From an uncultured Candidatus Actinomarina sp. (GTDB taxonomy: Bacteria; Actinomycetota; Acidimicrobiia; Actinomarinales; Actinomarinaceae), in assembly GCA_902533795.1 (NCBI GenBank), contig CACAND010000001.1:10159-74158 (forward strand): a stretch of DNA of 64,000 nucleotides. Reading direction: 5' to 3'. The notes beneath the pieces are model-generated. The model was given only the letters and a program-made list of their open reading frames with translations, was not told where the DNA came from and ran no database searches. This document shows positions 1 through 64,000 of this stretch, one piece after another; position 1 is the first letter of the stretch, and every line of letters starts with the position of its first letter. Made by a program: the position numbers and the translations under genes.

Positions 1-356
1 ATATGTAGGCATTTGTAAGTTGTATTTTTTAGTAAGAATTGAAATAATTCCCGCAGCATTGGAACTTCCACCACCTAAGCCAGCTTCGATTGGAATATTT
101 TTTTCAATTATTATGTGAAAGAATCCAGGTAAATTAGATCTACTTCTTAATAGATTTAAAGATTTTGATATAGTGTTTTCTTCGGAAATTCCTTCTTTAT
201 CAAATTGGATTTCATCAACATCAGCATTGGTTTCTTTAATTTCTATTGAATCATACAAATTTATGGGGACCATTAGTGAACTTACGTTATGAAGCCCATC
301 CTCAACTTCTTTTGAAATTTTTAAATTTAAATTAATTTTTGCGTATGTGTTTATTT

Positions 357-1148
357 TCATGAATTAATTTCTGCAATTGCCAAATAGTTTTCAGGTGTCA
401 ATTCCTGTGGTCTTAAGTTTAAATCCAATGAAAGTTTTTTTGAAGATTCTTCGTCTATATAATCTTTTAAAGCAGTTTTTATTTTTTTTCTTTTTTGCTG
501 AAAAGCAACTTTGGAAATTTCAAAAGCTTTCATTCTCATATCTTCATCAATTAAAGTCTCTCTTTGAATAGTGACAACCGTAGATAAAATTTTTGGTTTA
601 GGTTCGAAACAATTTTTGCTTACATTGAACTGAACTTTTGAATTTGTAAATAAAGATGCAAGAACTGACAGTGATCCATATTGTTTTGTATCTGGCTTTG
701 CCACAATTCTTTCTGCAACTTCATCTTGTAGCATCACTACATATCGATGTATTTGGGGAACTTCAGTTATTAATTTTACTAACAATCTAGTTCCAATATT
801 GTATGGAAGATTGCCGACCATTATCCACCATGGACCGGTTAATTGACTATAGTCGTAGTCCATTGCATTCTCATTAATGATCTCTATATTTGGAACTTCT
901 CCAAAACGTTCTCCAAGTATATTTGTTAATTCGCTATCAACTTCTATCGCTTTAATCCTGTAATTATCTTTTAATAATTCGTTCGTTAATGATCCTGTTC
1001 CAGGCCCTATTTCTAATATCGGATCAGCAAGTTGTCCTTGTACAAGTTTCGTAATTTTTCTAGAAATATTTGAATCAATTAAAAAATTCTGTCCCAAACT
1101 TTTTTTTGGCTTTATATTTAATTTATTTATCCAGAAAATTTCACTCAT
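357..1148 (-). CDS. rsmA: 16S rRNA (adenine1518/1519-N6)-dimethyltransferase
   Basis: 263 aa. Contains the GQNFLID and LEIGPGTGSLT SAM-binding motifs typical of KsgA/RsmA. The stop codon is TGA at 357-359, overlapping the upstream gene's ATG (ATGA). Confidence 0.9.
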   Translation of the reverse strand: MSEIFWINKLNIKPKKSLGQNFLIDSNISRKITKLVQGQLADPILEIGPGTGSLTNELLKDNYRIKAIEVDSELTNILGERFGEVPNIEIINENAMDYDYSQLTGPWWIMVGNLPYNIGTRLLVKLITEVPQIHRYVVMLQDEVAERIVAKPDTKQYGSLSVLASLFTNSKVQFNVSKNCFEPKPKILSTVVTIQRETLIDEDMRMKAFEISKVAFQQKRKKIKTALKDYIDEESSKKLSLDLNLRPQELTPENYLAIAEINS

Positions 1149-1918
1149 GATTGCCTGCCTAATAATCTTCTAGAATTTTCAATTGTAATTTCGGATAATT
1201 TTTTTTGATCAATATCTAATATATTTGATATCTTCATAGCTGTATGTTCGATGAAATTCGGTCTGTTGTCTTGTCCTCTTAGTGGAACAGGAGCTAAATA
1301 GGGTGTGTCCGTTTCAAGAAGTAATTTATCAATTGGAATTTCCTTAACAGAAAGCTGTAAATCTTTTGCTGTGTCATACGTAACGATCCCAGATATTGAA
1401 AAATATACCCCTAATTCAGCGAACCGTTTTGTCCACTTCCTTCCGCCTGTCCAAGAATGTAAAATTATGGAAGAGGGATTGTTAAATTCAACAAGTTGGT
1501 CGTAAGTGTCCTGAAAACTGTCTCGACAATGAATAATGATTGGCTTATCAAGTTGTTTTGAATACTCAAGATGAAATAAGAAATTCATTATTTGTTCATC
1601 TTTTGTTGATAAATTTCTATAAAAATCAAGACCTGTCTCTCCAATTAAGTCTGCCTCTTGAAAAAGGTTCGCTAGCGACTTCTTTTGAGAATTTAATAGT
1701 TTTGCATCATGTGGATGTAGACCCGCAGACCAATAGCTTTCGAGGTCTATCTCAGAACTTATCTCTTTAGCTTTTAAAGATGATTCAAAATCTACTCCTG
1801 GAATTATTAAAAATTCAATATTATGAAAATTTTCACTATCTAATGTTTCATCAATTAGTTGCAGATGACAATGAGTATCAACCCATTTCATTTTCTTATA
1901 AGATTGATTTTTATTCAC
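1145..1918 (-). CDS. tatD: TatD-family metal-dependent DNase/hydrolase
   Basis: 257 aa. N-terminal VDTHCHL motif and overall TIM-barrel TatD signature. Stop is TGA. Confidence 0.85.
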   Translation of the reverse strand: MNKNQSYKKMKWVDTHCHLQLIDETLDSENFHNIEFLIIPGVDFESSLKAKEISSEIDLESYWSAGLHPHDAKLLNSQKKSLANLFQEADLIGETGLDFYRNLSTKDEQIMNFLFHLEYSKQLDKPIIIHCRDSFQDTYDQLVEFNNPSSIILHSWTGGRKWTKRFAELGVYFSISGIVTYDTAKDLQLSVKEIPIDKLLLETDTPYLAPVPLRGQDNRPNFIEHTAMKISNILDIDQKKLSEITIENSRRLLGRQS

Positions 1919-1945
1919 TACTATAAGAATAGGAGTATTAGAAAT

Positions 1946-2185
1946 ATGGTCAAAGGTAATAAATCTAAGATTGATAATTTAGGAAGAGTAGTAATACCAA
2001 AATCAATTAGAAATGCTCTTAACGTTGAACATAACGATGAAATAACTATGCGTGTTGAAAATCAATCATTGATTATTACAAAAAATAATAGTACGTGCAG
2101 TATTTGTCCTGAAGAAAAGGTTGAAGTACAGATCAAAGATAAGTTTTTATGTAAAAGCTGTGTTGACACAATTAAAGATTTTTGA
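1946..2185 (+). CDS. AbrB/MazE-type (SpoVT_AbrB) DNA-binding protein with C-terminal CxxC...CxxC zinc ribbon
   Basis: The true start is the internal ATG at 1946, preceded by AGGAG at 1931-1935. N-terminus LGRVVIPKSIRNAL is the AbrB-N swapped-hairpin motif. C-terminus CSICPEE...CKSC supplies four Cys. Confidence 0.5.
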   Translation: MVKGNKSKIDNLGRVVIPKSIRNALNVEHNDEITMRVENQSLIITKNNSTCSICPEEKVEVQIKDKFLCKSCVDTIKDF

Positions 2186-2987
2186 TTGAGTCATAAATTT
2201 TATTAACTTTCTCTTTATTTAGTGAAGAAATGATTTTTGCAATTTCTCTTTTAGGTACTTGAAACTCAATTAGTTTTTTTGCAAAAATTTCTATATCTAT
2301 ATCAAGAGTGTTTAATTTATCTGATTTATCTATAACAAGAGTAACTTCTCCTCTATATTTGTTCTCAGGTATATCTTTGAGAAGCTCTTGCGCTGTTCCT
2401 CGGTATACAGATTCAAATTTTTTTGTTAACTCACGACAAACTACTATTTCATTCTGTAAGTCTTTGCTTACAAATTCTTTTAAGTCATTCATGAGTCTAT
2501 TTGGTGATGTAAAACAAACTAAAGGATGAGAAGCTTCAGAAATAAGATTATAAAAATTAGTTCTTTCTTTTCCTGACTTAGGTATAAAGCCTAAAAAAGT
2601 AAATCTATCTATTTCAAATCCAGACAAGGTTAAAGCAACCAAAACGCTAGAGGGACCTGGGATAGAAACTATCTCATGGTTATCTTCAATTAACTGTTGA
2701 ATCAGCATATTTCCCGGATCAGAGATAAGAGGTGTTCCTGCATCTGAAATCAAGGCAACAGATTTATTTTCACTTAACAAATTTGAAATTTCAGATACTT
2801 TCTTAATTTCATTTCCCTTAAAGTATGATTTAACTTCTTTTTTCAGGTTCAAATGAGATAACAATTTTTTTGCTACTCGAGTATCTTCTGCATAAACAAC
2901 ATCTACTTTCGATAAAGTATTCACCAATCTTTCCGAAATATCTTCTAAATTTCCGATAGGTGTTGGGCAAATATAAAAAGTAGCCAT
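2172..2987 (-). CDS. rsmI: 16S rRNA (cytidine1402-2'-O)-methyltransferase
   Basis: 271 aa. N-terminus YICPTPIGNLEDIS and the tetrapyrrole-methylase-like fold signature of RsmI. Confidence 0.85.
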   Translation of the reverse strand: MATFYICPTPIGNLEDISERLVNTLSKVDVVYAEDTRVAKKLLSHLNLKKEVKSYFKGNEIKKVSEISNLLSENKSVALISDAGTPLISDPGNMLIQQLIEDNHEIVSIPGPSSVLVALTLSGFEIDRFTFLGFIPKSGKERTNFYNLISEASHPLVCFTSPNRLMNDLKEFVSKDLQNEIVVCRELTKKFESVYRGTAQELLKDIPENKYRGEVTLVIDKSDKLNTLDIDIEIFAKKLIEFQVPKREIAKIISSLNKEKVNKIYDSIKNL

Positions 2988-2988
2988 T

Positions 2989-4386
2989 TTAAAAATTTGT
3001 ATTACATATCTCTGATGAACAGTCGCTCAAAAAATTACTAATGAAATCAAAATCATTTGAGAGAGCAAGTCTTAAATAATTGCCATCATTATAAATCCAT
3101 AAGTTTGTCTCTCCTTCGTATAGGTTTCCTATCCAATTTCCTTTATCGTTTGATAATTTTGTAAATCTTGTTTGAAAATTAGCCCAATTCATGAATGCTT
3201 CTGCAATTTCATTTAACTCGGTTGAATTGTCTCCTTGAATTTTTACGGTCATGAATAATTGATTTTTATCATTTACATAATCAACCCAGGAGCCACCTCC
3301 AAGCCCAATAGCTGCATCAACAGCATCAACCCGACCAATTGTTGTTTGTAATAAATAAACAATATCGAGCGAATCAAGCTGGCCTTCTTCAAGAAAAGAA
3401 AATTCTTCTAATTCAAGTGTTTCAATTTCGACATTAATGTATGGTTCCTCAGAAAAATATTTTTCAGGTGCATAAATTTGCTCAGCAGTTGGTAATTTAT
3501 ATAATGCTTCATTCAATGCATCCATTCTTCCATTGCTATGAATTTGCTTACCCAATCGACCTCCAAAATCATAATAAAGGTCATTTGGTATATAAAAATA
3601 ATCAGGTAATGAAACAGAGCATCTAAAATTTGGACGTTCTGAAGTCATTCTTTGTCTATCGTATGAATCTAAGTTGGATACCCAATATGCTTGTACTAAA
3701 TCAGCTTGAGCCTCCATTATTGATCGTCTACCTGGATAATTCATAAAATCATCATTTTCTTTCATGGTGCTGTACCAGTCTGAAAGATCAATTATTTGGC
3801 CTTGAAGTGAATGAACTAATTCGTGGACAATTACAGATTGCTCCCAAAGATTCAATTTTGTTTGATTACGTTTAACAGGAACTCTTAATATTTTATCTAA
3901 GAGGTTATAAGAGCCTGCTGAAGCACATCTTTGAAACTCTACAATAAGTTCTTTCATTTTTTCAGGTGAGGCCTTTGTTAATCCCCACATGTTCTCTGAT
4001 AAAACAGCTCTCTCCCATTCACCTTCTTCATAATCTTTTTCAAAGTCATCAAGATAAGATGCAGCATTGTAATCTCTGTAGCCTTCTAAAGTGTATAAAT
4101 TGAATTCAGGATATTCAGTAAACTCCAAGCCTGTTCTTTTTTCAACAAAAGCAATCAACTCATCGAATTGTTCTTTCATTGCTGGACTAGCTGTAAGCAG
4201 TTCAACTCCAAATTCATCAACAATAATTTCTTCCTCAACTTTTATTGTTGTAGTTGTTGAGGTTGTTTCGACAACACTTGTTTCAGTAGTAGAAGTGGTA
4301 TCAACAATTTCAGATTGAGGGCTTGATCCTGTCGTACAGCTTGTTATTAAAAAAATGGTTAATAAATAATTTAAGTAATTTCTCAT
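2989..4386 (-). CDS. lipoprotein, putative gluzincin-type zinc metallopeptidase with Thr-rich linker
   Basis: Signal peptide plus lipobox LITSC. Thr/Ser-rich low-complexity linker (TTSTTETSVVETTSTTTT). HELVH followed 32 residues later by EAQAD, giving an HExxH...ExxxD gluzincin arrangement. Confidence 0.5.
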   Translation of the reverse strand: MRNYLNYLLTIFLITSCTTGSSPQSEIVDTTSTTETSVVETTSTTTTIKVEEEIIVDEFGVELLTASPAMKEQFDELIAFVEKRTGLEFTEYPEFNLYTLEGYRDYNAASYLDDFEKDYEEGEWERAVLSENMWGLTKASPEKMKELIVEFQRCASAGSYNLLDKILRVPVKRNQTKLNLWEQSVIVHELVHSLQGQIIDLSDWYSTMKENDDFMNYPGRRSIMEAQADLVQAYWVSNLDSYDRQRMTSERPNFRCSVSLPDYFYIPNDLYYDFGGRLGKQIHSNGRMDALNEALYKLPTAEQIYAPEKYFSEEPYINVEIETLELEEFSFLEEGQLDSLDIVYLLQTTIGRVDAVDAAIGLGGGSWVDYVNDKNQLFMTVKIQGDNSTELNEIAEAFMNWANFQTRFTKLSNDKGNWIGNLYEGETNLWIYNDGNYLRLALSNDFDFISNFLSDCSSEICNTNF

Positions 4387-4439
4387 AGGATTTAAGAATA
4401 ATTGTAATCTTAAATATTGAGATACAAATAGGAGGAATC

Positions 4440-4847
4440 ATGATAAAAGAATTTAGAAACTTTATCAATAGAGGTAATGTTGTTGAGCTTGGAGTTGCAT
4501 TTGTTATGGGTGCATCGTTTAAGTCTTTAGTGGATGTATTTACAAAAAAATTAATTGAACCACTAATTGGATTAATAATTAATTTGCCAAATCTTGATAA
4601 TCTTGGTCTTTTTGGCGATGTTGATCCAAACTCAGGATTGCAATCTGGAAGCTTTGGAGCTTTTTTAGGGGAGATAATTAATTATCTCATCATTGCGTTT
4701 GTAATGTTTTTAGTTATAAAGGCATACAATCATTTTGAGGATATGGTTGACGATGAAGAGAATGATGAAGTCGTTGCAACAGAATCAAAAGAGGTAACGC
4801 TTTTGAAAGAAATAAGAGACGGAATAAATAACCTTCAAACAAAGTAA
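4440..4847 (+). CDS. mscL: large-conductance mechanosensitive channel
   Basis: 135 aa. MIKEFRNFINRGNVVELGVAFVMGASF is close to the canonical MscL N-terminus and TM1. AGGAGG RBS sits upstream. Confidence 0.85.
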   Translation: MIKEFRNFINRGNVVELGVAFVMGASFKSLVDVFTKKLIEPLIGLIINLPNLDNLGLFGDVDPNSGLQSGSFGAFLGEIINYLIIAFVMFLVIKAYNHFEDMVDDEENDEVVATESKEVTLLKEIRDGINNLQTK

Positions 4848-4853
4848 CATTGA

Positions 4854-6626
4854 TTGGTAATGAAACAGAATAATTTAAAAGATCTCTATAAATATGCCGA
4901 AGAGAACGAAGCAAAAGTCAAAAGAGGAATAATTTACTCAATTCTAAATAAACTATTTGATCTCGCTCCTCCTGTTTTAATTGGTATCGCTATAGATATT
5001 GTTGTTGAGGGATCAGAATCTTTTATCGGAAATTTTGGTTTTGAGGACAGAAGACAGCAATTAATTATTCTTGCTTTTATTACATTTGTAATTTGGGGTT
5101 TCGAATCAATCTTTGACTATGTTGCAGCAGTTACATGGAGAAATATAGCTCAAGATCTTCAACATTCAATGCGAACAGAAACGTTTAATAAAACCTTAGA
5201 TTTAGATTTATCTTTTTTTGAAAATAAATCATCTGGAAGATTGATGGCCATACTTAACGACGATGTTAATCAGATGGAGAATTTTTTAAATGAGGCCGCA
5301 AACAGATTGATTCAAACAGCAACAACAGTAATTGTCATTGGTGCAACGTTTCTCTACATCTCACCTCTTGTTGCAATCTTTGCTTTCATTCCAATTCCAG
5401 TAATCGTTTTTGGTTCCTATAAGTTTGTTCAAAGAATTGGGGAAAGATATTCAAAAATAAGAAATAATGTTGAATCATTGAATGCACATTTATCTAATTC
5501 CATTACTGGAATCTTGACAGTAAAAAGTTTCAATCGAGAGAAAAAAGAGTATAAGAGAATAGATTCAGCTTCAGATGAAGTTAAAACTGCAAATTATGAT
5601 GCTATAAAGTTATCAGCAGCATTCATACCAATAATAAGAGTGGCTATATTATTCGGATTTACGGCAACATTATTAATTGGCGGCTTTCTCGCACTCGATG
5701 GTCAGATAAAAGTTGGTATGTATTCAGTTATGCTTTTTATAACCCAAAGATTGCTTTGGCCTCTTACTGAATTAGGTATGATTTTTGACTCATTTCAAAA
5801 AGCCATGGCATCTTTCAGAAGAATTATGAATCTACGAGATACAAATCCAACCATTAATGATGGTGAAACAGAATTATTAGAACTTAAAAATAAAATTAGC
5901 TTTGAGAATTTAAATTTTGAATATGTAAAAGATTTTCCAGTTTTAAAAAATATAAATATCGAAATTGAGAAGGGAAAAACAACTGCGATAGTTGGTAGTA
6001 CAGGATCAGGTAAATCAACTTTAATAAAATTAATTTTGAGATTTTATGAAAAAAATTCTGGAAAAATTTTATTTGACGAACATGAAATAGAATCATTGTC
6101 GTTAGAAAGCATAAGAAACAAAATTGGGCTTGTAAGCCAAGATGTATTTCTTTTCGAGGGAAGTGTTTTTGAAAATATTGCATATGGAAATATCGAAGCA
6201 AACAGTGAGGAAGTTTGGAATGCAGCAAGGCTTTCAGAGTCAGATAGCTTTATCAATGATCTTCCAAATAAAGAAGACACAATAGTTGGGGAAAGAGGTC
6301 AAAAGCTTTCAGGTGGACAAAGGCAGAGAATTTCAATTGCCAGAGCAATCCTTAAAAATCCTGAAATACTTATTCTTGATGAAGCAACATCAGCGGTAGA
6401 CAATGAAACTGAGGCGGCAATACAAGAATCACTTGAAACTTTAAAAGAAGGTAGAACTGTTATTGCAATTGCTCACAGACTTTCAACCATAAGAAATGCT
6501 GATTTAATCTATGTGTTAGAAGATGGTGAGATAGTTGAAAATGGAACACATGATCAACTTTTAGGAAATAATAATGTTTACACAAAACTCTGGGACGTTC
6601 AAACAGGAAAAACTAGAAGATTTTAA
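4854..6626 (+). CDS. ABC exporter, fused permease/ATP-binding protein (MsbA-like)
   Basis: 590 aa. Six-TM N-terminal domain, then Walker A GSTGSGKST, signature LSGGQRQR and Walker B ILILDEATSAVD. Confidence 0.85.
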   Translation: MVMKQNNLKDLYKYAEENEAKVKRGIIYSILNKLFDLAPPVLIGIAIDIVVEGSESFIGNFGFEDRRQQLIILAFITFVIWGFESIFDYVAAVTWRNIAQDLQHSMRTETFNKTLDLDLSFFENKSSGRLMAILNDDVNQMENFLNEAANRLIQTATTVIVIGATFLYISPLVAIFAFIPIPVIVFGSYKFVQRIGERYSKIRNNVESLNAHLSNSITGILTVKSFNREKKEYKRIDSASDEVKTANYDAIKLSAAFIPIIRVAILFGFTATLLIGGFLALDGQIKVGMYSVMLFITQRLLWPLTELGMIFDSFQKAMASFRRIMNLRDTNPTINDGETELLELKNKISFENLNFEYVKDFPVLKNINIEIEKGKTTAIVGSTGSGKSTLIKLILRFYEKNSGKILFDEHEIESLSLESIRNKIGLVSQDVFLFEGSVFENIAYGNIEANSEEVWNAARLSESDSFINDLPNKEDTIVGERGQKLSGGQRQRISIARAILKNPEILILDEATSAVDNETEAAIQESLETLKEGRTVIAIAHRLSTIRNADLIYVLEDGEIVENGTHDQLLGNNNVYTKLWDVQTGKTRRF

Positions 6627-7810
6627 TTCAATATTTTAGATGCAATTGATTCACCAATTGCTAAAGAGGCAGTCGCAGCTGGACTTGGAGAATTCAATAC
6701 ATGTAAGGAATTACTTCCCTCTTCGAAAAGAAAATCATCTAATAAATTTCCTTCTTCATCAACTGCCTGGGCACGTACTCCTGATGGAATTTGGGTAATA
6801 TCTTCTGAACTAACACCATTAATTAATTTCTGAATCTCTTTAACAAATACTTTTTTATTTAATGATCTATACATTTCTGACAAACCTGTTTTTAAATATT
6901 TTTTTCCGAGCTTAATCATGCCTGGATAGGTTAAAACTTTTGTTAAGTCGACAAAATTAATATCTGTCCACTTATATCCCTCTTTTGAAAAAGCTAGAAC
7001 CGCATTTGGACCAGCCTCAATATCTCCATTAGCTGTTTTTGTTAAGTGAATTCCTAAAAATGGTAGATCTGGATCAGCTAGTGGATAAATCATGTTGTTT
7101 AAAAGTGAATTTTTCGTATTTCTAATTTTGTAATACTCACCTCTAAATGGAATAATCCTAACATTTGGAGACATACCATCCATTCTTGCTATTTCGTCTG
7201 AAAAAAGACCTGCACAATTGATTAAAAATTCACAACTAAAAGAATTGTTTTTACTCTTAATTTTTTTCACATTATTTAAATTTTCTATTTCTATAATTTC
7301 TTCAATATATTCAATTTCTCCACCTAATTCAATAAATTCATCAGCATAAGTTCTTACAACTTCTCCATAATCTACGACACCAGCCTGAGGTACAAATAAA
7401 CCTGTTTTTATCACAGAATTTGGTTCAATAGATAACAAATCATCATCTTGAACAATATCTACTCCATCCATCTCAAGTTCTTTGCTTCGACTTTGTAAAT
7501 TTTCAAGTTTATCTAAATCATTATCAACAACTACCTTTCCTTCTTGACGATAATTGATACCTCTTTCATTCAAATATTCAATAAGAAGGTTCCTACCTCT
7601 TATTGAAAGTTCTGATTTGGAAGAATTTGGCTTGTAATAAATTCCGGAATGAATGACTCCTGAATTCCTACCAGATTGATGAAGACCCGGTTTTTTTTCT
7701 TTTTCAAGAACTAAAACACTTTTATTTTGTCTTCGTAAGTGAAGAGCAGTAGATAACCCAACAATGCCAGCTCCGATGATTGCAAAATCATATGTGTTTT
7801 TTTTACTCAT
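6623..7810 (-). CDS. lhgO: FAD-dependent oxidoreductase, L-2-hydroxyglutarate oxidase-like
   Basis: 395 aa. N-terminal dinucleotide-binding motif YDFAIIGAGIVGLSTA and HQSGRNSGVIHSGIYY, typical of the LhgO family. Confidence 0.65.
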   Translation of the reverse strand: MSKKNTYDFAIIGAGIVGLSTALHLRRQNKSVLVLEKEKKPGLHQSGRNSGVIHSGIYYKPNSSKSELSIRGRNLLIEYLNERGINYRQEGKVVVDNDLDKLENLQSRSKELEMDGVDIVQDDDLLSIEPNSVIKTGLFVPQAGVVDYGEVVRTYADEFIELGGEIEYIEEIIEIENLNNVKKIKSKNNSFSCEFLINCAGLFSDEIARMDGMSPNVRIIPFRGEYYKIRNTKNSLLNNMIYPLADPDLPFLGIHLTKTANGDIEAGPNAVLAFSKEGYKWTDINFVDLTKVLTYPGMIKLGKKYLKTGLSEMYRSLNKKVFVKEIQKLINGVSSEDITQIPSGVRAQAVDEEGNLLDDFLFEEGSNSLHVLNSPSPAATASLAIGESIASKILN

Positions 7811-7823
7811 TGCATTTTATTAT

Positions 7824-8163
7824 AGTGGAGGTGCGGGGAGTCGAACCCCGGTCCTTTTAAGCTACCAAACAGCTTCTCCGAGCGCATCTGGTGAAATACT
7901 ATTGAGAGAGTCACCAGAAACAAATTCTCAATAGTTTTTACCTTAAATCTTAAAAGTTAGTCGGTAAACTAACTCAGCATCCCACATTTCGACGCCGATA
8001 CTACCCGAGGTGGGAACCCCGGCAGTCGACGAGCAACAATTAAGCTGCTACGGCCAATTTAGGTTTGGCAGTTATCTTTTTTTCCCTACGTTTTTAATGA
8101 GGCCCTAGGACCCTCAGCTCGCTACTGAGAGGCTCGCTTCAAAGTCGAAGCCAGTTCACCCCC
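7824..8163 (-). ncRNA. ssrA: tmRNA (SsrA)
   Basis: 5' end GGGGGTGAACTGGCTTCGAC... (reverse complement at 8163) and 3' end ...CGGGGTTCGACTCCCCGCACCTCCA (reverse complement near 7826) form a tRNA-Ala-like acceptor stem with a G3:U70 wobble and a T-arm GGTTCGACTCC. An internal tag frame ...AKPKLAVAA-UAA has its stop at 8040-8042 on the + coordinates. CCA is only partly encoded. Ends are approximate. Confidence 0.8.
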
Positions 8164-8213
8164 ATATCACTATTATGGCTTTACAATAGTTATTAGCCAA
8201 GACAAAATATTAA

Positions 8214-8861
8214 ATGAAAATTAACAATCAAACATTCAATTTAAATGAGGAATTAATTGTTTCAATTGATCAGGAAGACAATGACGGTCTTATAAATATT
8301 CCTAAAAATATAAATTTGGATATAAAAATTATAAATTATTTTGGAAAAATTGTTATCAACAGTATTTCTATAAATCACCTCCAAGATGAAATATCTTTAT
8401 CAAAAACAGGTCTTGAACAATCATTGAGTAATCTAGACATTAAATTATTAGACCGATTTTTGTTTAAACAATTAAGTGATAAGGCAACATTTAATTATTC
8501 ACCTTTTGATTCTTTTCTTGAGTATGACTTCACAATATTTGAAAAATCAAGAAGGATTTCTGATATTGACTGGTCAATGTTTGCCTCTCTCTATATATTT
8601 GCTTGTAATGTCATTCCCGAATCTATAAAAGTGGAGTTAACACTTGCAAAAAAGCTAAGAATCTCAGAAGAAAGTTTTAAAAGATTTTTGAAGAAGATAC
8701 CTGAAACAATATTTAGAAAAACTGGACATTTGGAATCCAGAGGTGGTAATTTAACCTTCGACGCTGAAGAGATGATAAAAAAGAATTTAACTGATGAGCA
8801 AAGTAAATTATTTGAGGACAGTCCTTTTTTAAAATTTCATTCAGGATCAGATTTGGCTTGA
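8214..8861 (+). CDS. hypothetical protein
   Basis: 215-aa ORF with typical local codon usage. I recognise no motifs. Confidence 0.4.
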   Translation: MKINNQTFNLNEELIVSIDQEDNDGLINIPKNINLDIKIINYFGKIVINSISINHLQDEISLSKTGLEQSLSNLDIKLLDRFLFKQLSDKATFNYSPFDSFLEYDFTIFEKSRRISDIDWSMFASLYIFACNVIPESIKVELTLAKKLRISEESFKRFLKKIPETIFRKTGHLESRGGNLTFDAEEMIKKNLTDEQSKLFEDSPFLKFHSGSDLA

Positions 8862-9277
8862 GGTCTGACCATTGAAATTATATTGTTCGTATTTACTACC
8901 CAAATTTCTCTCGATTTAATATCTGCCTCATTCCAGCTCACTCCTGTATCTCTCCTATACGGCTTGCCTGTATACCGATTGGATAAATAATCGATATGCT
9001 CATTTGCACTATCATTATCAATAATATTTTCAACAACACCTCTTATTTCCCAACTTGAATACATTTCAGTTGGATGAAATATAACAATCGTAAGATTTGG
9101 GTTAATACGAATATTTTGAGTTTTTTTTCTTCCTTGCTCAGTATTAATAAGAATTTTATTTTCTTTGTAATCAACCCACATCAGATGATTTTGAATAATG
9201 TTTTCATCAATATTTGTGGCGATTGCACAAAATGCATTGTTATCAATTGCTAACTTTAATTCACTTGGTAATTGCAT
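8837..9277 (-). CDS. PPOX-class (pyridoxamine 5'-phosphate oxidase family) F420/FMN-binding protein
   Basis: 146 aa. Split-barrel family pattern (N-terminal AIATNIDENIIQNHLMWVDY...ILINTEQGRKK). It sits in a genome that also encodes cofD and cofE. Confidence 0.55.
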   Translation of the reverse strand: MQLPSELKLAIDNNAFCAIATNIDENIIQNHLMWVDYKENKILINTEQGRKKTQNIRINPNLTIVIFHPTEMYSSWEIRGVVENIIDNDSANEHIDYLSNRYTGKPYRRDTGVSWNEADIKSREIWVVNTNNIISMVRPQAKSDPE

Positions 9278-9307
9278 TATTAATAATTTTAAGTAAGACT
9301 TCTATTT

Positions 9308-9871
9308 ATGGCATTTATAAAATTATTTAATTTTGATGAGGCATCTGGCTTACTGAAAAAAGAATATGAAAAAGGATTACGAAGAGCTGGAAGAATTTGG
9401 AATGTTCTCACTATACAGTCACAGACTCCTCACATTCTGAAGGATTCAATGAATTTATATGGTTCTACAATGTTTGGAGATTCAAATATTTCTCGATTCG
9501 ATAGTGAGTTACTTGCTGTTGTAACATCTATGTCGAATGAGTGTGAATATTGAATAAGAGCACATTTATTTGATCTCCGGTCGGAGACAACAAATCAAAA
9601 GTTAGTTGATGAAATAGCGGAGGATTGGAGTACAAGTTCATTAACAAAAACTCAAATGGCAATGTGTAACTTTGCAAAAAAACTTACAGAAACACCAAGT
9701 AAAGTTAATGAAAATGATATTCAAACATTACGAGATCTGAATTTGACTGACAAAGATATATCTCAAATTGTTCAAATAATTGGTTATTTTAATTATATAA
9801 ACAGGGTTGCAGATGGTTTAGGACTTGAACCTGAAAATTTTATTGATAAAAAAGGGTATAAAACGAAATAA
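9308..9871 (+). CDS. AhpD-like / carboxymuconolactone decarboxylase-family peroxidase-related protein, candidate selenoprotein (UGA 9551..9553 decoded as Sec)
   Basis: Two track ORFs (9308..9553 and 9656..9871) are in the same frame, separated only by TGA at 9551-9553. The continuous translation reads ...VVTSMSNECEY-U-IRAHLFDL..., so the UGA falls at the second Cys of the conserved N-x-C-x-Y-C-x-x-x-H AhpD core motif. The downstream part (NFAKKLTETPSKVNENDIQTLRDLNLTDKDISQIVQIIGYFNYINRVADGLG) matches the C-terminal half of the same family. Confidence 0.55.
9569..9599 (+). promoter_or_regulatory. candidate bacterial SECIS hairpin downstream of the in-frame UGA
   Basis: TTTGAT-CTCC-[GGTC loop]-GGAG-(ACAACAA bulge)-ATCAAA. 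The lower stem TTTGAT/ATCAAA and upper stem CTCC/GGAG enclose an apical loop with GU. The hairpin starts 15 nt after the UGA. Confidence 0.35.
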
Positions 9872-9909
9872 ATATTGTTTGATAGTTTTAAGAGATATAA
9901 CATTAAATT

Positions 9910-10827
9910 ATGAACAGTAATCTGAGATTAGGCGTCTTATTAACAATTTTGATATCGATATCAGCTTTTTCATATTTTATTTTCTTTAGAGATACTGTAA
10001 GTGAACAAGTTGCAATTGAGAATGAAATTCAAACTAGCACGACCATCTCATCAACATCCACAACTTTAAAAACAGAAAATACAACCTCTACCTCTACCTC
10101 TACATCTACATCTACTACTTCAACTACAACTACAACTACAACTATTCCACCAAATCAAACGGTAATATATGCAACTGCTCAAGAGATAAACAATAGTAAA
10201 AAAATATCATATGACTATTTAAAGGGAGGATGTAAGGAAGATTTAATAGGTGATATTGAAGAAGAATGGGTTTTGCCATACGAGTTATTTATTTTCAATG
10301 AAGAAAAGATAAATTTCAGCCTTAAACTTGATTCCTCATTAAGTTTAAATGTTGAATGTTTGGGAAAACTAATCCCTTCAATTTTAAATGATTCAAGAGG
10401 TTGGATTAAAGTTACGGATAAAGAATTTCAACTTGTAGATAATTCTGAAAGCGAATTTGAATTCATATTTGCTTCGCCAGAGAAAACAGATGAGTTATGC
10501 TTCCCGCTTGAAACTAATGGAATTTACTCATGTAGAAATGAAGAACAAATTGTTATTAATTATTTTAGATGGATCAATGGAGCTATTGATTTTGGATCAG
10601 ATATGGAAACGTACAGGCTGTATCTTATAAATCATGAAGTTGGACATATTTTAGGTTGGGGTCATGTTGGCTGTCCAAAGGAAGATGCACTAGCACCAGT
10701 CATGATGCAACAAAGCAAATCAACAATGGGATGTGTTCCATACGGATGGCCAATATATGAAATCATTGAAAAAGAATTTGGGATAGATACATATTCTTTA
10801 CTTCCAGAATCTGAAGAAGATAGTTAA
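9910..10827 (+). CDS. secreted/anchored metzincin-like zinc metalloprotease with Thr/Ser-rich linker
   Basis: N-terminal hydrophobic anchor or signal. Long TSTSTSTSTTSTTTTTTT tract. C-terminal HEVGHILGWGH fits the metzincin HExxHxxGxxH motif (snapalysin-like). Confidence 0.55.
   Translation: MNSNLRLGVLLTILISISAFSYFIFFRDTVSEQVAIENEIQTSTTISSTSTTLKTENTTSTSTSTSTSTTSTTTTTTTIPPNQTVIYATAQEINNSKKISYDYLKGGCKEDLIGDIEEEWVLPYELFIFNEEKINFSLKLDSSLSLNVECLGKLIPSILNDSRGWIKVTDKEFQLVDNSESEFEFIFASPEKTDELCFPLETNGIYSCRNEEQIVINYFRWINGAIDFGSDMETYRLYLINHEVGHILGWGHVGCPKEDALAPVMMQQSKSTMGCVPYGWPIYEIIEKEFGIDTYSLLPESEEDS
10069..10150 (+). repeat. coding microsatellite-like tract (ACC/TCT/ACA/ACT codon repeats) encoding the Thr/Ser linker
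   Basis: acctctacctctacctctacatctacatctactacttcaactacaactacaactacaact: near-perfect 6-nt and 3-nt periodicity inside the CDS at 9910..10827. Confidence 0.5.
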
Positions 10828-10903
10828 TTGGTGCCAGCATCAACTAATTTGTAATTTAATTATCACTACTTTTAGATCTTATAACAAACGTTTTTTTATT
10901 TTT

Positions 10904-11833
10904 TTAGTTATTTATGACGCTACTTAGATCCCCATTCAAAATATCTTTTACATTTTCCGCAGTTTGTTTACCTGCTTTTAGTTGAGCCTCTTTTGTTGAA
11001 GCGCCAAGATGAGGAGTAGTAACAATATTTGAATTTGATAAAAATTCATCAACTATTGGAGGTTCTTTTTCATAAACGTCAAGGGCTCCAAAAATTATTT
11101 TTTTATCATCTACTAATTCAAAAAGACTTTTCTCATCAACAATACCTCCCCGAGATGTGTTCACTATGATTCCACCTTTTTTCATCATATTTAGTGCTTT
11201 AGAATCGATTAAATTTTCTGTTTCTTTAGTTTTATTAACATGAATAGAAATTACATCTGAAGTTTGCATTAAATGTTCTAAATCTACTTTGGTTGCTTCA
11301 TTTTTAGATTCCTCAATATAAGGGTCGTAAAAGACTATTTTCATACCAAAAGCAGAAAGTCTTTTTGCTACCTCATTAGCTGCCTTACCAAAGCCAATAA
11401 GACCCAACTGCTTGTCATAAAGCTCAGTGCCAGTAAATTTTTGTCTGTTCCATTCGCCTGCTTTAAGTGAGTTATTTGATATATGGATATTTCTAGCTGT
11501 AGATATAATTAGTCCAATTGTAAGTTCTGCAACTGAAATGATATTTGCATTTGGAGAATTAGTGACATAAATATTGTTTTTAGAGGCTTGTTCTAAATCA
11601 ATATTATCTACACCAACTCCACATCGAGCAATTACTTTTAATTGTTTGGCAGAGTTTATTAATTCTTTAGTAATTGTTGTGGCACTTCTTATTACAACTA
11701 CTTCTGTGTCTAAAATATTTTTAGATATCTCATCTTCTTTATTTTCATTATCAGAAATGTTTGTTACTTCACCTATTTCACTAAAAATATCTATGACTTC
11801 TTTTTCTAAGCTATCACATATTAAAATTTTCAT
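10904..11833 (-). CDS. serA: D-3-phosphoglycerate dehydrogenase / D-isomer-specific 2-hydroxyacid dehydrogenase
   Basis: 309 aa. NAD-binding GLIGFGKAA motif and a catalytic domain ending in the conserved HLGAST. Confidence 0.7.
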   Translation of the reverse strand: MKILICDSLEKEVIDIFSEIGEVTNISDNENKEDEISKNILDTEVVVIRSATTITKELINSAKQLKVIARCGVGVDNIDLEQASKNNIYVTNSPNANIISVAELTIGLIISTARNIHISNNSLKAGEWNRQKFTGTELYDKQLGLIGFGKAANEVAKRLSAFGMKIVFYDPYIEESKNEATKVDLEHLMQTSDVISIHVNKTKETENLIDSKALNMMKKGGIIVNTSRGGIVDEKSLFELVDDKKIIFGALDVYEKEPPIVDEFLSNSNIVTTPHLGASTKEAQLKAGKQTAENVKDILNGDLSSVINN

Positions 11834-11834
11834 T

Positions 11835-12626
11835 TCACTCTGCTCTGAGCTTTTCCAGGGCTAATTCATGCAACCCCTTTGATGATGAGGCTAAAACATA
11901 CACATTTTTATCACTAAAGTTTAAATGATTTCCTTCCCAATCTGTCATAATTCCACCTGCCCCTTGAACTATCTTAATTAAGGGTAGGTAGTCATGTGGA
12001 GCAGTTAATTTTTCAGCAACAATATCTAAATAACCACTAGCTAATAATCCATAGTTGTAACAATCACTTCCTGTAGTTGTTACCTTTACACTTTCTTCTA
12101 GAGATTGATATGCCCTCCATTTTTCCATACCAAATTCATGACTTGAAGTTGTAGCCATTACAGAATTTTCAAGTTTATCGATTTCTCTACATTTTGTATT
12201 ATTACCATTAACTATCGTTGTGTCAGTATCAAATGACATCCATCTTTCTTGTAAAGCCGGGCAATCAATTACCCCTCCAATTATTTTTTCATTCTTTACT
12301 AATGCAATCAATGTTCCGAAATCAGATTTTCCGGCGACAAAACTTCGGGTTCCATCAATCGGATCAATATACCATGTGTATTCTGATGAATTATCAACTA
12401 TTTCAAACTCCTCACCAATAATGTTGTGGCCTGGAAAGTTTTTTTCGATTTCCCTTCTAATGACTTGTTCAATTTGCTTATCAGCTAGGGTCACTGGACT
12501 TTCATCACCTTTAATTGTCAAATCTCTTATGTCCCTAAAATAAGTAAGAGCAATTTTTCCTGATAATTCTAAAGTTTCATTACAAAAATCAATAAGTGTT
12601 TTCGAATCTAGTTTATTTTGTAACAT
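11835..12626 (-). CDS. inositol monophosphatase family protein (SuhB/HisN-like)
   Basis: 263 aa. WYIDPIDGT and GEE metal-binding motifs of the IMPase family. Confidence 0.75.
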   Translation of the reverse strand: MLQNKLDSKTLIDFCNETLELSGKIALTYFRDIRDLTIKGDESPVTLADKQIEQVIRREIEKNFPGHNIIGEEFEIVDNSSEYTWYIDPIDGTRSFVAGKSDFGTLIALVKNEKIIGGVIDCPALQERWMSFDTDTTIVNGNNTKCREIDKLENSVMATTSSHEFGMEKWRAYQSLEESVKVTTTGSDCYNYGLLASGYLDIVAEKLTAPHDYLPLIKIVQGAGGIMTDWEGNHLNFSDKNVYVLASSSKGLHELALEKLRAE

Positions 12627-12634
12627 TACACTGA

Positions 12635-12895
12635 TTATAAAGAATTAATTTTATTTGTAAGTTCAACATCTGATGGTTCAACCAAAAAGCTTCCATCCTC
12701 AAAGACTATAGTTGGGATTCGTGGATTTTGATTTTGAATTTTTTTTGCTATTTCGAATCCTCTTTTGTCATAATCAATATCAACTTCTGTAAAAGCTATA
12801 CCTAATTTATCAAAAACTTTTTTTGACCTTACACAGTCTCCACACCACTGTGTGGTGTACATGACAATTTTTGGTTGATTATCCATTTGAACCAA
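12635..12895 (-). CDS. glutaredoxin-like small redox protein (CGDC active site)
   Basis: 86 aa. YTTQWCGDCVRSK is a thioredoxin-fold CxxC motif. Its size and context resemble NrdH/mycoredoxin-like proteins. Confidence 0.6.
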   Translation of the reverse strand: MVQMDNQPKIVMYTTQWCGDCVRSKKVFDKLGIAFTEVDIDYDKRGFEIAKKIQNQNPRIPTIVFEDGSFLVEPSDVELTNKINSL

Positions 12896-13139
12896 ATGGA
12901 TCTGTTAAAACTGATAGTAAATCACTTAATTTTCCCAAATTTTCAAATAAGGGTTCGAGTTGATTAAAATTTTCAATAGCTACTTCTATTTCTGGTAATA
13001 CATTTTTCATATCTTCTATTACAACCATCGCAGATGAAACTTGAATAGATAGATCTCCAATTGTATTTTGAACATAAAAAAGAAGAAACCCAAATAATGA
13101 AAGTATTAGAACTTGTAGAACTAATACGATTTTTAACAC
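12879..13139 (-). CDS. small membrane-anchored hypothetical protein
   Basis: 86 aa. Hydrophobic N-terminal segment. Co-oriented between the glutaredoxin-like gene and trxA. Confidence 0.3.
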   Translation of the reverse strand: MLKIVLVLQVLILSLFGFLLFYVQNTIGDLSIQVSSAMVVIEDMKNVLPEIEVAIENFNQLEPLFENLGKLSDLLSVLTDPFGSNG

Positions 13140-13141
13140 TA

Positions 13142-13453
13142 TTAACCTAGTGCGTCAATTTTTTCTTTAATGACTTCTTTTGGTTGAACTCCAACAAATC
13201 TCTCTTTAACTTCACCATCTTTTAAGATCACAACTGTTGGAACCCCCATTACTTGATTTTGTCCCGCAATTTGTGGATGTTGATCAACATCTAGTTTTAC
13301 AAATTCAACACCATCTATCTCATCATTCAATTCTTCTAATATTGGACTCAATACTTTACAAGGTCCACACCAAGTGGCATGAAAATCAATAACCACCGGA
13401 GTTGGGGAGTTAATAATTTCAGCATATTCTTCAGCATTTATTTCTTTTACCAT
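13142..13453 (-). CDS. trxA: thioredoxin
   Basis: 103 aa with the WCGPC active site. Confidence 0.85.
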   Translation of the reverse strand: MVKEINAEEYAEIINSPTPVVIDFHATWCGPCKVLSPILEELNDEIDGVEFVKLDVDQHPQIAGQNQVMGVPTVVILKDGEVKERFVGVQPKEVIKEKIDALG

Positions 13454-13516
13454 TTTTTCCTTTAATTTCTTATAATTCTATAAATTCTAAATTTATAAAA
13501 GTAATTTAAAAATAAA

Positions 13517-13966
13517 TTATTTGTAGTTCCTTATTTCTTTTTTCACCCTTTTTTCTGTCATTTTGCTTCTTTTATCAAAATTTTTCTTACCTTTTGATAA
13601 AGCTATTTCAACTTTGATAAATCCATTTTGTTCAAAAACTTTAGTTGCAATAAGAGTAAGGCCTTTTGTTGAGATTAATCCAATCAACCTTTTTATCTCT
13701 TTTTTATGTAATAACAACTTTCTAGGAGCTTTTGGATCGTAATCTATTAACTCAGCATATTTGTATGGTTCAATATTCATTTCTCTCAAGATTGCTTCTT
13801 CATTTTCAACAATTGCAAATGCGTCAATAATAGATAAAGCCCCATTTCTTATGCTTTTTGTTTCAGCTCCAGTCAAAACGATTCCTGCCTCAAAAAATTC
13901 CATAAATTCATATGAATTTCTTGCTTTTCTGTTCTCTGCAAAAACTTTCATCGATCTAAGAAACAA
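13517..13966 (-). CDS. smpB: SsrA-binding protein
   Basis: 149 aa. N-terminus NRKARNSYEF and overall SmpB signature. Sits downstream of ftsEX and the M23 peptidase, as in actinobacteria. Confidence 0.9.
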   Translation of the reverse strand: MFLRSMKVFAENRKARNSYEFMEFFEAGIVLTGAETKSIRNGALSIIDAFAIVENEEAILREMNIEPYKYAELIDYDPKAPRKLLLHKKEIKRLIGLISTKGLTLIATKVFEQNGFIKVEIALSKGKKNFDKRSKMTEKRVKKEIRNYK

Positions 13967-15324
13967 TAAGGATTCATTCTTCCTCTAGAAGTTGGATCTA
14001 AGTATGGAAGGCTACAACTAACAGAGTTAGGATTTTTTAATCGCACTTCAAAGTGCAAATGGGGTCCTGATGATCTTCCTGTATTACCAACTGTTCCAAT
14101 TACATCACCAGTTATTACTGTTTGTCCAACTGAAGTTCTTATTTCATTCATATGGAAGTAAAGTGTAGTCATACCTCCACCATGATCAATAAAGACAGTT
14201 CTTCCCGCTAGTCCATAATAACGAGCAAGAATGACAACTCCTCCTGCAGCAGCTTTTATAGGGGTGCCTGTTCTCCCAGGAATATCTATTGCTCCATGAA
14301 AACTAGTCACACCTCTGAATCTTCTCCATTTGTAACCACTTGATACGTAACTACCAGTTATTGGCCAAGTTAATTTATTTGGAGCTACTCCACCAAGAGA
14401 ACTTAATCTATTAATATCCTCTTGGATAGCATCTTCAAGCTTTTCTAGATTCGCATGTTCTGCATCTAACTTAGCAAGTTGATTATTTGCTTGAGTAAGA
14501 AGGTTCTGTGCTTTTTTACGTTCTGCCAATACAGCTGCTTTTTTATTTTCAACCTGTCGTTTTTCACTTTCTACCCTATTCTTGCTTTCTTCAACCTCCT
14601 CAGCATATTGCTCAGCTTCAATTGATATCTGATTCTTTTTTTCTTCTTCAACCTGTAAAGAGGCAATGATTTCCTCTCTTTGTTCTTCACGTTCTGATAA
14701 GAATTCAGTTTGTGTTCCCGACAAACTTTCAAAAGAGTTCAAAGATTCAATAATTTCATATGCTGTATTAACAATTGCTGATGCATAACCCAGTGCTGCT
14801 AAAAAATCTGATAAATCATTAAGGCTTATAAATAGAGCAGTTGCAGGGCTCATGACCCCATCTATATACATATCTACCGCTTTAATCTGTAATTCATCTT
14901 TTGCAGAATTCAAATTTTTTTGTGTCTCAAACAATTCATCTTTGACTTTTGCTATTTCATTTTTGGTTGTCCCTAAAGTTACTTGTTCCTTGACAATATT
15001 TTGTTGCACTGAAGCAAGATTATTTAATGATTCATCATATCCAGCTAGTGCTTTTTCTAATGCTGCTTCGGCAGACGCGAGTCTACGTTGAACCTCTGCT
15101 AGTTCATCATTAACTTTCTTAAGTGCTGTGTCATTTGCTAAAATATTCTTTTCTAAATCTGTCTTATCACCCTCATATTGTTTAATTTGATTAGCTATTG
15201 CTATGAGTTGCTTTTCTACTTCTTCTAATCTCTCTTCAGCTGTGATTGCATGAGAGGGATCTACCACGATAGTTTGTAATGTGATTACAAATAATATAAA
15301 AGTTATAAAGATCTTTTTAATCAT
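13948..15324 (-). CDS. M23-family peptidoglycan endopeptidase with N-terminal coiled coil (EnvC/RipC-like, FtsEX-associated)
   Basis: Signal peptide. About 300 aa of heptad-rich coiled coil. C-terminal LytM/M23 domain (HGAIDIPGRTGTPIKAAAGG...GNTGRSSGPHLHFE). Lies immediately downstream of ftsX. Confidence 0.8.
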   Translation of the reverse strand: MIKKIFITFILFVITLQTIVVDPSHAITAEERLEEVEKQLIAIANQIKQYEGDKTDLEKNILANDTALKKVNDELAEVQRRLASAEAALEKALAGYDESLNNLASVQQNIVKEQVTLGTTKNEIAKVKDELFETQKNLNSAKDELQIKAVDMYIDGVMSPATALFISLNDLSDFLAALGYASAIVNTAYEIIESLNSFESLSGTQTEFLSEREEQREEIIASLQVEEEKKNQISIEAEQYAEEVEESKNRVESEKRQVENKKAAVLAERKKAQNLLTQANNQLAKLDAEHANLEKLEDAIQEDINRLSSLGGVAPNKLTWPITGSYVSSGYKWRRFRGVTSFHGAIDIPGRTGTPIKAAAGGVVILARYYGLAGRTVFIDHGGGMTTLYFHMNEIRTSVGQTVITGDVIGTVGNTGRSSGPHLHFEVRLKNPNSVSCSLPYLDPTSRGRMNPYCFLDR

Positions 15325-16192
15325 TTAAAGCTTTTCTAATTCCAACAAAACTCGCAAAGAAACCAAAAAGAATTGTTGATAATAATAAAATTAAAGTCAG
15401 ATTTATTAAATAAGAATCAGAAATAGAGATATCAAAAATACTTTCTGATATAAAAGATGTTTTTGAATATTGTATAAAGCCCCAACCAAGACCTACCGCA
15501 ATACTTGTTCCAATCAAAGACTCAAATATTGCCTCAAATATAAAAGGTAATCTAATGTATGTTGAGGAAGCCCCAATAGTTCTCATAATTTTTATCTCTT
15601 TTTTCTTTGAATATGCAGTCAGTCTTAATGTGTTAATAATTAAAATAAACGCAGCAAATGCGATTAATCCAGCAAAAATAGTTGCTGATAAAACTAATGT
15701 ATTGGTTAAGCTTAAAAGTCTTTCAATGGCCTCACCAGAAGCTCTTATTTCTTTTACAGCTGGATTTCCATCCATTCTCTCAATAATTAATTTATAGTCA
15801 GCAGGATCATTTAAATTTATTCTTAATGAGGTAGGAAGAATTTCAAGGTCTACTTCTTGCAATAGTTCTGGTTGGTCTTTAAACAATGTCTTAAACTCTT
15901 CAGAAGCTTCCGTTTTAGAAAAATACTCTACCATTCTTACTTCAGGATAGGTTTCTAAGGTGTCTTGAAGTTGCTTGTGGGCTGTTGCGGTTACTCTGTC
16001 ATCTAGAAAAATTACAACATGCACTCCGTTTTGCCAACGTGAAGTATTATTTTCAACAATAGCTCTTGCAGAAAGAGTTGTGAAAACAAGAAAAGATGAA
16101 ACCAACACCGCAAGCATTGTTGCAATAACCAATAAAGGGTTTCTTCTCATATTTATGAAAGTATTTTTTAATACATAATTTAATTTTTTCAT
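15317..16192 (-). CDS. ftsX: cell division permease-like protein FtsX
   Basis: 291 aa. One TM segment, a large extracytoplasmic domain, then three TM segments. Adjacent to ftsE. Confidence 0.8.
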   Translation of the reverse strand: MKKLNYVLKNTFINMRRNPLLVIATMLAVLVSSFLVFTTLSARAIVENNTSRWQNGVHVVIFLDDRVTATAHKQLQDTLETYPEVRMVEYFSKTEASEEFKTLFKDQPELLQEVDLEILPTSLRINLNDPADYKLIIERMDGNPAVKEIRASGEAIERLLSLTNTLVLSATIFAGLIAFAAFILIINTLRLTAYSKKKEIKIMRTIGASSTYIRLPFIFEAIFESLIGTSIAVGLGWGFIQYSKTSFISESIFDISISDSYLINLTLILLLSTILFGFFASFVGIRKALND

Positions 16193-16198
16193 GAATAT

Positions 16199-16876
16199 CT
16201 AGATATATCTTCCCTGATCTACATCACTCATTAATTTTCCATCTTTTAATTGCAAAACTCTTTTTTTTCTTCTATTTACAATCGAAGAATCATGAGTAGC
16301 CATTAGTACGGTTGTTCCAGCCCTATTTATTTTTTCTAACAGAGTAAGTATTTGAATGCTTAAATCTGGGTCTAAATTACCTGTAGGTTCATCACATAAA
16401 AGTAACAAGGGATTTGAAGCTAAAGCTCTAGCTATGCAAGCTCTTGTTTGTTCTCCGCCTGAAAGCTGACTAGGAAATTTGTACATACTTTCTTGTAAAT
16501 CTACAAGATCAATAAGGGTGCTTGCTTTTTCATCAATTTCTTTTTCATCAAATCCGAGTACTTCAAGAGCAAAACAAACATTTTCAAAAGTTGTTCTGTC
16601 TTCTAATAATTGTGGTTCTTGCGTAACAATTCCTAATTTTCTTCTTAATAAAGGTATTTTCCATTTTGGTAAAGTTGTTACATCCATTTCAACAACTTCA
16701 ATTTCTCCTTTTGTGGCTAAGTAATCTTTGTATAAAAGCTTAAGTAAAGATGATTTTCCACTTCCAGAATGACCAATCAAATAAACAAATTCTCCTTCTG
16801 AAATTTCAGTTGAAACATTTGAAAGCGCAACACTTCCACCTTCAAAAACTAACGAAACATTGTCTAATTTAATCAT
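16199..16876 (-). CDS. ftsE: cell division ATP-binding protein FtsE
   Basis: 225 aa. Walker A GHSGSGKSS, signature LSGGEQTR and Walker B LLLCDEPTGNLD. Confidence 0.9.
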   Translation of the reverse strand: MIKLDNVSLVFEGGSVALSNVSTEISEGEFVYLIGHSGSGKSSLLKLLYKDYLATKGEIEVVEMDVTTLPKWKIPLLRRKLGIVTQEPQLLEDRTTFENVCFALEVLGFDEKEIDEKASTLIDLVDLQESMYKFPSQLSGGEQTRACIARALASNPLLLLCDEPTGNLDPDLSIQILTLLEKINRAGTTVLMATHDSSIVNRRKKRVLQLKDGKLMSDVDQGRYI

Positions 16877-17973
16877 TTAATCCCTGTCTACGCCATTTTA
16901 GATACTCATTAATAAATATGTTAATATCTCCATCTAAAACTGATTGAATGTTTCCAACTTCAATGTTTGTTCTTGAATCTTTCACTTGTTGGTAAGGTTG
17001 CATTACATAAGACCTAATTTGTCTGCCCCATCCTGCTTCAACTTGTTCACCTCTAATTGAATCAAGTTTTTTCATTTTTTCTTCTCTCTCTAGAATTATA
17101 AGTTTTGATTTTAAAAGACTCAATGCTCTTACTTTATTTTGTAATTGTGATCTCTCTGCCTGACAAGCAACAACAATTCCAGATGGAATATGAGTTACTC
17201 TTACAGCAGAGTCAGTTGTATTGACATGTTGACCTCCAGCGCCGGATGATCTGTAAACATCGATTCTTATGTCATCATCATTAAGGTCTAGATCTTCGGA
17301 GTCTTCAATTAAAGGGATCACATCTACACCAGCAAAACTAGTATGTCTTCTTTTGTTGCTGTCAAAAGGACTAATTCTAACTAAACGATGTACTCCCCTT
17401 TCACTTTCTAAATTTGCATAGGCTCTAAAATTTTCTACTCTTATCGAGGCTGATTTAATTCCAGCCTCTTCACCTGATGAAATTTCTTCGATTTCATAAC
17501 TCATTTTTTTATCATCTAAATATCTTGTATACATCCTAAGTAGCATTTCAGCCCAATCATGGGCATCAACACCGCCAGCACCTGCATTAACAGTTAATAC
17601 AGCTGAATGATCATCAAACTCACTTGAATACAAAGATTCCTCTTCTAAATCAATAATTTTTTGTTCAACTTCATCAAATTGAGGTTTTATTTCTTCTAAT
17701 TCAGATAGATTGTCTTTGCTCAATACAGTCAATTCTTCAAGGTCTTTAATTTCGCTATCTAAAATATTTAATAGATTTATTACTTTTTCTAGGTTTGAGG
17801 CACTTTTAACAATATTTTGAGCATTAGGATTTTCCGACCAGAAATTTTCTTTAGAGATTATTTTATTAAGATTTTGAAGATCTTCTTTTTTATTGTCAAA
17901 GTCAAAGATACTCCTTGGCAGAAGAAAGTCTTTTTTGAAATAATGCTAATTTATTTGTGAGCTCTTTGAACAT
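16869..17973 (-). CDS. prfB: peptide chain release factor 2, expressed via programmed +1 ribosomal frameshift: join(17973..17905, 17903..16869) on the minus strand
   Basis: The track ORF (287 aa) holds the RF2 GGQ (SGAGGQHVNTTDSAVR) and SPF (ISPFD) motifs but lacks the N-terminus. Upstream in the -1 frame lies ATG (17973) MFKELTNKLALFQKRLSSAKEYL, ending at CTT TGA C preceded by AAGGAG. The reconstructed protein is about 367 aa. Confidence 0.85.
17901..17916 (-). promoter_or_regulatory. prfB autoregulatory +1 frameshift site (SD-like AAGGAG, spacer TAT, CTT TGA C)
   Basis: Minus-strand sequence AAGGAGTATCTTTGAC. It matches the canonical RF2 recoding site exactly: an internal Shine-Dalgarno 3 nt upstream of the CUU-UGA-C slippery/stop context. 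Confidence 0.85.
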
Positions 17974-20555
17974 TTATCTACCATTCCACATTTTTTATAC
18001 TTTAATCCTGAACCACAGTGGCAAGGATCATTTCTTCCAATTTTACCTTTACCGTCAAAGTTTACTTTTTTAGATTCGTTTTTTTCAACCTTTTTATTGT
18101 CTTGTGAAACTTTTTCAAAGTTTAATAAAAGTCTAACAACAGACAATTTTACATTATCTATTAATTCTTCAAATAGATCATATCCTTCTTTTTGATATTC
18201 AACAAGAGGGTCTCTTTGTCCCATTGCTCTGAGACCAATTCCTGACCTTAAATAATCCATCTCCGATAAATGATTTTTCCAAGATTGATCTATAAAAGAA
18301 AGGGCACCTATTCGGGCTAAATTCATAAAATTTTCTTCATCAGATTCAAAATTTTTCAAATATATATTCTCAAGTGACGCTATGATGTCGAAATCATCAT
18401 TTATATCTTGATCCTTTAACAATTGTTTTTTTACATTTTCAGATAAAAGAAGGCTTAATTGATCATCTACATAATTTCTAAACTCATCAAGACTTTCATA
18501 TTGTCTTTTATAATTCTCAATACTATTTTGTACATCTTCAATAACATCGTCTCTCCATTCGAAAATCAAATCTTCTATATTTTCTGATCTTAAAAGCTGT
18601 CTTCTCCATCTGTATATGACGTCTCTTTGCTGATTAAGCACCTGATCAAATTTAAGTACATTTTTTCTAATTTCAAAGTTTAAAGATTCAACTTGTGCCT
18701 GAGCTCTTTCAATACTCTTTGTAACCATGTTTTGCTCTATTTTTTCTTCGTCTGGTAAATTTAATTTATCCATTATTGACTGAATCCGTTCACCCTGAAA
18801 GCGTCTCATTAATTCATCTTCAAGGCTGATATAGAATCTAGACTCACCTGGATCACCTTGTCTTCCAGATCTTCCTCTTAATTGATTGTCAATTCTTCTA
18901 GATTCATGACGTTCAGTCCCGATTACGTACAATCCTCCTAAATCTTTAACTTTTTCTTTTTCATCATTTATCGAAGAATCATACTCCATTATTAATTGCT
19001 CAATGTATTCTTCATCATCTTCTTTATTTTCTTTTTCTGCTTGAGCATTAGCCATAAATTCGCTGTTTCCACCAAGCTTTATATCCACACCTCTACCTGC
19101 CATGTTTGTAGCAACAGTTACAGATTTTAGACGACCAGCTTGTGCAATAATTGAAGCTTCCTCTAAATGATTTTTTGCATTTAACACCGAATGCTTAATA
19201 CTATTTTTTGTAAGTTCTTTAGAAATTTCTTCGGATGAATCTACGGAAACCGTACCTAATAAAACAGGCTGTCCCAATTCATGACGCTCCTTGATATCTT
19301 CAACAACAGCATTTAATTTTGCTTGCCTCGTCTTATAGACAGTATCTTGATTGTCATTTCTTGCAATAGGTAGATTTGTTGGAATCTCAACTACTTCAAG
19401 ATTATAAATTTGAATTAGTTCATCTTCTTCTGTTTTTGCTGTTCCAGTCATCCCTGAAAGATTTTCATACATCCTAAAATAATTTTGATAAGTAATCGAT
19501 GCTAGCGTTTGATTTTCATCCTGAATCCTCAGATTTTCTTTCGCTTCAATGGCTTGATGAAGTCCATCAGAATACCTCCTGCCTTCTAACACACGTCCTG
19601 TAAATTCGTCTACTATTTTTACCTGACCATCAGCGTTAATATAATCTACATCTTTTTTATATATTTCTTTTGCTCTTAAAGAAGCCGTTAAATAATGAAT
19701 AAAGTTAGTTGCTGTATTTTCATACAAGTTATCAACACCTAATTTTTGCTCTATAAACTCAATACCATCTTCTGTTGGATGGATTTGTTTTTTTGACTCA
19801 TCAACTTCATAATGAATATCTTTTTTCATTTGCTTAACAAGCTTTGAAAATTGTAGATACCATTTTGTAGATTCTTCTACTCTGCCAGAAATAATTAGTG
19901 GAGTTCTTGCTTCATCAACTAATATAGAATCAACTTCATCAATAACAGCATAGAAAAGGTCACCTTGAGCTAATTGATCCGAAGTTTGGGCCATGTTGTC
20001 TCTAAGATAATCAAATCCAAATTCATTGTTTGTTCCATAGACGATGTTTTTTTTATATTCTAAAACTTTTTCTTGGTATTCTTGACCTGAGAAAATAAGA
20101 CCGACATCTAAACCTAAAAAATTATATATTGGACTCATCCATTCTGCGTCTCTTTTTGATAAGTAATCATTTACTGTTACGACATGTACACCCTTCTGAT
20201 AAAGTGCCATATATGAAATAGGAAGCGTTGAAACTAAGGTTTTGCCTTCCCCAGTTTTCATTTCGGCAATTTTATTTCTTAGTAATACCATCCCACCAAA
20301 AAGTTGGACATCATAATGACGTTGTCCTATTGTTCTTTTTGATGCTTCTCTTACAAGGGAGAATGCTTCAACCTCATGTTCGAATTTATTTTCTGAATTA
20401 AGTTTTGTTTTTAATTCTTGAAAGGTATCTTGTATTTCCTGATCTGTAAGTTTTTCAGTTTCAGGTTCCCTTAAATTAATTAACTCAACTTTTTTATTTA
20501 ATTCTTGAGCAAGTTTTCCACTTCCAACTGATAAGACTTTTTTAAAAATACTCAA
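17946..20555 (-). CDS. secA: preprotein translocase ATPase SecA
   Basis: 869 aa. DEAD-like motor motifs (GEGKTL, DEVDSILVDEARTPLIISG). C-terminal zinc-binding tail CHCGSGLKYKKCG. Its 3' end overlaps the prfB start by about 28 nt. Confidence 0.95.
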   Translation of the reverse strand: MSIFKKVLSVGSGKLAQELNKKVELINLREPETEKLTDQEIQDTFQELKTKLNSENKFEHEVEAFSLVREASKRTIGQRHYDVQLFGGMVLLRNKIAEMKTGEGKTLVSTLPISYMALYQKGVHVVTVNDYLSKRDAEWMSPIYNFLGLDVGLIFSGQEYQEKVLEYKKNIVYGTNNEFGFDYLRDNMAQTSDQLAQGDLFYAVIDEVDSILVDEARTPLIISGRVEESTKWYLQFSKLVKQMKKDIHYEVDESKKQIHPTEDGIEFIEQKLGVDNLYENTATNFIHYLTASLRAKEIYKKDVDYINADGQVKIVDEFTGRVLEGRRYSDGLHQAIEAKENLRIQDENQTLASITYQNYFRMYENLSGMTGTAKTEEDELIQIYNLEVVEIPTNLPIARNDNQDTVYKTRQAKLNAVVEDIKERHELGQPVLLGTVSVDSSEEISKELTKNSIKHSVLNAKNHLEEASIIAQAGRLKSVTVATNMAGRGVDIKLGGNSEFMANAQAEKENKEDDEEYIEQLIMEYDSSINDEKEKVKDLGGLYVIGTERHESRRIDNQLRGRSGRQGDPGESRFYISLEDELMRRFQGERIQSIMDKLNLPDEEKIEQNMVTKSIERAQAQVESLNFEIRKNVLKFDQVLNQQRDVIYRWRRQLLRSENIEDLIFEWRDDVIEDVQNSIENYKRQYESLDEFRNYVDDQLSLLLSENVKKQLLKDQDINDDFDIIASLENIYLKNFESDEENFMNLARIGALSFIDQSWKNHLSEMDYLRSGIGLRAMGQRDPLVEYQKEGYDLFEELIDNVKLSVVRLLLNFEKVSQDNKKVEKNESKKVNFDGKGKIGRNDPCHCGSGLKYKKCGMVDKCSKSSQIN

Positions 20556-20557
20556 AT

Positions 20558-21802
20558 TTAGCTAGTGCCATGCTCCCAGGAGTCGAGATAATCAATTTGC
20601 TCTTTGGTGAGTATTTCAAGCTCTCCACCCATGAGTTCTAGTTTTGTTGCAGCAATTTTTAAATCTACTTCATTTGGAAGAGTATAAACTTTTGGTTCTA
20701 GTTCTTTGTAATTGTCTTTAATCCATTCAGCAGCCAGTGCTTGATTTGCAAATGACATATCCATTACAGATGCTGGATGACCTGTTGCAGCTGCTAAGTT
20801 GACAAGCCTGCCTTCTGCTAAGACCAATATTTCTTTCCCATTATATTTGTAACTTTCAACATGTTCTCTAACTCTATCAACTTGTGAACTATTTTCTTTG
20901 AGGGCGTTTAAATTAATTTCGACATCAAAATGTCCTGCATTAGCTAAGGCAACTCCATCTTTCATTACATCAAAGTGTTGTTTATCAAGAGCATGCATAT
21001 TGCCCGTTACAGATACGATTACATCGGCAATCTTTGCTGCGTTTATACTTGTTTTAACTTCGTATCCATGCATAAGAGCTTCTAAGGCACGAACTGAATT
21101 TGGTTCAACAACCGTAACTTTTGCACCCATTCCATACGCTCTTTCTGCAACTCCTTTTCCACAATCACCAAAACCAATAACAACTACATCCAAGCCTGCA
21201 ATCAATAAATCGGTAGCTCTTACTACACCATCCATCGCACTTTGACCAGTTCCAAATCTGTTATCAAATAAATGCTTAGTGTCAGAATCATTTACTGCAA
21301 CGACTGGAAATCTAAGTTTGTTATTTTTTTCCATTGATTTGAGTCTTATTACTCCTGTTGTTGTCTCTTCCATTGAGCCCATTACTGGTATATCAGATCT
21401 CTCAGTGTGTAATAATGAAACTAAATCTGCTCCATCGTCCATTGTTATATCTGGTTTCGTATCTAAAACAGAATTAAGGTGTTTGAAAAAATCATCATTA
21501 GATACTCCATGTACAGCATGAACTTCTACATCATTTTCAGAGAGATATGCTGCAACTGAGTCTTTTGTAGATAATGGATTTGAAGCACACAATGATACAT
21601 TGGCTCCGGCAGCTTTCAAAGTAAGCATTAAATTAGCAGTTTCCTTTGTTACGTGCATACAAGCACCTATGTTTAAACCTTCTAATGGTTTGTTCTTCAT
21701 AAAGTCTGATTTTATTTCATCAAGAACTTTCATCTGTCTTGCTGCCCAGTCAACTTCTTGTTGGCCAACATCTGCAAGTTTAATATCTTTAATTGTTGAC
21801 AT
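20558..21802 (-). CDS. ahcY: adenosylhomocysteinase
   Basis: 414 aa. NAD-binding IGFGDCGKG and the conserved HxTxET region (CMHVTKETANL) of S-adenosyl-L-homocysteine hydrolase. Confidence 0.9.
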   Translation of the reverse strand: MSTIKDIKLADVGQQEVDWAARQMKVLDEIKSDFMKNKPLEGLNIGACMHVTKETANLMLTLKAAGANVSLCASNPLSTKDSVAAYLSENDVEVHAVHGVSNDDFFKHLNSVLDTKPDITMDDGADLVSLLHTERSDIPVMGSMEETTTGVIRLKSMEKNNKLRFPVVAVNDSDTKHLFDNRFGTGQSAMDGVVRATDLLIAGLDVVVIGFGDCGKGVAERAYGMGAKVTVVEPNSVRALEALMHGYEVKTSINAAKIADVIVSVTGNMHALDKQHFDVMKDGVALANAGHFDVEINLNALKENSSQVDRVREHVESYKYNGKEILVLAEGRLVNLAAATGHPASVMDMSFANQALAAEWIKDNYKELEPKVYTLPNEVDLKIAATKLELMGGELEILTKEQIDYLDSWEHGTS

Positions 21803-22797
21803 TATCCTCCTAGCAAGTCTTTTAGTTTTTCAATAGTTTTAATGTCTTCTGGATCAATAGATAGCTTTTTTGCTAAATTTAAACTAACTAAATCACCTAG
21901 TAATACTAACTCCAATAAGGTTTTTAGTGTATTTTCTTGATTATCTAAATTAACTTCAAGTACTACTACTTTTTCGCCAATTAAATTTTTCGTAAATTCA
22001 AATCTTTTTTGAATTTGAATGTGTTCATTTTTATCTCTCAGCAAAATTACTATAAAATTATTTTTACTTCCGTCTTCATCTGCATCCCAAGAAAGTATTT
22101 CATTATGATGAACTTCTGGCAAATTACCAACAAAAGCCTTAGATTTTGAATTTTCATTAATTTGAGTTTTCCAGCGAGATGATACAACTTTCGACATATC
22201 CGTACCAGCGTAAAGAATAACGGTTTTATTATTTATAGATTCACTGATTTCTAAAGAAAGTTTATTTATTTCAGATTCATTATTCAACTTAGATATAGTC
22301 TCTAAATAATTACTAACTTCCTTTAATTGAGAAACAAAATTTGATCCATCTAATGAATCTAATATTTTTGAAACAGCTAATGTGAGATATCCAAAAGCCG
22401 CTCTTGGTTGCAATCCACTTGGAATTTTGATAAAAACTTTATCTTGTTTTTTTGCGATATCTATCAACTTTCCTCCACTTGAAATAACCATCCAATCCAA
22501 GTTGTTTTCAATAGCATCAGATATTCCTGACAATGTTTCTTCCGTATTTCCTGAATAAGATATAAATAAGCAAAAAGGTCGCAAATTGATAATTTGTTTT
22601 GGTATTGAATAGTCTTTGCGCACAATAATATTCTTATCAGATATTTCATTTGATAAAACTTTCATAACATCCCCTGCGACACCAGAACCACCCATTCCCA
22701 TGATTAAAAGATTATCGTTTGAGAAGTTTTCTAAATTTCTTGAAAACTCAAGCTTGGATATTATTTGATTTTTTAGATCGAAAGCAATACTTAACAT
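21802..22797 (-). CDS. SIS-domain bifunctional phosphoglucose/phosphomannose isomerase family protein
   Basis: 331 aa with tandem SIS-like halves. N-terminal LLIMGMGGSGVAGDV. Located between ahcY and pmm, as in actinobacterial manA/pmm loci. Confidence 0.55.
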   Translation of the reverse strand: MLSIAFDLKNQIISKLEFSRNLENFSNDNLLIMGMGGSGVAGDVMKVLSNEISDKNIIVRKDYSIPKQIINLRPFCLFISYSGNTEETLSGISDAIENNLDWMVISSGGKLIDIAKKQDKVFIKIPSGLQPRAAFGYLTLAVSKILDSLDGSNFVSQLKEVSNYLETISKLNNESEINKLSLEISESINNKTVILYAGTDMSKVVSSRWKTQINENSKSKAFVGNLPEVHHNEILSWDADEDGSKNNFIVILLRDKNEHIQIQKRFEFTKNLIGEKVVVLEVNLDNQENTLKTLLELVLLGDLVSLNLAKKLSIDPEDIKTIEKLKDLLGG

Positions 22798-24138
22798 TTA
22801 TAAACTTATTATATTTGAAATTTTAGAAATGAGGTTATCTAAAGTTTTTTGATCAACTGCTTCAGCATTCAATCTAAGCATTGGTTCAGTATTCGATCCT
22901 CTGACATTGAACCAAAAATTATCAGAAAAATATGATATGCCATCTAATTTATCAAAATCACCTTCGAATGAATTTTCAATTTTATCAAGGCTAATTCCAA
23001 CATCCTCAACGGTATAATTTATCTCACCGGAGGATGGCATAAATTCATACTTTTCTATAAGTTGTCCACTTTTAATATTTTTTTCGCATAAGATCTTCAA
23101 AAATATCAATAATGTCAATATCCCTGAGTCAGCATAAAAATTTTCTCTTAAGTAAAAGTGAGCACTATGTTCACCTCCAAAATCTGCATCATTATCTCTC
23201 ATAATTTTTTTTATGTAAGAGTGACCAACCTTAGATCTTATTGTCTGAACACCTTTATTTTTTAAATATTCGATGATAGATGGCTGGACATTAACGTTAT
23301 GTACTACCTTTATATTTGATTGTTTTTCAAGCAGCCAATCAGATATTAAACATGTCATTAAACTTCCGCTAATTAAATTCCCTTTATCGTCAATAAAAAC
23401 TGACCTGTCTGCGTCACCATCAAATGCAACTCCAAAATCAAGATTTTTTGATAAAACTTTAGCTTTAAGATCAGAAAGATTATTTTCATCTGATGGATCA
23501 GCTGGATGATTAGGGAAATTTCCATCTACATCCATAAATAAACTCTCATAATTTAAATTATAAGTTTTTGAGAGATCTTCAATAATTGAACCAAGTACAC
23601 CATTCCCACCATCTATACAAAATTTTACTGTTTCACTAATCTCTGATGTGTCAACTATCTTTTTAAAATGATCTAAATATAAATCAATCATATTCTTTTT
23701 TACAGGTAAATCTAAAATCTTAAAGTCTTCATTAAAATTTTCTGCAAGTTTTTTTATTTCTTTAAGTCCTGTTTCTTGACCTATTGCAATTGCGCCATTA
23801 TTACAAAACTTAAATCCCGTATACTCTTTTGGATTATGAGATGCCGTAATAATCAAACCAGGCAAATTTCTTATACCTGATAATGTGTAAACGACATCGG
23901 TAGGGACCGTTCCAACATACAAAACTTTTTTATTCACATTTTGAATACCTGAACTCACTGCAGTGAACATTTCTTCATTTGATATTCGACCATCATGTCC
24001 GACAATTATTTCATCTGAATCTACATATGAAGCAAAAGCGGCACCTATTTTAAAAGCTATTTCAGGAGTAATTGATTCATTAAATACCCCCCTTACATCG
24101 TAAGCCTTAAAAATTAAATCTAGTTTATTTTCATCCAC
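22798..24138 (-). CDS. manB: phosphomannomutase/phosphoglucomutase
   Basis: 446 aa. Active-site serine loop TASHNP, metal-binding DGDADR and the sugar-binding loop of the alpha-D-phosphohexomutase family. Confidence 0.8.
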   Translation of the reverse strand: MDENKLDLIFKAYDVRGVFNESITPEIAFKIGAAFASYVDSDEIIVGHDGRISNEEMFTAVSSGIQNVNKKVLYVGTVPTDVVYTLSGIRNLPGLIITASHNPKEYTGFKFCNNGAIAIGQETGLKEIKKLAENFNEDFKILDLPVKKNMIDLYLDHFKKIVDTSEISETVKFCIDGGNGVLGSIIEDLSKTYNLNYESLFMDVDGNFPNHPADPSDENNLSDLKAKVLSKNLDFGVAFDGDADRSVFIDDKGNLISGSLMTCLISDWLLEKQSNIKVVHNVNVQPSIIEYLKNKGVQTIRSKVGHSYIKKIMRDNDADFGGEHSAHFYLRENFYADSGILTLLIFLKILCEKNIKSGQLIEKYEFMPSSGEINYTVEDVGISLDKIENSFEGDFDKLDGISYFSDNFWFNVRGSNTEPMLRLNAEAVDQKTLDNLISKISNIISL

Positions 24139-24153
24139 TCCATATGTATTGTA

Positions 24154-24894
24154 ATGTTTATGAAAACGAACAACATGATAAATAATTTTTCAGTTGTAAT
24201 ACCAGTTTTTAATGAAGAGGAAATCTTTTTAGATTCTGCAAAAAAAATTTACAATATCTGTAAACAAGTAGATAAACCATTTGAAATTATTTTTTCAGAA
24301 AATGGATCGTCCGATAATACAGTGAATTTAATACAAAATTTCATAGATGATAAAGATAGCTGTTTCATGATTAGAAATGAGATAGCAAATTATGGACTTG
24401 CACTAAAAAATGGATTTAAAAACGCCAAAAATGACCTTATTATTTCATTTGATATAGATTATTTTTCACAAAAATTTCTTGAAGAATCACTTAAATTAAG
24501 TGATGAATTCGTAGCTATAGTAGCTTCTAAAAGAATGGGTGAATCAGAAGATCAAAGGACAATTGTTCGAAAGCTTGCAACATCAACATTTGTATTGATA
24601 TTGAAGATTTTATTCCAAACCTCACTTAGCGATACTCATGGAATGAAAGCTATTAGAAGAGATAACATGCTCAAAGAAATTAACAATGTCATATCAACAC
24701 AAGATATTTTTGATACTGAACTTTTAATTAGGATAGAAAAGTCTGGATTCAAGATTCAGGAAGTTCCTGCGAAAGTAAATGAGATGAGACCAAGTGTTTC
24801 TGTTATTTTCACAAGAATTCCAAGAACTCTTAAAAGTTTATTTAAATTAAGATATCAATTATTTAAAGAGTCTTTGAAAACAAATAATTTATAG
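24154..24894 (+). CDS. GT2-family polyprenol-phosphate glycosyl(mannosyl)transferase (DPM1/GtrB/Ppm1-like)
   Basis: 246 aa. N-terminus SVVIPVFNEEE and a DxD-like FDIDY motif. Small soluble GT2 of the Dpm1/ArnC type. Confidence 0.7.
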   Translation: MFMKTNNMINNFSVVIPVFNEEEIFLDSAKKIYNICKQVDKPFEIIFSENGSSDNTVNLIQNFIDDKDSCFMIRNEIANYGLALKNGFKNAKNDLIISFDIDYFSQKFLEESLKLSDEFVAIVASKRMGESEDQRTIVRKLATSTFVLILKILFQTSLSDTHGMKAIRRDNMLKEINNVISTQDIFDTELLIRIEKSGFKIQEVPAKVNEMRPSVSVIFTRIPRTLKSLFKLRYQLFKESLKTNNL

Positions 24895-25325
24895 ATTACA
24901 TATTTTATTGGAAGAATAAATCCATGTATCAATATTGTTGCAATCAAAAATTGAATTTCATTATTTTGTATTGAAGGCCTTATAAAATCAATTAAGAACC
25001 ATATAAATAAGGGGACAATTAAGTTAATCAAATTTGTGATTACAAATTTTATAAATTCTTTAAAGCCTCCATCATAAATAGATAGTTTAAAAATAATTTT
25101 TCTGGATAAAAAGTATGAAATTATGACGCCAATTGAAAATGAAAATATGTTTGTTAAGTAAGTTCTCAAAGGTACTTGAATTCCAAAAAAAACATAAAAT
25201 TGAAATATATAACTATTTCCTAACCCAATAATTAAGTTAATTGCACCTACTACATAGGTTCTAAATAATTGATAATAGGTTGAGTTTCCCGTTACTAATT
25301 TGAAAGTTTTAAGTTTTTTTATCAT
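24855..25325 (-). CDS. GtrA-family small membrane protein (polyprenol-linked sugar flippase-like)
   Basis: 156 aa with four predicted TM helices. Its size and topology are those of the GtrA family. It overlaps both neighbours. Confidence 0.55.
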   Translation of the reverse strand: MIKKLKTFKLVTGNSTYYQLFRTYVVGAINLIIGLGNSYIFQFYVFFGIQVPLRTYLTNIFSFSIGVIISYFLSRKIIFKLSIYDGGFKEFIKFVITNLINLIVPLFIWFLIDFIRPSIQNNEIQFLIATILIHGFILPIKYVIYKLFVFKDSLNN

Positions 25326-27507
25326 TTTGTTTCAGTTTAAAAAAAATTGTTAATGACAAGAGTAATGAAAATAATGAAAAATAGAAGCTGTTTTTTTCAA
25401 CAGGTGTTTTTTCAAAGTAAATCTCTACAGATTCATCATTTGGAATAACTGACATAAATGAAGGTGATGTTCTAAAAGGTCCTTTACCATTAGTAATATT
25501 CCAATTTGGAAAGTAAGAAACTTTGATTAAATGTAATTCTCCAGGACTATTTGTAAAAAAAGAAATTTTGTCATTTGTAATATTTAAGTCGGTAATTTGT
25601 AAATTATTCTTTTTTGATGACACTATGTTCATTCCATTACCGACCTCAATTACCCTTTTTTTATCAAGCTCATCAAAGCTTTCATAAGCCTTGTCAAAAA
25701 AATTATTAATATTTGTATCTCGAAAAATCGAGCTTAAAATTCCATCTTGCGTTCTGGCCTTTGAAAAGATTTCTATATCTTGATAAATTAATTCAACTTT
25801 AGAAGAGTTAACTTTAAAAACTGTAAACGGTTCTGATGAGAAAAGTAATATAAGCTTTTCAGAATCCATTGCTTTACTCTCAATTTCTTCTGTATATGAA
25901 ATAAAATAATCTACCCCAAGGTCATTAAGGTACTCGATACCTTGGTCAAATTGATTATTGATGTAAGACAATCCACCGACGGGATTTGAGGGTCTTTTTG
26001 CTAAACCAGACACTGAGATAAAGTGAAATGGAGTTGTAATACTTGAGTCAAAATATAAACCTTCCATACTTGTGTGTTTAGTAAAATATGGAATAGTCAT
26101 CAAAGTCATTGGGGTTCCGTACTTATTCATGTCAGAATTTGGTTCCCACATAATTCTTCCAGGTTTTAAATCGTTTAATTTTAAATAAAGATTTTCAATT
26201 TGAGTCCAGTCATTTTTGCCTTCGTAACCAGTGAAATTCCAATTTAGCCAATGTGGAAGGAAAGATACTGTAGAAAGAATAATTGATACAAGTAGTAAAT
26301 TAATTTGGATTTCAACATTTCTTAAATTTAAAACTGCAAAAATACTTATCAAAAAAATAATTGGAATATATTGGTTCAAATAGGATTGATTACTTGACCA
26401 TTTATCATAAAAAATATACAAGCAATAAATCGTTCCAATTAAAAATAAAATTGTGAAAACATTTATTCCTTGTTGATAAAGATTTAAATCCTTAATGAAA
26501 ATTTCAATTGCTTTAAACAATATAACAATAACTCCAAGATTAAAAAACGGGACTAATCGCCCATTCCAAAGGGCACCTTCTGGTACAAAAAAATAAAGAA
26601 GAATGGATGAGACAACAAGATAAAGTTCAAATAAATTTAATGATTTATTTTTGATTAACTCTTTAAATTTTGCAATTATTAATCCAAGCAATATAAAAAT
26701 AATAGGCAAAATATCTTCTTTAATTAAATCTTCTACTCTTGTAAAAGGGGTGTAGCTCATATTTGTTGTAAATTCTAAATTTATAAATAGAGAGATAAAC
26801 CATCTTGTGACAAGTGCCAAAAATATTGTGATTGAAAGTATTTTTTGATTTATATTCTCTTTTTTAAATAACCAATAAAATCCATAAATCGGAATATAAA
26901 TTATAAAAGGAATTAGGTGTGATAAAAGACAAAGAGAAAGGAAGATTGAACTAATCGAAAATCTAAATTTATTATTTGATTTAATCAAATAAAAGATAGC
27001 TAAATTCCCAAATGCTAATGAATAAGCGAAAGAAAATTGTCCAGCTAAAGTTGATGCTAAATTTCCACCATAAATTGTAAATGATTCTGTAAAAACATAA
27101 AATAAGCCGGCGGTAGCCCCTATAGAAGAAAATTTAATTGAGTCTTTTCTTAATAATTTTTCTAATGAATAAACAACCAAGATTGTAGAAATCACAACCA
27201 TTAATTTAAAGGCAACCCCAAAAGGAAAAATCAGATCTAGAAAGTAAGTAATAATTGCTGGTAACGGAAAATAAAAATAATACAGAGGATATCCAGCAAA
27301 CCAATCATTTGACCATCCACTAATCTCAAAGTTTGGCATAAAGTCTTTAATAAAGGTATTAATTGCAACAATATGTGCTCCCATATCACCACCGGTAGGC
27401 GTGTTGTTTTGGAAGACTAAATCAATTCTTAAAAACAAAATTAGAACAATCAAATAAAATAATTTTTGCGAAATATCTGAATTTATATTGTTACTAATTG
27501 ATTTCAT
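25309..27507 (-). CDS. large polytopic membrane protein, candidate GT-C glycosyltransferase (polyprenol-phosphate-sugar dependent)
   Basis: 732 aa. About 11-13 TM helices in the N-terminal 480 aa, with an early loop motif GGDMGAHI / WSNDWFAGYPLYYFYFPL. Soluble C-terminal domain of about 250 aa. Co-located with the GT2 and GtrA genes. Confidence 0.45.
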   Translation of the reverse strand: MKSISNNINSDISQKLFYLIVLILFLRIDLVFQNNTPTGGDMGAHIVAINTFIKDFMPNFEISGWSNDWFAGYPLYYFYFPLPAIITYFLDLIFPFGVAFKLMVVISTILVVYSLEKLLRKDSIKFSSIGATAGLFYVFTESFTIYGGNLASTLAGQFSFAYSLAFGNLAIFYLIKSNNKFRFSISSIFLSLCLLSHLIPFIIYIPIYGFYWLFKKENINQKILSITIFLALVTRWFISLFINLEFTTNMSYTPFTRVEDLIKEDILPIIFILLGLIIAKFKELIKNKSLNLFELYLVVSSILLYFFVPEGALWNGRLVPFFNLGVIVILFKAIEIFIKDLNLYQQGINVFTILFLIGTIYCLYIFYDKWSSNQSYLNQYIPIIFLISIFAVLNLRNVEIQINLLLVSIILSTVSFLPHWLNWNFTGYEGKNDWTQIENLYLKLNDLKPGRIMWEPNSDMNKYGTPMTLMTIPYFTKHTSMEGLYFDSSITTPFHFISVSGLAKRPSNPVGGLSYINNQFDQGIEYLNDLGVDYFISYTEEIESKAMDSEKLILLFSSEPFTVFKVNSSKVELIYQDIEIFSKARTQDGILSSIFRDTNINNFFDKAYESFDELDKKRVIEVGNGMNIVSSKKNNLQITDLNITNDKISFFTNSPGELHLIKVSYFPNWNITNGKGPFRTSPSFMSVIPNDESVEIYFEKTPVEKNSFYFSLFSLLLSLTIFFKLKQNDKKT

Positions 27508-27748
27508 TTAAAATTTTTCCTAGATATTTTGTATTTCTTTTTCCATTTTCTGACCATTCAGCATACCAATATGGACCATGAGGGCAACTGTTACAAGACT
27601 CTCGCCCACATTTTATGGACTTTTGTCTATAAGATATTTTTTGTTCATTAATGTCGCTGCCAAGTTTATTATCAATTAAAATCCTTAATCTTTTCAGATC
27701 TGATTCACCTAATTCAGAGATTGCTTCTAGAATTTCTCTATCTACCAT
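27494..27748 (-). CDS. small zinc-ribbon protein, hypothetical
   Basis: 84 aa. C-terminal CGRESCNSCPHGPYWYAEW (Cx4CxxC...H) looks like a metal-binding knuckle. No family assigned. Confidence 0.35.
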   Translation of the reverse strand: MVDREILEAISELGESDLKRLRILIDNKLGSDINEQKISYRQKSIKCGRESCNSCPHGPYWYAEWSENGKRNTKYLGKILNEIN

Positions 27749-27782
27749 TATTAAAATGTTAATGGAATATTGGTAAGAGTAA

Positions 27783-28685
27783 TTGAGTATGAAAAAAATT
27801 GTCTATTTATCTGGTGGAATTGGTGGAGCGAAGCTTGCTAAAGGTTTTTACAATTTAAATGATATTGACTTAACAATTATCGTAAATACAGGTGACGATG
27901 AAACCATACATGGGGTAAGGCTATCACCTGACATAGATTCCGTAATTTATGCGTTAGCTGGAATTGAGGGTCAGTTTGGATGGGGACAAAAAAATGACAC
28001 TTTTTCAGTTAGCGAAGAATATAAAAAATATTTACCACAAGAATTTAATCTCGGTGATAAAGATCTCGCTTTAAATCTTTTTAGAAATCAACTATTTTCA
28101 GAGGGAAAGTCTTTAACTCAGATAACAAACATAATTACAAATAAATTTGATTTAAATTGTAAAATTTTGCCAATGTCTGATAATTTAGTAAGTACGAAAA
28201 TTAAAACCTCCAATGGTAAATTATTAGACTTCCAAGAATATTTTGTTGAATTAAAATCTGAACCAAAAATAAGTGATGTGATTTATTTAGGATCTGAAAA
28301 AGCAGTCATTACAAAGGAAGTATCAAATGCAATAGATGAAGCAAATAAAATAGTCGTTGGTCCCTCAAATCCCATATTGTCTATCGGACCAATTCTTGCA
28401 ATTAAAAATTTGAAAGATAAATTAATGAGTAGTAATTCAATATATGTTGTTAATCCATTTATTAAAAATAAAGCAATTAAAGGGCCTTCAAAGAAAAATT
28501 TTGAAGATCTCGGTTTTAAGAGTGATATAACTGGAATTAAAGACTTTTATAACAATATTGGTAATTACTACATAGTTCAATCAGGTGATACAGACAAAGC
28601 AGAAAATACGATTGAGAAAAATATATTATTTAAGTCCACAGAAGATTCAACTAATTTAGCAAGGTATATTGTTGATCATGAATAA
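27783..28685 (+). CDS. cofD: 2-phospho-L-lactate transferase (F420 biosynthesis, LPPG:Fo transferase)
   Basis: 300 aa. N-terminus IVYLSGGIGGAKLAKG and IIVNTGDDETIHGVRLSPDIDSVIYALAG match the CofD/UPF0052 signature. Confidence 0.75.
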   Translation: MSMKKIVYLSGGIGGAKLAKGFYNLNDIDLTIIVNTGDDETIHGVRLSPDIDSVIYALAGIEGQFGWGQKNDTFSVSEEYKKYLPQEFNLGDKDLALNLFRNQLFSEGKSLTQITNIITNKFDLNCKILPMSDNLVSTKIKTSNGKLLDFQEYFVELKSEPKISDVIYLGSEKAVITKEVSNAIDEANKIVVGPSNPILSIGPILAIKNLKDKLMSSNSIYVVNPFIKNKAIKGPSKKNFEDLGFKSDITGIKDFYNNIGNYYIVQSGDTDKAENTIEKNILFKSTEDSTNLARYIVDHE

Positions 28686-29376
28686 TATAACAATCATCCC
28701 AATAAAAAATCTACCTGAATTTGAACCAAAACATGATTTGGCTTACGAGATAACTAAAACTTTTGGTAGTAATAATTTTATTCTTGAAGATAAGGATGTA
28801 ATCGTCATAACTCAAAAAATAGTTTCAAAAGTAGAGGATAGATTGATTAAAAACGATCATGAAACTATTGAAAAATTAATTCAGAAAGAATCCTTAGAAA
28901 TTTTAAGAAAAAGAGGTGATACGGTAATTGCAAGAACAAAACATGGTTTTATTTGTGCAAATGCTGGCATTGATAAGTCAAATATTGAAAAAGGATCAGT
29001 TTTGCTGTTGCCTGAAGATCCAGATAAAACGTGTAGAGATATAAGAAAAAAAATTGAACATATAACTAATAAGAAAATTAGCATAATCATATCTGATACT
29101 TTTGGTAGAGCATGGAGAAAAGGTCAAACCAATGTTGCTATAGGGTCGTCAGGTATTGAGCCTTTAGAAAGCTATATAGGCAAAAAAGATGCTTTCGATA
29201 ATGAATTGTTTGCGACTGAAATAGCAATTATTGATGAACTAGCTGGAGCTGCAGAATTAGTTATGAAAAAATCTGACAATATACCGGTGGCCATTATTAG
29301 GGGAGTTAACTATAAATCTTCAAATTTAGGAGTAAAAGAATTAATTAGAAAAGAAGACGAAGATTTTTTTCTGTAA
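28669..29376 (+). CDS. cofE: coenzyme F420-0:L-glutamate ligase
   Basis: 235 aa. ICANAGIDKSN and GRAWRKGQTNVAIG resemble CofE / the FbiB N-domain. Overlaps cofD by 17 nt. Confidence 0.7.
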   Translation: MLIMNNITIIPIKNLPEFEPKHDLAYEITKTFGSNNFILEDKDVIVITQKIVSKVEDRLIKNDHETIEKLIQKESLEILRKRGDTVIARTKHGFICANAGIDKSNIEKGSVLLLPEDPDKTCRDIRKKIEHITNKKISIIISDTFGRAWRKGQTNVAIGSSGIEPLESYIGKKDAFDNELFATEIAIIDELAGAAELVMKKSDNIPVAIIRGVNYKSSNLGVKELIRKEDEDFFL

Positions 29377-29397
29377 AGGTGCACATAAATAAATTTT

Positions 29398-30333
29398 TTA
29401 TTCATTCTTAAACCAGTCTACTAATTCTTCAATCCCTCTATTTAGATTATATTCTGGAGCCCAATCCAAAATTTTCTTAGCCTTTTCATTATTTAAAACA
29501 CTTCTAAGTAGCTCACCGTCTCTTTGTGGTTTGTAGTCTGGTTCTCCCTCCCACGAAGTTATTGATCCAATTAGTGATACCAATTCATTTACGGTTGTTT
29601 CTTTACTCGTGCCTATGTTCAAAAATAAATCTTCATCAATTTCTGACGATTTTATTAATGCACTTACAACATCGGTCACAAAAATATAATCACGTGTTTG
29701 TTTTCCATCTCCAAAAACAATTGGTGTTTCATTTTTAAGCATCTTTCCAGTAAATATTGACATTACACCTGCTTCGCCATGTGGATCTTGTCTTGGACCA
29801 TAAACATTTGCTAAATTTAAAATTGAATATGACATTATTTGATCTTGGAGCATCAATTTTATAAATTCATTGAGCTTTTTTTTTGCAACTCCATATGGCG
29901 ATGCTGGCTCTCCTGCATAATCTTTTTCAGATGTTGGTATAACATTAGGTTCACCAAATATTGTTCCTCCGGAAGAGCTGAACACAAATTTTTTACAATC
30001 TGTACTTATTAGTTTCTGTAATAACTTAATTGGTTGTAAAAGATTATGTTCAAAATCTAAGAGTGGATTTTCAACAGAAACAACTACTGAAGATTGAGCA
30101 GCTAAATGAAAACAGATACCTGGGTTGAATGTTTCAATTACCTTTAATGATTTATCAGAACCAAGGTCATCATAAATTGCCTCTACATTGTCTAATTTAT
30201 CAATATTTGATTTTTTTCCAGTTAGTAAGTTATCAACAACTAATACTCTTACATTATTTTTTACAAGTTCTTGAACAAGATGAGAACCTATAAATCCTGC
30301 GCCACCAGTTACTAAAGCTTTTTCAAATTTCAA
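29398..30333 (-). CDS. NAD-dependent nucleotide-sugar epimerase/dehydratase (GalE-like)
   Basis: 311 aa. Rossmann motif VTGGAGFIGSHL and YxxxK (YGVAKK) of extended SDR enzymes. Confidence 0.8.
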   Translation of the reverse strand: MKFEKALVTGGAGFIGSHLVQELVKNNVRVLVVDNLLTGKKSNIDKLDNVEAIYDDLGSDKSLKVIETFNPGICFHLAAQSSVVVSVENPLLDFEHNLLQPIKLLQKLISTDCKKFVFSSSGGTIFGEPNVIPTSEKDYAGEPASPYGVAKKKLNEFIKLMLQDQIMSYSILNLANVYGPRQDPHGEAGVMSIFTGKMLKNETPIVFGDGKQTRDYIFVTDVVSALIKSSEIDEDLFLNIGTSKETTVNELVSLIGSITSWEGEPDYKPQRDGELLRSVLNNEKAKKILDWAPEYNLNRGIEELVDWFKNE

Positions 30334-31193
30334 GGTCTAACAATCTCTTCATTTAATATGGTCCCATCTTTAATAATTGTTCCATCACAAATTATTGAAT
30401 TTTTAATTTGTACATTATTCCCAATAGAACATGACCCTAAAATTACACTATTTTCGATTGTTACGTTTTTTCCAATAATCACTGTTTCGGAGATCCAGTT
30501 ACTCTGATTTTCTGTATGAGCATATATATATGACTCTCTTGTTCCTATGTCTAACATATTACCTTCAACAATAAAGCAATCTATTAACTTCTTATCTGCT
30601 AACTCAGGAAATACATTTTTCTCAAATGAACAAGGAATTTCAAACTTATTTTCTATTTCCTTAATATCTTTTTTATGGAGACAATATACTCCAAGGCTTA
30701 TATTGTTTCCATATTTCATATCTTCTGGTTTTTCAATAAAATTAATAATTTTTGTTCCATCTAATTCTAGGACTCCGTACCTTGAAGGATCATCAACTGG
30801 TATAGAACAGATAGTTGAATTTTTTGAATTGTTTGCAACTTCTAAAAATGAGTTAAAATTCATTTCGATCAATAAGTCCCCGTTCATACACAAAAATTTA
30901 TCACTAAAATTGTTGATGTTTTGAACTACAAAACCAGCTGTGTCTAATTTTTCGTGTTCAAAATGTAAGTTCACATTAAAGTGGGAATTTTTTTTATACT
31001 CTAGCCAAAACTTTTCATGCTTAATTGAACATATTAAATTAATGTTTTCTAAATTTGATTTATCTAAATTTTCAAGAATTAAATCAATTAGTAATTTTCC
31101 CTTGATAGTCAGTAAAGCTTTTGGAATCCCCTCAGATAAAGGTCTTAACCTTGTGGCTTCTCCACCAACTAATAGATATATATCTTTAATCAT
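30330..31193 (-). CDS. sugar-1-phosphate nucleotidyltransferase with C-terminal left-handed beta-helix
   Basis: 287 aa. N-terminus LLVGGEATRLRPLSEGIPKAL (the GxGTRL-type NTP-transferase motif). C-terminal hexapeptide-repeat region. Confidence 0.7.
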   Translation of the reverse strand: MIKDIYLLVGGEATRLRPLSEGIPKALLTIKGKLLIDLILENLDKSNLENINLICSIKHEKFWLEYKKNSHFNVNLHFEHEKLDTAGFVVQNINNFSDKFLCMNGDLLIEMNFNSFLEVANNSKNSTICSIPVDDPSRYGVLELDGTKIINFIEKPEDMKYGNNISLGVYCLHKKDIKEIENKFEIPCSFEKNVFPELADKKLIDCFIVEGNMLDIGTRESYIYAHTENQSNWISETVIIGKNVTIENSVILGSCSIGNNVQIKNSIICDGTIIKDGTILNEEIVRP

Positions 31194-32565
31194 TATTCAA
31201 AATATTTAATAGTTCTTCAAATTCAGATTGTATATCGATTTGTAATATGTTTTCCCATAAATTATTTGCTTCTTCTTCTTTAAAATAAGGAGATGCATTC
31301 TTAACAAATTTTTCTTTAAGAAAAGGTACGGCTTCATTTCGTCTATTTGGATGACCAATTGGCGTCTCTACTTTCTCTTTAATAGATAATGACCCATCTT
31401 TATATTTAAAATAGATTTCATTAGATATATGTCTTTTAGAGATTTCATAATAATTTTTAGTAAATACTTTATTCTCTAATACTTTTATTTTTTTTCTTAA
31501 GGCATTAACTTCATCTATTCCATGAAAATTATCACTATATGTATCTGATGTAATCTCTTTAAAAATTAATGCAGCAGAAACCATGTATTCAAGGGAATGA
31601 TCTCGGTCTGAAGCATTATTAAGGTCTTTTTTATTACTAATAATTCTTAAAGCTGGCTCATGAGTTTCAATGATTATTTCATCAATATCTTTTTTATTGT
31701 CATTGAATAAATCTGATAATTTAAAAGCTGCTTCAACTGCAGATTGACCATGAAATTCTGCTGGAAATAAAACTTTGAATAATATATTTTGAATTACCCA
31801 GTCGTTAAGATCTTTCCCAAACAATAGAATTTCATCATCTAAAAATACTTTATTAAATCCCCATATTTGATCATCTTGTATGTTTTCATACGTATTGTCA
31901 GGAAACTGGCTTATTTCGGCAAGTTCAATGCCTCTAGAAACTGCATCTCCTGCTGCCCAGCTTTTTCTTTTACCAACATTTGGAGCTTGTCTGTAAGATC
32001 TTAAATTAACACCATCTAATAAAACATTATTTACTGTTCTTGATATTAATTCAGTATTTTTATCTGATAATAAAGAAGAATATACTGCTCCAGATGCAAG
32101 CTTTACATAGAAGACATGATCATATCCCTTTTTATTTAATGATGTGCCTAGAGCCAAGCTGCCTTGGATTTCATACATCTGAATAATTGATTGTAAAAAT
32201 TGTGAAATATTTTTTTCTTTGTGACTTATAAAGTATGCAAATGCTGTTCCAATATTATCAGATGGATGAGCCCACTCTTTAGCAAGAAAAGTATCGTTAT
32301 AATCAAACCACCGTGTCAAAATTGAAAAATAACGAGCTATTTCATTTGATGATGGCATATCTCCTAAAACTATAAATGGATTTGTGTTACCACCATAAAC
32401 GTTTCTGGTGGCAAATCTCATGGGGTCTTCGTAAGTTGAAGCATTATATATGCAACCTAAAGTATCTAAAAGTGATAATTTAACTGCAAATATATTTTCC
32501 TCAGAAAATTTAATATTTTTTGAAAGATAGTTTGAAATTATTTTATCAATATTTTGTTGATCCAA
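31186..32565 (-). CDS. prpD: 2-methylcitrate dehydratase (MmgE/PrpD family)
   Basis: 459 aa. Multiple blocks align to PrpD: LLDTLGC, WFDYNDTFLAKEWAHPSDNIG, RSYRQAPNVGKRKSWAAGDAVSRG, FPAEFHGQSAVEAA, ASDRDHSLEYMV, PIGHPNRR. Confidence 0.8.
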   Translation of the reverse strand: MDQQNIDKIISNYLSKNIKFSEENIFAVKLSLLDTLGCIYNASTYEDPMRFATRNVYGGNTNPFIVLGDMPSSNEIARYFSILTRWFDYNDTFLAKEWAHPSDNIGTAFAYFISHKEKNISQFLQSIIQMYEIQGSLALGTSLNKKGYDHVFYVKLASGAVYSSLLSDKNTELISRTVNNVLLDGVNLRSYRQAPNVGKRKSWAAGDAVSRGIELAEISQFPDNTYENIQDDQIWGFNKVFLDDEILLFGKDLNDWVIQNILFKVLFPAEFHGQSAVEAAFKLSDLFNDNKKDIDEIIIETHEPALRIISNKKDLNNASDRDHSLEYMVSAALIFKEITSDTYSDNFHGIDEVNALRKKIKVLENKVFTKNYYEISKRHISNEIYFKYKDGSLSIKEKVETPIGHPNRRNEAVPFLKEKFVKNASPYFKEEEANNLWENILQIDIQSEFEELLNILNND

Positions 32566-32568
32566 AAA

Positions 32569-33618
32569 CTAATCTCTTTCTTCAACTCCAATATATTTTG
32601 CTGCTGGTCTTATTAAGGTATCATCTTCTCGTTGTTCAAAATAATGCGCAGCCCAACCAACTGACCTTCCAGCAACAAAAATAGGAGTGAATAAATTTAC
32701 ATTAAAATTTAACTCTGAAAGCAATAATCCACCATAAAAATCAACATTTGGAAATAGTTTTTTTTCTTGGTCCATAATTTGATCAATCTTTTTTGCAATT
32801 TCAAATCTTAGTTTTGCATCATCATCAGAAATTAGTTTTTTTACCCAGCTTTTTACTACCGGGCTTCTGGGATCTTGAATTTTATAAACTCCATGTCCAA
32901 ATCCCATAATTTTTTTCTTTTCATCAAGCATTTTCATTACACCGACAGTTGCATCTTCAACATCTTGAAATGAGTTAATTAACTCTACCGCTCTTTCATT
33001 TGCTCCACCATGTAGTTCTCCTTTGAGAGTGCCTATTCCAGATACAATTGAACTGGTTAAATCAGACCTAGTTGAACCTGTAACTCTTGTAGCAAATGTA
33101 GAAGCATTAAATCCATGTTCCGCATAAAGAATTAGAATGTCATCTAATGCTTGTAGTTGATCTTTGGATGCTTCATCGCTTAACATTGAACTAGCAACTG
33201 TATACTCATCATTTAATTCGCTAGTTTTGCTGTCGTTGTAACTAGCTATAACATAAGCAACAGCTGCAGAAATTTGAGTAGTCGCTTCTAAATCAGATTT
33301 TTTTTCTGACTCACCAATATAAGAAACAATTGTTCTAATAACATCCATTGGATGTAGTCTTGATTTAATTTGTTCTAAAAGATTATTGATATTTTTGTCA
33401 CTATCTAATTCTGTATAGTATTTTTGGAAAAATGCTGTGAAATCAGAACCGTTTAGATCATCATCAATAATGAGTGATGCAACATCTTCATAAGTATGTG
33501 TATCTGTGAGCTTAATTGCATCATAGCCACGATATCTTAGTGAGGTACCCTCCATGCCGACGGTGGATATTTTAGTTTCTCCTGCAATTACTCCTCTTAA
33601 ACCTGGTGAATATTCCAT
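32569..33618 (-). CDS. prpC: citrate synthase family protein, probable 2-methylcitrate synthase
   Basis: 349 aa. Citrate-synthase catalytic His motif GFGHGVYK. Located immediately upstream of prpD on the same strand. Confidence 0.7.
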   Translation of the reverse strand: MEYSPGLRGVIAGETKISTVGMEGTSLRYRGYDAIKLTDTHTYEDVASLIIDDDLNGSDFTAFFQKYYTELDSDKNINNLLEQIKSRLHPMDVIRTIVSYIGESEKKSDLEATTQISAAVAYVIASYNDSKTSELNDEYTVASSMLSDEASKDQLQALDDILILYAEHGFNASTFATRVTGSTRSDLTSSIVSGIGTLKGELHGGANERAVELINSFQDVEDATVGVMKMLDEKKKIMGFGHGVYKIQDPRSPVVKSWVKKLISDDDAKLRFEIAKKIDQIMDQEKKLFPNVDFYGGLLLSELNFNVNLFTPIFVAGRSVGWAAHYFEQREDDTLIRPAAKYIGVEERD

Positions 33619-33694
33619 AGCTAACTAAGTCTACAGGCAAATTAATAAATTAGACTATTACAATTTTGAATTTTATGAATACTAAAATCTTTTC

Positions 33695-36655
33695 ATGGCG
33701 CAAATTCACGACTTAGAATCTAAATCAAGATTTGGGACAAGGTATATTGTCGGAACTATATTGGCTATCTCAACTTTATTAATAGCTGGTTGGATTGGGT
33801 TTTTTGTTTTTCTTCCAATTAAATCAGGTATGAGTACAGTGTATGAATTAGAAGAAAGATTTTTACCGCGAGCTGAGGGTATGGTTCTTGATTTCGTCTC
33901 TTTGTCAGAACCTTCAATCATCATAACTAGTGATAACATAATTTTAGACGAGTTGCATGATGGACTAAATAGAGATCCAATAAAACTGTCTGAGGTACCT
34001 CCATTTGTTATAAATACTTTATTAGCTGCTGAGGACAGCAATTACTACCAGCATGAAGGTGTGGATTTTATTGCAATATTAAGTGCTGTACTTGACAATT
34101 TAAGAGGAGTAACCAGAGGAGGCTCAACTATTACCTCACAAGTGGCAAAACAATCATTTGTTGGCGATGAAATTTCAATTAGGAGAAAAGTTGCTGAAGC
34201 AGTTGTAGCAGCAGAACTTGAAAGAAGATATACAAAAGATCAAATTCTGGAATACTATATAAATTCAATTTACTGGGGATCAGGTGCATATGGACTTCAG
34301 TCAGCAGCATATGAGTATTTCAATAAAGAAGTTTCTGAACTTACGTTGGACCAAGCAGCAACCTTAGTAGTTATCATTAGAAGTCCCGCATATTACAACC
34401 CAAGAAAATATCCAGATAGAGTACTTGAAAGAAGGAACAATGTTTTAGATATTATGCTAAAAGAAGGATTTATAGTTGATATCCAACATAGATCAGCAAA
34501 GCTTGCTCCTTTAGTTATTTCCGAACAAAATAACATTGAAAACAATGCTGAGCATGTATCTGCTGAAGTAAAAAGACAACTACTTAATGATCCCCAATTT
34601 GCTTTTTTAGGAAATACAAAAGAGGATAGAAAGAAAAAATTATTTGGTTGCCCATCAGACGATACAAGCTGTACTGGTGGTGGAGGACTAAAAATTTACA
34701 TAACTGTAAATCTTGCATTACAAGAGCATGCAAATTCAATACTCAATAAATGGGTGCCTTCTTCGGATGAGGAGGAAACTGAAGATTTGGATGAGCCAAA
34801 GCCTACAGGTGTCATAACTTTATTAAATAACTTTACAGGAGCGATAGAAGTTATGGCCTCAGGAATTCCTTTTGATGAAGAGCAGTATAACCTAGCAACT
34901 CAAGGTAAAAGAAATCCAGGGTCTGCATTCAAACCAATTACTCTTCTTGCGGCTTTAGAAACTGGCTCTCAATTGTATAGCTACAGAGACTCGAGATCAC
35001 CTACCGAAATAGACTGTGGGTATCCTTGTGCCCCAGATGGGATTGGAACAAATTGGGTGGTTAGAAATTATGGAACATCAATAAAAGCTGATAGATACAT
35101 TAATCAAATTTCTGCTCAAGATCGAGCTATTGAACTTGAGTGTGTTGGGTATCACATAGAAGATATAAAAAATAAGGATTTTATTGAACAATTTCCAATT
35201 GTTGATGGACTTGATGATTTAGAAGATGAAAATGAAAAATTGTTAGCAATTGGAAAAGCTCTGAATCAATATGATGAAGAAGGTAATCCTGTAATTTACA
35301 CAACTAATGAAAATATTGATATTGATGAAAATCAATTAGTTATCAATGATGAACAGTTAATAGAGGAACAAAATAATTTAATACAAATAGATTTAGAAAA
35401 AGAAAATCAATATATTTACAAACCGTGTCAGGATAAATCTGAATATAACAGGTCAATTAAATTGTTAGATACATCAGGGATGGTTTCACTAGAAGAAGCA
35501 ACTAGACGATCTATAAATACAGTTTTTGCTCAATTAGCTTCCGAGATTGGTGGGGAAAAGCTTGCAAGCACTGCAAAAAGAATAGGAATTGAATCAGAAC
35601 TAGAACCAGTTATTTCTTTAACTCTTGGGGCAGGTGCAGTAACTCCAATTGAGTTGGCATCAGCCTACTCATCTTTTGCCACAAATGGAAAATTAGCACC
35701 ACCTTATTTAATTGAGAAAATTGAAGATTCAAATGGACAGCTTTTGTACAAACATATAATTTCAACGAGAACAAGTATTCCAGATCCTGCTGCAGCCGCC
35801 GCAGTAAGAAAAACACTTGAAGTAGCAGCTCAATTTGGAACGGGGACTCGTGCTGTCTTAGATGATAGGCCAATTGCTGGAAAAACTGGTACACATCAAG
35901 GCTTTAGAGAAGCATGGTTTATTGGATTTATTCCACAATATACTTCCTCTGTGTGGATAGGTTTTGCTGAAGAACAATTACCACTTACTGATGTTCAAAT
36001 AAATGGTGAATTAATTAAGAATGTTTCCGGTGGAAGAGTTCCTGCTCCAATTTGGAAAGAATTTATGGAAGAAGTTGTTAAAGACTTACCAATAGAAAAT
36101 TGGCCAGAAGATCCTCTTGATATAAAAAGATATTATGAAATTCCTAAAATAGAGATTCCAGAATTAGTTGGATTAAATGTACTAGATGCTGAAGAAATTG
36201 CATTTTCAGGCTATATTTTACCAACCATCAACTTGGTTGATTCAGAAGAAGCTCCTGGATTGGTATTAAAACAAAACGTACTCAACTGTGATAGAGATGG
36301 AAATGGAAACCAAGATGAAACTGAGGCTTCGGAAAATTCTTTAAATGAAGAAGATGATTGTATTGGTGTTGAAATGCCAGAAGGAACTGAAGTCATTTTA
36401 GAAGTATCAGGTAAAAAATTCACAGGTAATTTGCCAAATATTCCCCCTTGTTCTTTGACAGGTGAAGAGGCCGAAAATTTAGTAAAAGAGTTTATGAGAG
36501 AATCAAATGTAATTTTGTTCTTAAAAAACTCATTTGAGTTAACAGAGCTAGAAAATTGTGAAGGAAAAGTAATTGGGACAAACTTTCCCCAAGGAGGAAG
36601 TGTTTCAACTGGAGATAGCTTAACTTTTATAATTGGAAGTACAAATAAAGATTAA
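33695..36655 (+). CDS. class A penicillin-binding protein (transglycosylase/transpeptidase) with C-terminal PASTA-like region
   Basis: 986 aa. N-terminal TM anchor. GT51 motifs EDSNYYQHEGVD and RGGSTITSQVAKQ. Transpeptidase motifs (SAFKP; KTGT as AGKTGTHQG). The C-terminus carries PASTA-like beta-rich repeats. An acidic low-complexity insert (about 35180..35420) separates the two catalytic domains. Confidence 0.85.
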   Translation: MAQIHDLESKSRFGTRYIVGTILAISTLLIAGWIGFFVFLPIKSGMSTVYELEERFLPRAEGMVLDFVSLSEPSIIITSDNIILDELHDGLNRDPIKLSEVPPFVINTLLAAEDSNYYQHEGVDFIAILSAVLDNLRGVTRGGSTITSQVAKQSFVGDEISIRRKVAEAVVAAELERRYTKDQILEYYINSIYWGSGAYGLQSAAYEYFNKEVSELTLDQAATLVVIIRSPAYYNPRKYPDRVLERRNNVLDIMLKEGFIVDIQHRSAKLAPLVISEQNNIENNAEHVSAEVKRQLLNDPQFAFLGNTKEDRKKKLFGCPSDDTSCTGGGGLKIYITVNLALQEHANSILNKWVPSSDEEETEDLDEPKPTGVITLLNNFTGAIEVMASGIPFDEEQYNLATQGKRNPGSAFKPITLLAALETGSQLYSYRDSRSPTEIDCGYPCAPDGIGTNWVVRNYGTSIKADRYINQISAQDRAIELECVGYHIEDIKNKDFIEQFPIVDGLDDLEDENEKLLAIGKALNQYDEEGNPVIYTTNENIDIDENQLVINDEQLIEEQNNLIQIDLEKENQYIYKPCQDKSEYNRSIKLLDTSGMVSLEEATRRSINTVFAQLASEIGGEKLASTAKRIGIESELEPVISLTLGAGAVTPIELASAYSSFATNGKLAPPYLIEKIEDSNGQLLYKHIISTRTSIPDPAAAAAVRKTLEVAAQFGTGTRAVLDDRPIAGKTGTHQGFREAWFIGFIPQYTSSVWIGFAEEQLPLTDVQINGELIKNVSGGRVPAPIWKEFMEEVVKDLPIENWPEDPLDIKRYYEIPKIEIPELVGLNVLDAEEIAFSGYILPTINLVDSEEAPGLVLKQNVLNCDRDGNGNQDETEASENSLNEEDDCIGVEMPEGTEVILEVSGKKFTGNLPNIPPCSLTGEEAENLVKEFMRESNVILFLKNSFELTELENCEGKVIGTNFPQGGSVSTGDSLTFIIGSTNKD

Positions 36656-37995
36656 CTTAAGCTTTTAAAGTATTCATAAAGAGACAAAACACCAAAACCT
36701 GTTGCTCCTTTTCTATTATCTGATCTTGCAGGACCAGCTATATCAAGATGCATCCATTTATTATCTCCGATAAACTCTTGTAACAATAAAGCGGCAGTTA
36801 TGGCTCCACCAAATCTTCCACCAGTATTTTTCATATCAGCTAGATCAGAATCAATTAGTTTTCTATATTTTGAATATAAAGGGAGCGAGTGGAAATCTTC
36901 GTATGTTTTTTTTGCAGCTTCAATGAATTTTGATTCCACATCTTTGTTATTTGAAAAAACAGCTCCAACATCTAATCCTAATGCAACATATGATGCCCCA
37001 GTTAAAGTAGCGATATCACAAATTAGATCTGGATTTGATTCTGCGGCAAAAGCTAAGGCATCTGCCATTATCAATCTTCCCTCTGCGTCGGTGTTTAAAA
37101 CTTCTATAGTTTTTCCATTTCTAGCTTTTAAAACATCACCAGGTCTGATAGCTGAACCACTAACCATATTTTCAACAATTGGTGTGTATACAGTTAATCC
37201 AATATCTTGGTTGGTCCTTGCGACTAAATTAATTACTCCCCATGCACTTGCTGCACCTGACATATCGGTTTTCATAGTTTCCATACCCACTGGACTTTTT
37301 AGAGAGTAGCCTCCTGAATCAAAAAGTACACCTTTTCCAATTAGGGCAATCTGATATTTAGCTTTTTCATTATATTTTCCAACGACTAAATAAGGGGCTC
37401 TATCGGATCCTTTTGCGACTCCCAAAACGCCTCCAAAGTTGTTTTCTTCAAGCCACTTTTGATCAAATACTTCGACATTGACATCAGAAGATTCAACTAA
37501 ATTATTCACCTTTTCTATAAATTCTTCTGGAGATTTATCTAAAGCAGGCGTATTAATTTGGTTTCTTACCCAAAAGATGGAACTTTGTTTTATATTGTTT
37601 TCAGTAGTATCTTCATTATTAAATGTGATCTTGTTAATAGCCAAATCATCATTAGATTTGTAGTCATTGAATTTATACTGTGCATAGAGAATTCCGTCAA
37701 TTATTGGAATAATGTTGATATCAATATTTAGGAAATTTACCTCAACATCTTCTTTAATTTTTGAACCTATATTTATTCCTAACTCATACAATTCCTGATT
37801 ATCTTCTATTTCACCGATGCCAACCAAATAAGTTCTATTTTCTTTTTTAGAATAAGATGATGGCATAACAATTATTTGATTAGCTTTGCCTTCAAAAGAA
37901 TGTGTAATACAATATTCTTCGAATAGACTTGAATCATTTATAAAATTCTCAGATCCTTTTAAATCAGTATCCAAAAATAAAATATCAATTTTCAT
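36652..37995 (-). CDS. pepA: leucyl aminopeptidase (M17)
   Basis: 447 aa. M17 signature NTDAEGRL and the metal-ligand region GKGVLFDSGG. Confidence 0.85.
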   Translation of the reverse strand: MKIDILFLDTDLKGSENFINDSSLFEEYCITHSFEGKANQIIVMPSSYSKKENRTYLVGIGEIEDNQELYELGINIGSKIKEDVEVNFLNIDINIIPIIDGILYAQYKFNDYKSNDDLAINKITFNNEDTTENNIKQSSIFWVRNQINTPALDKSPEEFIEKVNNLVESSDVNVEVFDQKWLEENNFGGVLGVAKGSDRAPYLVVGKYNEKAKYQIALIGKGVLFDSGGYSLKSPVGMETMKTDMSGAASAWGVINLVARTNQDIGLTVYTPIVENMVSGSAIRPGDVLKARNGKTIEVLNTDAEGRLIMADALAFAAESNPDLICDIATLTGASYVALGLDVGAVFSNNKDVESKFIEAAKKTYEDFHSLPLYSKYRKLIDSDLADMKNTGGRFGGAITAALLLQEFIGDNKWMHLDIAGPARSDNRKGATGFGVLSLYEYFKSLS

Positions 37996-38534
37996 TTACT
38001 TGGTGTCCAATCATTTTCAAACTCTCTAGCTAGCATCCATAATAAGTCAGAGAGTCTGTTTAAATAAACAATTACCTCAGAATCGTTAATTTCTAAATGC
38101 TTTTGCCATCTTACACATTTTCTCTCTGCTCTTCTAGAAACTACTCTTGCCCAATCAAATTTTGCTGATATTTCATTTTCACCGGGGACAACAAAAAACT
38201 CTGGAATGCCATTTTTCTCTTCAAGAAAATCAATATCTTTCTCAAGTCTCAAAACCATCTTTTCTTCAACTAATGTTTCGTCAGGCTTTAATTTTTTTCT
38301 ATTTTCTTTTGTTGTTGCTAATTCAGCTCCAACAATAAATAATTCACGCTGAATACGAAGGACATTTTCTTTAACTTCAATTGGTAAATTATTGTCAGCT
38401 CTGATTAAACCTAATGCAGCAACAAGTTCATCAACGGATCCATAGGCATCTGGAGCTAGATCATCTTTTGATACTTTATCTCCAAAAAGCATCCTTGTTT
38501 GACCTTTATCTCCTTTTTTTGTATAAATCTTCAT
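37992..38534 (-). CDS. ATP:cob(I)alamin adenosyltransferase, PduO-type
   Basis: The true start is the internal Met (MKIYTKKGDKGQTRM...). The N-terminal motif and the LRIQRELFIVGAELA helix bundle are typical of PduO/MMAB. Confidence 0.7.
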   Translation of the reverse strand: MKIYTKKGDKGQTRMLFGDKVSKDDLAPDAYGSVDELVAALGLIRADNNLPIEVKENVLRIQRELFIVGAELATTKENRKKLKPDETLVEEKMVLRLEKDIDFLEEKNGIPEFFVVPGENEISAKFDWARVVSRRAERKCVRWQKHLEINDSEVIVYLNRLSDLLWMLAREFENDWTPSK

Positions 38535-38550
38535 AACAATAAATATAGTC

Positions 38551-39204
38551 TTAGGACAAAAGTAACAGACCTCCAGAAGCACCCAGAGAAACTATTAATG
38601 ATAGATAGCTAAGCCCAGTTGATGCCATTACTCCTGTATATGATTTTTCTCCAAGGGATTTGAAGGATGCAAAAGATAAGATGGAGGTAGAAAAATATAA
38701 AAATAAAACTACATTTTTGTACAGGATTTCAATATCTTCACCAATAAATTCAAAAAAGACTAAAGGTATGATTATTAAAGATTGAAGAGTGGAAAATAGT
38801 GCGATTTTCTTCATCCCTTGTTTTGATATTGTAGGATCAACTAAGAACCAATGACCTATCATCATTGAAGAAAAGACTCCACTAATCAAAGATATAGGAA
38901 ATATATTACTCAATATCAAATTAAATAAACTTACATCTAACTCAATTAAGAGTTGATAATTTAAAATTATAAAACTGGTCCCATATAAATATGTGTAATA
39001 TTTTTTGTTATCTATGAAGAGACTTAAGATTAATGGAACAATGCCAAAAATACTCAATATAGTAAATTTCAAAATTGCAACTGACGAAATTACAGAAATA
39101 AAGAGAATGCTGAAACCTTTTCGAGGTTGGATACGAAAATTTGAATACAGTAAGTAAGGTATGCAAAAAATCAACAAAACATAAACAAATAGGTTCAATT
39201 CCAT
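38551..39204 (-). CDS. polytopic membrane protein, hypothetical
   Basis: 217 aa with about 6 TM helices. No recognisable motif. Confidence 0.35.
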   Translation of the reverse strand: MELNLFVYVLLIFCIPYLLYSNFRIQPRKGFSILFISVISSVAILKFTILSIFGIVPLILSLFIDNKKYYTYLYGTSFIILNYQLLIELDVSLFNLILSNIFPISLISGVFSSMMIGHWFLVDPTISKQGMKKIALFSTLQSLIIIPLVFFEFIGEDIEILYKNVVLFLYFSTSILSFASFKSLGEKSYTGVMASTGLSYLSLIVSLGASGGLLLLS

Positions 39205-39226
39205 ATATCTTTTACAATAACAATAT

Positions 39227-39568
39227 ATGATAAAGAATATAAATCTTGAAAAAGTTTTAAAAGCAATGGTGATTGCTTTTTCATTTATATTTGTAACAAA
39301 TAATGTGGTCGACGGAAATGAGCTTTTTACTCAAAACTTTTTAATTTCATTTTTAATCTATTCGATTTTGAGTTTTGTGGCACTTTATGGCTTTGAGTTA
39401 AACAAAATTTTAGGTCTAGTTCTTTTTTTATCAATTTCACTATTATCTCCTGTTTTATTTCCAAGTTTTGAAGGGCAATTATTTCCAATTACGTATGTTG
39501 TATTTGCTCTATTTTTAACATATATAATTGGTATAGAAATGTATAAAAGATGGAAAACAAACCTATAA
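39227..39568 (+). CDS. small membrane protein, hypothetical
   Basis: 113 aa with 3 predicted TM helices. Divergent from the preceding gene. Confidence 0.3.
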   Translation: MIKNINLEKVLKAMVIAFSFIFVTNNVVDGNELFTQNFLISFLIYSILSFVALYGFELNKILGLVLFLSISLLSPVLFPSFEGQLFPITYVVFALFLTYIIGIEMYKRWKTNL

Positions 39569-39605
39569 ATTAAATAAAGCATGAAGGGTTGGTTAGAATA
39601 GAGTA

Positions 39606-42566
39606 ATGTTACGGGGCATTTCAAAAAAAATAAGTTTTATATTCCTTTTAGGAATGTTTTTATCTTTCTTAGGCCAAACGGAAGCTCACTCAAAGACAAT
39701 AATAAGATACGATATAAACCTTAACTGTGCCGAAAATGCTGTTGCCCCTCTAAACACAATCAAAGATATTCAAACATTTTTAAATTGTAATGGTTTTAGT
39801 CCAGGACCCATTGATGGTGTTTCTGGAGGAAGAACAGATGCTGCCGTAAAAAGTTTTCAAGCTTCCGTTGGACTTTCTGCAGATGGTGTTGTTGGTCCAG
39901 CTACAAAACAAGCAATGAGAAGCTACAGTTCGGTTTCATTTACTTTTACTGGAAGTGGATGGGGCCATGGTGTAGGTTTAAGTCAATACGGAACAAAAGG
40001 TCTTACAGAACTTGGTGCACAATTTTGTAGCAACACAAGTTCGTGTAGCTCTAGTGAGGTTGTAAATTATTACTTTCAAGGTACAAATGTTAAAAATTTA
40101 GGAGATATATCTTTGTCCTCTCCAGATATTGCATCAAGTAATAATGCACTTTGGGTAGGTTTAGCCAGAAATGCAAAAAATATAACTTTAACGACCCTTC
40201 CTTCTTCTAGCCCACCAACCCTTCAAATTTGTCAAGATGGATTATCAAACACAGCTGGTGTACAGCTATTTTTAACATCAAGAGGTTTTGAACCAGGACC
40301 AATTGATGGTGCTTATGGAGATAAAACTGCTGATGCTATCAGGAGTTACCAGGCATCAGTTGGCTTAGGTCAAACTGGAGCGATTAATGATGAACTGGTC
40401 AACAAAGTTAAATCTGATGCTTCATCTGATGGTCCATGTGAGTCTGTTTGGGGACCACTAAAAATCAGTGGTGGCGCAACTATAAATATTGTAAGTGGAG
40501 GAAATGGATGTTACATGACAGGTCACCCTATTGTTCCAAAAATTAGTGCTAGCTGCAATATGAGTATTAAATGGTCAGATGGTGGACGAATAAGAGTTGG
40601 TCCTCGTGAGCATAAACATGGAATTCTGAAATTGAGATCAAAAAATGTCTCATCAGGTTTTCATGTAGTGTTATCTGTTAATTTAGAAAAATACCTTTAT
40701 GGATTAGCAGAAATGCCCTCTCATTGGAATGTAAAAGCCTTAGAAGCTCAAGCTTTAGTTGGGAGAAGTTATGCAGTTTTTCACTATCTTGATGAAAATA
40801 TACCTTCCTCCGCAAATAACTTAGATGCAGGGCTAAGTGAAAAGCAAAAAGCCTATTGTTGGTGTCATATAGGATCAACCGCATCAAGTCAATACTATTA
40901 CGGATATCTTAAAGAAATTTCAGGTCCTAACTGGGTTCAAGCTGTAAATAATACATCTGGAAAAGTAATCACATACGATGGTTCCTACACACGGAGTGGA
41001 GTAATACAAGCATTTTATTCTTCTTCGACTGGAGGAAAAACTAACACTAATGTTGTAGGTTTTGGATCTGCAACGCCATGGCCTTATCTTAAAACTGTAG
41101 ATGATCCATGGTCGATAGATAATAGAGTAGGCAACTCTAAAGCTGCATGGTCTTTTGATTTTAATACCTATCAACTATCAAAAAATATCTTATGTGGTGA
41201 TACACCTTGTTTTGATGCTCTTACTGATATTTATGTTTCATCTGTTGCTGAATCTGGTGCTGCTTTGGAAGTTACAATGAAAGGTTTTAAAAATGGAGTA
41301 GCAAAATCAGTTACGAAGTCTGGCAGAAATATAAAATCTCAATTAGGTTTTAGATCGCACTATTTTAAAACTTCAAGCACATCTGATATATCAAACCTTG
41401 CTGTTGGTCCCGTACAAGCTAATACCTCTTCAAATGTAAATGGATCAACAGAAACTCTTTCGGCTGGAGAAACAGCACAATATGCTACTTCAAGTTCAGG
41501 ATTTTCATACCTAGCAAAAGCTGGTTTGATAAATAACTGTAGTAATAATTCCTCAGGGTGTCAGGCAAAAACATTAACCCGTGAAGAAGCAGCCGCAATA
41601 GTTACAGTAGTTGGAGGCATACCTCAAGACTCTCCAAATGCTTACAGTGATGACGACCAAAGCATCTATCAATCTGCAATTAACGGCTTGCCGTATTATG
41701 GAATGCAAGTATGTTTTGGAAGTCCATTCGAAATTTTACCAAAAGAAACTGTATCAAGAGAACAGTTTGCATGTTTAATCGTTCGATCTATAAACGCAGG
41801 ATCTACTAATAACCTAACTGGTTCAGAAGACAAATATTCTGATGATGGTGCAAGCAAATTTACTACTCCGATAAATACTTTAGCCGCAACTAATTCAATA
41901 CCGGCTTGCAGCTCTATAAATGATAAGTTTTGTCCTAGTAGAAAAATTTCAATTGGAGAGGTATCTTATATTATTGAAAAGCTCGTTAGTAAATCTTATA
42001 TATCATCTGATCTTTTTAATTCATCACCTTTCAATAATTCTTGGACACCTTTAAGCGGAGAAGTTGAAAATGTTACTGAGACAGCAGTTTCAAATCCTAA
42101 CGCTGGTAACGATGCTTGTGTGCCAAAAGATAATTCAGGACTAGTAATTAATTCAGTTTTAGATATTCAAAAATTTCTTTCAAATAACGGATTTAATCCG
42201 GGACCAATTGATGGCCAATCAGGGCCTAAGACAAAAGATGCAATAAGAGCTTTTCAGCAAAAAACTGGTCTTTACGCAGATGGAGTAGTTGGGCCTAAGA
42301 CAAAAGCTGCAATGAAGTCATATACAGGGTGTGAGTCAGGAAGTACATGTAAAGCAAGAGATAATACAAGTGCAAAATTAGATAGTGTATCTGGCATTCA
42401 AACATTTTTAGCAAATAATGGTTTTAATCCTGGAATTATTGATGGTGAAATGGGTTCTTATACAAGGGAAGCAATAAAAGCATTCCAAAGAAAAGTTGGT
42501 TTAATACCTGATGGAGAAGCGGGTACAAGAACAAAATCAGCAATGAAGTCGTATACAGGGTGCTAA
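39606..42566 (+). CDS. secreted SpoIID/LytB-domain protein with four peptidoglycan-binding (PG_binding_1) domains
   Basis: 986 aa. Signal peptide. PG-binding repeats (IQTFLNCNGFSPGPIDG...GVVGPATK) occur twice N-terminally and twice C-terminally. The central SpoIID/LytB core carries GWGHGVGLSQYGTKG. Confidence 0.7.
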   Translation: MLRGISKKISFIFLLGMFLSFLGQTEAHSKTIIRYDINLNCAENAVAPLNTIKDIQTFLNCNGFSPGPIDGVSGGRTDAAVKSFQASVGLSADGVVGPATKQAMRSYSSVSFTFTGSGWGHGVGLSQYGTKGLTELGAQFCSNTSSCSSSEVVNYYFQGTNVKNLGDISLSSPDIASSNNALWVGLARNAKNITLTTLPSSSPPTLQICQDGLSNTAGVQLFLTSRGFEPGPIDGAYGDKTADAIRSYQASVGLGQTGAINDELVNKVKSDASSDGPCESVWGPLKISGGATINIVSGGNGCYMTGHPIVPKISASCNMSIKWSDGGRIRVGPREHKHGILKLRSKNVSSGFHVVLSVNLEKYLYGLAEMPSHWNVKALEAQALVGRSYAVFHYLDENIPSSANNLDAGLSEKQKAYCWCHIGSTASSQYYYGYLKEISGPNWVQAVNNTSGKVITYDGSYTRSGVIQAFYSSSTGGKTNTNVVGFGSATPWPYLKTVDDPWSIDNRVGNSKAAWSFDFNTYQLSKNILCGDTPCFDALTDIYVSSVAESGAALEVTMKGFKNGVAKSVTKSGRNIKSQLGFRSHYFKTSSTSDISNLAVGPVQANTSSNVNGSTETLSAGETAQYATSSSGFSYLAKAGLINNCSNNSSGCQAKTLTREEAAAIVTVVGGIPQDSPNAYSDDDQSIYQSAINGLPYYGMQVCFGSPFEILPKETVSREQFACLIVRSINAGSTNNLTGSEDKYSDDGASKFTTPINTLAATNSIPACSSINDKFCPSRKISIGEVSYIIEKLVSKSYISSDLFNSSPFNNSWTPLSGEVENVTETAVSNPNAGNDACVPKDNSGLVINSVLDIQKFLSNNGFNPGPIDGQSGPKTKDAIRAFQQKTGLYADGVVGPKTKAAMKSYTGCESGSTCKARDNTSAKLDSVSGIQTFLANNGFNPGIIDGEMGSYTREAIKAFQRKVGLIPDGEAGTRTKSAMKSYTGC
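42140..42563 (+). repeat. tandem duplicated about 60-aa peptidoglycan-binding module at the C-terminus of the SpoIID-domain protein (each copy ends MKSYTGC)
   Basis: Direct protein-level repeat: ...IQKFLSNNGFNPGPIDGQSG...KAAMKSYTGC followed by ...IQTFLANNGFNPGIIDGEMG...KSAMKSYTGC. Confidence 0.6.
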
Positions 42567-44476
42567 TTAATTAATTTTTCTATTTCCTTTGATATTTTTT
42601 CTGCTGTAAATTCAAATTCTTTTTTAAGATCCTCAATTGGAGCTGATTTTCCAAATGAATTAATTGAAAAAGACTTTTTAATGTTCTTTATATAAGAATC
42701 CCATCCGACTGATCTCCCAAGTTCAATTGTAAATATTTCAGAATTTGGATTTAATAAATTTAAAGTTTCATTGTTTAATTTGTCAAGTATCGGGACACTG
42801 ATAATCTGAATTGATAAATCATGAAGCATATTACTGACATCTTGAGCAATTTCTAATTCAGATCCTGTTGCGAATATAGTGATATCTTGACCTGGAGAAA
42901 ATTCATATGCTCCCCTAATAAACTCTTCGTATTGTAAGTTGTTTTCCAAATATTTCATATCTTGTCTTGAAAGAACAAGTGCTGTTGGATTATTTTTATT
43001 TTCAAAAGCAAACCGATACGCATAAAGAATCTCATTATTGTTTGCTGGTCTAATTACCTCGAGGCCTGGTATGAGCCTTAAGGACATAAGATGTTCTATT
43101 GGCTGGTGTGTTGGGCCATCTTCACCTAAAAAGATTGAATCATGTGTAAATATAAATACTGAATTTGTCTTCATCAATGATGCAAGTCTTAAGCTCGGTC
43201 TCATGTAATCTGAAAATACTAAAAATGTAGACCCATAGGGCATTAAGTTGCTGTGTAAAGCAATACCGTTAACAATTCCACCCATGGCATGTTCTCTAAT
43301 ACCAAACTCAAGAGTTTTTCCGCTATAATTTTGAGATCCAAAAACTTCATCACTCACAATCTGCTTTGTTGAAGCTGCCAGATCAGCTGACCCACCAATG
43401 ATAAATTTATTTGATTTGCCTATTTCATTTAAAATTTTTCCGCCAACCACTCTTGAAGCTTGATCGTCAGACCATTCAAGTGATAGAGATTGAAAATCAA
43501 TATTATTAAATTCCTCCCACAGAATTTTAAAATTTACATCATTACTTATTTTTTTGTCTAAATTTGCTTTCCAATCCTGAAATGTCTTGTTATCTCTTTC
43601 TCTTTCATTGTTAAAGTAATCGTATACATCTGAACTATGAGCAAAAGGGTCACCAGAATAACCAATATTTTCTAAAAATAGCTCAAATTCCTTTCCCCCT
43701 AAAGGTGAGCCATGTACACCACTTGAATTTGCTTTATTGGGTGAGTATTTTCCAATCGTTGATTTTGCAATGATTAATGATGGCTTGTCAGTGATTTTTT
43801 GTGCATGATTTATTGCATCAATTATTTCTGATTCTTGATGTCCATCTATTTCGAGAACATCCCAGCCCATGGACAAAAACTTGTTTTTTTGATTTGTAAT
43901 TGAAACTTTTGTTACGTTTCCATCTATAGAAATATTGTTATCATCAAAAAAATAAATTATTTTTCCAAGTTTCCATAGGCCTGCAAGCTCTGCTGCTTCT
44001 GTTGATATTCCCTCCATCAAATCACCATCAGAGACAATTCCATAAATATAGTGATCAATAATGTCTTCTCCAAGAACACTGGAAAGATATCTTTCAGCTA
44101 CCGCTAAGCCAACACCATTTGCAAAGCCTTGACCAAGTGGACCTGTTGTAGTGTCAATACCAAGTTGAAAATCTTTTTCAGGATGTCCTGCAGTGACAGA
44201 TCCTAATTGACGAAAATTTTTTATATCATCCATTGAAATATCAAAACCATTGAAGTGTAGAAGGCTATATAAAAGCATAGAACCATGTCCTGCACTTAAT
44301 ACAAATCTATCTCTGTTTATCCAATCTGGATTTTTGTTTGAAGCTTTAAATGCATTTTTATAAATTGCAACACCAACGTCAGCCATTCCTAACGGCATGC
44401 CAGGATGACCTGAATTTGCTTTTTCTACCGCTGCAGCAGAAAGGACTCTTACAGACTTTGTTACATTGTCAAACAT
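42563..44476 (-). CDS. tkt: transketolase
   Basis: 637 aa. N-terminus RVLSAAAVEKANSGHPGMPLGMADV and the TPP-binding GDG region of transketolase. Confidence 0.9.
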   Translation of the reverse strand: MFDNVTKSVRVLSAAAVEKANSGHPGMPLGMADVGVAIYKNAFKASNKNPDWINRDRFVLSAGHGSMLLYSLLHFNGFDISMDDIKNFRQLGSVTAGHPEKDFQLGIDTTTGPLGQGFANGVGLAVAERYLSSVLGEDIIDHYIYGIVSDGDLMEGISTEAAELAGLWKLGKIIYFFDDNNISIDGNVTKVSITNQKNKFLSMGWDVLEIDGHQESEIIDAINHAQKITDKPSLIIAKSTIGKYSPNKANSSGVHGSPLGGKEFELFLENIGYSGDPFAHSSDVYDYFNNERERDNKTFQDWKANLDKKISNDVNFKILWEEFNNIDFQSLSLEWSDDQASRVVGGKILNEIGKSNKFIIGGSADLAASTKQIVSDEVFGSQNYSGKTLEFGIREHAMGGIVNGIALHSNLMPYGSTFLVFSDYMRPSLRLASLMKTNSVFIFTHDSIFLGEDGPTHQPIEHLMSLRLIPGLEVIRPANNNEILYAYRFAFENKNNPTALVLSRQDMKYLENNLQYEEFIRGAYEFSPGQDITIFATGSELEIAQDVSNMLHDLSIQIISVPILDKLNNETLNLLNPNSEIFTIELGRSVGWDSYIKNIKKSFSINSFGKSAPIEDLKKEFEFTAEKISKEIEKLIN

Positions 44477-44497
44477 TGCTTTAAGTATATTTATTAA

Positions 44498-46195
44498 TTA
44501 AATAGAGGCAAAGGAATCTTTTGCGTGATAAGAAGATCTTACAAGTGGGCCAGATTCAATATGCGGGATACCTAGCTCTTGACCAATAATTTTGTATTCT
44601 TCAAATTCTTCTTTAGGTGCATATCTATGGATAGGTCTGTGCCTTTGTGTAGGTCTTAAATACTGCCCGATTGTTACAATATCAATATCAATTTGAGATA
44701 AATCTTTTAAAACTGAAACTACTTCCTCAAACTCTTCACCCATTCCTAAAATTAAGCCTGTTTTCGTCTTGCCAAGAAAGTGAGAATCTTTTGCATATTG
44801 AAGCAAAGAAAGTGATCGTCCATATGAAGCTGCAGTTCTTATTTCTCTTTGTAATCTTGGGACCGTCTCAAGATTGTGGTTTAATACTTCTGGATTTGCA
44901 TTTATTATGTTATCTATCGCACCTCTATCTCCTTTAAAGTCAGGTACTAATACTTCAACTGAAGTTTGAGGATTCATATACTTAACTTCATCTATTGTTT
45001 TTGCGAAGAAATTTGAACCACCATCCTGTAGGTCATCTCTATTGACTGAGGTAATCACTGCATGAGTAAGCCCCATAATTTTTACACTTTCAGCAACTCT
45101 ATATGGCTCATCCATATCAAGAACTGTGGGTTTACCAGTATTTACATCACAAAATCCACAGGCTCTTGTACATGTTTCACCCATAATCATAAATGTTGCA
45201 GTGCCCATCGACCAACATTCGTAGATATTTGGACATGAAGCTTCTTCACAAACTGTATTCAATCTTTTTTCTTTAATCAAACTTTTGAGTGATAGATAAT
45301 CTTTTCCTAAGTTTGCTTTAACCTTCATCCATTCGGGTCTCGCAGGTTCATTTATTATTCTTGGTTCGGTAGAAACCGAACATTCGGGTCTTTCGAGTTC
45401 ATTTTTAGTGGTTTGGTTAATAGTCAATGAAATTCCATTCTTTGAAGAATCAAAAACACCTTTTTCAACTAGTTTATCAATGTCAAATTCCTTTTTTTTC
45501 TTCAGCTGTCGTGGTGTAAATTGTGCAAATTGTTCATCAACTTTTTTATATTCAAATATTTCTAAAAACTTTTTTGAAATTATATCGGTTACTTCTTTAA
45601 ATGAAATATCCTTGTCATAATTTTGAATTGCGACAATTCTTTCTTCACTGTCACCACAGGGATTTATGAAATCGTAACCTTTCGTATTATCTGTAATATT
45701 TAATGAAAAGCCGTGAAATGTAGTCCATTTGCTAACCTTAATTCCAATTGATGCTATTTTTCCATCTTTTGTCCAAACACCTGTATCGTCATGTTTTGAG
45801 AAAGCACAAATTGAAAATGTTGATAATGTATCGATTATGACTTTCTCAATTTTTCTAACAAACGGAATTACTTTTTTTGGATCATCTAATCTAATTATTG
45901 GATACCCAATTAATTGTCCATCCCCATGAAAAGTAATGTCACCTCCTCTATCGGTTTCATAAAATTCAATATTATTTTTATTTAATGTATCTTCGGAAAC
46001 TAAAAGATTATTCTTATCGCCTGATCTTCCAATAGTTATTACATTGTTATGTTCTAGTAAAAGCAAGTAATCATAATTAGATTTCTCAGAGCTTATTGAT
46101 GAATGCAGTCCTTTTTGAAGATCAATTGCTTCTTTATATGGAAGTTTTCCCAGCCATCTAATATTTAATTCTCTCAAGATATTTCCTGAGACCAA
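44498..46195 (-). CDS. lipBA: fused octanoyltransferase LipB / lipoyl synthase LipA
   Basis: 565 aa. The N-terminal approx 220 aa carry LipB motifs (ETDRGGDITFHGDGQLIGYPI; catalytic-type FINPCG). The C-terminal approx 320 aa carry the LipA radical-SAM motif CTRACGFC and the auxiliary cluster CEEASCPNIYEC. Confidence 0.8.
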   Translation of the reverse strand: MVSGNILRELNIRWLGKLPYKEAIDLQKGLHSSISSEKSNYDYLLLLEHNNVITIGRSGDKNNLLVSEDTLNKNNIEFYETDRGGDITFHGDGQLIGYPIIRLDDPKKVIPFVRKIEKVIIDTLSTFSICAFSKHDDTGVWTKDGKIASIGIKVSKWTTFHGFSLNITDNTKGYDFINPCGDSEERIVAIQNYDKDISFKEVTDIISKKFLEIFEYKKVDEQFAQFTPRQLKKKKEFDIDKLVEKGVFDSSKNGISLTINQTTKNELERPECSVSTEPRIINEPARPEWMKVKANLGKDYLSLKSLIKEKRLNTVCEEASCPNIYECWSMGTATFMIMGETCTRACGFCDVNTGKPTVLDMDEPYRVAESVKIMGLTHAVITSVNRDDLQDGGSNFFAKTIDEVKYMNPQTSVEVLVPDFKGDRGAIDNIINANPEVLNHNLETVPRLQREIRTAASYGRSLSLLQYAKDSHFLGKTKTGLILGMGEEFEEVVSVLKDLSQIDIDIVTIGQYLRPTQRHRPIHRYAPKEEFEEYKIIGQELGIPHIESGPLVRSSYHAKDSFASI

Positions 46196-47436
46196 TCGGT
46201 ACTTTCAATTCTTGTTTTAATTGAATTTAAAAATAACAAAGCAGTAGAACCATCAAAAACTCTATGATCCCATGTCAAACTCAGTATCCCAATATGCCTA
46301 ATTGAAATTGAATCTGATCCATCTTCTATCTCAATCACAACTGGACGCTTTTTCACTGATTCCGTTGAAAGAATAGCAACGTTTGGTTGATTGATTATTG
46401 GTGATGTTAAAAATGAATTGAAGGATCCATTGTTTGATATCGTAAATGTACTCCCCGACACATCGTCTAGGTTGTAACTTCCATCTCTAAGAAGAGCTGA
46501 AATCTCAGATATCTTTCTAGCCGTGCCAGTAAGATTATAAGAATCAGCCTCCTTTATTGTTCCAACAAGTAATCCCTCTTGGTTTATGTCGACTGCAATA
46601 CCCAATTGAATATTCTCGTGAATCAAATGAACATTTTTATCTAAATCAAAAGAGCTATTAACAACAGGAAATTCTCTTAAAGCGCTAACTACAGCTTTTG
46701 CAATGAATGGAAGATATGTAAGTGAAAAATTGTTTTCATTTTTAAAATTATCTTTAACTTTACTTCTTAAATTCTCTACGTTTTCAAAATCAACTTCAAC
46801 TGAAGTCATTACATGCGCAGAAGTTTGCTTTGAGTGAATCATGTTTTCAGCAATTTTCTTACGTAATCTAGGTATCTCGCCTGTATTTGTTGACTTATTA
46901 TTATCAGCAACTTCCTTCGGTTTTTGGTGACCATTATTTAAATACTTATCTATATCTTTTCTTGTAACTCGACCATCTTTTCCTGTGCCAGTAACTTGAA
47001 GTAGATCTATATTATTTTCTGAGGCAAGTTTTCTTACGACAGGTGAGACTTTGCCCAAGGCTTGAGTACTTTGTATAGTTTTGCTTTCAGTTACAGTCTG
47101 TTCATTTTCAAAAATTTCTTGAGCCGGTTCTTCTGTTTTTTCTATTTTGTCTTCTTGTTCTACTGATTGAGTTGCTTCAGCATTTAAGTTTTTGGTAGAA
47201 GTTCCGCCTAACTCTAATAATGGAGATCCTACTTCAACTGTCTCACCCTCTTCAACTAATAAAGCAGAAACAGTTCCGTTAAAGGGGCTAGGCACTTCAG
47301 TATCAACCTTATCGGTTGAAATTTCTAAGATTGGATCGTCTTCTTTAATTTCATCACCAACTTTTACAAGCCAGCGCAAAATAGTTCCCTCAGTAACAGT
47401 TTCTCCTAGTTGTGGCATTGTTATGCGTTCACTCAT
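46174..47436 (-). CDS. dihydrolipoamide acyltransferase (E2) of a 2-oxoacid dehydrogenase complex
   Basis: 420 aa. N-terminal lipoyl domain (EISTDKVDTEVPSP). Linker and PSBD (SPVVRKLASENNIDL). C-terminal catalytic domain with DHRVFDG. Confidence 0.85.
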   Translation of the reverse strand: MSERITMPQLGETVTEGTILRWLVKVGDEIKEDDPILEISTDKVDTEVPSPFNGTVSALLVEEGETVEVGSPLLELGGTSTKNLNAEATQSVEQEDKIEKTEEPAQEIFENEQTVTESKTIQSTQALGKVSPVVRKLASENNIDLLQVTGTGKDGRVTRKDIDKYLNNGHQKPKEVADNNKSTNTGEIPRLRKKIAENMIHSKQTSAHVMTSVEVDFENVENLRSKVKDNFKNENNFSLTYLPFIAKAVVSALREFPVVNSSFDLDKNVHLIHENIQLGIAVDINQEGLLVGTIKEADSYNLTGTARKISEISALLRDGSYNLDDVSGSTFTISNNGSFNSFLTSPIINQPNVAILSTESVKKRPVVIEIEDGSDSISIRHIGILSLTWDHRVFDGSTALLFLNSIKTRIESTDWSQEIS

Positions 47437-47440
47437 AATT

Positions 47441-49447
47441 TTATTGTAATTCTTTTATGGCATTTACAACTTTTTGAACACTTGGAATAAATGCATCTTC
47501 AAGCACTGGTGCGAAAGGAATATGTGTATTTGGTGATGTTATTTTTATAATTGGATTGTCTAGATCCCAAAATCCTTTCTCAGCAATTAGAGATGATATT
47601 TCTGAAGCTACAGATGAGAAAGGGACATCTTCTTGTAAAATACATACATTTGACGTCTTCGCTACAGATTTCAATATAATTTCTTCATCTAATGGGACTA
47701 TCGTTCTTATGTCCACAATTTCAACTGAAATATCTTCTTTTTCAAGAATGTTTGCTGCTTCTTCAGCAACAGAAACCATTCCTGACCAGGTAACAATTGT
47801 TACATCCGAACCTTCTTTGACTATTCTACCTTTACCAATTTCCACTTCATATAACCCAATTGGAACATCCATTTTTAAGTCTGGTTTTCTATAAAGTTTT
47901 TTATGTTCAAGATACATAACAGGATTTGGATCATTAACAGCTGCAACAAGTAGCCCTTTTGCATCATATGGGTTTGATGGAGCAACAACTTTTATACCCG
48001 GATGGTGTGCAAGTAATGACTCTGGGCTAATTGAATGAAAAGGTCCCGAACGTGTACCAGCACCAGTTGGACCTCTCACAACCATTGGAACAGCTTTGCC
48101 AGCTTTCCAATGATATTTTGCTGCTTCAGTAGTTAATTGATCAAGTGCGGGATACACAAAATCATAAAATTGTAACTCAACAATTGGTTTTTGGCCAGCT
48201 AAAGCAGCTCCCACTGCCGCACCTGTGAAGCCACCTTCTGAAATTGCTGTGTCTATAACTCTAAATGGACCATATTTTTCAAAAAGCCCTTTTGTTGCTT
48301 TGAATGCCCCTTCGAAAACACCTACATCTTCTCCCATAATGAAAACACTTTCATCCTTTTTCATCAATTCATCTAGTCCATTATTTAAGGCTTCTATAAA
48401 GTTCATTGTTTGTAAATTATTTTCTTTATTTTCAATTACAGGGATAGTTCTCTTAGCGAACATATCATTTAATTCATCTTTTGGATCTGGCTCCTCTTGG
48501 GTTTTAGCCCACTCAAGAGTTTCCTTTATTTCAGTTTCTAAATCACTTTCTAATTGAATAAAATCATCCTCACTAAACAATCCTTCAGTTAAAAGGGAAT
48601 CTTCAAATCTTGCAATCGGGTCTCTTTTCATCCAGAAATCTCTTACTTCATCTTCAACATAATCTGCAGGATCATGACCAGCGTGTCCATAATGTCTAAA
48701 AGTAACTAATTCGATTAAGGTTGGACCTTTACCTTTTCTAGCATTTTCGCATGCCTCATGGATTGAATCAATAACGTCATAGATATCATTACCATCAATA
48801 ATTAATGACGGAATACCATAACCTGCTCCTCTATCTGCAACATTTGGTGTCCCAAACTCAGTTTCATTGGGTGATGAATAGGCAAATTGATTATTTTGAA
48901 CTGTAAAGACAACTGGTAAATTTAATACTCCAGCCATGTTTACACTTTCATGCCATGTGCCTGTCGCAGTAGCACCTTCTCCACAATTAGCTATAGCAAC
49001 CACTCCACTTCCCTGTTGTTGTGATGCAAGCGCCCAACCAACTGCAACTGGTGCTGAGTCAGGTAATGGAGATACAACCATCAAGGTCCCCTTGTCAACT
49101 ACACCAAAGTGACTATTACCATCTCGTCCTTTTGAAGGTCCGTCTTTTTTTCCAAAAAAATTAAGTGCAACTTCTTTTAGTGTTACCCCTTTCATTAATT
49201 GAACTCCAAGATCTCTATGAGTGCCGCCAAAAATATCTTTGTCATCCATTCCAGCACCAATACCAGCCATAGAGGCTTCTTGCCCTATACCTGGATATAC
49301 AGCTCCACTCAGTTGTCCCCCTTTATACATTTTTAATAATCTGTCTTCAAGAAGTCTTTGAGTTTTCATAGACTTATAAATTTCCCATAACTGCTCATTA
49401 GAAAGTTCTGATGAATATCCTTTTCTAACAATCTTTTCAATTTGCAT
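47441..49447 (-). CDS. 2-oxoacid dehydrogenase E1 component with fused alpha and beta subunits (TPP-dependent)
   Basis: 668 aa. The N-terminal half has the E1-alpha TPP-binding region (GEGATATGTWHESVNMA...). The C-terminal half is E1-beta-like (VFIMGEDVGVFEGAFKATKGL...FRVIDTAISEGGFTGAA). Confidence 0.8.
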   Translation of the reverse strand: MQIEKIVRKGYSSELSNEQLWEIYKSMKTQRLLEDRLLKMYKGGQLSGAVYPGIGQEASMAGIGAGMDDKDIFGGTHRDLGVQLMKGVTLKEVALNFFGKKDGPSKGRDGNSHFGVVDKGTLMVVSPLPDSAPVAVGWALASQQQGSGVVAIANCGEGATATGTWHESVNMAGVLNLPVVFTVQNNQFAYSSPNETEFGTPNVADRGAGYGIPSLIIDGNDIYDVIDSIHEACENARKGKGPTLIELVTFRHYGHAGHDPADYVEDEVRDFWMKRDPIARFEDSLLTEGLFSEDDFIQLESDLETEIKETLEWAKTQEEPDPKDELNDMFAKRTIPVIENKENNLQTMNFIEALNNGLDELMKKDESVFIMGEDVGVFEGAFKATKGLFEKYGPFRVIDTAISEGGFTGAAVGAALAGQKPIVELQFYDFVYPALDQLTTEAAKYHWKAGKAVPMVVRGPTGAGTRSGPFHSISPESLLAHHPGIKVVAPSNPYDAKGLLVAAVNDPNPVMYLEHKKLYRKPDLKMDVPIGLYEVEIGKGRIVKEGSDVTIVTWSGMVSVAEEAANILEKEDISVEIVDIRTIVPLDEEIILKSVAKTSNVCILQEDVPFSSVASEISSLIAEKGFWDLDNPIIKITSPNTHIPFAPVLEDAFIPSVQKVVNAIKELQ

Positions 49448-50811
49448 TAATGTAATCCTTTCCCAGTTAAGCCAAGTAACGATTCGCCAACTGCCTCGCT
49501 TAATGTTGGATGTGCATGAATAAATTCTGCTGCCTCTTCTGGCAAAGCTTCCCAGCCAACCATATACATTATTTCATGTATCATTTCTCCAGCTGAAGGA
49601 CCACATATACTTGCTCCAACTATTGGGCCTTCTTTTTCTGAATAAACTTTTACTAGTCCTTGATTTTGCTCAGTAATCATTGCTCTTCCAATGCCAGCAA
49701 AGCTATGTTGTGATTGATCAATTTCGATATCATTTAACTTTGCTTTTTCAACATTTAAACCAACCTCTGCGAGTTCCGGCCTTGTATAAACAACATATGG
49801 GATAGCATTGTAATCAAGTGGCTTCTTGTCACCAGTTGCAATAAATGTGACCGCAGAAATTGATTCTGCAAATGCTGCATGAGCTAATTGAGGTGTGTTA
49901 GCGACAATATCTCCTAAAGCAAAAATATTTTCTTCTGAAGTTTGAAACGTTTCTAGGTCAACATTTATAAAACCATTTTCAGTAACAATATTTACATTGT
50001 CCAATCCAATATTTTCAGTCAACGGTGATCTACCAATAGCAACCAAAACAGAATCATATTCTTTAGTTTCGTTATCTGAAAAACTAACTTGTTTGTCATC
50101 TATCTTTTCAATTGAAGTATTTAATTTAAATTCGACTCCTCGTTTTGAAAGCTGTTTTCTTAACTCACCAGATGTTCTTTTATCTAATCCTGGAAGGATC
50201 TCTTTGGCAATCTCTACAACTGTAACTTCTGAACCAAGATCATTAAGCAAGCTTGCAAATTCACAACCAATTGCACCGGCACCAACAATACAAACTCTTT
50301 TGGGTGGCTCTTCCCAATTAAGAGCAGTGTCTGATGTAACTATAAAGTTTTCATCTATTTTAATATCAGGCAGCTCTCTTGGTTTAGAGCCTGTAGCAAG
50401 GAGGATATAATCACTTTCTACTTTTTCAGTTGAGCCATCAGATTTATTTACTAAAACGGTATTTTTATTTTCAATGGAACCCCAGCCTTCAATAACTTTT
50501 ACTTTTTTACCCTTTAAAAGTGTCTTAATTCCAGAAACTAGTTTATCAATTACCTCAATTCTTTTTAATGAGGTTTTTTTCCAATCAATTGTTTTATTTT
50601 CAATATTTATTCCATAGTTGCTAGAGTTGGAAATTTCATGATTTATCTCAGCAACATGAAGCCAATATTTTGCAGGAATACAGCCACGATTTAAACAAGT
50701 CCCCCCTAAAACATCGGATTCAATTAAGGTAATTTCTAGATCAAAGTTGTGAGCATATAATGCTGCGGCATAACCAGCTGGGCCACCGCCAATAATTGTT
50801 AATTTTTTCAA
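49447..50811 (-). CDS. lpd: dihydrolipoyl dehydrogenase (E3)
   Basis: 454 aa. Redox-active disulfide GGTCLNRGCIPAK, FAD and NAD Rossmann motifs, C-terminal HAHPTLSE. Confidence 0.9.
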   Translation of the reverse strand: MKKLTIIGGGPAGYAAALYAHNFDLEITLIESDVLGGTCLNRGCIPAKYWLHVAEINHEISNSSNYGINIENKTIDWKKTSLKRIEVIDKLVSGIKTLLKGKKVKVIEGWGSIENKNTVLVNKSDGSTEKVESDYILLATGSKPRELPDIKIDENFIVTSDTALNWEEPPKRVCIVGAGAIGCEFASLLNDLGSEVTVVEIAKEILPGLDKRTSGELRKQLSKRGVEFKLNTSIEKIDDKQVSFSDNETKEYDSVLVAIGRSPLTENIGLDNVNIVTENGFINVDLETFQTSEENIFALGDIVANTPQLAHAAFAESISAVTFIATGDKKPLDYNAIPYVVYTRPELAEVGLNVEKAKLNDIEIDQSQHSFAGIGRAMITEQNQGLVKVYSEKEGPIVGASICGPSAGEMIHEIMYMVGWEALPEEAAEFIHAHPTLSEAVGESLLGLTGKGLH

Positions 50812-50975
50812 ATTACCTCTTTCAAGATAGGGTCGCTATCAAATCGAGATAATAACTGCAACACATTTAGGGGTTCCCTGTATGTATTGGTCAAAGTTAT
50901 TGTCATTATTAAATCTAATGGAAAAGATGCTTACATCCAACTCAGGATAACTCATTAATCAGATACAATATTGCT

Positions 50976-51062
50976 ATGCAAACAAGACATCTTATAATTG
51001 CTTCTTTAGTTACCGCAATTGTAATTGTTGTTGCATTTGGTGTTTGGGTCATGACTAATTAA
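50976..51062 (+). CDS. possible 28-aa single-TM micropeptide (MQTRHLIIASLVTAIVIVVAFGVWVMTN)
   Basis: Short ATG...TAA ORF in the 250-nt divergent intergenic region. It ends 1 nt before the MBL-fold gene start. No good SD is evident. Too short for the ORF track. Confidence 0.2.
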   Translation: MQTRHLIIASLVTAIVIVVAFGVWVMTN

Positions 51063-51063
51063 G

Positions 51064-52020
51064 TTGAAGAACTTTAATCTTGGTCATGGAATTTTACATT
51101 TTCCGTTAAAACTCCCCTGGAGTCCACCCGGATTTGTAAATATTTATCTTATTGAGGATAATGATGGCTACATCATGATTGACTGTGGTGTAAATGGAGA
51201 TAAATATTTTCATGATCTAAAAGTAAATTTAAACAATCTAAACATACAACTTTCAGATATTAAATTGCTAATTGGAACACATTTACATTCTGACCATGTC
51301 GGGCTTTCAACTGTTCTAAGAAATGAGGGAATAAAATTCGGCCTTTATAAAAACGCACCCGATTTTATTCCACGTTACAATGACTGGACATCTCGTTTTA
51401 AAGCAATAGGTGAATATGCTAAAAAACAAGGAGCACCAAAGGAGTTTTTAGACGATATGAACTCCATAACTACTCCAACTACAACTGGAAAAATTACACC
51501 CCCAGAAATATTATTTGATGAAGGAAAGATCAAGAATATAAATAGAGATATACAAGTTATATTTACACCTGGTCATGACATATCAGAAATTTCATTACTT
51601 GACGAGTCAAGTAAAATTATTTTTTCTGGTGATCATGTCCTTCCACGAATAACTCCATTCATCCCTCTTCATGATGAAGAAACTGATATGTTGTCTAACT
51701 ATGTAAATTCTTTAGAAAAAGTAAATAATATTGAACACGATAAAATTGCTCCCGGACATTTTGAAGTTATTGACAGTCCGCACAATAGAATTGAGCAAAT
51801 TCTTTTACATCATGAGAAAAGATCAAAAAAGATTATAGATATTTTATCAAATGGTTCTTTGACAGGATGGGAAGTAACACAAAGTTTGTTTTCTAGACCG
51901 CTTGATTCATGGAATTTACGTATGGCCTTTCAAGAAACAATGGCTCATTTGAAATATATAGAATCTCAAGGAATAATCAAACAAAACGGATCGAAAACAA
52001 TTACCTGGGAAGTTATTTAA
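51064..52020 (+). CDS. MBL-fold metallo-hydrolase
   Basis: 318 aa. HLHSDH (HxHxDH) metallo-beta-lactamase motif and later His/Asp ligands. Confidence 0.7.
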   Translation: MKNFNLGHGILHFPLKLPWSPPGFVNIYLIEDNDGYIMIDCGVNGDKYFHDLKVNLNNLNIQLSDIKLLIGTHLHSDHVGLSTVLRNEGIKFGLYKNAPDFIPRYNDWTSRFKAIGEYAKKQGAPKEFLDDMNSITTPTTTGKITPPEILFDEGKIKNINRDIQVIFTPGHDISEISLLDESSKIIFSGDHVLPRITPFIPLHDEETDMLSNYVNSLEKVNNIEHDKIAPGHFEVIDSPHNRIEQILLHHEKRSKKIIDILSNGSLTGWEVTQSLFSRPLDSWNLRMAFQETMAHLKYIESQGIIKQNGSKTITWEVI

Positions 52021-52219
52021 AAAGTCTATAACTTCTATTCTTTGCTTCTTCTAGAGAATCAGGAGCAAATGATTGTAACTGATTATTTTTAATCAATTGC
52101 TTTTCATCTTCTAATGATTGTAGAGTTTTAAAATGATCTTCATTGTCGCAATCATAGACTTTCATATTTTTGCGATAACCAATGAATCTATAATTCTCAA
52201 ATTTAGATAGTCTTGGCAA
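52013..52219 (-). CDS. hypothetical small protein
   Basis: 68 aa. Co-oriented 2 nt downstream of the acyl-CoA dehydrogenase gene. No motifs. Confidence 0.25.
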   Translation of the reverse strand: MPRLSKFENYRFIGYRKNMKVYDCDNEDHFKTLQSLEDEKQLIKNNQLQSFAPDSLEEAKNRSYRLFK

Positions 52220-52221
52220 TT

Positions 52222-53343
52222 TTATAAACTAAGAAGTCTAGCAACATCATCTCTGGCAGATTTTGATGTGCCAAAAATTAAAGAGTCCGACTTTGCCTTC
52301 TTGAAGTAGAGATGTGCTGGATGTTCCCAAGTGAATCCTATACCTCCATGAACTTGAATTGTATCCCCAGCAACTTTATTAAAAACTTCAGAGCAATATG
52401 CTTTAGCCATTGAGGAGCTCATCTCAAGTTCTATTGGATCGTCAATATCAACTCTCACAGAACTGTAAGCTATTGATTTAGCACTTTCGATCTGTAAAAC
52501 CATGTCTGCGCACATGTGTTGAATAGCCTGGAATGAGCCAATAGGTCTTCCAAACTGTATTCTTTCTTTCGCATATTCTGTAGACATATCCAAGCATGCT
52601 TGAGCACCACCAACTTGTTCCATTGATAGAAATGATAGGGATATATGTTTTACTTTATTCCATAAATTGTTGTCTTCATTTATGTCAAACATAAAATTAT
52701 CTTTAGTTATTTCTACATCTTGAAAATTGATTTCTGTCATTGGTCTGGATTGGTCTAAAGAAGTTGTTTCCTTTATTAAAATACCGGGAGTTTCTTTTTC
52801 AACTAACAAAAATTTAAATCCATCAGTCCCTTTTGCAAGAACAGCAATTAAATCTGATGAGTCTCCAAACATAACGTAGCTTTTATTTCCATTCAACAAA
52901 TAACCCTTCTCACTTGTTTCGAATGTAGTCTCAATATTTTGGTCATCAATTTCATACTTGTCATTTTCATAGATCGCATAAGTTCCAATTTTTGATCCGG
53001 TTATTATATCTTGTAGATATTTTGTTTTTAAGTCATCCTCGGAATGAAGTAACAGCTGTTTGAAAACTACTCCGGAACTAAAAAATGGAACTATTGGCAT
53101 ATAATAACCAAATACTTCAGACAGAATTGAAGAGTCGATTTGTGAAAATCCCAATCCGCCATCTTGTTCAGGTACATCAAGGCCTAACCAACCTTGCTCA
53201 TTAATAAGCTGCCATAAATCAGTATCAATTCTTGTATTGTCATCAAACTTCTTAATCAGTTCAAGTAAATCTACTTTTTCAGATAACAACTTAGTAGCAT
53301 TTTCTTTAATTTCGTTTTGTAAATCTGTAAGACTAAATTGCAT
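52222..53343 (-). CDS. acyl-CoA dehydrogenase family protein
   Basis: 373 aa. C-terminal QVHGGIGFTWEHPAHLYFKKAKS is typical of the ACAD C-terminal helical domain. Confidence 0.65.
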   Translation of the reverse strand: MQFSLTDLQNEIKENATKLLSEKVDLLELIKKFDDNTRIDTDLWQLINEQGWLGLDVPEQDGGLGFSQIDSSILSEVFGYYMPIVPFFSSGVVFKQLLLHSEDDLKTKYLQDIITGSKIGTYAIYENDKYEIDDQNIETTFETSEKGYLLNGNKSYVMFGDSSDLIAVLAKGTDGFKFLLVEKETPGILIKETTSLDQSRPMTEINFQDVEITKDNFMFDINEDNNLWNKVKHISLSFLSMEQVGGAQACLDMSTEYAKERIQFGRPIGSFQAIQHMCADMVLQIESAKSIAYSSVRVDIDDPIELEMSSSMAKAYCSEVFNKVAGDTIQVHGGIGFTWEHPAHLYFKKAKSDSLIFGTSKSARDDVARLLSL

Positions 53344-53418
53344 TACTTTATTCTAATTTTGTTTTCAAATTTGACTAATCAAATGTCATTTGTTTTTTAA
53401 TAGAATTAATATGGATAT

Positions 53419-54144
53419 GTGTTAAAAATTGAAAATTTACATGCATCTGTTGAATCAACTTCAATAATTAAGGGAGTTAACTTAGAAATAAACCCAGGGG
53501 AAGTTCATGCAATTATGGGACCAAATGGTTCTGGAAAATCAACACTTGCAAACGTCTTAATGGGTAATCCAGTTTATGAAATTACAGAGGGAAAAATTAC
53601 ATTTATTGGAGAAGATATCACTGAAGAACCGGTAGATAATCGTGCAAAGAAAGGAATGTTTCTTGCTTTTCAATATCCAGAGTCAATACCTGGTGTGACA
53701 ATTGTAAATATGCTCAAAACTGCTCTTACCAATATCGAAGAAACTGAATATACCACTGTGGAACTTAGACTAAAAGTTGCAGAGGCAATGAAAGACTTAG
53801 GTCTTTCACCAGATTTTGTTGATAGATATTTAAATGATGGTTTCTCAGGAGGAGAACGAAAAAGAAATGAAATTCTACAACTTGCAGTTTTAAACCCTAA
53901 ACTTGCAATTCTAGACGAAACTGATTCAGGGCTTGATGTTGATGGTTTAAGAATTGTAGGAGAAGGAATTAGTAATTTAAGAACGCCAGATCGTGGTTAC
54001 CTTGTAGTAACTCATTACCAGAGATTATTGGAATATGTTAAACCAGATTACGTTCATGTATTTGTAGATGGAAATATTGTAGAAACTGGTGGCACAGAGT
54101 TATCTGATAAGCTAGAAAAAGAAGGGTACGAATCTTACCAATGA
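53419..54144 (+). CDS. sufC: Fe-S cluster assembly ATPase SufC
   Basis: 241 aa. GPNGSGKST Walker A, signature-like FSGGERKRNEILQ, D-loop/Walker B LAILDETDSGLD. Confidence 0.9.
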   Translation: MLKIENLHASVESTSIIKGVNLEINPGEVHAIMGPNGSGKSTLANVLMGNPVYEITEGKITFIGEDITEEPVDNRAKKGMFLAFQYPESIPGVTIVNMLKTALTNIEETEYTTVELRLKVAEAMKDLGLSPDFVDRYLNDGFSGGERKRNEILQLAVLNPKLAILDETDSGLDVDGLRIVGEGISNLRTPDRGYLVVTHYQRLLEYVKPDYVHVFVDGNIVETGGTELSDKLEKEGYESYQ

Positions 54145-55364
54145 GCAAATTTAAAAATATCAAAAAAGATTTTCCAATATTTGAGAGAGATATCAATGGT
54201 AATAAATTAACCTACTTGGATTCAGGAGCAACCTCACAAAAACCAAACTCTGTAATTGATAAAATGACTGAGATCTATAAATTTAATAATGCAAACGTAC
54301 ACAGAGGTACTTATGTTCTTTCAGCTGAAACGACTCAAGAATATGAGTCTGTACGAACTAAATTTCAATCTTTTTTAAATGCTTCTGAATCGGATGAGAT
54401 AATTTTTACAAAAGGTACAACCGAGGCTCTCAATTTTTTAGCTAACTCAATAGCAAATAAGTTTATGGGTGAAGGTGATGAAATTATTTTGTCAGAGATT
54501 GAACATCATGCGAATATTATTCCTTGGCAAATGGTGGCTGAAAAATATAAATTAAGCATTAAGTATGTAAAAGTAAACGAAGACTTTTCTTTAGATCTTG
54601 ATGATTTATCCTCCAAACTTTCTTCAAAAACAAAAGTCGTTTCAATTGTCGGTGAATCAAACCTATCGGGAATGCTTCCTGATATTAAAGAGATAAATAA
54701 TCTAGTAAGAGCAAACTCTGAAGCTTTATTAATTATTGATGGTGCACAGTTGGTTCCTCATAGAAAAGTTGATGTCCAGGATTTGGGAATTGATTTCCTA
54801 GTGTTCTCTGGACATAAGATGCTGGGTCCAACTGGTATAGGTGTAGTTTGGGGTAAAAAAGAACTTCTAAATTCTCTTGACCCTGTTTACGGTGGTGGCG
54901 ATATGATTGAAGAAGTTCATTATGATAAAGCCACTTGGGCACCAGTTCCTCATAAATTTGAGGCAGGGACTCCCCCTTATGTTGAAGCAATTGGTCTTGG
55001 AGCAGCCGTAGATTATTTACAAGATCTTGGGATGTCTGAAGTTGAAAAACATTCAGATGAATTGCGTGAATATGGTAGGAAAGTTCTTCTAGATATTGAT
55101 GGTGTAAATGTTATCCATTCTCAAGAAACTATTGCAGGATGTACTTTTGGGATGTATGTAGATGGTGTTCATGCGGCAGATCTTTCTTTAATGCTGGATA
55201 CACATGGGGTCGCTGTAAGAGCAGGTCATCATTGTGTACAACCATTTCATAGAAAATTAGGTATCGATGCAACAATTAGATCGACAGCTTACATTTATAA
55301 CGATAAAGAAGATATTGATACATTAAAGTCAGCACTTATATCAAGTGTCGAAATGCTGAGATAA
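54141..55364 (+). CDS. sufS: cysteine desulfurase SufS (class II)
   Basis: 407 aa. PLP-lysine region FLVFSGHKMLGPTGIG and the SufS-type active-site Cys loop RAGHHCVQP. Confidence 0.9.
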   Translation: MSKFKNIKKDFPIFERDINGNKLTYLDSGATSQKPNSVIDKMTEIYKFNNANVHRGTYVLSAETTQEYESVRTKFQSFLNASESDEIIFTKGTTEALNFLANSIANKFMGEGDEIILSEIEHHANIIPWQMVAEKYKLSIKYVKVNEDFSLDLDDLSSKLSSKTKVVSIVGESNLSGMLPDIKEINNLVRANSEALLIIDGAQLVPHRKVDVQDLGIDFLVFSGHKMLGPTGIGVVWGKKELLNSLDPVYGGGDMIEEVHYDKATWAPVPHKFEAGTPPYVEAIGLGAAVDYLQDLGMSEVEKHSDELREYGRKVLLDIDGVNVIHSQETIAGCTFGMYVDGVHAADLSLMLDTHGVAVRAGHHCVQPFHRKLGIDATIRSTAYIYNDKEDIDTLKSALISSVEMLR

Positions 55365-55366
55365 AA

Positions 55367-55780
55367 ATGTCTATAAGAGAAAAAGTCGATGAGTACAAAA
55401 AAATACTTGATATATTCCCTAACGATCAGGAGAAGTATCAATATTTAATTGAGAAAGCTAAAGAAAATGACTCATTTCCTTCAGAACTAAGATTAGATAA
55501 TTTCAAAGTAAATGGTTGTCAAAGTCAAGTTTGGCTTGTCCCTGAAGAAAAAGATGAAAAACTTTTCTTTAATAGTGATTCAGACGCTCTCATTGCAAAA
55601 GGATTAGTTACTTTGATTGCATCTATTTATTCGGACGAAAAGGCTGAAGATATCGTTTCAAATGAAATAGATTTAATGGAAGAGTTTGAATTAGGTGTGA
55701 TTTTAAGCCCTGCTCGAAGAAACGGTGCTTATAGTATGCTCAAAACAATTAAAGAATACGCAAAAAAACTAATTACTTAG
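55367..55780 (+). CDS. sufE: cysteine desulfuration sulfur-acceptor protein SufE
   Basis: 137 aa. Conserved SufE Cys motif VNGCQSQVWL. Confidence 0.75.
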   Translation: MSIREKVDEYKKILDIFPNDQEKYQYLIEKAKENDSFPSELRLDNFKVNGCQSQVWLVPEEKDEKLFFNSDSDALIAKGLVTLIASIYSDEKAEDIVSNEIDLMEEFELGVILSPARRNGAYSMLKTIKEYAKKLIT

Positions 55781-56258
55781 CTTTTTCTTCCCACCAGGAC
55801 TCGTGAGGGAAATCAATCCAAACATCTGCTGTATCTTTTGCTAGATCTCGTATAAAGTAATGTGGTTTGAATTCACATTCGTTGTTCCACCATAGTGAAG
55901 CAAATCTAACGTCACACTCAAAATTTATATTTTCTCTTATATATTCTGATAAACGTATAAATGTCTCACCACTATCACAAATATCATCGACAATTAAGAT
56001 TTTTTCATCTTTTGGTTTTGGAAGATAGTTTTCCCAATGTGGGAAATCCCTTGTTGAGGCGTGAACTGGCTTAAATGGAATTTCTAATTTATGTGAAATC
56101 ATAACACCAGGAATTAACCCACCTCGACTGATACCAACAACAACATCAGGTATAAACTCATCAGCCTCCAACTGATCACACATTTTATTTGTGTCATCAA
56201 ATTGTTCGTCCCAGGTATAAAAAAGTTTTTCCATAATAGTAAGTGCTAATTCTATCAA
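55773..56258 (-). CDS. gpt: xanthine-guanine phosphoribosyltransferase-like PRTase
   Basis: 161 aa. FYTWDEQ...VVVGISRGGLIPGVMIS and the PRPP-binding ILIVDDICDSGETF resemble Gpt. Confidence 0.65.
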   Translation of the reverse strand: MIELALTIMEKLFYTWDEQFDDTNKMCDQLEADEFIPDVVVGISRGGLIPGVMISHKLEIPFKPVHASTRDFPHWENYLPKPKDEKILIVDDICDSGETFIRLSEYIRENINFECDVRFASLWWNNECEFKPHYFIRDLAKDTADVWIDFPHESWWEEKAK

Positions 56259-56362
56259 AATTTTTTACCATGGAGTTCTTTTATATCATAAAAAAATAAA
56301 ACTAAATGAAATGTTCTAAATAACTCAGTGTCTATACTTGAAAATATGAAAAGGAGGTAAGG

Positions 56363-57370
56363 ATGCGCAGAAGTTGGGCAGTAGGCCTAATTATTATCAG
56401 TATTCTTACTATGGCCTGCGGTGGAGCCGCAGACGTAGATGATTACAAAGCTGCATTTGTGTATGTAGGACCAGCTGACGATGGTGGATGGTCACAAGCA
56501 CATGATGTAGGTCGACAATTCTTGGTAGATGAAACTGGAATCGAAACAGCTTATACAGAGCTTATTCCAGAAGATGCTACTGAGTTCAGAACAGTTGCAG
56601 AAGCTTATATTGAACAAGGATACAATATTATTTTTGGAACAACCTTTGGCTACATTGATGCAATGGCAGAAATGGCGGAGGAATATCCAGATGTAATATT
56701 CTTACATTGTTCAGGATATTTAAGTAATGACAGTAACTTTGGAAACTATTTTGGAAAAATGTATCAACCAAGATATCTTTCAGGATTGGCTGCAGGAGCA
56801 ATGACAGAATCAAACAAAATTGGTTATGTAGCTGCTTTTCCAATTCCAGAAGTTATTAGAGGAATCAATGCTTTTGCTACAGGTGTAAAAGAAGTAAATC
56901 CTGATGCAACAGTTGAAGTTGTTTGGACATTCACATGGTTTGGTCCTGAAGAAGAAACTCAGGCAGCAAACGCTCTTATTGAAACAGGAGTAGATGTTTT
57001 AGCTCAACACCAAGACTCACCTTCAACAGGTGTAGTTGCAGAAGCAAATGGAGCTAAGTGGATTTCATATAACACTTCTTATGGTCAAGAAGCTGCACCA
57101 GGTGCATTTGTTACAGCTCCCGTTTGGGCATGGGGTCCGTATTATGTTGATGTTGTAAATACAATTATCGAAGGAGATTTTGCTGGCGGTGCATATTGGG
57201 GCGGTATGGAAACAGGATTAGTTTCCTTATATGATTTAAGCTCTGATGTTCCATCTGACATTGCTGATTTAATTTCAGAAAAAACAGATGAAATCATTGC
57301 AGGTGATTTTGATCCTCCAATAATTGAGGAAGAATTCATCGACAACGTTATTGGTACAGTTAGCCCATAA
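56363..57370 (+). CDS. BMP-family (basic membrane protein) ABC substrate-binding lipoprotein, nucleoside-binding type
   Basis: 335 aa. Signal peptide ending ...LTMACGG. BMP/PnrA-like signature. AAGGAGG RBS upstream. Confidence 0.8.
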   Translation: MRRSWAVGLIIISILTMACGGAADVDDYKAAFVYVGPADDGGWSQAHDVGRQFLVDETGIETAYTELIPEDATEFRTVAEAYIEQGYNIIFGTTFGYIDAMAEMAEEYPDVIFLHCSGYLSNDSNFGNYFGKMYQPRYLSGLAAGAMTESNKIGYVAAFPIPEVIRGINAFATGVKEVNPDATVEVVWTFTWFGPEEETQAANALIETGVDVLAQHQDSPSTGVVAEANGAKWISYNTSYGQEAAPGAFVTAPVWAWGPYYVDVVNTIIEGDFAGGAYWGGMETGLVSLYDLSSDVPSDIADLISEKTDEIIAGDFDPPIIEEEFIDNVIGTVSP

Positions 57371-57381
57371 CAATTATTTTT

Positions 57382-57414
57382 AAAACACTCCAGCTTTGAT
57401 GCTGGAGTGTTTTT
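57382..57414 (+). terminator. intrinsic terminator/attenuator hairpin between the substrate-binding gene and the ABC ATPase gene
   Basis: Perfect inverted repeat AAAACACTCCAGC-TTTGAT-GCTGGAGTGTTTT followed by a T-run, 12 nt after the stop codon. Confidence 0.6.
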
Positions 57415-57428
57415 ACTATCATTAATAA

Positions 57429-58925
57429 ATGAAACAATATATTCTTGAAGCAAAAAATATTTCAAAAACATTTGGAAATGTCAAAGCTCTAGAGAATGTA
57501 AATTTCTATCTTCGAAAAGGTAAAATACACGGTCTACTCGGAGAAAACGGTGCGGGTAAATCATCCTTAATGAATATACTTTCTGGTATATACCAACCTG
57601 AAAAAGGAAGCATATTTATAAATAATGTAAAACAAAAAAGCCTTGATCCAGAATCTGCTTCAGAGCTTGGTATAGGAATGGTCCATCAAGAATTTAGACT
57701 GATTGAAAGTTTCAGCATTGAGGACAATTTAACCTTATCTAAATCGAATATTTATCAGAATAATTTCAAAGAGGCATATGAAAAATATTCAGAAATATTT
57801 TCATTGTCTGTAAAGCCTGAAAAAACCATATCTCAGCTTTCAGTTGGAGAAAAACAAAAGATTGAAATTATGAAATTAATTTTCAAAGACAGCAAAATAA
57901 TGCTTTTGGATGAACCAACTGCTGTTTTAACACCTCAAGAAACAGACCAACTTAGAATCTCTTTAGGAACATTATCAGAAGAAGATGAAAAAACAATTGT
58001 GTTGATTTCTCATAAGCTTAAAGAAATAAGAGAGTTTACAGAAAAAGTTTTTGTAATGAAAAATGGAAAAATGGTAGCTGAAGAGCTGTCTACTAAAGAT
58101 GTGACTGACGATAATTTGATTGAATTAATGATGGGAAATATTCAAAAATCAATTATAGATAAGTCAAATACAGCAGGAGATACAAAATTAAGCATAAAGT
58201 CACTTGAATATGTCGATAAAGTAAATAATTTTAAGATTTTAGATAATATCAATTTAGAAATAAAGGCAGGGGAGATTATTGGTATTGCCGGCGTATCTGG
58301 AAATGGGCAGGTTGAGCTTGCAAATATAATTAGTGGTATTGAGGTTGATTATTCTGGAAAAATATTAATAAATAATAAAGATGTATCGAGAAGAGGTGTA
58401 AGGTCTCGAAAAAAACTAAATTTGTCTTACATACCTGAAAACCGTCTGGGTGTCGGGCTAGCTCCAGGTGTTTCTGTTTTGGATAATTCAATAGTTAGAG
58501 ACTATTTCAAAACAAGATTAGGTCCACATCTCTCTCGATCAAAGACTGAAAACTATCTAGAAAGTTTGATAAACAAATTCTCAATTAAAGCTCCAAACTC
58601 AAAGGCTGAAATATCAACCTTATCAGGTGGAAATATGCAAAAATTATTAATGGGTAGAGAACTTATCAGTAATCCAGAAGTAATAATTGCTTCGCAACCT
58701 ACAAGAGGTTTAGATGTAAATGCTGTTGAAGCTATTCACAATTTACTAGTTGAGCAAAGAGATAAGGGGTCAGCTATTTTGATGATTTCAGAGGATCTTG
58801 ATGAACTTTTCAAGCTAAGTAATCGTATTCATGTAATGTTTGAGGGAAAAATTGTAAAATCATTCAATATTGATGATGCAGATATAAATAATGTTGGTCT
58901 GGCTATGGCAGGTATAGTTGAATAA
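57429..58925 (+). CDS. ABC transporter ATP-binding protein with duplicated ATPase domains (nucleoside/sugar uptake type)
   Basis: 498 aa. Two NBDs (GENGAGKSS ... LSVGEKQK ... LLDEPT; GVSGNGQ ... LSGGNMQK). Confidence 0.85.
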   Translation: MKQYILEAKNISKTFGNVKALENVNFYLRKGKIHGLLGENGAGKSSLMNILSGIYQPEKGSIFINNVKQKSLDPESASELGIGMVHQEFRLIESFSIEDNLTLSKSNIYQNNFKEAYEKYSEIFSLSVKPEKTISQLSVGEKQKIEIMKLIFKDSKIMLLDEPTAVLTPQETDQLRISLGTLSEEDEKTIVLISHKLKEIREFTEKVFVMKNGKMVAEELSTKDVTDDNLIELMMGNIQKSIIDKSNTAGDTKLSIKSLEYVDKVNNFKILDNINLEIKAGEIIGIAGVSGNGQVELANIISGIEVDYSGKILINNKDVSRRGVRSRKKLNLSYIPENRLGVGLAPGVSVLDNSIVRDYFKTRLGPHLSRSKTENYLESLINKFSIKAPNSKAEISTLSGGNMQKLLMGRELISNPEVIIASQPTRGLDVNAVEAIHNLLVEQRDKGSAILMISEDLDELFKLSNRIHVMFEGKIVKSFNIDDADINNVGLAMAGIVE

Positions 58926-59976
58926 TTTGAAGCTTTTTAAGCGACAAACAGTTAATGAGCTCTCAACTTTCTATTCATTTCTAATTGGATTTATAATTGC
59001 TATTTTTATTGGCTCGATAATATTGCTCATACAAGATAAAAGTCCTATTGATACATTTTCATTAATGCTGCGTTTATCTGTAGGTAGTATTAACAGCCTT
59101 AGTGCATCTTTAAACAAAGCTATACCTCTTATTCTTGCTGGACTTGGAATATCCATAATCAACTCAGTTAAATTATGGAACATTGGTGCAGAGGGTCAAA
59201 TTTTTTTAGGAGCAATTGCTGTAAATTTTATTTATATTAATACTCAGATCAATAGTCCCTCAATTCATATATTTGTCTTACTTGTTGCAGGATTTGTTGG
59301 TGGATCACTCTGCATATTGATACCAGCCATAACAAAAGTAGTTTTTGGGGTAAATGAAATCATTACAACTCTATTAACTAACTACATCGTGTTTGGTGTC
59401 ACGATATTCCTTATTAACGGACCATGGAAAGATCCTAAATCATTAAATTTTCCAGCTGCTGCTTATGTTGGTGAAGAAGTGTTTTTACCAACAATAATTG
59501 GAAAATTAAGCTTTGGATTTTTGATATGTATCCTATTTACAATCCTCGCTCATTATCTTAAAAATAAGTCTGTTTTTGGTTTTGAAATGAGAATTGCCGG
59601 AGGGTCAGCAATGACAGCTGTATATGCGGGAATTAACGCAAAACAAAAAGCTTTTATTGCAATGTTGATTGGTGGAGGTTTTGCTGGGCTTGCTGGAGCA
59701 ATTGAATTGTTAAGCCAAACCCATAGAGTATCGACTGGAATTTCTCAGGGGTTTGGATATACAGCAATAATTGTTGCTGCTATTACAGGAATGAGACCTC
59801 TTGGAATTTTCTTAGTTGGATCTTTATTTGGAGCTCTTTCAATTGGTGGATCCGTTATTCAGACTATTGGAGTAAGTGCTTATATTGCAGATATTATTCA
59901 AGCTTCAACGCTTTTTGGAGCACTTATAATTCAATTCTTCTTTACTTATCAAATAAAGAAAGTAGAAAATGATTGA
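58918..59976 (+). CDS. ABC transporter permease
   Basis: 352 aa polytopic. Overlaps its neighbours, as in BMP-type uptake operons. Confidence 0.8.
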   Translation: MNNLKLFKRQTVNELSTFYSFLIGFIIAIFIGSIILLIQDKSPIDTFSLMLRLSVGSINSLSASLNKAIPLILAGLGISIINSVKLWNIGAEGQIFLGAIAVNFIYINTQINSPSIHIFVLLVAGFVGGSLCILIPAITKVVFGVNEIITTLLTNYIVFGVTIFLINGPWKDPKSLNFPAAAYVGEEVFLPTIIGKLSFGFLICILFTILAHYLKNKSVFGFEMRIAGGSAMTAVYAGINAKQKAFIAMLIGGGFAGLAGAIELLSQTHRVSTGISQGFGYTAIIVAAITGMRPLGIFLVGSLFGALSIGGSVIQTIGVSAYIADIIQASTLFGALIIQFFFTYQIKKVEND

Positions 59977-60892
59977 TATTCAACTTATTGGCCTCTTGAA
60001 TGCAACCCTGCAAGCTGCAACTTTGTTATTCATCGCCGCATTAGGAGAATTGATTACCGAAAAGTCTGGGATACTCAATCTTGGTGTTGAAGGAATGATT
60101 TCAATTGGTGCTGTCGCCGGTTTTATGACGGCAATAAATACAGAAAACATATTTCTTGCAATATTGATTGGTGTTTTATCATCCTCAATCTTTGCATCAA
60201 TACATGCACTTGTAACTGTTGTTTTGAAGCAAGACCAAACAGTCTCAGGATTGATTCTTACAATTTTAGGCCTAGCCCTTTCATCGTTACTTGGAAAAAA
60301 TTATGTTGGTAGAAAATTAGTTACAAAATTAGAGAGTGTTACATCAATTTCAGAACCTACAAATATAGTCGAGGTTTTGATTAGTCAAAATATTATTTTT
60401 TATATTGCAGTTCTTTTAATGATAAGTACTTCACTTATATTAAAAAAAACAATGTTTGGCAGAAGACTAGAAGCTGTTGGGGAGGATTCTAAATCATCAG
60501 ATTCAATGGGATTGAAAGTTGCTAAAACACAATTCATTGCAACATGTGTAGGTGGGGCTTTTGCAGGACTTTCTGGAGTTTATCTTACACTAAGTTATGT
60601 TCCATATTGGACTGACAATATGACTTCTGGAAGAGGCTGGATAGCTCTAGCACTAGTAATATTTGGAGGATGGAAGCCTTATAGAACTGCTTTAGGGGCA
60701 GTTTTATTTGGATTTCTTGAAGCATTAGTTCCAAGATTGCAAACATATGGTTTTGAATTAAGTCCTTATATTGTAAAAATAACTCCGTATGTTATAACAA
60801 TTTTGGTATTAGTTATTCTGACGATTTATAAAGGTGGAAAAACAGGTGCACCTAAAAATATTGGAGTTCCATTTTTTAGAGAAAATAGATAA
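59969..60892 (+). CDS. ABC transporter permease
   Basis: 307 aa polytopic. Second permease of the BMP-type uptake system. Confidence 0.8.
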   Translation: MIDIQLIGLLNATLQAATLLFIAALGELITEKSGILNLGVEGMISIGAVAGFMTAINTENIFLAILIGVLSSSIFASIHALVTVVLKQDQTVSGLILTILGLALSSLLGKNYVGRKLVTKLESVTSISEPTNIVEVLISQNIIFYIAVLLMISTSLILKKTMFGRRLEAVGEDSKSSDSMGLKVAKTQFIATCVGGAFAGLSGVYLTLSYVPYWTDNMTSGRGWIALALVIFGGWKPYRTALGAVLFGFLEALVPRLQTYGFELSPYIVKITPYVITILVLVILTIYKGGKTGAPKNIGVPFFRENR

Positions 60893-60940
60893 ATAATAAT
60901 AATTACAAATCTTATTTGCTAATATAAATATAACTTTAAA

Positions 60941-60964
60941 CAATGACTGTGAGCATTGAAAGGA
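60941..60964 (+). promoter_or_regulatory. candidate PyrR-binding stem-loop abutting the pyrR ribosome-binding site
   Basis: TTTAAACAATGACTGTGAGCATTGAAAGGATAAAATG. The 5-bp stem CAATG/CATTG has a purine-rich loop containing GAG, followed by AAAGGA and the ATG. It partly resembles the PyrR binding-loop consensus (UUUAACA...GAG...GAAAGGAUAA). Confidence 0.3.
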
Positions 60965-60968
60965 TAAA

Positions 60969-61445
60969 ATGACAATAGATAAAATTCTATTCCGACTCAG
61001 TAAAGAAATCATTGAATCAAATATCCTCAATCCTTATTTATTAGGAATTCCTAAAAGAGGTGACCTTTTAGCTCAAAGAATTTCTAATAATTTGTTATTA
61101 GAAAACTTTAAACATGATATTGGCAAGGTAGATTACTTACCATTTAGAGATGACCTAGACAAAAATGTCGAAAAAAATATTCTAGAAATATCACCTGAAG
61201 ATAGAGACATAATATTGATTGACGATGTTATCTATACCGGAAGAACATTGAGGGCATCTATTGAAGCTGTAATGTACTCTGGTCGACCAAAATCTATTTC
61301 TCTTTTATGCCTTATTGACAGAGGACACAGAGAACTTCCTATCAGCCCTAAATTTGTAGGTAAAAATATTCCAACAAATCAAGATGAATATGTTTCCGTA
61401 TTTTTGAAAGAAATAGATAGTGAAGATAAGGTCGAGGTAACGTAA
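60969..61445 (+). CDS. pyrR: bifunctional pyrimidine operon regulator / uracil phosphoribosyltransferase PyrR
   Basis: 158 aa. PRPP-binding ILIDDVIYTGRTLRA and N-terminal LLGIPKRGDLLAQRI. Confidence 0.85.
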   Translation: MTIDKILFRLSKEIIESNILNPYLLGIPKRGDLLAQRISNNLLLENFKHDIGKVDYLPFRDDLDKNVEKNILEISPEDRDIILIDDVIYTGRTLRASIEAVMYSGRPKSISLLCLIDRGHRELPISPKFVGKNIPTNQDEYVSVFLKEIDSEDKVEVT

Positions 61446-61447
61446 GA

Positions 61448-62326
61448 ATGAGACATCTTTTAGATTTTCAAGATGTAAATAAAAATCATTTAGAAAATCT
61501 AATTGAAGAATCAAGATCTCTAAAAATTAAATCAAAAAATTTAGATACTCTAGCTCTTTTAAAGTTTGACGAACCTTCAACAAGAACACGACTTTCATTT
61601 GCTATTGCAGCTGAAAAACTTGGAATAAAAACTTTTGAATCGTCAGATGTTATATCAGCAAAACAAAAAGGAGAAATGCTTCAACACGAATTAGTGACAT
61701 ATATTTCTATGGGAATCGAAATATTGGTACTAAGGACAAAAGAAAATAATATTAATGACTACAGAGAATTTAAGGAAATTGGAATTATTAGTGGAGGATT
61801 TGGAAACAAATCTCATCCGACTCAAGCACTAATTGACATCTCAACACTTTATAGTTTTGATAAACTCACTGATACATCTACCCCAGTGACTTACGTTGGT
61901 GACGTAAAACATTCGAGAGTATTTGAATCAGGAAGACAGCTTTTAAATTTACTAGGATACAAAGTTGGTGTCTTCACAGATCAGAATCTACTTCCAGACA
62001 ACAAAAATGATCTTGAAATTTATGAATCGTGGGATGAAGTTTTTGAAAATTCTAATTCGATAGAACTTCTAAGAGTACAAAAAGAAAGAATGCTAGATAT
62101 TGAAAAAATAAATTTCGATAATTACATAAAGAATTATCAACTTACAAAAAAGATCTTAGATAAATCTCAAAAAGATTTAATTGTTCTTCATCCAATGCCA
62201 ATCAATATTGGTATTGAGATTTCACAAGATGCAATTGAAGATAAAAAAATAAAATATATCGACCAACTTTCACATGCGATACCTTCAAGAATTGCAGCAT
62301 ATAAATATGTGAAAGGAGAAATATGA
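61448..62326 (+). CDS. pyrB: aspartate carbamoyltransferase catalytic subunit
   Basis: 292 aa. Carbamoyl-phosphate-binding STRTR motif and the later HPxQ (SHPTQ) motif. Confidence 0.8.
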   Translation: MRHLLDFQDVNKNHLENLIEESRSLKIKSKNLDTLALLKFDEPSTRTRLSFAIAAEKLGIKTFESSDVISAKQKGEMLQHELVTYISMGIEILVLRTKENNINDYREFKEIGIISGGFGNKSHPTQALIDISTLYSFDKLTDTSTPVTYVGDVKHSRVFESGRQLLNLLGYKVGVFTDQNLLPDNKNDLEIYESWDEVFENSNSIELLRVQKERMLDIEKINFDNYIKNYQLTKKILDKSQKDLIVLHPMPINIGIEISQDAIEDKKIKYIDQLSHAIPSRIAAYKYVKGEI

Positions 62327-63378
62327 TTGAAATTCCTGGATTTATAGATCTTCATACACACACAAGATATCCTGATGCCGATAAATTTCCATACAATGAC
62401 ATAGATGAATCAGCAATTAATGGTGGATTCTCAACTTTACTTGCAATGCCAAATTCAGAAATACCAATTGATTCAATAAAAAATCTAAAGATTGCACAGG
62501 AAATAGATAAAAAATTGAAAACAAAGGTACATCGTGTCGGCGCATTAACTAAAGATTTAGATGGAAGGGAACTTGTAAATTATAAAGAATTCATTGAAAA
62601 CGGTATCACAATTTTTTCAGATGATGGAAAGTCATTAATTGATGATAACTTAGCAGATGAGGCATTTAAAAAAATAAGTACGCTTGGTGGTGCGATCTTT
62701 CAACATTGTGAAAAAAGTTGTCACTCTAGACCTGGTGATATAGCTCCCCCAAATGCTGATAATGACTTAATTCCAATAAACAATGATGAGGAATTGGAAG
62801 TCCTTGCAAGAGATTTAAATTTATCTGAAAAGTATGGAACAAGATATCACGCACAACATCTATCAACTTACGAGAGCGTACAGCTTATCAAAAAAGCGAA
62901 ACAAGAAGGTCTTCCTGTCACTGCTGAAGTAACACCTCATCACATACTGCTTAATAATGAGAATTTGGATACAAATAATGGACTTTTTAAAATGTACCCA
63001 CCCATCAGAACTGAAAAAGATAGAGAAGGACTGGTTGAAGGTTTACAGTCTGGAGTAATAGATGTGATTGCTACGGATCATGCACCCCATAAATTAGAAA
63101 CTAAAACCGTTCCTTTTAAAGATGCAAATCGTGGTGTTGTAGGACTTGAATCAGCATTTCCTCTCATATATAGTTCAAATATTTTTGAATTAGACCAAAT
63201 TTTAAAATTTTTGGTAACAAATCCTTTGACAATACTTGAAGAACTTGGATACGAAATACCAAAAATAGTGAACACATGGAAGAAGTCAAAATCAGTATTT
63301 ATCACTAAATCAAAATATAAAAATTCATTATTTGAAAATGAAAATATTGAAATTCAAAGGGTTCTATCAAATGTATAA
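62323..63378 (+). CDS. pyrC: dihydroorotase-like amidohydrolase
   Basis: 351 aa. N-terminal metal-binding DLHTHTR and ATDHAPH near the C-terminus. Position is between pyrB and carA. Confidence 0.7.
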   Translation: MIEIPGFIDLHTHTRYPDADKFPYNDIDESAINGGFSTLLAMPNSEIPIDSIKNLKIAQEIDKKLKTKVHRVGALTKDLDGRELVNYKEFIENGITIFSDDGKSLIDDNLADEAFKKISTLGGAIFQHCEKSCHSRPGDIAPPNADNDLIPINNDEELEVLARDLNLSEKYGTRYHAQHLSTYESVQLIKKAKQEGLPVTAEVTPHHILLNNENLDTNNGLFKMYPPIRTEKDREGLVEGLQSGVIDVIATDHAPHKLETKTVPFKDANRGVVGLESAFPLIYSSNIFELDQILKFLVTNPLTILEELGYEIPKIVNTWKKSKSVFITKSKYKNSLFENENIEIQRVLSNV

Positions 63379-64000
63379 AAAGGCTTTACTTCTTAACCAA
63401 AATGGTGATGAATTTTTAGGATGGACAACTGAATTATTTCAACCTGCTACTGGAGAGCTCATATTTAATACAGCAATGACAGGTTTTGTAGAAATATTAA
63501 GTGACCCGTCATATATTAATCAAATAGTTACTTTCACTTCTTCTCACGTGGGCAACTATGGAATGTCCCAAAGAGATTTTGAATCTAACATGCCAAAAAT
63601 TGAAGCAGCTATCGGAAATTCTTTTACTGACTTTCCTTCTTCTTGGAGATCTGAAAAATCAATAACATCATGGCTAAAAGAATATGACATACCTTACAGT
63701 GGTGGGTTTGATGTTAGAAATATTACAAAATATTTACGAGATAACGGTTCGAGCATGTTTGCACTTGGCGTAGATATTGATATTAAAGATTTAAAAGACA
63801 TTTTATATAAAGCAAAAGATATTCTTGGCGACAATTCAGCAATGACAGCAGGTAATCAAGAAGATAGGGATACATCTACAGATGGAAAAATCGGCATCAT
63901 GGATCTTGGAGCAAAAAAAAGCATTGTAAATGTACTTGAGGACCATGATTACAAAGTTGTTATGATTTCACCTACAACAATGTCAGATGAGATATTGAAG
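63371..64000 (+). CDS. carA: carbamoyl-phosphate synthase small (glutaminase) subunit, 5' partial (continues beyond the window)
   Basis: ATG at 63371 overlaps the pyrC stop. N-terminus ...GELIFNTAMTGFVEILSDPSYINQIVTFTSSHVGNYG is the CarA N-domain signature. Confidence 0.8.
   Translation, partial: MYKKALLLNQNGDEFLGWTTELFQPATGELIFNTAMTGFVEILSDPSYINQIVTFTSSHVGNYGMSQRDFESNMPKIEAAIGNSFTDFPSSWRSEKSITSWLKEYDIPYSGGFDVRNITKYLRDNGSSMFALGVDIDIKDLKDILYKAKDILGDNSAMTAGNQEDRDTSTDGKIGIMDLGAKKSIVNVLEDHDYKVVMISPTTMSDEILK

Follow-up and report, generated by a model that had tools for sequence, protein, structure and literature searches.

Comparison of related gene sequences indicates that positions 9308..9871 of the window (the whole 64-kb stretch of DNA analysed here) very probably encode a single 187-residue AhpD-like oxidoreductase of the marine bacterium Candidatus Actinomarina with the CMD fold, in which the in-frame UGA at 9551..9553 is decoded as selenocysteine (Sec). 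Table 1 lists the features of this gene, together with the genes of the window that bear on its function.

Table 1. Features of the AhpD-like gene and of functionally related genes in the window
Feature	Position	Strand	Basis
Putative AhpD-like ('peroxidase-related enzyme', TIGR01926) selenoprotein gene	9308..9871	+	translation, TIGR01926, Pfam CMD, PDB homologues
Cys79 codon TGT, first residue of CxxU, presumed resolving thiol	9542..9544	+	sequence
In-frame UGA, probably read as selenocysteine 82	9551..9553	+	TGA in 152 loci, TGC in 4; same column as the second CxxC Cys
His86 codon CAT, invariant His four residues past Sec (C-x-x-U-x-x-x-H)	9563..9565	+	alignments
Core of SECIS-like hairpin UCUCC-GGUC-GGAGA, 5-bp stem, GGUC tetraloop	9574..9587	+	comparison between genes
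Glutaredoxin-like protein	12635..12895
Thioredoxin	13142..13453
Lipoyl-E2	46174..47436
Lpd	49447..50811

The initial annotation had joined two ORFs, 9308..9553 and 9656..9871, into one 187-codon gene of the AhpD-like/peroxidase-related family, and both the sequence and the profile searches agree with it. The two ORFs share a frame and are parted by the TGA, which is the sole stop met in this frame from 9308 up to the terminal TAA (9869..9871); the 187 codons on the + strand include this one UGA (Sec82). Around it, the read-through product is ...SMSNECEY-[UGA]-IRAHLFDLRSE... (N77, C79, U82 and H86). With Cys replacing U, this product matches TIGR01926 (NCBIfam, "peroxidase-related enzyme") with 133 bits (cut-off: 81.8), residues 4-176 aligning to profile positions 3-176 of 178; the read-through product also matches Pfam CMD (PF02627) with 27.8 bits (cut-off: 23). 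Because the TIGR01926 match spans residues 4-176 and is joined by the CMD match, we treat the two ORFs as one gene, not two. Homologues of known structure (PDB entries 3c1l, 6k40, 2oyo, 2pfx and 2prr) were found with E-values of 1e-19 to 1e-22 and 24-31% identity. A scan of the window's unassigned space gave no credible further gene with an in-frame TGA.

At the codon for which the initial annotation had proposed to compare Cys and TGA among orthologues, TGA is found in 152 of the 156 related loci and TGC in the other four (L044 and L081-L083), and the frame downstream is conserved among relatives too. The TGA-carrying loci come from at least six phyla (the labels include Actinomycetota, Chloroflexota, Acidobacteriota, Gemmatimonadota, Latescibacterota and Planctomycetota). 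Retention of TGA at one codon in so many homologous loci puts the in-frame UGA far beyond chance. Among 18 Actinomarina-type genes, all have 104-108 open codons past the TGA, and differences at codon positions 1, 2 and 3 (0.24, 0.15 and 0.45) follow a coding pattern; orthologues all begin with MAFI... and end within this same range. The Cys-form control consists of four loci, probably of one clade: a metagenome scan that used Cys forms as seeds added just three of them, and the remaining loci in which the site codon was read were Sec forms.

The UGA falls exactly on the second Cys of the N-x-C-x-x-C-x-x-x-H core, as the initial annotation had it (C79-E-Y-UGA-I-R-A-H86), and a Cys is indeed found at this site in homologues, both in the four TGC loci and in the CxxC motifs of structures 3c1l and 6k40. 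The first Cys of the motif, at position 79, is present in 152 of the 156 loci and replaced by Thr in the four Cys-form loci. Glu67, twelve residues ahead of Cys79, is invariant, as is H86. AlphaFold was used to model P0001, a database orthologue that is 91% identical and carries W at the UGA site; the model has a pLDDT of 89.6 and nine helices in an all-alpha AhpD-type (CMD) fold that matches AhpD-core structures, with helix 80-92 starting at the motif. TM-scores of this model are 0.85-0.87 to 2prr, 2pfx, 6k40 and 2oyo. More broadly, the Cys-form proteins DR1765 of D. radiodurans (6k40), Mlr4105 (3c1l), 2oyo, 2pfx and 2prr show full-length homology (TM 0.81-0.87), and their CxxC aligns with C79/U82 with the His in register; they differ in having Cys instead of Sec, and no substrate or reductant has been defined for any of them. 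M. tuberculosis AhpD (1knc, 1gu9, 1lw1, 1me5) shares the CMD fold and is a remote relative only (TM 0.52-0.56, 8% identity). Its nucleophile is the second Cys, Cys133, and its Glu118, Cys130, Cys133 and His137 have a 12/3/4 spacing, equal to that of E67, C79, U82 and H86.

From the family, the chemistry would centre on the redox motif Cys79-x-x-Sec82-x-x-x-His86 at the start of the helix, with Glu67 twelve residues upstream. The Sec82 selenolate would be the attacking nucleophile, acting on a hydroperoxide or on an oxidised peroxiredoxin-type partner, Cys79 would resolve the intermediate, with formation of a Se-S bond inside the molecule, and re-reduction of that bond would fall to a thiol system. 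This peroxide-related function is drawn from the family name and from distant homologues (24-31% identity to solved structures). The likeliest reductant would be a 2-oxoacid dehydrogenase E2, acting through its dihydrolipoyl arm, which Lpd would recycle. We suggest this electron route because of an arrangement in the Acidimicrobiia-type sister clade (the closest non-Actinomarina clade), where E1-beta, E2 and AhpD-like genes form an operon: in 50 of 132 loci the E2 gene ends at most 450 nt upstream on the same strand, and in 46 of those 50 the gap from E2 to the AhpD-like gene is 2-12 nt. Such adjacency would suit a reductant that depends on lipoamide, as in the case of M. tuberculosis AhpD, which works with AhpC, the lipoyl-E2 DlaT and Lpd; the E2-AhpD-like pair of the sister clade echoes that lipoyl-E2 link. 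Our literature search found no description of an E2/AhpD-like operon. Unlike the M. tuberculosis system, the window has no ahpC beside the gene, and its E1-E2-Lpd cluster lies 36 kb away; E2 is not adjacent in Actinomarina. The redox neighbours named in the initial annotation are there: the adjoining gene is PNPOx-like, and the glutaredoxin-like and thioredoxin genes are about 3 kb off.

The protein could also be a selenoprotein with a chemistry other than peroxide detoxification, such as reductive dehalogenation of the kind carried out by the debrominase Bmp8, or the reduction of a particular disulfide or sulfenate substrate in connection with the maintenance of lipoyl enzymes. We rate this as rather unlikely, while it is the strongest of the alternatives. 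'Peroxidase-related' is an annotation name only, a scan of nine neighbouring genes revealed neither AhpC nor Prx, and the close linkage with E1-beta/E2 seen in the sister clade would also suit protection or repair of a lipoyl complex. Foldseek gives TM-scores of 0.79-0.81 to Bmp8 (6ohj, 6ohi), but the identity is only 14-15%, and the Glu-Cys-Cys/Sec-His spacing (12, 3, 4) is the same as in M. tuberculosis AhpD. Also against it, DR1765, the nearest studied homologue, affects H2O2 tolerance through its CxxC: according to the summary given in PMC8945050 (citing Zhao et al. 2020), its loss makes D. radiodurans sensitive to H2O2, and resistance is partly restored by wild-type DR1765 and much less by variants of the CxxC cysteines.

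Whatever its chemistry, the assignment of Sec to this codon has to be weighed against translation of UGA as another residue (Trp, Gly or Cys), whether by codon reassignment or by near-cognate read-through. Dozens of database proteins do show W at the site, and the genome is small and A+T-rich, a type with known UGA reassignment. The W, however, stems from gene calling in which TGA was set to Trp: at the DNA level, L161-L163, whose public protein entries show W, have TGA, and translation of the loci under table 11 does not give the database protein. Within the window, UGA is otherwise an ordinary stop, as had been stated at the outset, and TGA ends 10 of the 43 long ORFs, including ksgA and tatD. 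RF2 is encoded as well; its gene, prfB, carries the classic UGA-dependent autoregulatory frameshift site (CUU UGA C). Furthermore, phyla with high G+C and the standard code share the TGA, and the homologous residue is the catalytic Cys, the hallmark Sec/Cys pair. We therefore hold a non-Sec reading to be very unlikely; under selenium limitation, the Sec machinery may insert some Cys at the UGA.

It is more improbable still that the UGA is a genuine stop, leaving a split gene or pseudogene that would make an N-terminal fragment of 81 residues, either by itself or next to a C-terminal piece initiated separately at the ATG at 9656. Standard ORF calling does yield two ORFs, UGA ends other genes of the window, and the window lacks Sec machinery: a tRNA search found no tRNA-Sec in the 64-kb window or in 60 related loci, and visual inspection of the window's 56 ORFs with 120 aa or more recognised no SelA, SelB or SelD. 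A non-peer-reviewed 2026 preprint about related genomes (bioRxiv 10.64898/2026.04.03.716425) suggests that the source genome may have this machinery: each of the 84 complete Actinomarina genomes is reported there to carry selA, selC, selD and a divergent selB. The comparative data already contradict the stop reading. None of the loci that keep TGA, in whatever phylum, has any other lesion, and a stop would halve the active-site motif. The 34 codons from the TGA to the ATG at 9656 hold the invariant H86, D89 and E93, and they evolve in a coding pattern (0.29, 0.15 and 0.41 at positions 1, 2 and 3). A sequencing or assembly error that turned TGY into TGA, which one base would suffice to do, has a negligible probability and is already refuted, as the 18 Actinomarina-type genes, each from a separate assembly, all have TGA at this codon, and so do 134 others.

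The Sec reading calls for a signal near the UGA, and a SECIS-like hairpin is found whose core begins 20 nt past it, within the codons Asp-Leu-Arg-Ser-Glu-Thr. The initial annotation had drawn a longer, bulged hairpin. Its core (CUCC-GGUC-GGAG), which can be lengthened to 5 bp (UCUCC/GGAGA), is conserved, with a G in the apical loop, and each of the five pairs is formed in all 18 Actinomarina-type genes, while the outer stem UUUGAU/AUCAAA with its 7-nt bulge is not conserved and was rejected (pair 20-48 forms in one of 18 orthologues, and pair 23-45 in eight of 18). The codons of the hairpin are uncommon ones for this genome of 32% G+C: the fixed codons CUC, CGG, UCG and GAG make up 3.7%, 1.4%, 3.9% and 20.9% of the codons of their amino acids in the window, a joint probability of about 4e-6 under the window's codon usage. 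Third-position divergence is 0.22 in the hairpin, as compared to 0.41-0.45 elsewhere in the gene. Among non-Actinomarina Sec forms, the hairpin Leu is CUC in 129 of 131, with mixed Leu codons three codons upstream. A homologous 7-bp helix is found in other phyla, and its pair 24-37 is CG in 51, UA in 17 and UG in 4 sequences, a covariation that is partly confounded with protein coding and G+C content. The helix is 81% paired (versus 32-47% in slid controls), and G29 is at least 90% conserved across 79 sequences. In an Acidobacteria-type subgroup the hairpin is a different one at a shifted position, into which the CUCCG segment is again built. The hairpin of the Cys form L044 is weaker (-5.2 versus -11.3 kcal/mol), a Cys-versus-Sec contrast that concerns about one clade, as only three further Cys forms were returned by the scan. 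Together, these patterns point to selection on the hairpin RNA that exceeds what the protein would require.

The Actinomarina hairpin (5 bp, -6.2 kcal/mol) shows no significant gain in stability over shuffled sequences (z = 0.03 for the 76 nt after the UGA; z = -1.5 for the 18-nt core), so the case for it rests on the comparison of genes and not on energy. A scan of the window at Rfam gathering thresholds gave no match to the hairpin, with a tmRNA as the sole find. Neither stability above background nor an Rfam match is strictly required for short bacterial SECIS elements. Like the SECIS of E. coli fdhF, the hairpin is a stem-loop of the coding region located a short way past the UGA, and its small apical loop contains G and U. 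Its stem is shorter than that of fdhF, at 5 bp in Actinomarina and 7 bp in the other phyla, and it has no evident bulged U. In the minimal E. coli fdhF element the stem starts 11 nt after the UGA, and the candidate stem starts farther away, at 17-20 nt. If the bacterial Sec pathway is a guide, SelB with Sec-tRNA(Sec) would bind this hairpin with the GGUC loop when the ribosome meets the UGA, and would thereby outcompete RF2.

CxxU AhpD-like selenoproteins were described in 2005 from 27 sequences (PMC1088965), which makes the Actinomarina gene an addition to a known family. AhpD-like was the fourth most abundant selenoprotein family of the GOS survey, with 299 sequences (PMC2398784); 'AhpD-like protein, TIGR01926, CxxU' is listed in a 2026 review (PMC13188914), and the family can be browsed in BSepDB (PMC13326102). 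The Actinomarina gene has the HMM family, CxxU motif, UGA position and marine origin in common with 'AhpD-like 1' (COG2128/TIGR01926; Sargasso Sea, GOS), and both have a small hairpin with a G in its apical loop 3' of the UGA. There is no essential difference between the gene and that family, and neither a new mechanism nor a new family is revealed. The Actinomarina gene is a syntenic core gene, whereas the 2005 and GOS marine sequences have no organism assignment. The homologues held at NCBI are from other marine assemblies (prefixes CEVE and CESM) and not from the Sargasso Sea (AACY) records; the 2005 marine AhpD-like sequences may have come from Actinomarina.

For annotation, the gene is a trap: standard gene callers split it, or render the UGA as Trp with a wrong code, and many public protein entries thus carry W at the catalytic site. 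For Actinomarina, which ranks very high among marine bacteria in both abundance and genome streamlining, the analysis names one "uncharacterised" selenoprotein and gives it a plausible role; about five selenoproteins per Actinomarina genome are reported, with the AhpD-like family unnamed there (bioRxiv 10.64898/2026.04.03.716425). It also points to a candidate electron donor, the lipoyl-E2 with Lpd. Tentatively, and with some doubt, we suggest that an Actinomarina genome of ~1.1 Mb may keep a whole Sec pathway for the sake of the AhpD-like protein, which would be its selenoenzyme against oxidative stress and might act as a selenol reductase or peroxidase driven by lipoyl-E2/Lpd. If true, much of the abundant and taxonomically unassigned marine 'AhpD-like 1' signal would be attributable to Actinomarinales.

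Under standard rules the AhpD-like gene is listed as two ORFs in the same frame, which on translation form a single reading frame of 187 codons with one internal stop, TGA, and a terminal TAA (coordinates of all features are listed in the table). The motif around the UGA is S-N77-E-C79-E-Y-[UGA82]-I-R-A-H86, confirming the initial annotation of an in-frame UGA at the catalytic Cys position. With U82 replaced by Cys, the read-through product scores 133 bits against NCBIfam TIGR01926 ("peroxidase-related enzyme"; curated cut-off 81.8 bits) over nearly its full length, aa 4-176, and it also matches Pfam CMD; because of these two matches we regard the ORFs as halves of one gene, as had been proposed. 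Judged by its sequence, the gene shows all features expected of the CxxU AhpD-like family (TIGR01926).

We collected 80 homologous loci from a scan of species-representative genomes and 80 more from a scan of metagenome contigs. In the species-representative scan, the closest homologues (68-84% identity) are from SAGs and MAGs of Candidatus Actinomarina/OCS155, and the rest carry the labels Acidimicrobiia, Chloroflexota, Acidobacteriota, Gemmatimonadota, Latescibacterota and Planctomycetota. Read from the DNA, 152 loci have TGA at the aligned Sec-site codon and 4 have TGC (L080, with an unreadable site, was omitted), and TGA is also found in four further loci not caught by the initial codon pattern; the Cys forms carry T-x-x-C, the sole Cys kept being the equivalent of Sec. 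Close homologues in protein databases show W at this site (database proteins P0001-P0036, P0052, P0055 and P0062; loci L161-L163). The DNA of their loci reads TGA, and translation with table 11 does not give the database protein, so the W is an artefact of gene calling under a TGA=Trp table: these records come from short A+T-rich contigs, and their catalytic residue is systematically mis-annotated.

In each of the 18 distinct Actinomarina-type genes the frame stays open for 104-108 codons beyond the TGA, up to a TAA or TAG. Mean pairwise differences per site among them, at codon positions 1, 2 and 3, are 0.13, 0.03 and 0.41 upstream of the UGA, 0.29, 0.15 and 0.41 in codons 14-34 after it (before the internal ATG), and 0.24, 0.15 and 0.45 further downstream. 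This pattern is the one left by purifying selection on a protein, and it also covers the codons that would go untranslated if translation restarted at ATG 9656. Across the family, H86, D89 and E93 do not vary.

A reassigned UGA is excluded because ORFs of the window end in TGA and prfB carries a UGA frameshift site. The window has 43 ORFs of 200 aa or longer; their stop codon is TAA in 28, TGA in 10 and TAG in 5, and ksgA and tatD use TGA, as noted initially. RF2 is indeed encoded, and prfB has a classic programmed +1 frameshift with the signal AAGGAG (SD-like) followed by UAU CUU UGA C, which is evidence that RF2 reads UGA here. The frameshift is a second UGA recoding event within the window, and prfB ORF0 overlaps the 3' end of secA. 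A tRNA search of the 64-kb window found only tmRNA, and no SelA, SelB or SelD was recognisable by inspection among the window ORFs, which is uninformative because the window is 64 kb of a genome of ~1.1 Mb. According to the preprint "Actinomarina, resolved" (bioRxiv 10.64898/2026.04.03.716425), selC, selA, selD and a divergent selB are present in 84/84 complete genomes, selenouridine synthase is missing, and each genome has ~5 predicted selenoproteins, most of them described as uncharacterised; the preprint makes no mention of AhpD, CMD or alkylhydroperoxidase.

In the first 13 codons after the UGA, third-position divergence among the 18 Actinomarina-type genes is 0.22, half that of the remainder of the gene. 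The hairpin codons are GAU, CUC (16 genes) or CUU (2), CGG, UCG and GAG in 18/18 genes, both CUU variants retain a G-U pair, and the following Thr codon is ACA in 16/18. The long ORFs of the window seldom use four of these codons for the amino acids concerned (Leu CUC 3.7%, Arg CGG 1.4%, Ser UCG 3.9%, Glu GAG 20.9%), so that the run has a probability of ~4e-6 given the amino acids; a few positions upstream, the codons for Arg and Leu are free to vary. The short Actinomarina hairpin (-6.2 kcal/mol), taken alone, is not significant against shuffles, and an Rfam search gave no match for it. The outer stem drawn initially is not conserved.

Genes from other phyla have in the same place a helix of 7 bp (CGACCUC/GAGGUCG) and a loop of 6 nt, C-G-(G/U)-N-N-N. 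The helix has support from the Leu codon, which is CUC in 129/131 of these genes, and from its pairing: pair 24-37 is C-G in 51 sequences, U-A in 17 and U-G in 4, and the helix is 81% paired (32-47% with the partner columns slid), although coding and G+C content confound the covariation in part. Further support comes from an Acidobacteria-type subgroup that has lost the usual 3' arm (GAGGUC); its CUCCG segment pairs instead with upstream GGGGAG codons (CACGGGGAG-GAU-CUCCGUG, -10.6 kcal/mol, z = -3.4); the SECIS is remodelled and the UGA is not lost. The weakened stem of the Cys form L044 (-5.2 vs -11.3 kcal/mol) also speaks for the helix. The initial interpretation as a selenocysteine protein is supported by the TGA/TGC alternatives at the aligned codon, the coding 3' part, the frozen hairpin codons and the use of UGA as a stop elsewhere, and we consider it very probable that the gene is Sec-decoded.

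The PDB homologues 3c1l, 6k40, 2oyo, 2pfx and 2prr (E 1e-19 to 1e-22) have a CxxC that aligns with C79/U82. The AlphaFold model of P0001, a 91%-identical orthologue, is all-helical (pLDDT 89.6), with helix 80-92 beginning at the motif; Foldseek TM-scores are 0.81-0.87 to these structures, with M. tuberculosis AhpD reaching only 0.52-0.56. E67, C79, U82 and H86 are spaced 12/3/4, as are Glu118, Cys130, the nucleophile Cys133 and His137 in the M. tuberculosis protein. The debrominase Bmp8 (tetrabromopyrrole; 6ohj, 6ohi) matches the model at TM 0.79-0.81 with 14-15% identity, a reminder that CMD-fold Cys enzymes are not all peroxidases. For D. radiodurans DR1765 (6k40), a CxxC-dependent contribution to H2O2 tolerance is described in PMC8945050, citing Zhao et al. 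2020.

Gene order in Actinomarina SAGs and MAGs is that of the window: ABC transporter, FAD oxidoreductase, tmRNA, hypothetical gene, PNPOx-like gene (opposite strand), selenoprotein gene, DUF3152 gene and 2-hydroxyacid dehydrogenase. The redox neighbours listed initially hold up, the PNPOx-like gene being divergent from the selenoprotein gene and the glutaredoxin-like and thioredoxin genes lying 3 kb off. The tmRNA position is kept in 10/10 Actinomarina loci (tags AKPKLAVAA, AKPKLALAA and AKPKLAIAA). Chloroflexota-type loci have a same-strand AraC-HTH + O6-methylguanine methyltransferase (Ada-like) gene 3' of the AhpD-like gene.

The AhpD-like gene of the Acidimicrobiia-type sister clade lies immediately 3' of a gene for a lipoyl-E2 acyltransferase, and E1-beta (Pfam) precedes that E2 gene. 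This adjacency is seen in 50/132 loci with enough upstream sequence, two Cys forms included, with gaps of 2-12 nt in 46/50 and of 26, 54, 303 and 341 nt in the other four; a literature search found no report of the E2/AhpD-like pairing. Electrons reach M. tuberculosis AhpD from Lpd via lipoyl-DlaT. Together, this route and the sister-clade adjacency suggest lipoyl-E2/Lpd as the electron donor of the AhpD-like (seleno)protein, the best available hint for its reductant. The adjacency is lost in Actinomarina; E1, E2 and Lpd of the window (E1 and E2 assigned by tblastn and BLASTP matches to sister-clade E1-beta and E2) are 36 kb from the selenoprotein gene and are candidate reductants. We infer a peroxide- and lipoamide-linked chemistry for the selenoprotein.

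Features of the window and of homologous loci (L-numbers, fetched from genomes or metagenome contigs)
Feature	Position or loci	Strand	Remark
tmRNA	7823..8163	-	tag AKPKLAVAA; 1.1 kb upstream of selenoprotein gene
AhpD-like gene	9308..9871	+	internal TGA 9551..9553; listed as ORFs 9308..9553 and 9656..9871
Hairpin core UCUCC-GGUC-GGAGA	9574..9587	+	all five pairs form in 18/18 genes
prfB (RF2)	16869..17973	-	frameshift site 17910..17901
prfB ORF0	17973..17902	-	23 codons, MFKELTNKLALFQKRLSSAKEYL, then UGA; main frame continues to 16869
LipB-LipA fusion/E2/E1/Lpd cluster	44498..50811	-	partly by eye
E2	46174..47436	-	BLAST match to sister-clade E2; 30% identical to L014 E2
Fused E1 alpha-beta	47441..49447	-	E1-beta part: BLAST match to sister clade, 38% identity
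Lpd	49447..50811	-	assigned by eye
Shifted hairpin, nt 12-32 after UGA	L046, L065, L070, L072, L075, L077, L079		
E2-adjacent, gene start minus 2-12 nt	L011, L013, L015, L020-L022, L024, L028, L044, L083-L136		
Ada-like neighbour	L029, L031, L034, L035, L043, L045, L048, L052, L061, L063, L064		

Earlier work has already described the selenoprotein family as well as the Sec trait in the Actinomarina lineage. CxxU AhpD-like selenoproteins (COG2128) were discovered in 2005 in Sargasso Sea data, with predicted SECIS elements (PMC1088965); "AhpD-like 1" ranked fourth by abundance among GOS selenoprotein families (299 sequences; PMC2398784), a 2026 review has the entry "AhpD-like protein, TIGR01926, CxxU" (PMC13188914), and BSepDB includes the CxxU AhpD-like family (PMC13326102). 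The additions made here are small: the gene is assigned to Actinomarina, where it belongs to the syntenic core, synonymous sites of the SECIS are shown to be frozen, and E2 is found adjacent to the gene in the Acidimicrobiia-type sister clade.

Follow-up and report, generated by a model that had tools for sequence, protein, structure and literature searches.

A predicted polyprenyl-phosphate-dependent glycosylation module with a divergent GT-C protein in Candidatus Actinomarina

The window, a stretch of 64,000 nt from a Candidatus Actinomarina-like genome (class Acidimicrobiia, GC content approximately 31%), contained adjacent genes for a GT2 glycosyltransferase, a GtrA-family protein and a large GT-C-fold membrane protein. 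These proteins probably form a three-part module that places a sugar on a polyprenyl-phosphate carrier and then transfers it to an extracytoplasmic acceptor. Systems of this type are well known and the finding brings no new principle; the GT-C protein belongs to an experimentally uncharacterised family related to PF10131. In size and abundance, Ca. Actinomarina ranks with the smallest and most numerous free-living bacteria of the sea. What the cell wall of Acidimicrobiia is made of has been stated to be unknown (PMC7771536).

Gene organization and synteny

The GT2 gene (24154–24894, plus strand) encoded a protein of 246 aa with a GT-A fold (PF00535, 64 bits). It was convergent with the GtrA gene on the opposite strand (24855–25325, minus strand), the 3′ ends overlapping by 40 nt. 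Next on the minus strand were the gene for the 732-aa GT-C-fold membrane glycosyltransferase (25309–27507), a divergent relative of PF10131, and a gene for a soluble Cys/His-rich protein of 84 aa (CGRESCNSCPHGPYWY; 27494–27748, minus strand) with a sub-threshold match to DUF6788. Because the GT-C gene overlapped the GtrA gene by 17 nt and the 84-aa gene by 14 nt, these three genes look like one operon. On the other side of the GT2 gene, a phosphomannomutase/phosphoglucomutase gene (PMM/PGM; 22798–24138, minus strand) started divergently from it, with 15 nt between the two starts, and was followed by a gene for a bifunctional phosphoglucose/phosphomannose isomerase (PGI/PMI; 21802–22797, minus strand). 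Each open reading frame named in the first-pass annotation was recovered at exactly the same position. The module was not part of the hypervariable envelope-polysaccharide island known from the order Actinomarinales; it was located in the conserved core beside SecA, FtsEX and F420 genes. This location and the retention of the module even by streamlined 1.1-Mb genomes argue that the envelope modification is important and invariant.

The same gene order was kept among orthologues with 29–34% identity in 80 genomes, which indicates that the genes are real. Of 80 Acidimicrobiia loci, with identities as low as 29%, 72 had adjacent and convergent GT-C and GT2 genes, so that a GT-A synthase and a GT-C transferase were genetically linked across species. 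At 43 of 73 orthologous loci there was a gap of GtrA size, and the position of PGI/PMI was conserved as well. A phmmer search detected homologues of the 84-aa protein at 72 of the 80 loci, each encoded upstream of the GT-C gene and on the same strand. Judged by this conservation, the protein, for which no match was found in PDB or PHROG, is a companion of the module.

The fusions listed among 150 representatives comprised six of GT-C with GT2, two of GT-C with PMM and one GT-C–GtrA–GT2 protein. All six GT-C/GT2 fusions matched the profile of the locus GT2 (1e-40 to 7e-80). In the triple fusion (P0235), found at the same syntenic locus, GtrA was placed between GT-C and GT2. The PMM fusions (P0162 and P0163), with PMM at the C-terminus of GT-C, unite syntenic neighbours in lineages that have lost GT2. 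All fusion orders fit a GT-C topology with a cytoplasmic C-terminus after the last transmembrane (TM) helix. Even a distant protein with PF10131 and DUF2079 was adjoined by a convergent GT2 of 226 aa. Conserved synteny and natural fusions back a functional coupling of GT-C, GtrA and GT2. The three-component module proposed in the first-pass annotation, which is also in line with the family matches, is well supported because of the frequent GT-C/GT2 adjacency and the fusions, the triple one included.

The GT-C protein

The 732-aa protein had been described as polytopic with a C-terminal soluble domain. Approximately 13 TM helices in residues 1–415 and a soluble domain at approximately 420–700 were indeed found; a further helix that had been overlooked (TM14, approximately 702–731) comes after the domain, with a Lys-rich tail. 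Given 13 preceding helices, the soluble domain would lie outside the membrane, and TM14 would return the chain end to the cytoplasm. This arrangement is supported by the AF2 model (pLDDT 90.9, pTM 0.93), in which the N-terminal polytopic module has a GT-C fold and the outer domain consists of an alpha/beta part and a beta-sandwich resembling those of oligosaccharyltransferases (OSTs) and AftD. Foldseek searches with the model matched ArnT (3e-8), AftD (4e-7) and STT3/AglB/PglB (1e-5 to 1e-4), with no significant match beyond these. An Asp residue (Asp41, motif TGGDxGAH) in the first outer loop, straight after TM1, was conserved without exception among 36 sequences with identities as low as 23% and is a candidate catalytic residue.

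PF10131 (PTPS_related) belongs to the GT-C clan CL0111 (PMC7801869). It was matched by 21 of the 35 relatives aligned with the window protein, the best match among relatives at 25–30% identity having an E-value of 6.6e-40. The window protein had no match to PF10131 at E ≤ 0.01 (hmmscan; gathering threshold 26.4 bits) and scored below every Pfam and NCBIfam threshold, as did its Actinomarina orthologues. By sequence, it is therefore a divergent sister or sub-family of PF10131 and not a scored member. With such relatives, the possibility raised earlier that it might be a transporter was not borne out. No characterised PF10131 member was found in the literature searched.

The absence of an obvious canonical PMT or ArnT motif, remarked on in the first-pass annotation, agreed with the Pfam search: the 732-aa protein matched neither PF02366 nor PF13231 (PMT, GT39; ArnT-type, GT83, PMT_2). 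It also had no HMM match to YfhO (PF09586), DUF2142, GT87 or DUF2079. Matches to these last four families were likewise absent from the 35 relatives, one weak DUF6057 match being the exception; the only DUF2079 seen was fused to P0206 as a module of its own. The model contained no loop-inserted beta-trefoil of the PMT MIR type, the outer domain being placed towards the C-terminus instead, and similarity to PMT- and ArnT-type enzymes was at the fold level only. Assignment as an STT3/AglB/PglB oligosaccharyltransferase was rejected, as neither a WWDYG motif nor a PF02516 match was found and only the core-unit fold was in common. The sequence after TM13 was WLNWNFTGYEG.

The GT2 and GtrA proteins

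Only ArnC (4.5e-25), GtrB (1.9e-23) and the DPMS of P. furiosus (1.5e-22) aligned with most of the GT2 family profile; in the alignment with DPMS (5mlz), profile positions 4–213 of 235 corresponded to residues 22–231. Polysaccharide synthases and other GT2s aligned only to the N-terminal half (positions 5 to approximately 110). The assignment to the Dpm1/GtrB/ArnC type thus held, and the competing identity as a cytoplasmic polysaccharide synthase did not. Both Asp residues of the DxD motif (D100-I-D102) were invariant in the family. The GT2 is predicted to be a polyprenyl-phosphate sugar synthase, an assignment supported at the level of class and putative as to activity. Judged indirectly, from its pairing and fusion with this type of GT2, the GT-C protein may use a polyprenyl-phosphate-linked sugar as the donor. 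The GT2s adjoining GT-C belonged to two subtypes in different lineages, so the transferred sugar may differ between lineages.

Within the 246 aa of the GT2, no TM helix or hydrophobic segment was found, and the C-terminal anchoring helices of the DPMS/GtrB/ArnC type are thus lacking. Human DPM1 also has no TM helices and relies on partner proteins. The same applies to Ppm1 D2 and PpgS (in part PMC3485146). The GtrA protein (156 aa) matched PF04138, the GtrA/DPMS TM domain family, over residues 25–150 (39.4 bits, cutoff 26.1) and had four hydrophobic peaks, which confirmed its earlier description as a GtrA protein with four TM helices. It is not an obligatory part of the module, because 30 of 73 orthologous loci (approximately 40%) had no GtrA.

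GtrA would flip the lipid-linked sugar, which is an assumed role, or serve the soluble GT2 as its membrane partner, or do both. It may anchor the GT2 rather than flip the product. A substantial though not favoured possibility is that the polyprenyl-phosphate sugar synthase is split and has GtrA as its membrane subunit, comparable to the TM domain of archaeal DPMS, to Rv3632 for PpgS or to GacJ for GacI, with flipping carried out by something else. The lack of TM helices in GT2, the single Pfam family for GtrA and the DPMS TM domain and the position of GtrA directly beside GT2 in the triple fusion are consistent with such a subunit, as are the analogy between PpgS/Rv3632 and Ppm1 D2/D1 (PMC3485146) and the existence of soluble GT-A enzymes that require a small membrane protein (PMC8035078). 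However, the loci without GtrA retain a GT2 of similar size, so that GT2 can do without it, and in Gram-positive systems proteins of the GtrA type are regarded as flippases (PMC8035078). The two roles are mutually compatible.

Sugar supply, acceptor and proposed mechanism

The PMM/PGM (four PGM_PMM domains; NF007088, 414 bits, below cutoff) is, by its family, the supplier of hexose-1-phosphate. Like the PGI/PMI (TIGR02128, 249 bits, cutoff 214), it belongs to a bifunctional family. The nucleotide sugar probably comes from a sugar-1-phosphate nucleotidylyltransferase (30330–31193, minus strand; PF00483 and hexapeptide repeats), whose best match was the Rv3264c-type mannose-1-phosphate guanylyltransferase (NF052502), at 115 bits far under the cutoff of 440. 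The nucleotidylyltransferase gene overlapped by 4 nt with, and was translationally coupled to, that of a GalE-like NDP-sugar epimerase/dehydratase (29398–30333, minus strand; PF01370; TIGR01179 GalE, 156 bits, below cutoff), which may alter the nucleotide sugar.

Mannose had been proposed as the sugar from the pmm and PMI neighbours, and we consider the chance that it is mannose to be even. The gene families were as described, but their adjacency is weak evidence because the pmm/manA/sahH/fbiA gene neighbourhood goes back to an actinobacterial ancestor (compare Rv3248c–Rv3264c of M. tuberculosis); DUF3499 and DUF5719 neighbours were also seen, and the proximity of the module to pmm may be historical. 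The suggested parallel with lipomannan-like or protein O-mannosylation pathways stands as an analogy only, the GT-C protein having no match to PMT, PMT_2 or any Pfam model. Another sugar, such as glucose, galactose or an amino sugar, has a nearly even chance. It would agree with a GT2 that is as near to ArnC and GtrB (UDP-sugars) as to DPMS (GDP-mannose), with the bifunctional PMM and PMI families, with the coupling to a GalE-like epimerase and with the two GT2 subtypes. Yet the complete route from fructose-6-phosphate to a nucleotide hexose around the module is the GDP-mannose route in other actinobacteria, and the best match of the nucleotidylyltransferase and the GT-C/PMM fusions also speak for mannose.

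As to the acceptor, a cell-wall glycopolymer or lipoglycan is somewhat favoured and a protein fairly unlikely; the remainder falls to something else. That the same machinery modifies secreted or membrane proteins, with the GT-C acting on Ser/Thr, Trp or Asn like PMT, DPY19 or OST, is rather improbable. We regard it as very improbable that GT-C and GT2 are neighbours by descent only and that the GT-C uses an unrelated donor (such as a polyprenyl-diphosphate oligosaccharide) as an OST, ligase or polymerase. The OST-like outer domain, and the three loci and the PMM-fused lineage holding a GT-C with no adjacent GT2, would be compatible with such a donor. Against it stand the six independent in-frame GT-C/GT2 fusions, the triple fusion, the conserved adjacency at most loci and the convergent GT2 beside the distant PF10131–DUF2079 protein.

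For the coupled module, a mechanism can be proposed that follows the general scheme, which includes a variant with a soluble GT-A enzyme and a separate small membrane protein (PMC8035078). PGI/PMI, PMM and the nearby nucleotidylyltransferase would produce a nucleotide hexose, most likely GDP-mannose. At the cytoplasmic face, the soluble GT2, kept at the membrane via its amphipathic C-terminus and/or GtrA, would transfer one sugar to polyprenyl phosphate. The lipid-linked sugar would then reach the outer face, assisted by GtrA where present, and the GT-C protein, with Asp41 and its OST/AftD-like domain, would pass the sugar to the extracytoplasmic acceptor; here fold, topology and the Asp are supported and the activity is putative.

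The locus gives a PF10131-type GT-C a testable context, namely a GT2 partner, a candidate sugar and a candidate catalytic Asp, and the natural fusion proteins are suited to biochemistry or cryo-EM. It is doubtful, though conceivable, that the 732-aa protein is the first member that can be recognised of a so far unstudied GT-C family, the PF10131 branch, near-universal in Acidimicrobiia, which combines an OST/AftD-like domain with a single-sugar polyprenyl-phosphate donor and makes a core, invariant envelope glycan, possibly a new bacterial protein glycosylation, with the 84-aa Cys-rich protein as a dedicated fourth component.

Comparison with known systems

Lipoteichoic acid is glycosylated by CsbB/GtcA/YfhO in B. 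subtilis and S. aureus and by GtlA/GtcA/GtlB in Listeria (PMC8035078). The predicted module shares with these a GT-A/GT2 enzyme forming a C55-P-sugar, a GtrA-family protein and a polytopic GT-C for transfer outside the membrane. CsbB and GtlA have TM helices of their own, whereas the Actinomarina GT2 does not, and in contrast to YfhO its GT-C has an OST/AftD-like outer domain and TM14 and matches neither PF09586 nor another Pfam model.

In the Shigella phage GtrA/GtrB/GtrX system for O-antigen glucosylation, GtrA belongs to the same Pfam family as the Actinomarina protein; ArnC/ArnE-F/ArnT is a parallel system. Structures of these systems (5ekp, 9bhc, 5ezm) were matched in PDB profile and Foldseek searches: among solved proteins, GtrB and ArnC were most closely related to the GT2, and ArnT was the best Foldseek match of the GT-C. 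GtrB and ArnC carry two C-terminal TM helices that the Actinomarina GT2 lacks, while the large OST-like domain and terminal TM helix of the Actinomarina GT-C have no counterpart in ArnT or the GT-Cs of Gtr type.

The PpgS (Rv3631)/Rv3632/Rv3779 system of M. tuberculosis adds galactosamine to arabinogalactan (PMC3485146). In this system, which is likewise actinobacterial, a GT2 synthase of the soluble type is accompanied by a small integral membrane protein, and a GT-C decorates a wall polysaccharide. The system differs in GT-C family, locus and probably sugar, and the NCBIfam PpgS model matched the Actinomarina GT2 weakly (21 bits, cutoff 370). In actinobacteria, Ppm1 D2, a GT2 without TM helices, provides polyprenyl-phosphate mannose for extracytoplasmic GT-Cs of the Pmt or MptA type (PMC5882110, PMC3485146). 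The lack of helices in the GT2 and the nearby GDP-mannose genes are common to both systems, but the Actinomarina GT-C has no PMT, PMT_2 or GT87 match, and the likeness of its GT2 to Ppm1 is one of type. With AftD, AftA and STT3/AglB/PglB (6w98, 8if8, 6s7t, 3waj, 5ogl), the GT-C had no profile-level sequence match and no WWDYG in common, and sequence identity was 6–14%. The donor implied by its GT2 partner would be a monophosphate-linked single sugar, in contrast to the diphosphate-linked oligosaccharide used by OSTs.

Gene layout of the locus

The GC content of the window was about 31%, and the glycosylation genes were located in an extremely compact part of it. All ORFs listed by the first-pass annotation were present, with exactly the coordinates it had claimed. 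Genes for SecA (17946–20555), AhcY (20558–21802), PGI/PMI (21802–22797) and PMM/PGM (22798–24138) on the minus strand were followed by the GT2 gene (24154–24894) on the plus strand and, again on the minus strand, by the genes for GtrA (24855–25325), the 732-aa GT-C protein (25309–27507) and an 84-aa Cys-rich protein (27494–27748). Divergent from this last set were CofD and CofE (27783–29376), after which came a GalE-like epimerase gene (29398–30333) and a nucleotidyltransferase gene (30330–31193). The 84-aa gene overlapped the start codon of the GT-C gene by 14 nt, and the GT-C and GtrA genes overlapped by 17 nt. GT2 and GtrA were convergent and shared 40 nt at their 3' ends (24855–24894). Since the divergent start codons of PMM and GT2 were only 15 nt apart (24139–24153), the GT2 promoter must lie within the PMM coding sequence. 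A scan for promoter and terminator consensus sequences yielded 40 sites against 39.6 expected, that is, no excess.

A GT-C protein of an uncharacterised family

Single-sequence searches of Pfam, NCBIfam and PDB sequences returned no match for the GT-C protein, and a 36-sequence profile (the query and 35 relatives) found nothing meaningful among PDB sequences, i.e., no solved relative by sequence. The closest relatives were hypothetical proteins from MAGs and SAGs assigned to Candidatus Actinomarina and Acidimicrobiaceae (91–93% identity), which places the window in the Actinomarinales (class Acidimicrobiia), an order of streamlined marine bacteria. When 1.84 billion representatives were searched exhaustively, 2495 relatives were recovered at E ≤ 1e-3 and 555 at E ≤ 1e-30. 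PF10131 (PTPS_related) was matched by 21 of the 35 aligned relatives (best E 6.6e-40); the window protein itself was below the threshold. This family is a member of the GT-C clan CL0111, with its function listed as unknown (PMC7801869), and no experimental work on it was found in the searchable literature. The GT-C protein of the module belongs, in short, to an uncharacterised family. Among the invariant residues were D41, H197 and R317/P320. The candidate catalytic Asp, D41, sits in a TGGDxGAH motif in the first outer loop, the site of the catalytic acid in GT-C enzymes. A W-x2-W-N-[YF]-x-G-Y-E motif directly follows TM13.

The AF2 model was confident (pLDDT 90.9, pTM 0.93), and its significant Foldseek matches were all GT-C enzymes (ArnT, 3.3e-8; AftD, STT3, AglB and PglB). 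It comprised 13 TM helices, an outer domain (~420–700) and a last TM helix with a Lys-rich tail. The polytopic topology with a soluble domain noted in the first pass was thus recovered, and the model added a final TM14 after that domain. A separate model of the outer domain (pLDDT 76) most resembled STT3B, AglB-L, DPY19, AftA and PglB. From these likenesses of fold and outer domain, the predicted architecture is a GT-C module followed by an OST/AftD-type core unit, a beta-sandwich and TM14. The fold ruled out a transporter. Membership of PMT, ArnT, YfhO, GT87 and OST/STT3 was rejected in each case, with no HMM match and the motifs missing. The assignment as a large GT-C protein therefore held for the fold, and the impression that a canonical PMT or ArnT motif is lacking was correct; none of the GT-C families tested gave an HMM match.

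An anchorless GT2 and its GtrA neighbour

The 246-aa GT2 scored 64 bits against PF00535, and no hydrophobic segment was found in it. A single-sequence PDB search matched ArnC (5e-11) and Synechocystis GtrB, and a family profile of 16 sequences matched ArnC (4.5e-25), GtrB (1.9e-23) and Pyrococcus furiosus DPMS (1.5e-22). The DPMS alignment spanned profile positions 4–213 of 235; alignments with chondroitin/heparosan synthases and other GT2s were restricted to the N-terminal ~100 profile positions. The DxD motif (D100 and D102) was invariant in the family alignment. Based on the profile matches, the extent of the DPMS alignment and the invariant DxD, the protein belongs to the polyprenyl-phosphate glycosyltransferase class, as first proposed, without the usual C-terminal TM helices. 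These helices are likewise absent from Ppm1 D2 and PpgS (PMC3485146).

Two GT2 subtypes were found convergent to orthologous GT-C genes in an alignment of the locus GT2 sequences (A3): the window type, with the motif FDIDY...SDTHGMK, and a more canonical type (L017, L021, L037 and L062), with LDADLDLPPEQ...SETQTGLK, the two being 21–25% identical. Their occurrence at one position suggests that GT2 was replaced, or that the sugar differs, in some lineages.

The 156-aa GtrA scored 39.4 bits, above the cutoff, against PF04138, currently named 'GtrA/DPMS transmembrane domain', and had four hydrophobic peaks, in agreement with its annotation as a 4-TM GtrA-family protein. Its presence elsewhere was judged by gap size and single-sequence phmmer, in place of a GtrA profile that, when iterated on six-frame ORFs, had drifted (176 matches in 79 loci) and was discarded. 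A GtrA-sized gap occurred in 43 of the 73 loci with both GT-C and GT2, with GtrA confirmed by phmmer in 32 of these 43. In the other 30 loci the gap was −157 to 113 nt, too tight for a GtrA gene; GtrA is therefore absent there, and hence dispensable in about 40% of loci. Given that GT2 is anchorless and that GtrA, a homologue of the DPMS TM domain, abuts GT2 in a triple fusion (P0235), GtrA may be a membrane partner of the synthase, in the manner of Rv3632 and GacJ, alongside or in place of a flippase role.

Conserved linkage and gene fusions

Loci were scanned with a 10-sequence GT-C alignment profile in one genome per species, which gave 587 relatives. The best 80 of these were all from Acidimicrobiia, with identities of 50–88% within Actinomarina and 29–34% elsewhere. 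Nearly all of them had the order CofE-CofD-(0 or about 4.5 kb)-84-aa-GT-C-[GtrA]-GT2 (convergent)-PMM-PMI-AhcY-SecA, and GT2 was within 1.5 kb of GT-C in 72 of the 80.

Six GT-C/GT2 fusions occurred among the 150 representatives listed, with GT2 C-terminal in five and N-terminal in one. All six matched the locus GT2 profile (1e-40 to 7e-80); over 217 residues, the P0129 fusion shared 34% identity with the window GT2. The same 150 also included two GT-C::PMM fusions. The triple fusion P0235 comprised GT-C (1–748), GtrA (803–900; PF04138, 29.1 bits) and GT2 (945–1173), and was encoded at the same syntenic locus, flanked by DUF3499/Rce1-like genes and PMM. A cytoplasmic C-terminus following TM14 is compatible with every one of the fusion orders. 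Linkage of GT-C and GT2, among the checks proposed in the first pass, was thus borne out, and the module is a real, conserved and well-supported glycosylation module. In a distant relative, P0206 (L083 551–4126), the PF10131 GT-C module was fused to a second GT-C-clan module, DUF2079, beside a convergent GT2 of 226 aa.

Proposed mechanism and candidate sugar

We propose that GT2 would load one sugar onto polyprenyl phosphate at the inner membrane face, that the lipid-linked sugar would be flipped across the membrane and that the GT-C protein would pass it to an acceptor on the outer face. The analysis established the classes of the enzymes, the topology, the candidate catalytic Asp and the genetic coupling; enzyme activities, sugar, flipping and acceptor are inferred. 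This mode of action would be shared with CsbB/GtcA/YfhO, GtrA/B/X, ArnC/ArnT, PpgS/Rv3632/Rv3779 and Ppm1/Pmt. The window GT-C scored as a member of none of PMT, ArnT, YfhO, GT87 and STT3.

Mannose, suggested in the first pass, is the leading candidate sugar: the genes around the module include those for PGI/PMI, PMM and a nucleotidyltransferase best matched by the model for Rv3264c-type Man-1-P guanylyltransferase, and PMM is fused to GT-C in some lineages. GT2 itself pointed to no one sugar, being roughly equidistant from ArnC, GtrB and DPMS and hence from GDP- and UDP-sugar enzymes. The case for mannose is weak for this reason and for several others. The neighbourhood (sahH, manA, pmmA, DUF3499, DUF5719, fbiA/B and manB; Rv3248c–Rv3264c in Mycobacterium tuberculosis), of which DUF3499 and DUF5719 were seen at the loci, is ancestral in actinobacteria. 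The PGI/PMI and PMM enzymes are from bifunctional families, the nucleotidyltransferase scored far below the cutoff and is coupled to the GalE-like gene, and different lineages carry different GT2 subtypes.

The Acidimicrobiia cell wall is described as unknown in the Actinomarinales genome paper, which assigns the variable genes of the envelope to a distinct flexible island (PMC7771536). The window module lies in the conserved core.

The 84-aa companion and other features of the window

The 84-aa protein is soluble and contains the motif CGxxxCxxCxHGPYWY, which includes three Cys and one His. In 72 of the 80 Acidimicrobiia loci, a homologue was encoded upstream of GT-C and on its strand. No match was found in PDB or PHROGs, and DUF6788 was found only below the threshold. 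The gene is situated roughly where whiB2 adjoins fbiA in M. tuberculosis; by Pfam, the protein is not a WhiB. Other Acidimicrobiia (L037 2862–6778, L081 1541–5631 and L085 1–4563) had two genes between CofD and the GT-C module, one for a DUF5719 protein and one for a 900–1100-aa protein that is hydrophobic over the long part following its N-terminal GT2 domain. The Actinomarina window lacked both, and its CofD gene lies immediately beside the 84-aa gene.

Directly downstream of SecA was a cell-division and translation block (13948–17732, minus strand) encoding an M23 peptidase (coiled coil at the N-terminus), FtsX, FtsE and a release factor with RF-1/PCRF domains; the order SecA, release factor, FtsE, FtsX also occurred in L085. 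The window further contained a tmRNA gene (7825–8163, minus strand) with the tag peptide AKPKLAVAA, and a 217-aa ORF (38551–39204, minus strand) without a Pfam or NCBIfam match, adjoining a cobalamin adenosyltransferase gene. A 986-aa protein (39606–42566, plus strand) combined a SpoIID domain with four PG_binding_1 repeats; the class A PBP encoded at 33695–36655 is likewise exactly 986 aa long.

Follow-up and report, generated by a model that had tools for sequence, protein, structure and literature searches.

In Mycobacterium tuberculosis, the E2 gene dlaT (sucB) is presumably followed by lipB and lipA, with lpd and pepA close by, the same order as in the locus described here, and LipB (1W66) and LipA (5EXK) are stand-alone proteins. 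In de novo lipoylation, LipB acts as the octanoyl-ACP:protein transferase; it is not a scavenging enzyme. Related fusions are already catalogued: NCBIfam NF053790 (bifunctional lipoate-protein ligase/lipoyl synthase, LplA-LipA) joins an attachment enzyme of the same superfamily to the N-terminus of LipA, and KEGG K11381 (fused 2-oxoisovalerate dehydrogenase E1) carries E1 alpha and E1 beta on one chain. Gene fusion within 2-oxoacid dehydrogenase complexes also occurs in the same phylum, where actinobacterial OdhA/KGD is a "two-in-one" E2o-E1o protein, and the AceF/DlaT E2 is trimeric (PMC10415282).

We analysed a window of 64,000 nucleotides, the whole stretch of DNA to which all positions refer, from Candidatus Actinomarina (Actinomarinales, Acidimicrobiia), a marine actinobacterium with a tiny genome. 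The features of the locus are:

50812–50900, minus strand: structured 5' leader, with hairpins, a basal helix and an anti-SD/SD helix
49447–50811, minus strand: lpd, dihydrolipoyl dehydrogenase (E3), 454 aa, TTG start
47441–49447, minus strand: E1 alpha-beta fusion, 668 aa
about 48482–49369, minus strand: alpha part of E1
48410–48481, minus strand: E1 junction
47468–48409, minus strand: beta part of E1
46174–47436, minus strand: E2 dihydrolipoamide acyltransferase, 420 aa
44498–46177, minus strand: lipBA, bifunctional octanoyltransferase-lipoyl synthase, 559 aa (44498–46195 in a 565-aa reading)
about 45566–46138, minus strand: LipB domain
45344–45553, minus strand: LipB-LipA linker of about 70 aa, with motifs SQFTPxQLK and IDxxVxxGVF and an A8 run
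44507–45343, minus strand: LipA domain
42563–44476, minus strand: tkt, transketolase, 637 aa, final gene in the cluster

The first-pass annotation had proposed a compact cluster of five co-oriented genes in which lipBA directly follows the E2 that is its lipoylation target, and minus-strand ORFs with exactly these boundaries confirmed the arrangement. lpd and E1 overlap by 1 nt, E1 and E2 are 4 nt apart, E2 and lipBA overlap, 21 nt separate lipBA from tkt, and catalytic motifs are intact in all cluster genes. Lpd matches the lipoamide dehydrogenase model TIGR01350 (464.7 bits against a cut-off of 408.8) and carries the redox CLNRGC and HxxxxE motifs, while transketolase matches TIGR00232 (689.9 against 682.25 bits). 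The order lpd-E1ab-E2-lipBA-tkt is identical across all Actinomarinales loci spanning the region. Direct adjacency of tkt and lipBA, seen in all Actinomarinales loci, is restricted to this order (tkt lies 1–3 kb downstream in two deeper Acidimicrobiia), as is the presence of E1 alpha-beta within the cluster. At one further locus (L056), lpd-lipBA is followed by cobalamin adenosyltransferase and pepA, neighbours common to the window. The cluster is derived from the conserved actinobacterial lpd-E2-lipB-lipA neighbourhood; it differs from that of M. tuberculosis in having LipB and LipA on one polypeptide, joined by the linker, and in the insertion of the E1 gene and tkt. We consider it likely that the locus as a whole is an operon encoding a 2-oxoacid dehydrogenase complex that depends on lipoate, probably co-transcribed from one leader; promoter and terminator scans of the cluster gave no signal above shuffled background. 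The module had been called self-contained, but it is not entirely so: thiamine has to be imported, and Fe-S clusters have to be supplied.

Both lipBA domains lie in one ORF that recurs across independent assemblies, in agreement with its description as a single polypeptide. Pfam places LplA-B_cat at residues 20–210, LIAS_N at 285–321 and Radical_SAM at 336–499, and the protein passes the curated NCBIfam cut-offs for both LipB (TIGR00214) and LipA (TIGR00510). The LipB Lys146/Cys180 dyad and the LipA motifs CX4CX5C, CX3CX2C and RSSY are present, and across 50 fused homologues (33–95% identity) the catalytic residues vary little or not at all. An AF2 model (pLDDT 89, pTM 0.87) predicts two confident domains with a low-confidence tether between them (pLDDT below 50 at residues 228–232 and 243–273). 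Its LipA half matches 5EXK (TM 0.92; 48% identical to M. tuberculosis LipA) and its LipB half matches 2QHS (TM 0.93) as well as 1W66, with identical catalytic residues; no solved structure spans both halves. The function assigned earlier, "lipoate scavenging and synthesis", was wrong, since LipB and LipA catalyse successive steps of one de novo pathway. The N-terminal half of NF053790 proteins serves scavenging, as an ATP-dependent ligase, whereas that of lipBA belongs to the de novo route, as a LipB transferase; the window protein aligned only to profile positions 332–605, with a score of 382 against a cut-off of 800, and is therefore not a member of that family. A curated NCBIfam model for the LipB-LipA form is absent. 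Translation most likely starts at TTG 46177, overlapping the E2 stop as T-TGA, and not at TTG 46195, because in one relative (L016) the 565-aa reading is interrupted by a stop within its first six codons; the nearest database homologue is 559 aa, equal to the length from TTG 46177.

The fusion junctions estimated earlier, at about 45520 in lipBA and about 48440 in E1, fall within the respective inter-domain linkers. Errors of sequencing or assembly could in principle have joined separate genes, through a frameshift at the A8 homopolymer in the lipBA linker or a lost stop between E1 alpha and beta, and in one long-read assembled relative (L059) lipBA is indeed divided among three frames. However, assemblies from ENA, JGI, TARA and NCBI and from single cells show the fusions at identical lengths, the frame is retained in species with an interrupted A8 run (QLKSK, QLKTT or QLKAS), and high-GC Acidimicrobiia with 41–52% identity still carry the fusion. 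The linker is translated and under purifying selection, with a dN/dS of 0.05–0.30 and 5 and 12 stops in the two alternative frames. With about 45 species-level genomes and hundreds of independent assemblies carrying the fusions, a frameshift at the junctions was excluded, and we give the artefact explanation practically no credence. Genuine as the LipB-LipA fusion is, its description as unusual has to be toned down: among the best 150 cluster representatives (50% identity), 61 have the order LipB-LipA and 7 the order LipA-LipB, and fused LipB-LipA forms occur in Acidimicrobiia, Planctomycetota, Sumerlaeota and Elusimicrobia, labelled in databases only as "lipoyl synthase"; we found no paper describing the fusion. 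The lipBA frame is uninterrupted in seven deeper Acidimicrobiia (L045, L048, L049 and L054–L057; 41–52% identity), in contrast to a locus with separate lipB and lipA (L060) and the frameshifted L059, and the fusion predates both the split of Actinomarinales from other Acidimicrobiia and genome streamlining in the Actinomarina lineage. It is doubtful that the fusion came about neutrally as the operon became more compact, with a stop lost and the halves still independent and no kinetic gain. Many bacteria, L060 among them, have lipB and lipA side by side, the mid-linker is predicted to be disordered and accommodates a 17-aa insertion, and the scatter of fused forms on the LipA-domain tree (146 leaves, about 29 state changes) shows that fusion arises easily. 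Against neutrality, Acidimicrobiia of different orders have retained the fusion, even where genomes are large, high in GC and free of streamlining pressure, the linker combines conserved motifs with purifying selection, repeated independent origin in both domain arrangements (61 LipB-LipA, 7 LipA-LipB) is expected if co-localisation is favoured, and the pTM hints at a defined inter-domain arrangement. The 17-aa insertion is in frame and specific to a sub-clade, being restricted in the alignment to the window, L047 and L013; it resembles a duplicated NEPxRPEW boundary, and TRF detected no duplication in the linker.

The E1 fusion likewise proved to be a single polypeptide, with E1_dh (27–322), Transket_pyr (347–520) and Transketolase_C (538–660) in one ORF, a GEG...NN ThDP motif at residues 156–186 and a fused length that recurs in independent assemblies (668 aa in all but 4 of the 120 homologues listed, the exceptions being 629, 642 and 669 aa). 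It too had been called unusual, yet it is already a KEGG orthology group, K11381, a label given to Actinomarina E1 proteins by JGI and a 2026 Actinomarina preprint. That name implies a 2-oxoisovalerate substrate, while the Actinomarina gene lies between lpd and a DlaT-like E2. As annotated, E2 has one lipoyl domain (Biotin_lipoyl 4–76, Lys43), followed by a subunit-binding domain (E3_binding 130–162) and a catalytic domain with DHRVFDG (2-oxoacid_dh 183–412); its C-terminal motif LExxDWxxE(L/I) is kept throughout Acidimicrobiia. The catalytic domain shares an insertion with DlaT/AceF and has an aromatic residue at the AceF Phe669 position, Trp in the window and Phe in AceF. The top NCBIfam model, actinobacterial SucB, scored below its cut-off. 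In OdhA/KGD, E2 and E1 are fused, as opposed to E1a-E1b and LipB-LipA in Actinomarina, from which OdhA-type E1 is reported absent.

Upstream of lpd, the leader is a conserved, covarying RNA structure, new here. A covarying hairpin at about 50859–50889 is closed by the basal helix AAUAAC/GUUAUU (50895–50900 with 50852–50857), and the anti-SD AUUAUCUC (50846–50853) pairs with the SD region GAGGUAAU (50812–50819), enclosing a small covarying hairpin at 50826–50840. In the alignment, 92% of cells are paired, compared to 44–57% with partners slid, and compensatory cells number 39, against 17.6 ± 2.9 in shuffles (0 of 500). The anti-SD/SD helix is invariant across loci, and covariation is therefore uninformative on that helix. 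A covariance model of the leader matches only upstream of lpd, at 39 Actinomarinales loci, and Rfam yielded no match to it. The structure probably hides the lpd ribosome-binding site, with a putative role in regulation.

We consider it improbable that the element acts instead at the DNA level, as an operator or promoter of the two divergent genes. It does lie inside a 164-nt divergent intergenic region, and its most conserved blocks (GTGAMAATAAC and AGTTATTATCTC) include -10-like hexamers, but stem sequences vary by lineage yet stay complementary, whereas operators conserve sequence and not complementarity. Furthermore, the G.U wobbles of the stems pair on the lpd-sense strand only, and the window leader folded alone is more stable than its shuffles (z = -3.9), in line with the RNA structure. 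The substrate of the complex is less sharply defined, and the caution of the first-pass annotation that it cannot be fixed from sequence was justified by conflicting signals from the E1 halves, E2 and annotation. We take the substrate to be pyruvate and/or branched-chain 2-oxoacids; pyruvate, alone or mixed, is the foremost if tentative candidate, and any other substrate is unlikely. A dedicated branched-chain 2-oxoacid dehydrogenase, by which imported Leu, Ile and Val would supply acyl-CoA catabolism as well as primers for branched fatty acids while pyruvate is oxidised elsewhere, for example by a 2-oxoacid:ferredoxin oxidoreductase, is a possible reading that falls short of an even chance. 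The K11381 (2-oxoisovalerate dehydrogenase) call on E1, the closest solved E1-alpha (Thermus BCKDH, then human BCKDH), the closest E2 catalytic-domain match (Listeria BCKDH E2, 156 bits, against 145–149 for DlaT/AceF), an acyl-CoA dehydrogenase gene 1.4 kb upstream and the several branched-chain amino-acid transporters and amino-acid preference of the Actinomarina lineage all favour it. However, the margins are small (166 versus 146 bits; 156 versus 149 bits), scores of the E1 halves hardly differ between BCKDH and PDH structures, and the sole above-cut-off NCBIfam match, on E1-beta, is to a PDH subfamily model, in conflict with the KEGG-style name. The closest annotated plasmid homologue is pdhA/pdhB, and E2 sits in a dlaT/sucB-lipB-lipA neighbourhood typical of actinobacterial PDH/ODH E2, whose insertion it shares. 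2-oxoglutarate is probably not a substrate and is probably handled by KorAB: OGDH E1 is reported missing from 84 complete genomes, KorAB is in the Actinomarina core list, and the sister order likewise depends on KOR.

The locus is a variant of known biochemistry and not a new system, both fusions being old and already in databases, though not properly named there. As a single chain providing both halves of a heterotetramer-type ThDP enzyme, E1 would decarboxylate the 2-oxoacid and acylate the lipoyl arm of E2, which would hand the acyl group to CoA; Lpd would use NAD+ to re-oxidise the arm. The LipB half would transfer octanoate from octanoyl-ACP, via a Cys thioester, to the lipoyl-domain lysine of E2, and the tethered radical-SAM LipA half would then insert two sulfurs. 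The flexible linker of about 45–70 residues would hold both active sites near one client domain, and tethering would fix a 1:1 stoichiometry; the architecture suggests that channeling between the halves may occur. GcvH, listed among the Actinomarina core genes, is a likely second client of LipB-LipA, and the complex encoded here may be the only one of its kind in the cell.

ORF calling on this window, which has a G+C content of 32%, recovered five minus-strand genes at exactly the positions proposed in the first-pass annotation, with neighbouring genes overlapping or lying at most 21 nt apart:

49447–50811, minus strand: lpd, encoding E3
47441–49447, minus strand: E1ab, a single ORF encoding a fused alpha-beta E1 (668 aa)
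46174–47436, minus strand: E2
44498–46195, minus strand: lipBA, encoding a LipB-LipA fusion (565-aa reading)
42563–44476, minus strand: tkt, encoding transketolase

Pfam searches placed E1_dh, Transket_pyr and Transketolase_C together in the one 668-aa ORF; in the 565-aa ORF, LplA-B_cat precedes LIAS_N and Radical_SAM, and E2 contains lipoyl, subunit-binding and catalytic domains. Curated NCBIfam cut-offs were passed for lipoamide dehydrogenase, LipB, LipA and transketolase. Lpd scored 464.7 bits against TIGR01350 (cut-off 408.8) and carries the redox-active CxxxxC and HxxxxE, and both the lipoyl-lysine (TDK) and DHRVFDG are present in E2. The thiamine diphosphate (ThDP)-binding motif G(D/E)G...NN of E1 was found as GEG...NN at residues 156–186, which together with the three domains marks a heterotetramer-type (alpha2beta2) ThDP E1. 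Two thiamine-diphosphate enzymes, E1 and transketolase, are encoded in one predicted operon (42563–49447); the lineage is reported to have no thiamine biosynthesis, and not even a salvage kinase (Actinomarina preprint).

The first-pass annotation had raised the possibility that the fusions result from a frameshift. Both are genuine: hundreds of contigs from independent assemblies (ENA, JGI, TARA, NCBI and single-cell genomes) show the same fused lengths, and the order lpd-E1ab-E2-lipBA-tkt is identical in every Actinomarinales locus spanning the region, comprising about 45 species representatives. The lipBA frame is unbroken in all of these loci, as well as in seven loci from deeper Acidimicrobiia outside Actinomarinales (41–52% identity). 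Contrasting cases were detectable by the same method, namely a Neomarinimicrobiota locus (L060) with separate, adjacent lipB and lipA, and a frameshifted locus (L059). The fusion is not explained by the linker's A8 run, as the frame is unchanged in species whose sequence interrupts this run. The 210 nt of the linker contain 5 and 12 stops in the other two frames, the probability of a stop-free linker frame arising by chance is ~0.0025 per genome, and dN/dS is 0.05–0.30 in the linker versus 0.02–0.18 in the catalytic domains. Recurrence, synteny, the kept frame and the linker dN/dS led us to reject a sequencing or assembly artefact. In one related locus (L016), a stop codon falls within the first six codons of the 565-aa reading, and the true lipBA start is therefore probably the TTG at 46177, which overlaps the E2 stop and gives a protein of 559 aa.

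The catalytic residues of both halves of the LipB-LipA protein are in place. The LipB half scored 133.2 bits against TIGR00214 (cut-off 83.55) and matched PF21948 (1.3e-37), with a catalytic dyad of Lys146 (KIASIG, 146–151) and Cys180 (PCG, 179–181); from its family score, fold and dyad, it is predicted to be an octanoyl-ACP:protein transferase. The LipA half scored 358.9 bits against TIGR00510 (cut-off 310.25) and contains the radical-SAM CX3CX2C motif (CTRACGFC, 342–349), the auxiliary-cluster CX4CX5C motif (CEEASCPNIYEC, 316–327) and RSSY (553–556). An alignment of 50 fused proteins shows no variation in the RSSY serine or in either residue of the LipB dyad; of the six LipA cluster cysteines, five are likewise invariant and the sixth is kept in at least 90%. 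An AlphaFold2 model (pLDDT 89.2, pTM 0.87) shows two folded domains and a tether, with low confidence at residues 228–232 and 243–273. Foldseek aligned the LipA half with M. tuberculosis LipA (5EXK; TM 0.92, rmsd 1.0 Å, 48% identity) and the LipB half with 2QHS (TM 0.93) and 1W66 (TM 0.84); none of the structural matches was a solved structure spanning both halves. Conserved motifs in the linker are SQFTPxQLK and IDxxVxxGVF. A 17-aa in-frame linker insertion, confined to the window's sub-clade, resembles a duplicated LipA boundary; the proposed 51-nt duplication was not detected by Tandem Repeats Finder, and we therefore call it only probable.

Mechanistically, the tether would keep two consecutive steps of de novo lipoylation beside one client lipoyl domain. 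SufC, SufS and SufE, together with the NfuA-like K07400, are relevant to rebuilding the sacrificial cluster of LipA. The operon encoding the cluster-consuming LipA is 2.6 kb away from a plus-strand Fe-S assembly cluster (53419–55780) with genes for a SufC-like ABC ATPase, a SufS-type cysteine desulfurase and SufE. K07400 is part of the Actinomarina core list, as is GcvH (2026 Actinomarina preprint), and since GcvH is in that list, E2 would not be the sole client of LipB-LipA.

To gauge how common the LipB-LipA arrangement is, we searched 50%-identity representatives exhaustively and analysed the best 150 matches, of which 61 are LipB-LipA fusions and 7 carry the reverse order, LipA-LipB. Named members with LipB-LipA come from Acidimicrobiia, Planctomycetota, Sumerlaeota and Elusimicrobia, and are labelled in databases only as 'lipoyl synthase', 'LipB, partial' or 'hypothetical'. 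In a LipA-domain tree (rough neighbour-joining, without support values), 20 of 25 members of the window's clade are fused, and other fused forms are scattered, with ~29 state changes over 146 leaves; this scatter suggests that the fusion is recurrent. A curated NCBIfam model exists for a different fusion, LplA-LipA (NF053790), against which the window protein scored 382.4 bits (cut-off 800); it matched the LipA half only, at profile positions 332–605, leaving the ligase-type N-terminal half unmatched, which places it outside that family. The fused E1 belongs to a recognised KEGG orthology group, K11381 ('2-oxoisovalerate dehydrogenase E1 component'), a label applied both by JGI and in the supplement of the 2026 Actinomarina preprint. 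Literature searches returned no description of the LipB-LipA protein and nothing relevant on the fused E1, and none of the KOs sought appeared in the supplements of the 2020 genome paper. The module is real and was well described in the first-pass annotation, which had also called its fusions unusual; this holds only to a moderate degree, given that all parts are known enzymes, that the E1 fusion is already catalogued and that LipB-LipA is widespread, yet unnamed and uncharacterised.

Gene order in the deeper Acidimicrobiia is lpd-E2-lipBA or lpd-lipBA, without E1 in between. In one of these loci (L056), lpd-lipBA is followed by genes for cobalamin adenosyltransferase and leucyl aminopeptidase, the same pair that flanks the window cluster (36652–38582), and two others (L045 and L049) have tkt 1–3 kb downstream of lipBA. 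Judged from these arrangements, the LipB-LipA fusion and its neighbourhood are old, and the entry of E1ab into the cluster and the direct abutment of tkt on lipBA are confined to Actinomarinales. Being shared with deeper Acidimicrobiia, the fusion is not a product of Actinomarina genome streamlining. Two ORFs of equal length near the cluster are unrelated (E = 0.12) and were rejected as paralogues:

33695–36655, plus strand: 986-aa ORF
39606–42566, plus strand: 986-aa ORF with SpoIID and four peptidoglycan-binding repeats

Upstream of the operon lies an acyl-CoA dehydrogenase gene (52222–53343, minus strand), which matched no specific NCBIfam equivalog, with a divergent MBL-fold gene in between. 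Just upstream of the MBL-fold gene we noted a previously unlisted 28-aa hydrophobic ORF (MQTRHLIIASLVTAIVIVVAFGVWVMTN; 50976–51062, plus strand), which probably encodes a real small membrane protein, since its protein sequence is conserved in 13 of 13 Actinomarinales species checked.

As the first-pass annotation had held, sequence does not fix the substrate of the complex. Similarity to PDB entries is not a discriminating guide for E1, because the scores do not separate pyruvate (PDH) from branched-chain (BCKDH) dehydrogenases: E1-alpha gave 166 bits to Thermus BCKDH, 151 to human BCKDH, 146 to Geobacillus PDH and 132 to human PDH, and E1-beta gave 285 bits to the Pyrobaculum 'PDH' and 266 each to Thermus BCKDH and Geobacillus PDH. 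E1-alpha fell short of both PDH models, TIGR03181 (256 bits, cut-off 411) and TIGR03182 (232 bits, cut-off 394), and E1-beta exceeded the cut-off of NF006667 (346 versus 321 bits), a model at subfamily level only. A PDH-type E2 is favoured by synteny, by a shared 5-residue insertion and by the best-scoring E2 model in NCBIfam, the actinobacterial DlaT/AceF/SucB model TIGR02927, although its score of 346.9 bits lies below the cut-off of 423.45. A 329-bit full-length PDB match to a 553-aa actinobacterial E2 was withdrawn as proof of this type, as the score is inflated by lipoyl-domain matches and a search with the catalytic domain alone scored a BCKDH E2 as well (Listeria BCKDH E2, 156 bits; DlaT/AceF, 145–149 bits). 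BCKDH is in turn favoured by the K11381 label, the nearby acyl-CoA dehydrogenase gene and the dependence of the lineage on amino-acid import. 2-Oxoglutarate is an unlikely substrate, because 84 complete genomes reportedly lack 2-oxoglutarate dehydrogenase E1 (Actinomarina preprint) and KorAB is in the Actinomarina core list (2026 Actinomarina preprint), as in the sister order.

The defining feature of the actinobacterial AceF/DlaT type of E2 is a three-residue insertion with a Phe near the C-terminus, which keeps the protein trimeric, as in corynebacterial and mycobacterial enzymes (PMC10415282). The window E2 tail, ESTDWSQEIS, aligns with AceF ETANFE, and LExxDWxxE(L/I) with an invariant Trp was found in all Acidimicrobiia loci (window 46174–46300; L045–L059). 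Our E2 thus differs from the corynebacterial and mycobacterial trimeric E2 in having Trp in place of Phe, and an OdhA-type E1 is reported absent here. We regard the Trp-containing tail as a lead towards a possible trimer-type mark, not as a test of it.

Upstream of lpd, the alignments revealed a structured leader RNA:

50812–50900, minus strand: leader with two covarying hairpins and an invariant helix sequestering the Shine-Dalgarno (SD) region of lpd

These ~90 nt are conserved far above expectation between species whose proteins are ~70% identical. The upstream hairpin folds in every species, its outer stem varying in sequence while staying complementary, with wobble pairs that are valid on the lpd-sense strand only. 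RNAalifold predicted an invariant 8-bp helix in which AUUAUCUC pairs with the SD region GAGGUAAU, enclosing the second covarying hairpin. In the MAFFT alignment, 92% of cells pair, versus 44–57% when the partners are slid, and 39 cells are compensatory, versus 17.6 ± 2.9 in shuffles (0 of 500); of the 12 upstream-hairpin pairs, 8 have changed on both sides. Because the SD helix is invariant, covariation gives no information on it. Folded by itself, the window copy adopts the same structure (−23.2 kcal/mol, z = −3.9). A covariance model of the leader matched 39 Actinomarinales loci (92–115 bits), once per locus and upstream of lpd only, with no match in deeper Acidimicrobiia or in the rest of the window. 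In one single-cell contig (L034:685–1167), a partial second lpd (aa 294–454, 77% identity) lies at the contig edge directly upstream of the full lpd, standing in the leader's place; it may be an amplification or an assembly chimera.

No TPP or other known riboswitch was found: Rfam gave no match at E ≤ 1 in 50700–51200, and its sole gathering-threshold match in the window was tmRNA. The tmRNA gene lies at 7823–8163 on the minus strand and encodes the tag peptide AKPKLAVAA. Promoter and terminator scans gave no excess over shuffled background. In longer folds, 5 of 6 species form a basal AAUAAC/GUUAUU helix alongside the SD helix; a switch in which the two compete is therefore unsupported, and the folds are evidence for SD sequestration only. 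We propose the leader as a candidate SD-sequestering element, and as a candidate, Actinomarinales-specific translational control element of the operon. It is improbable, in our estimate, that a bolder joint reading holds, in which the leader would be a novel translational switch responding to a ligand or protein (candidate signals: thiamine diphosphate, acyl-CoA or redox state) on the only lipoate-dependent 2-oxoacid dehydrogenase of one of the most abundant bacteria in the ocean, with LipB-LipA docking on a trimeric E2 of actinobacterial type and assembling the lipoyl group processively, and the fused alpha-beta E1 in place of the usual AceE/OdhA.

No known mechanism is overturned by these data, and the most useful outcomes are the candidate control element upstream of lpd and an annotation gap. 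The tag 'lipoyl synthase' on LipB-LipA hides half of a pathway, in a protein common enough (61 of the best 150 representatives, several phyla) for this to matter, and such labels can lead metabolic reconstructions to score LipB wrongly as absent; the remedy is a curated model, as exists for LplA-LipA. As a natural covalent pair, LipB-LipA also offers a ready-made system to test channeling between octanoylation and sulfur insertion on a lipoyl domain. Actinomarina, a photoheterotroph that has ~1 Mb of DNA and few regulators, is very abundant. Both the substrate of its putative single complex, pyruvate or branched-chain oxoacids, and the control of the operon bear on the carbon that it uses.
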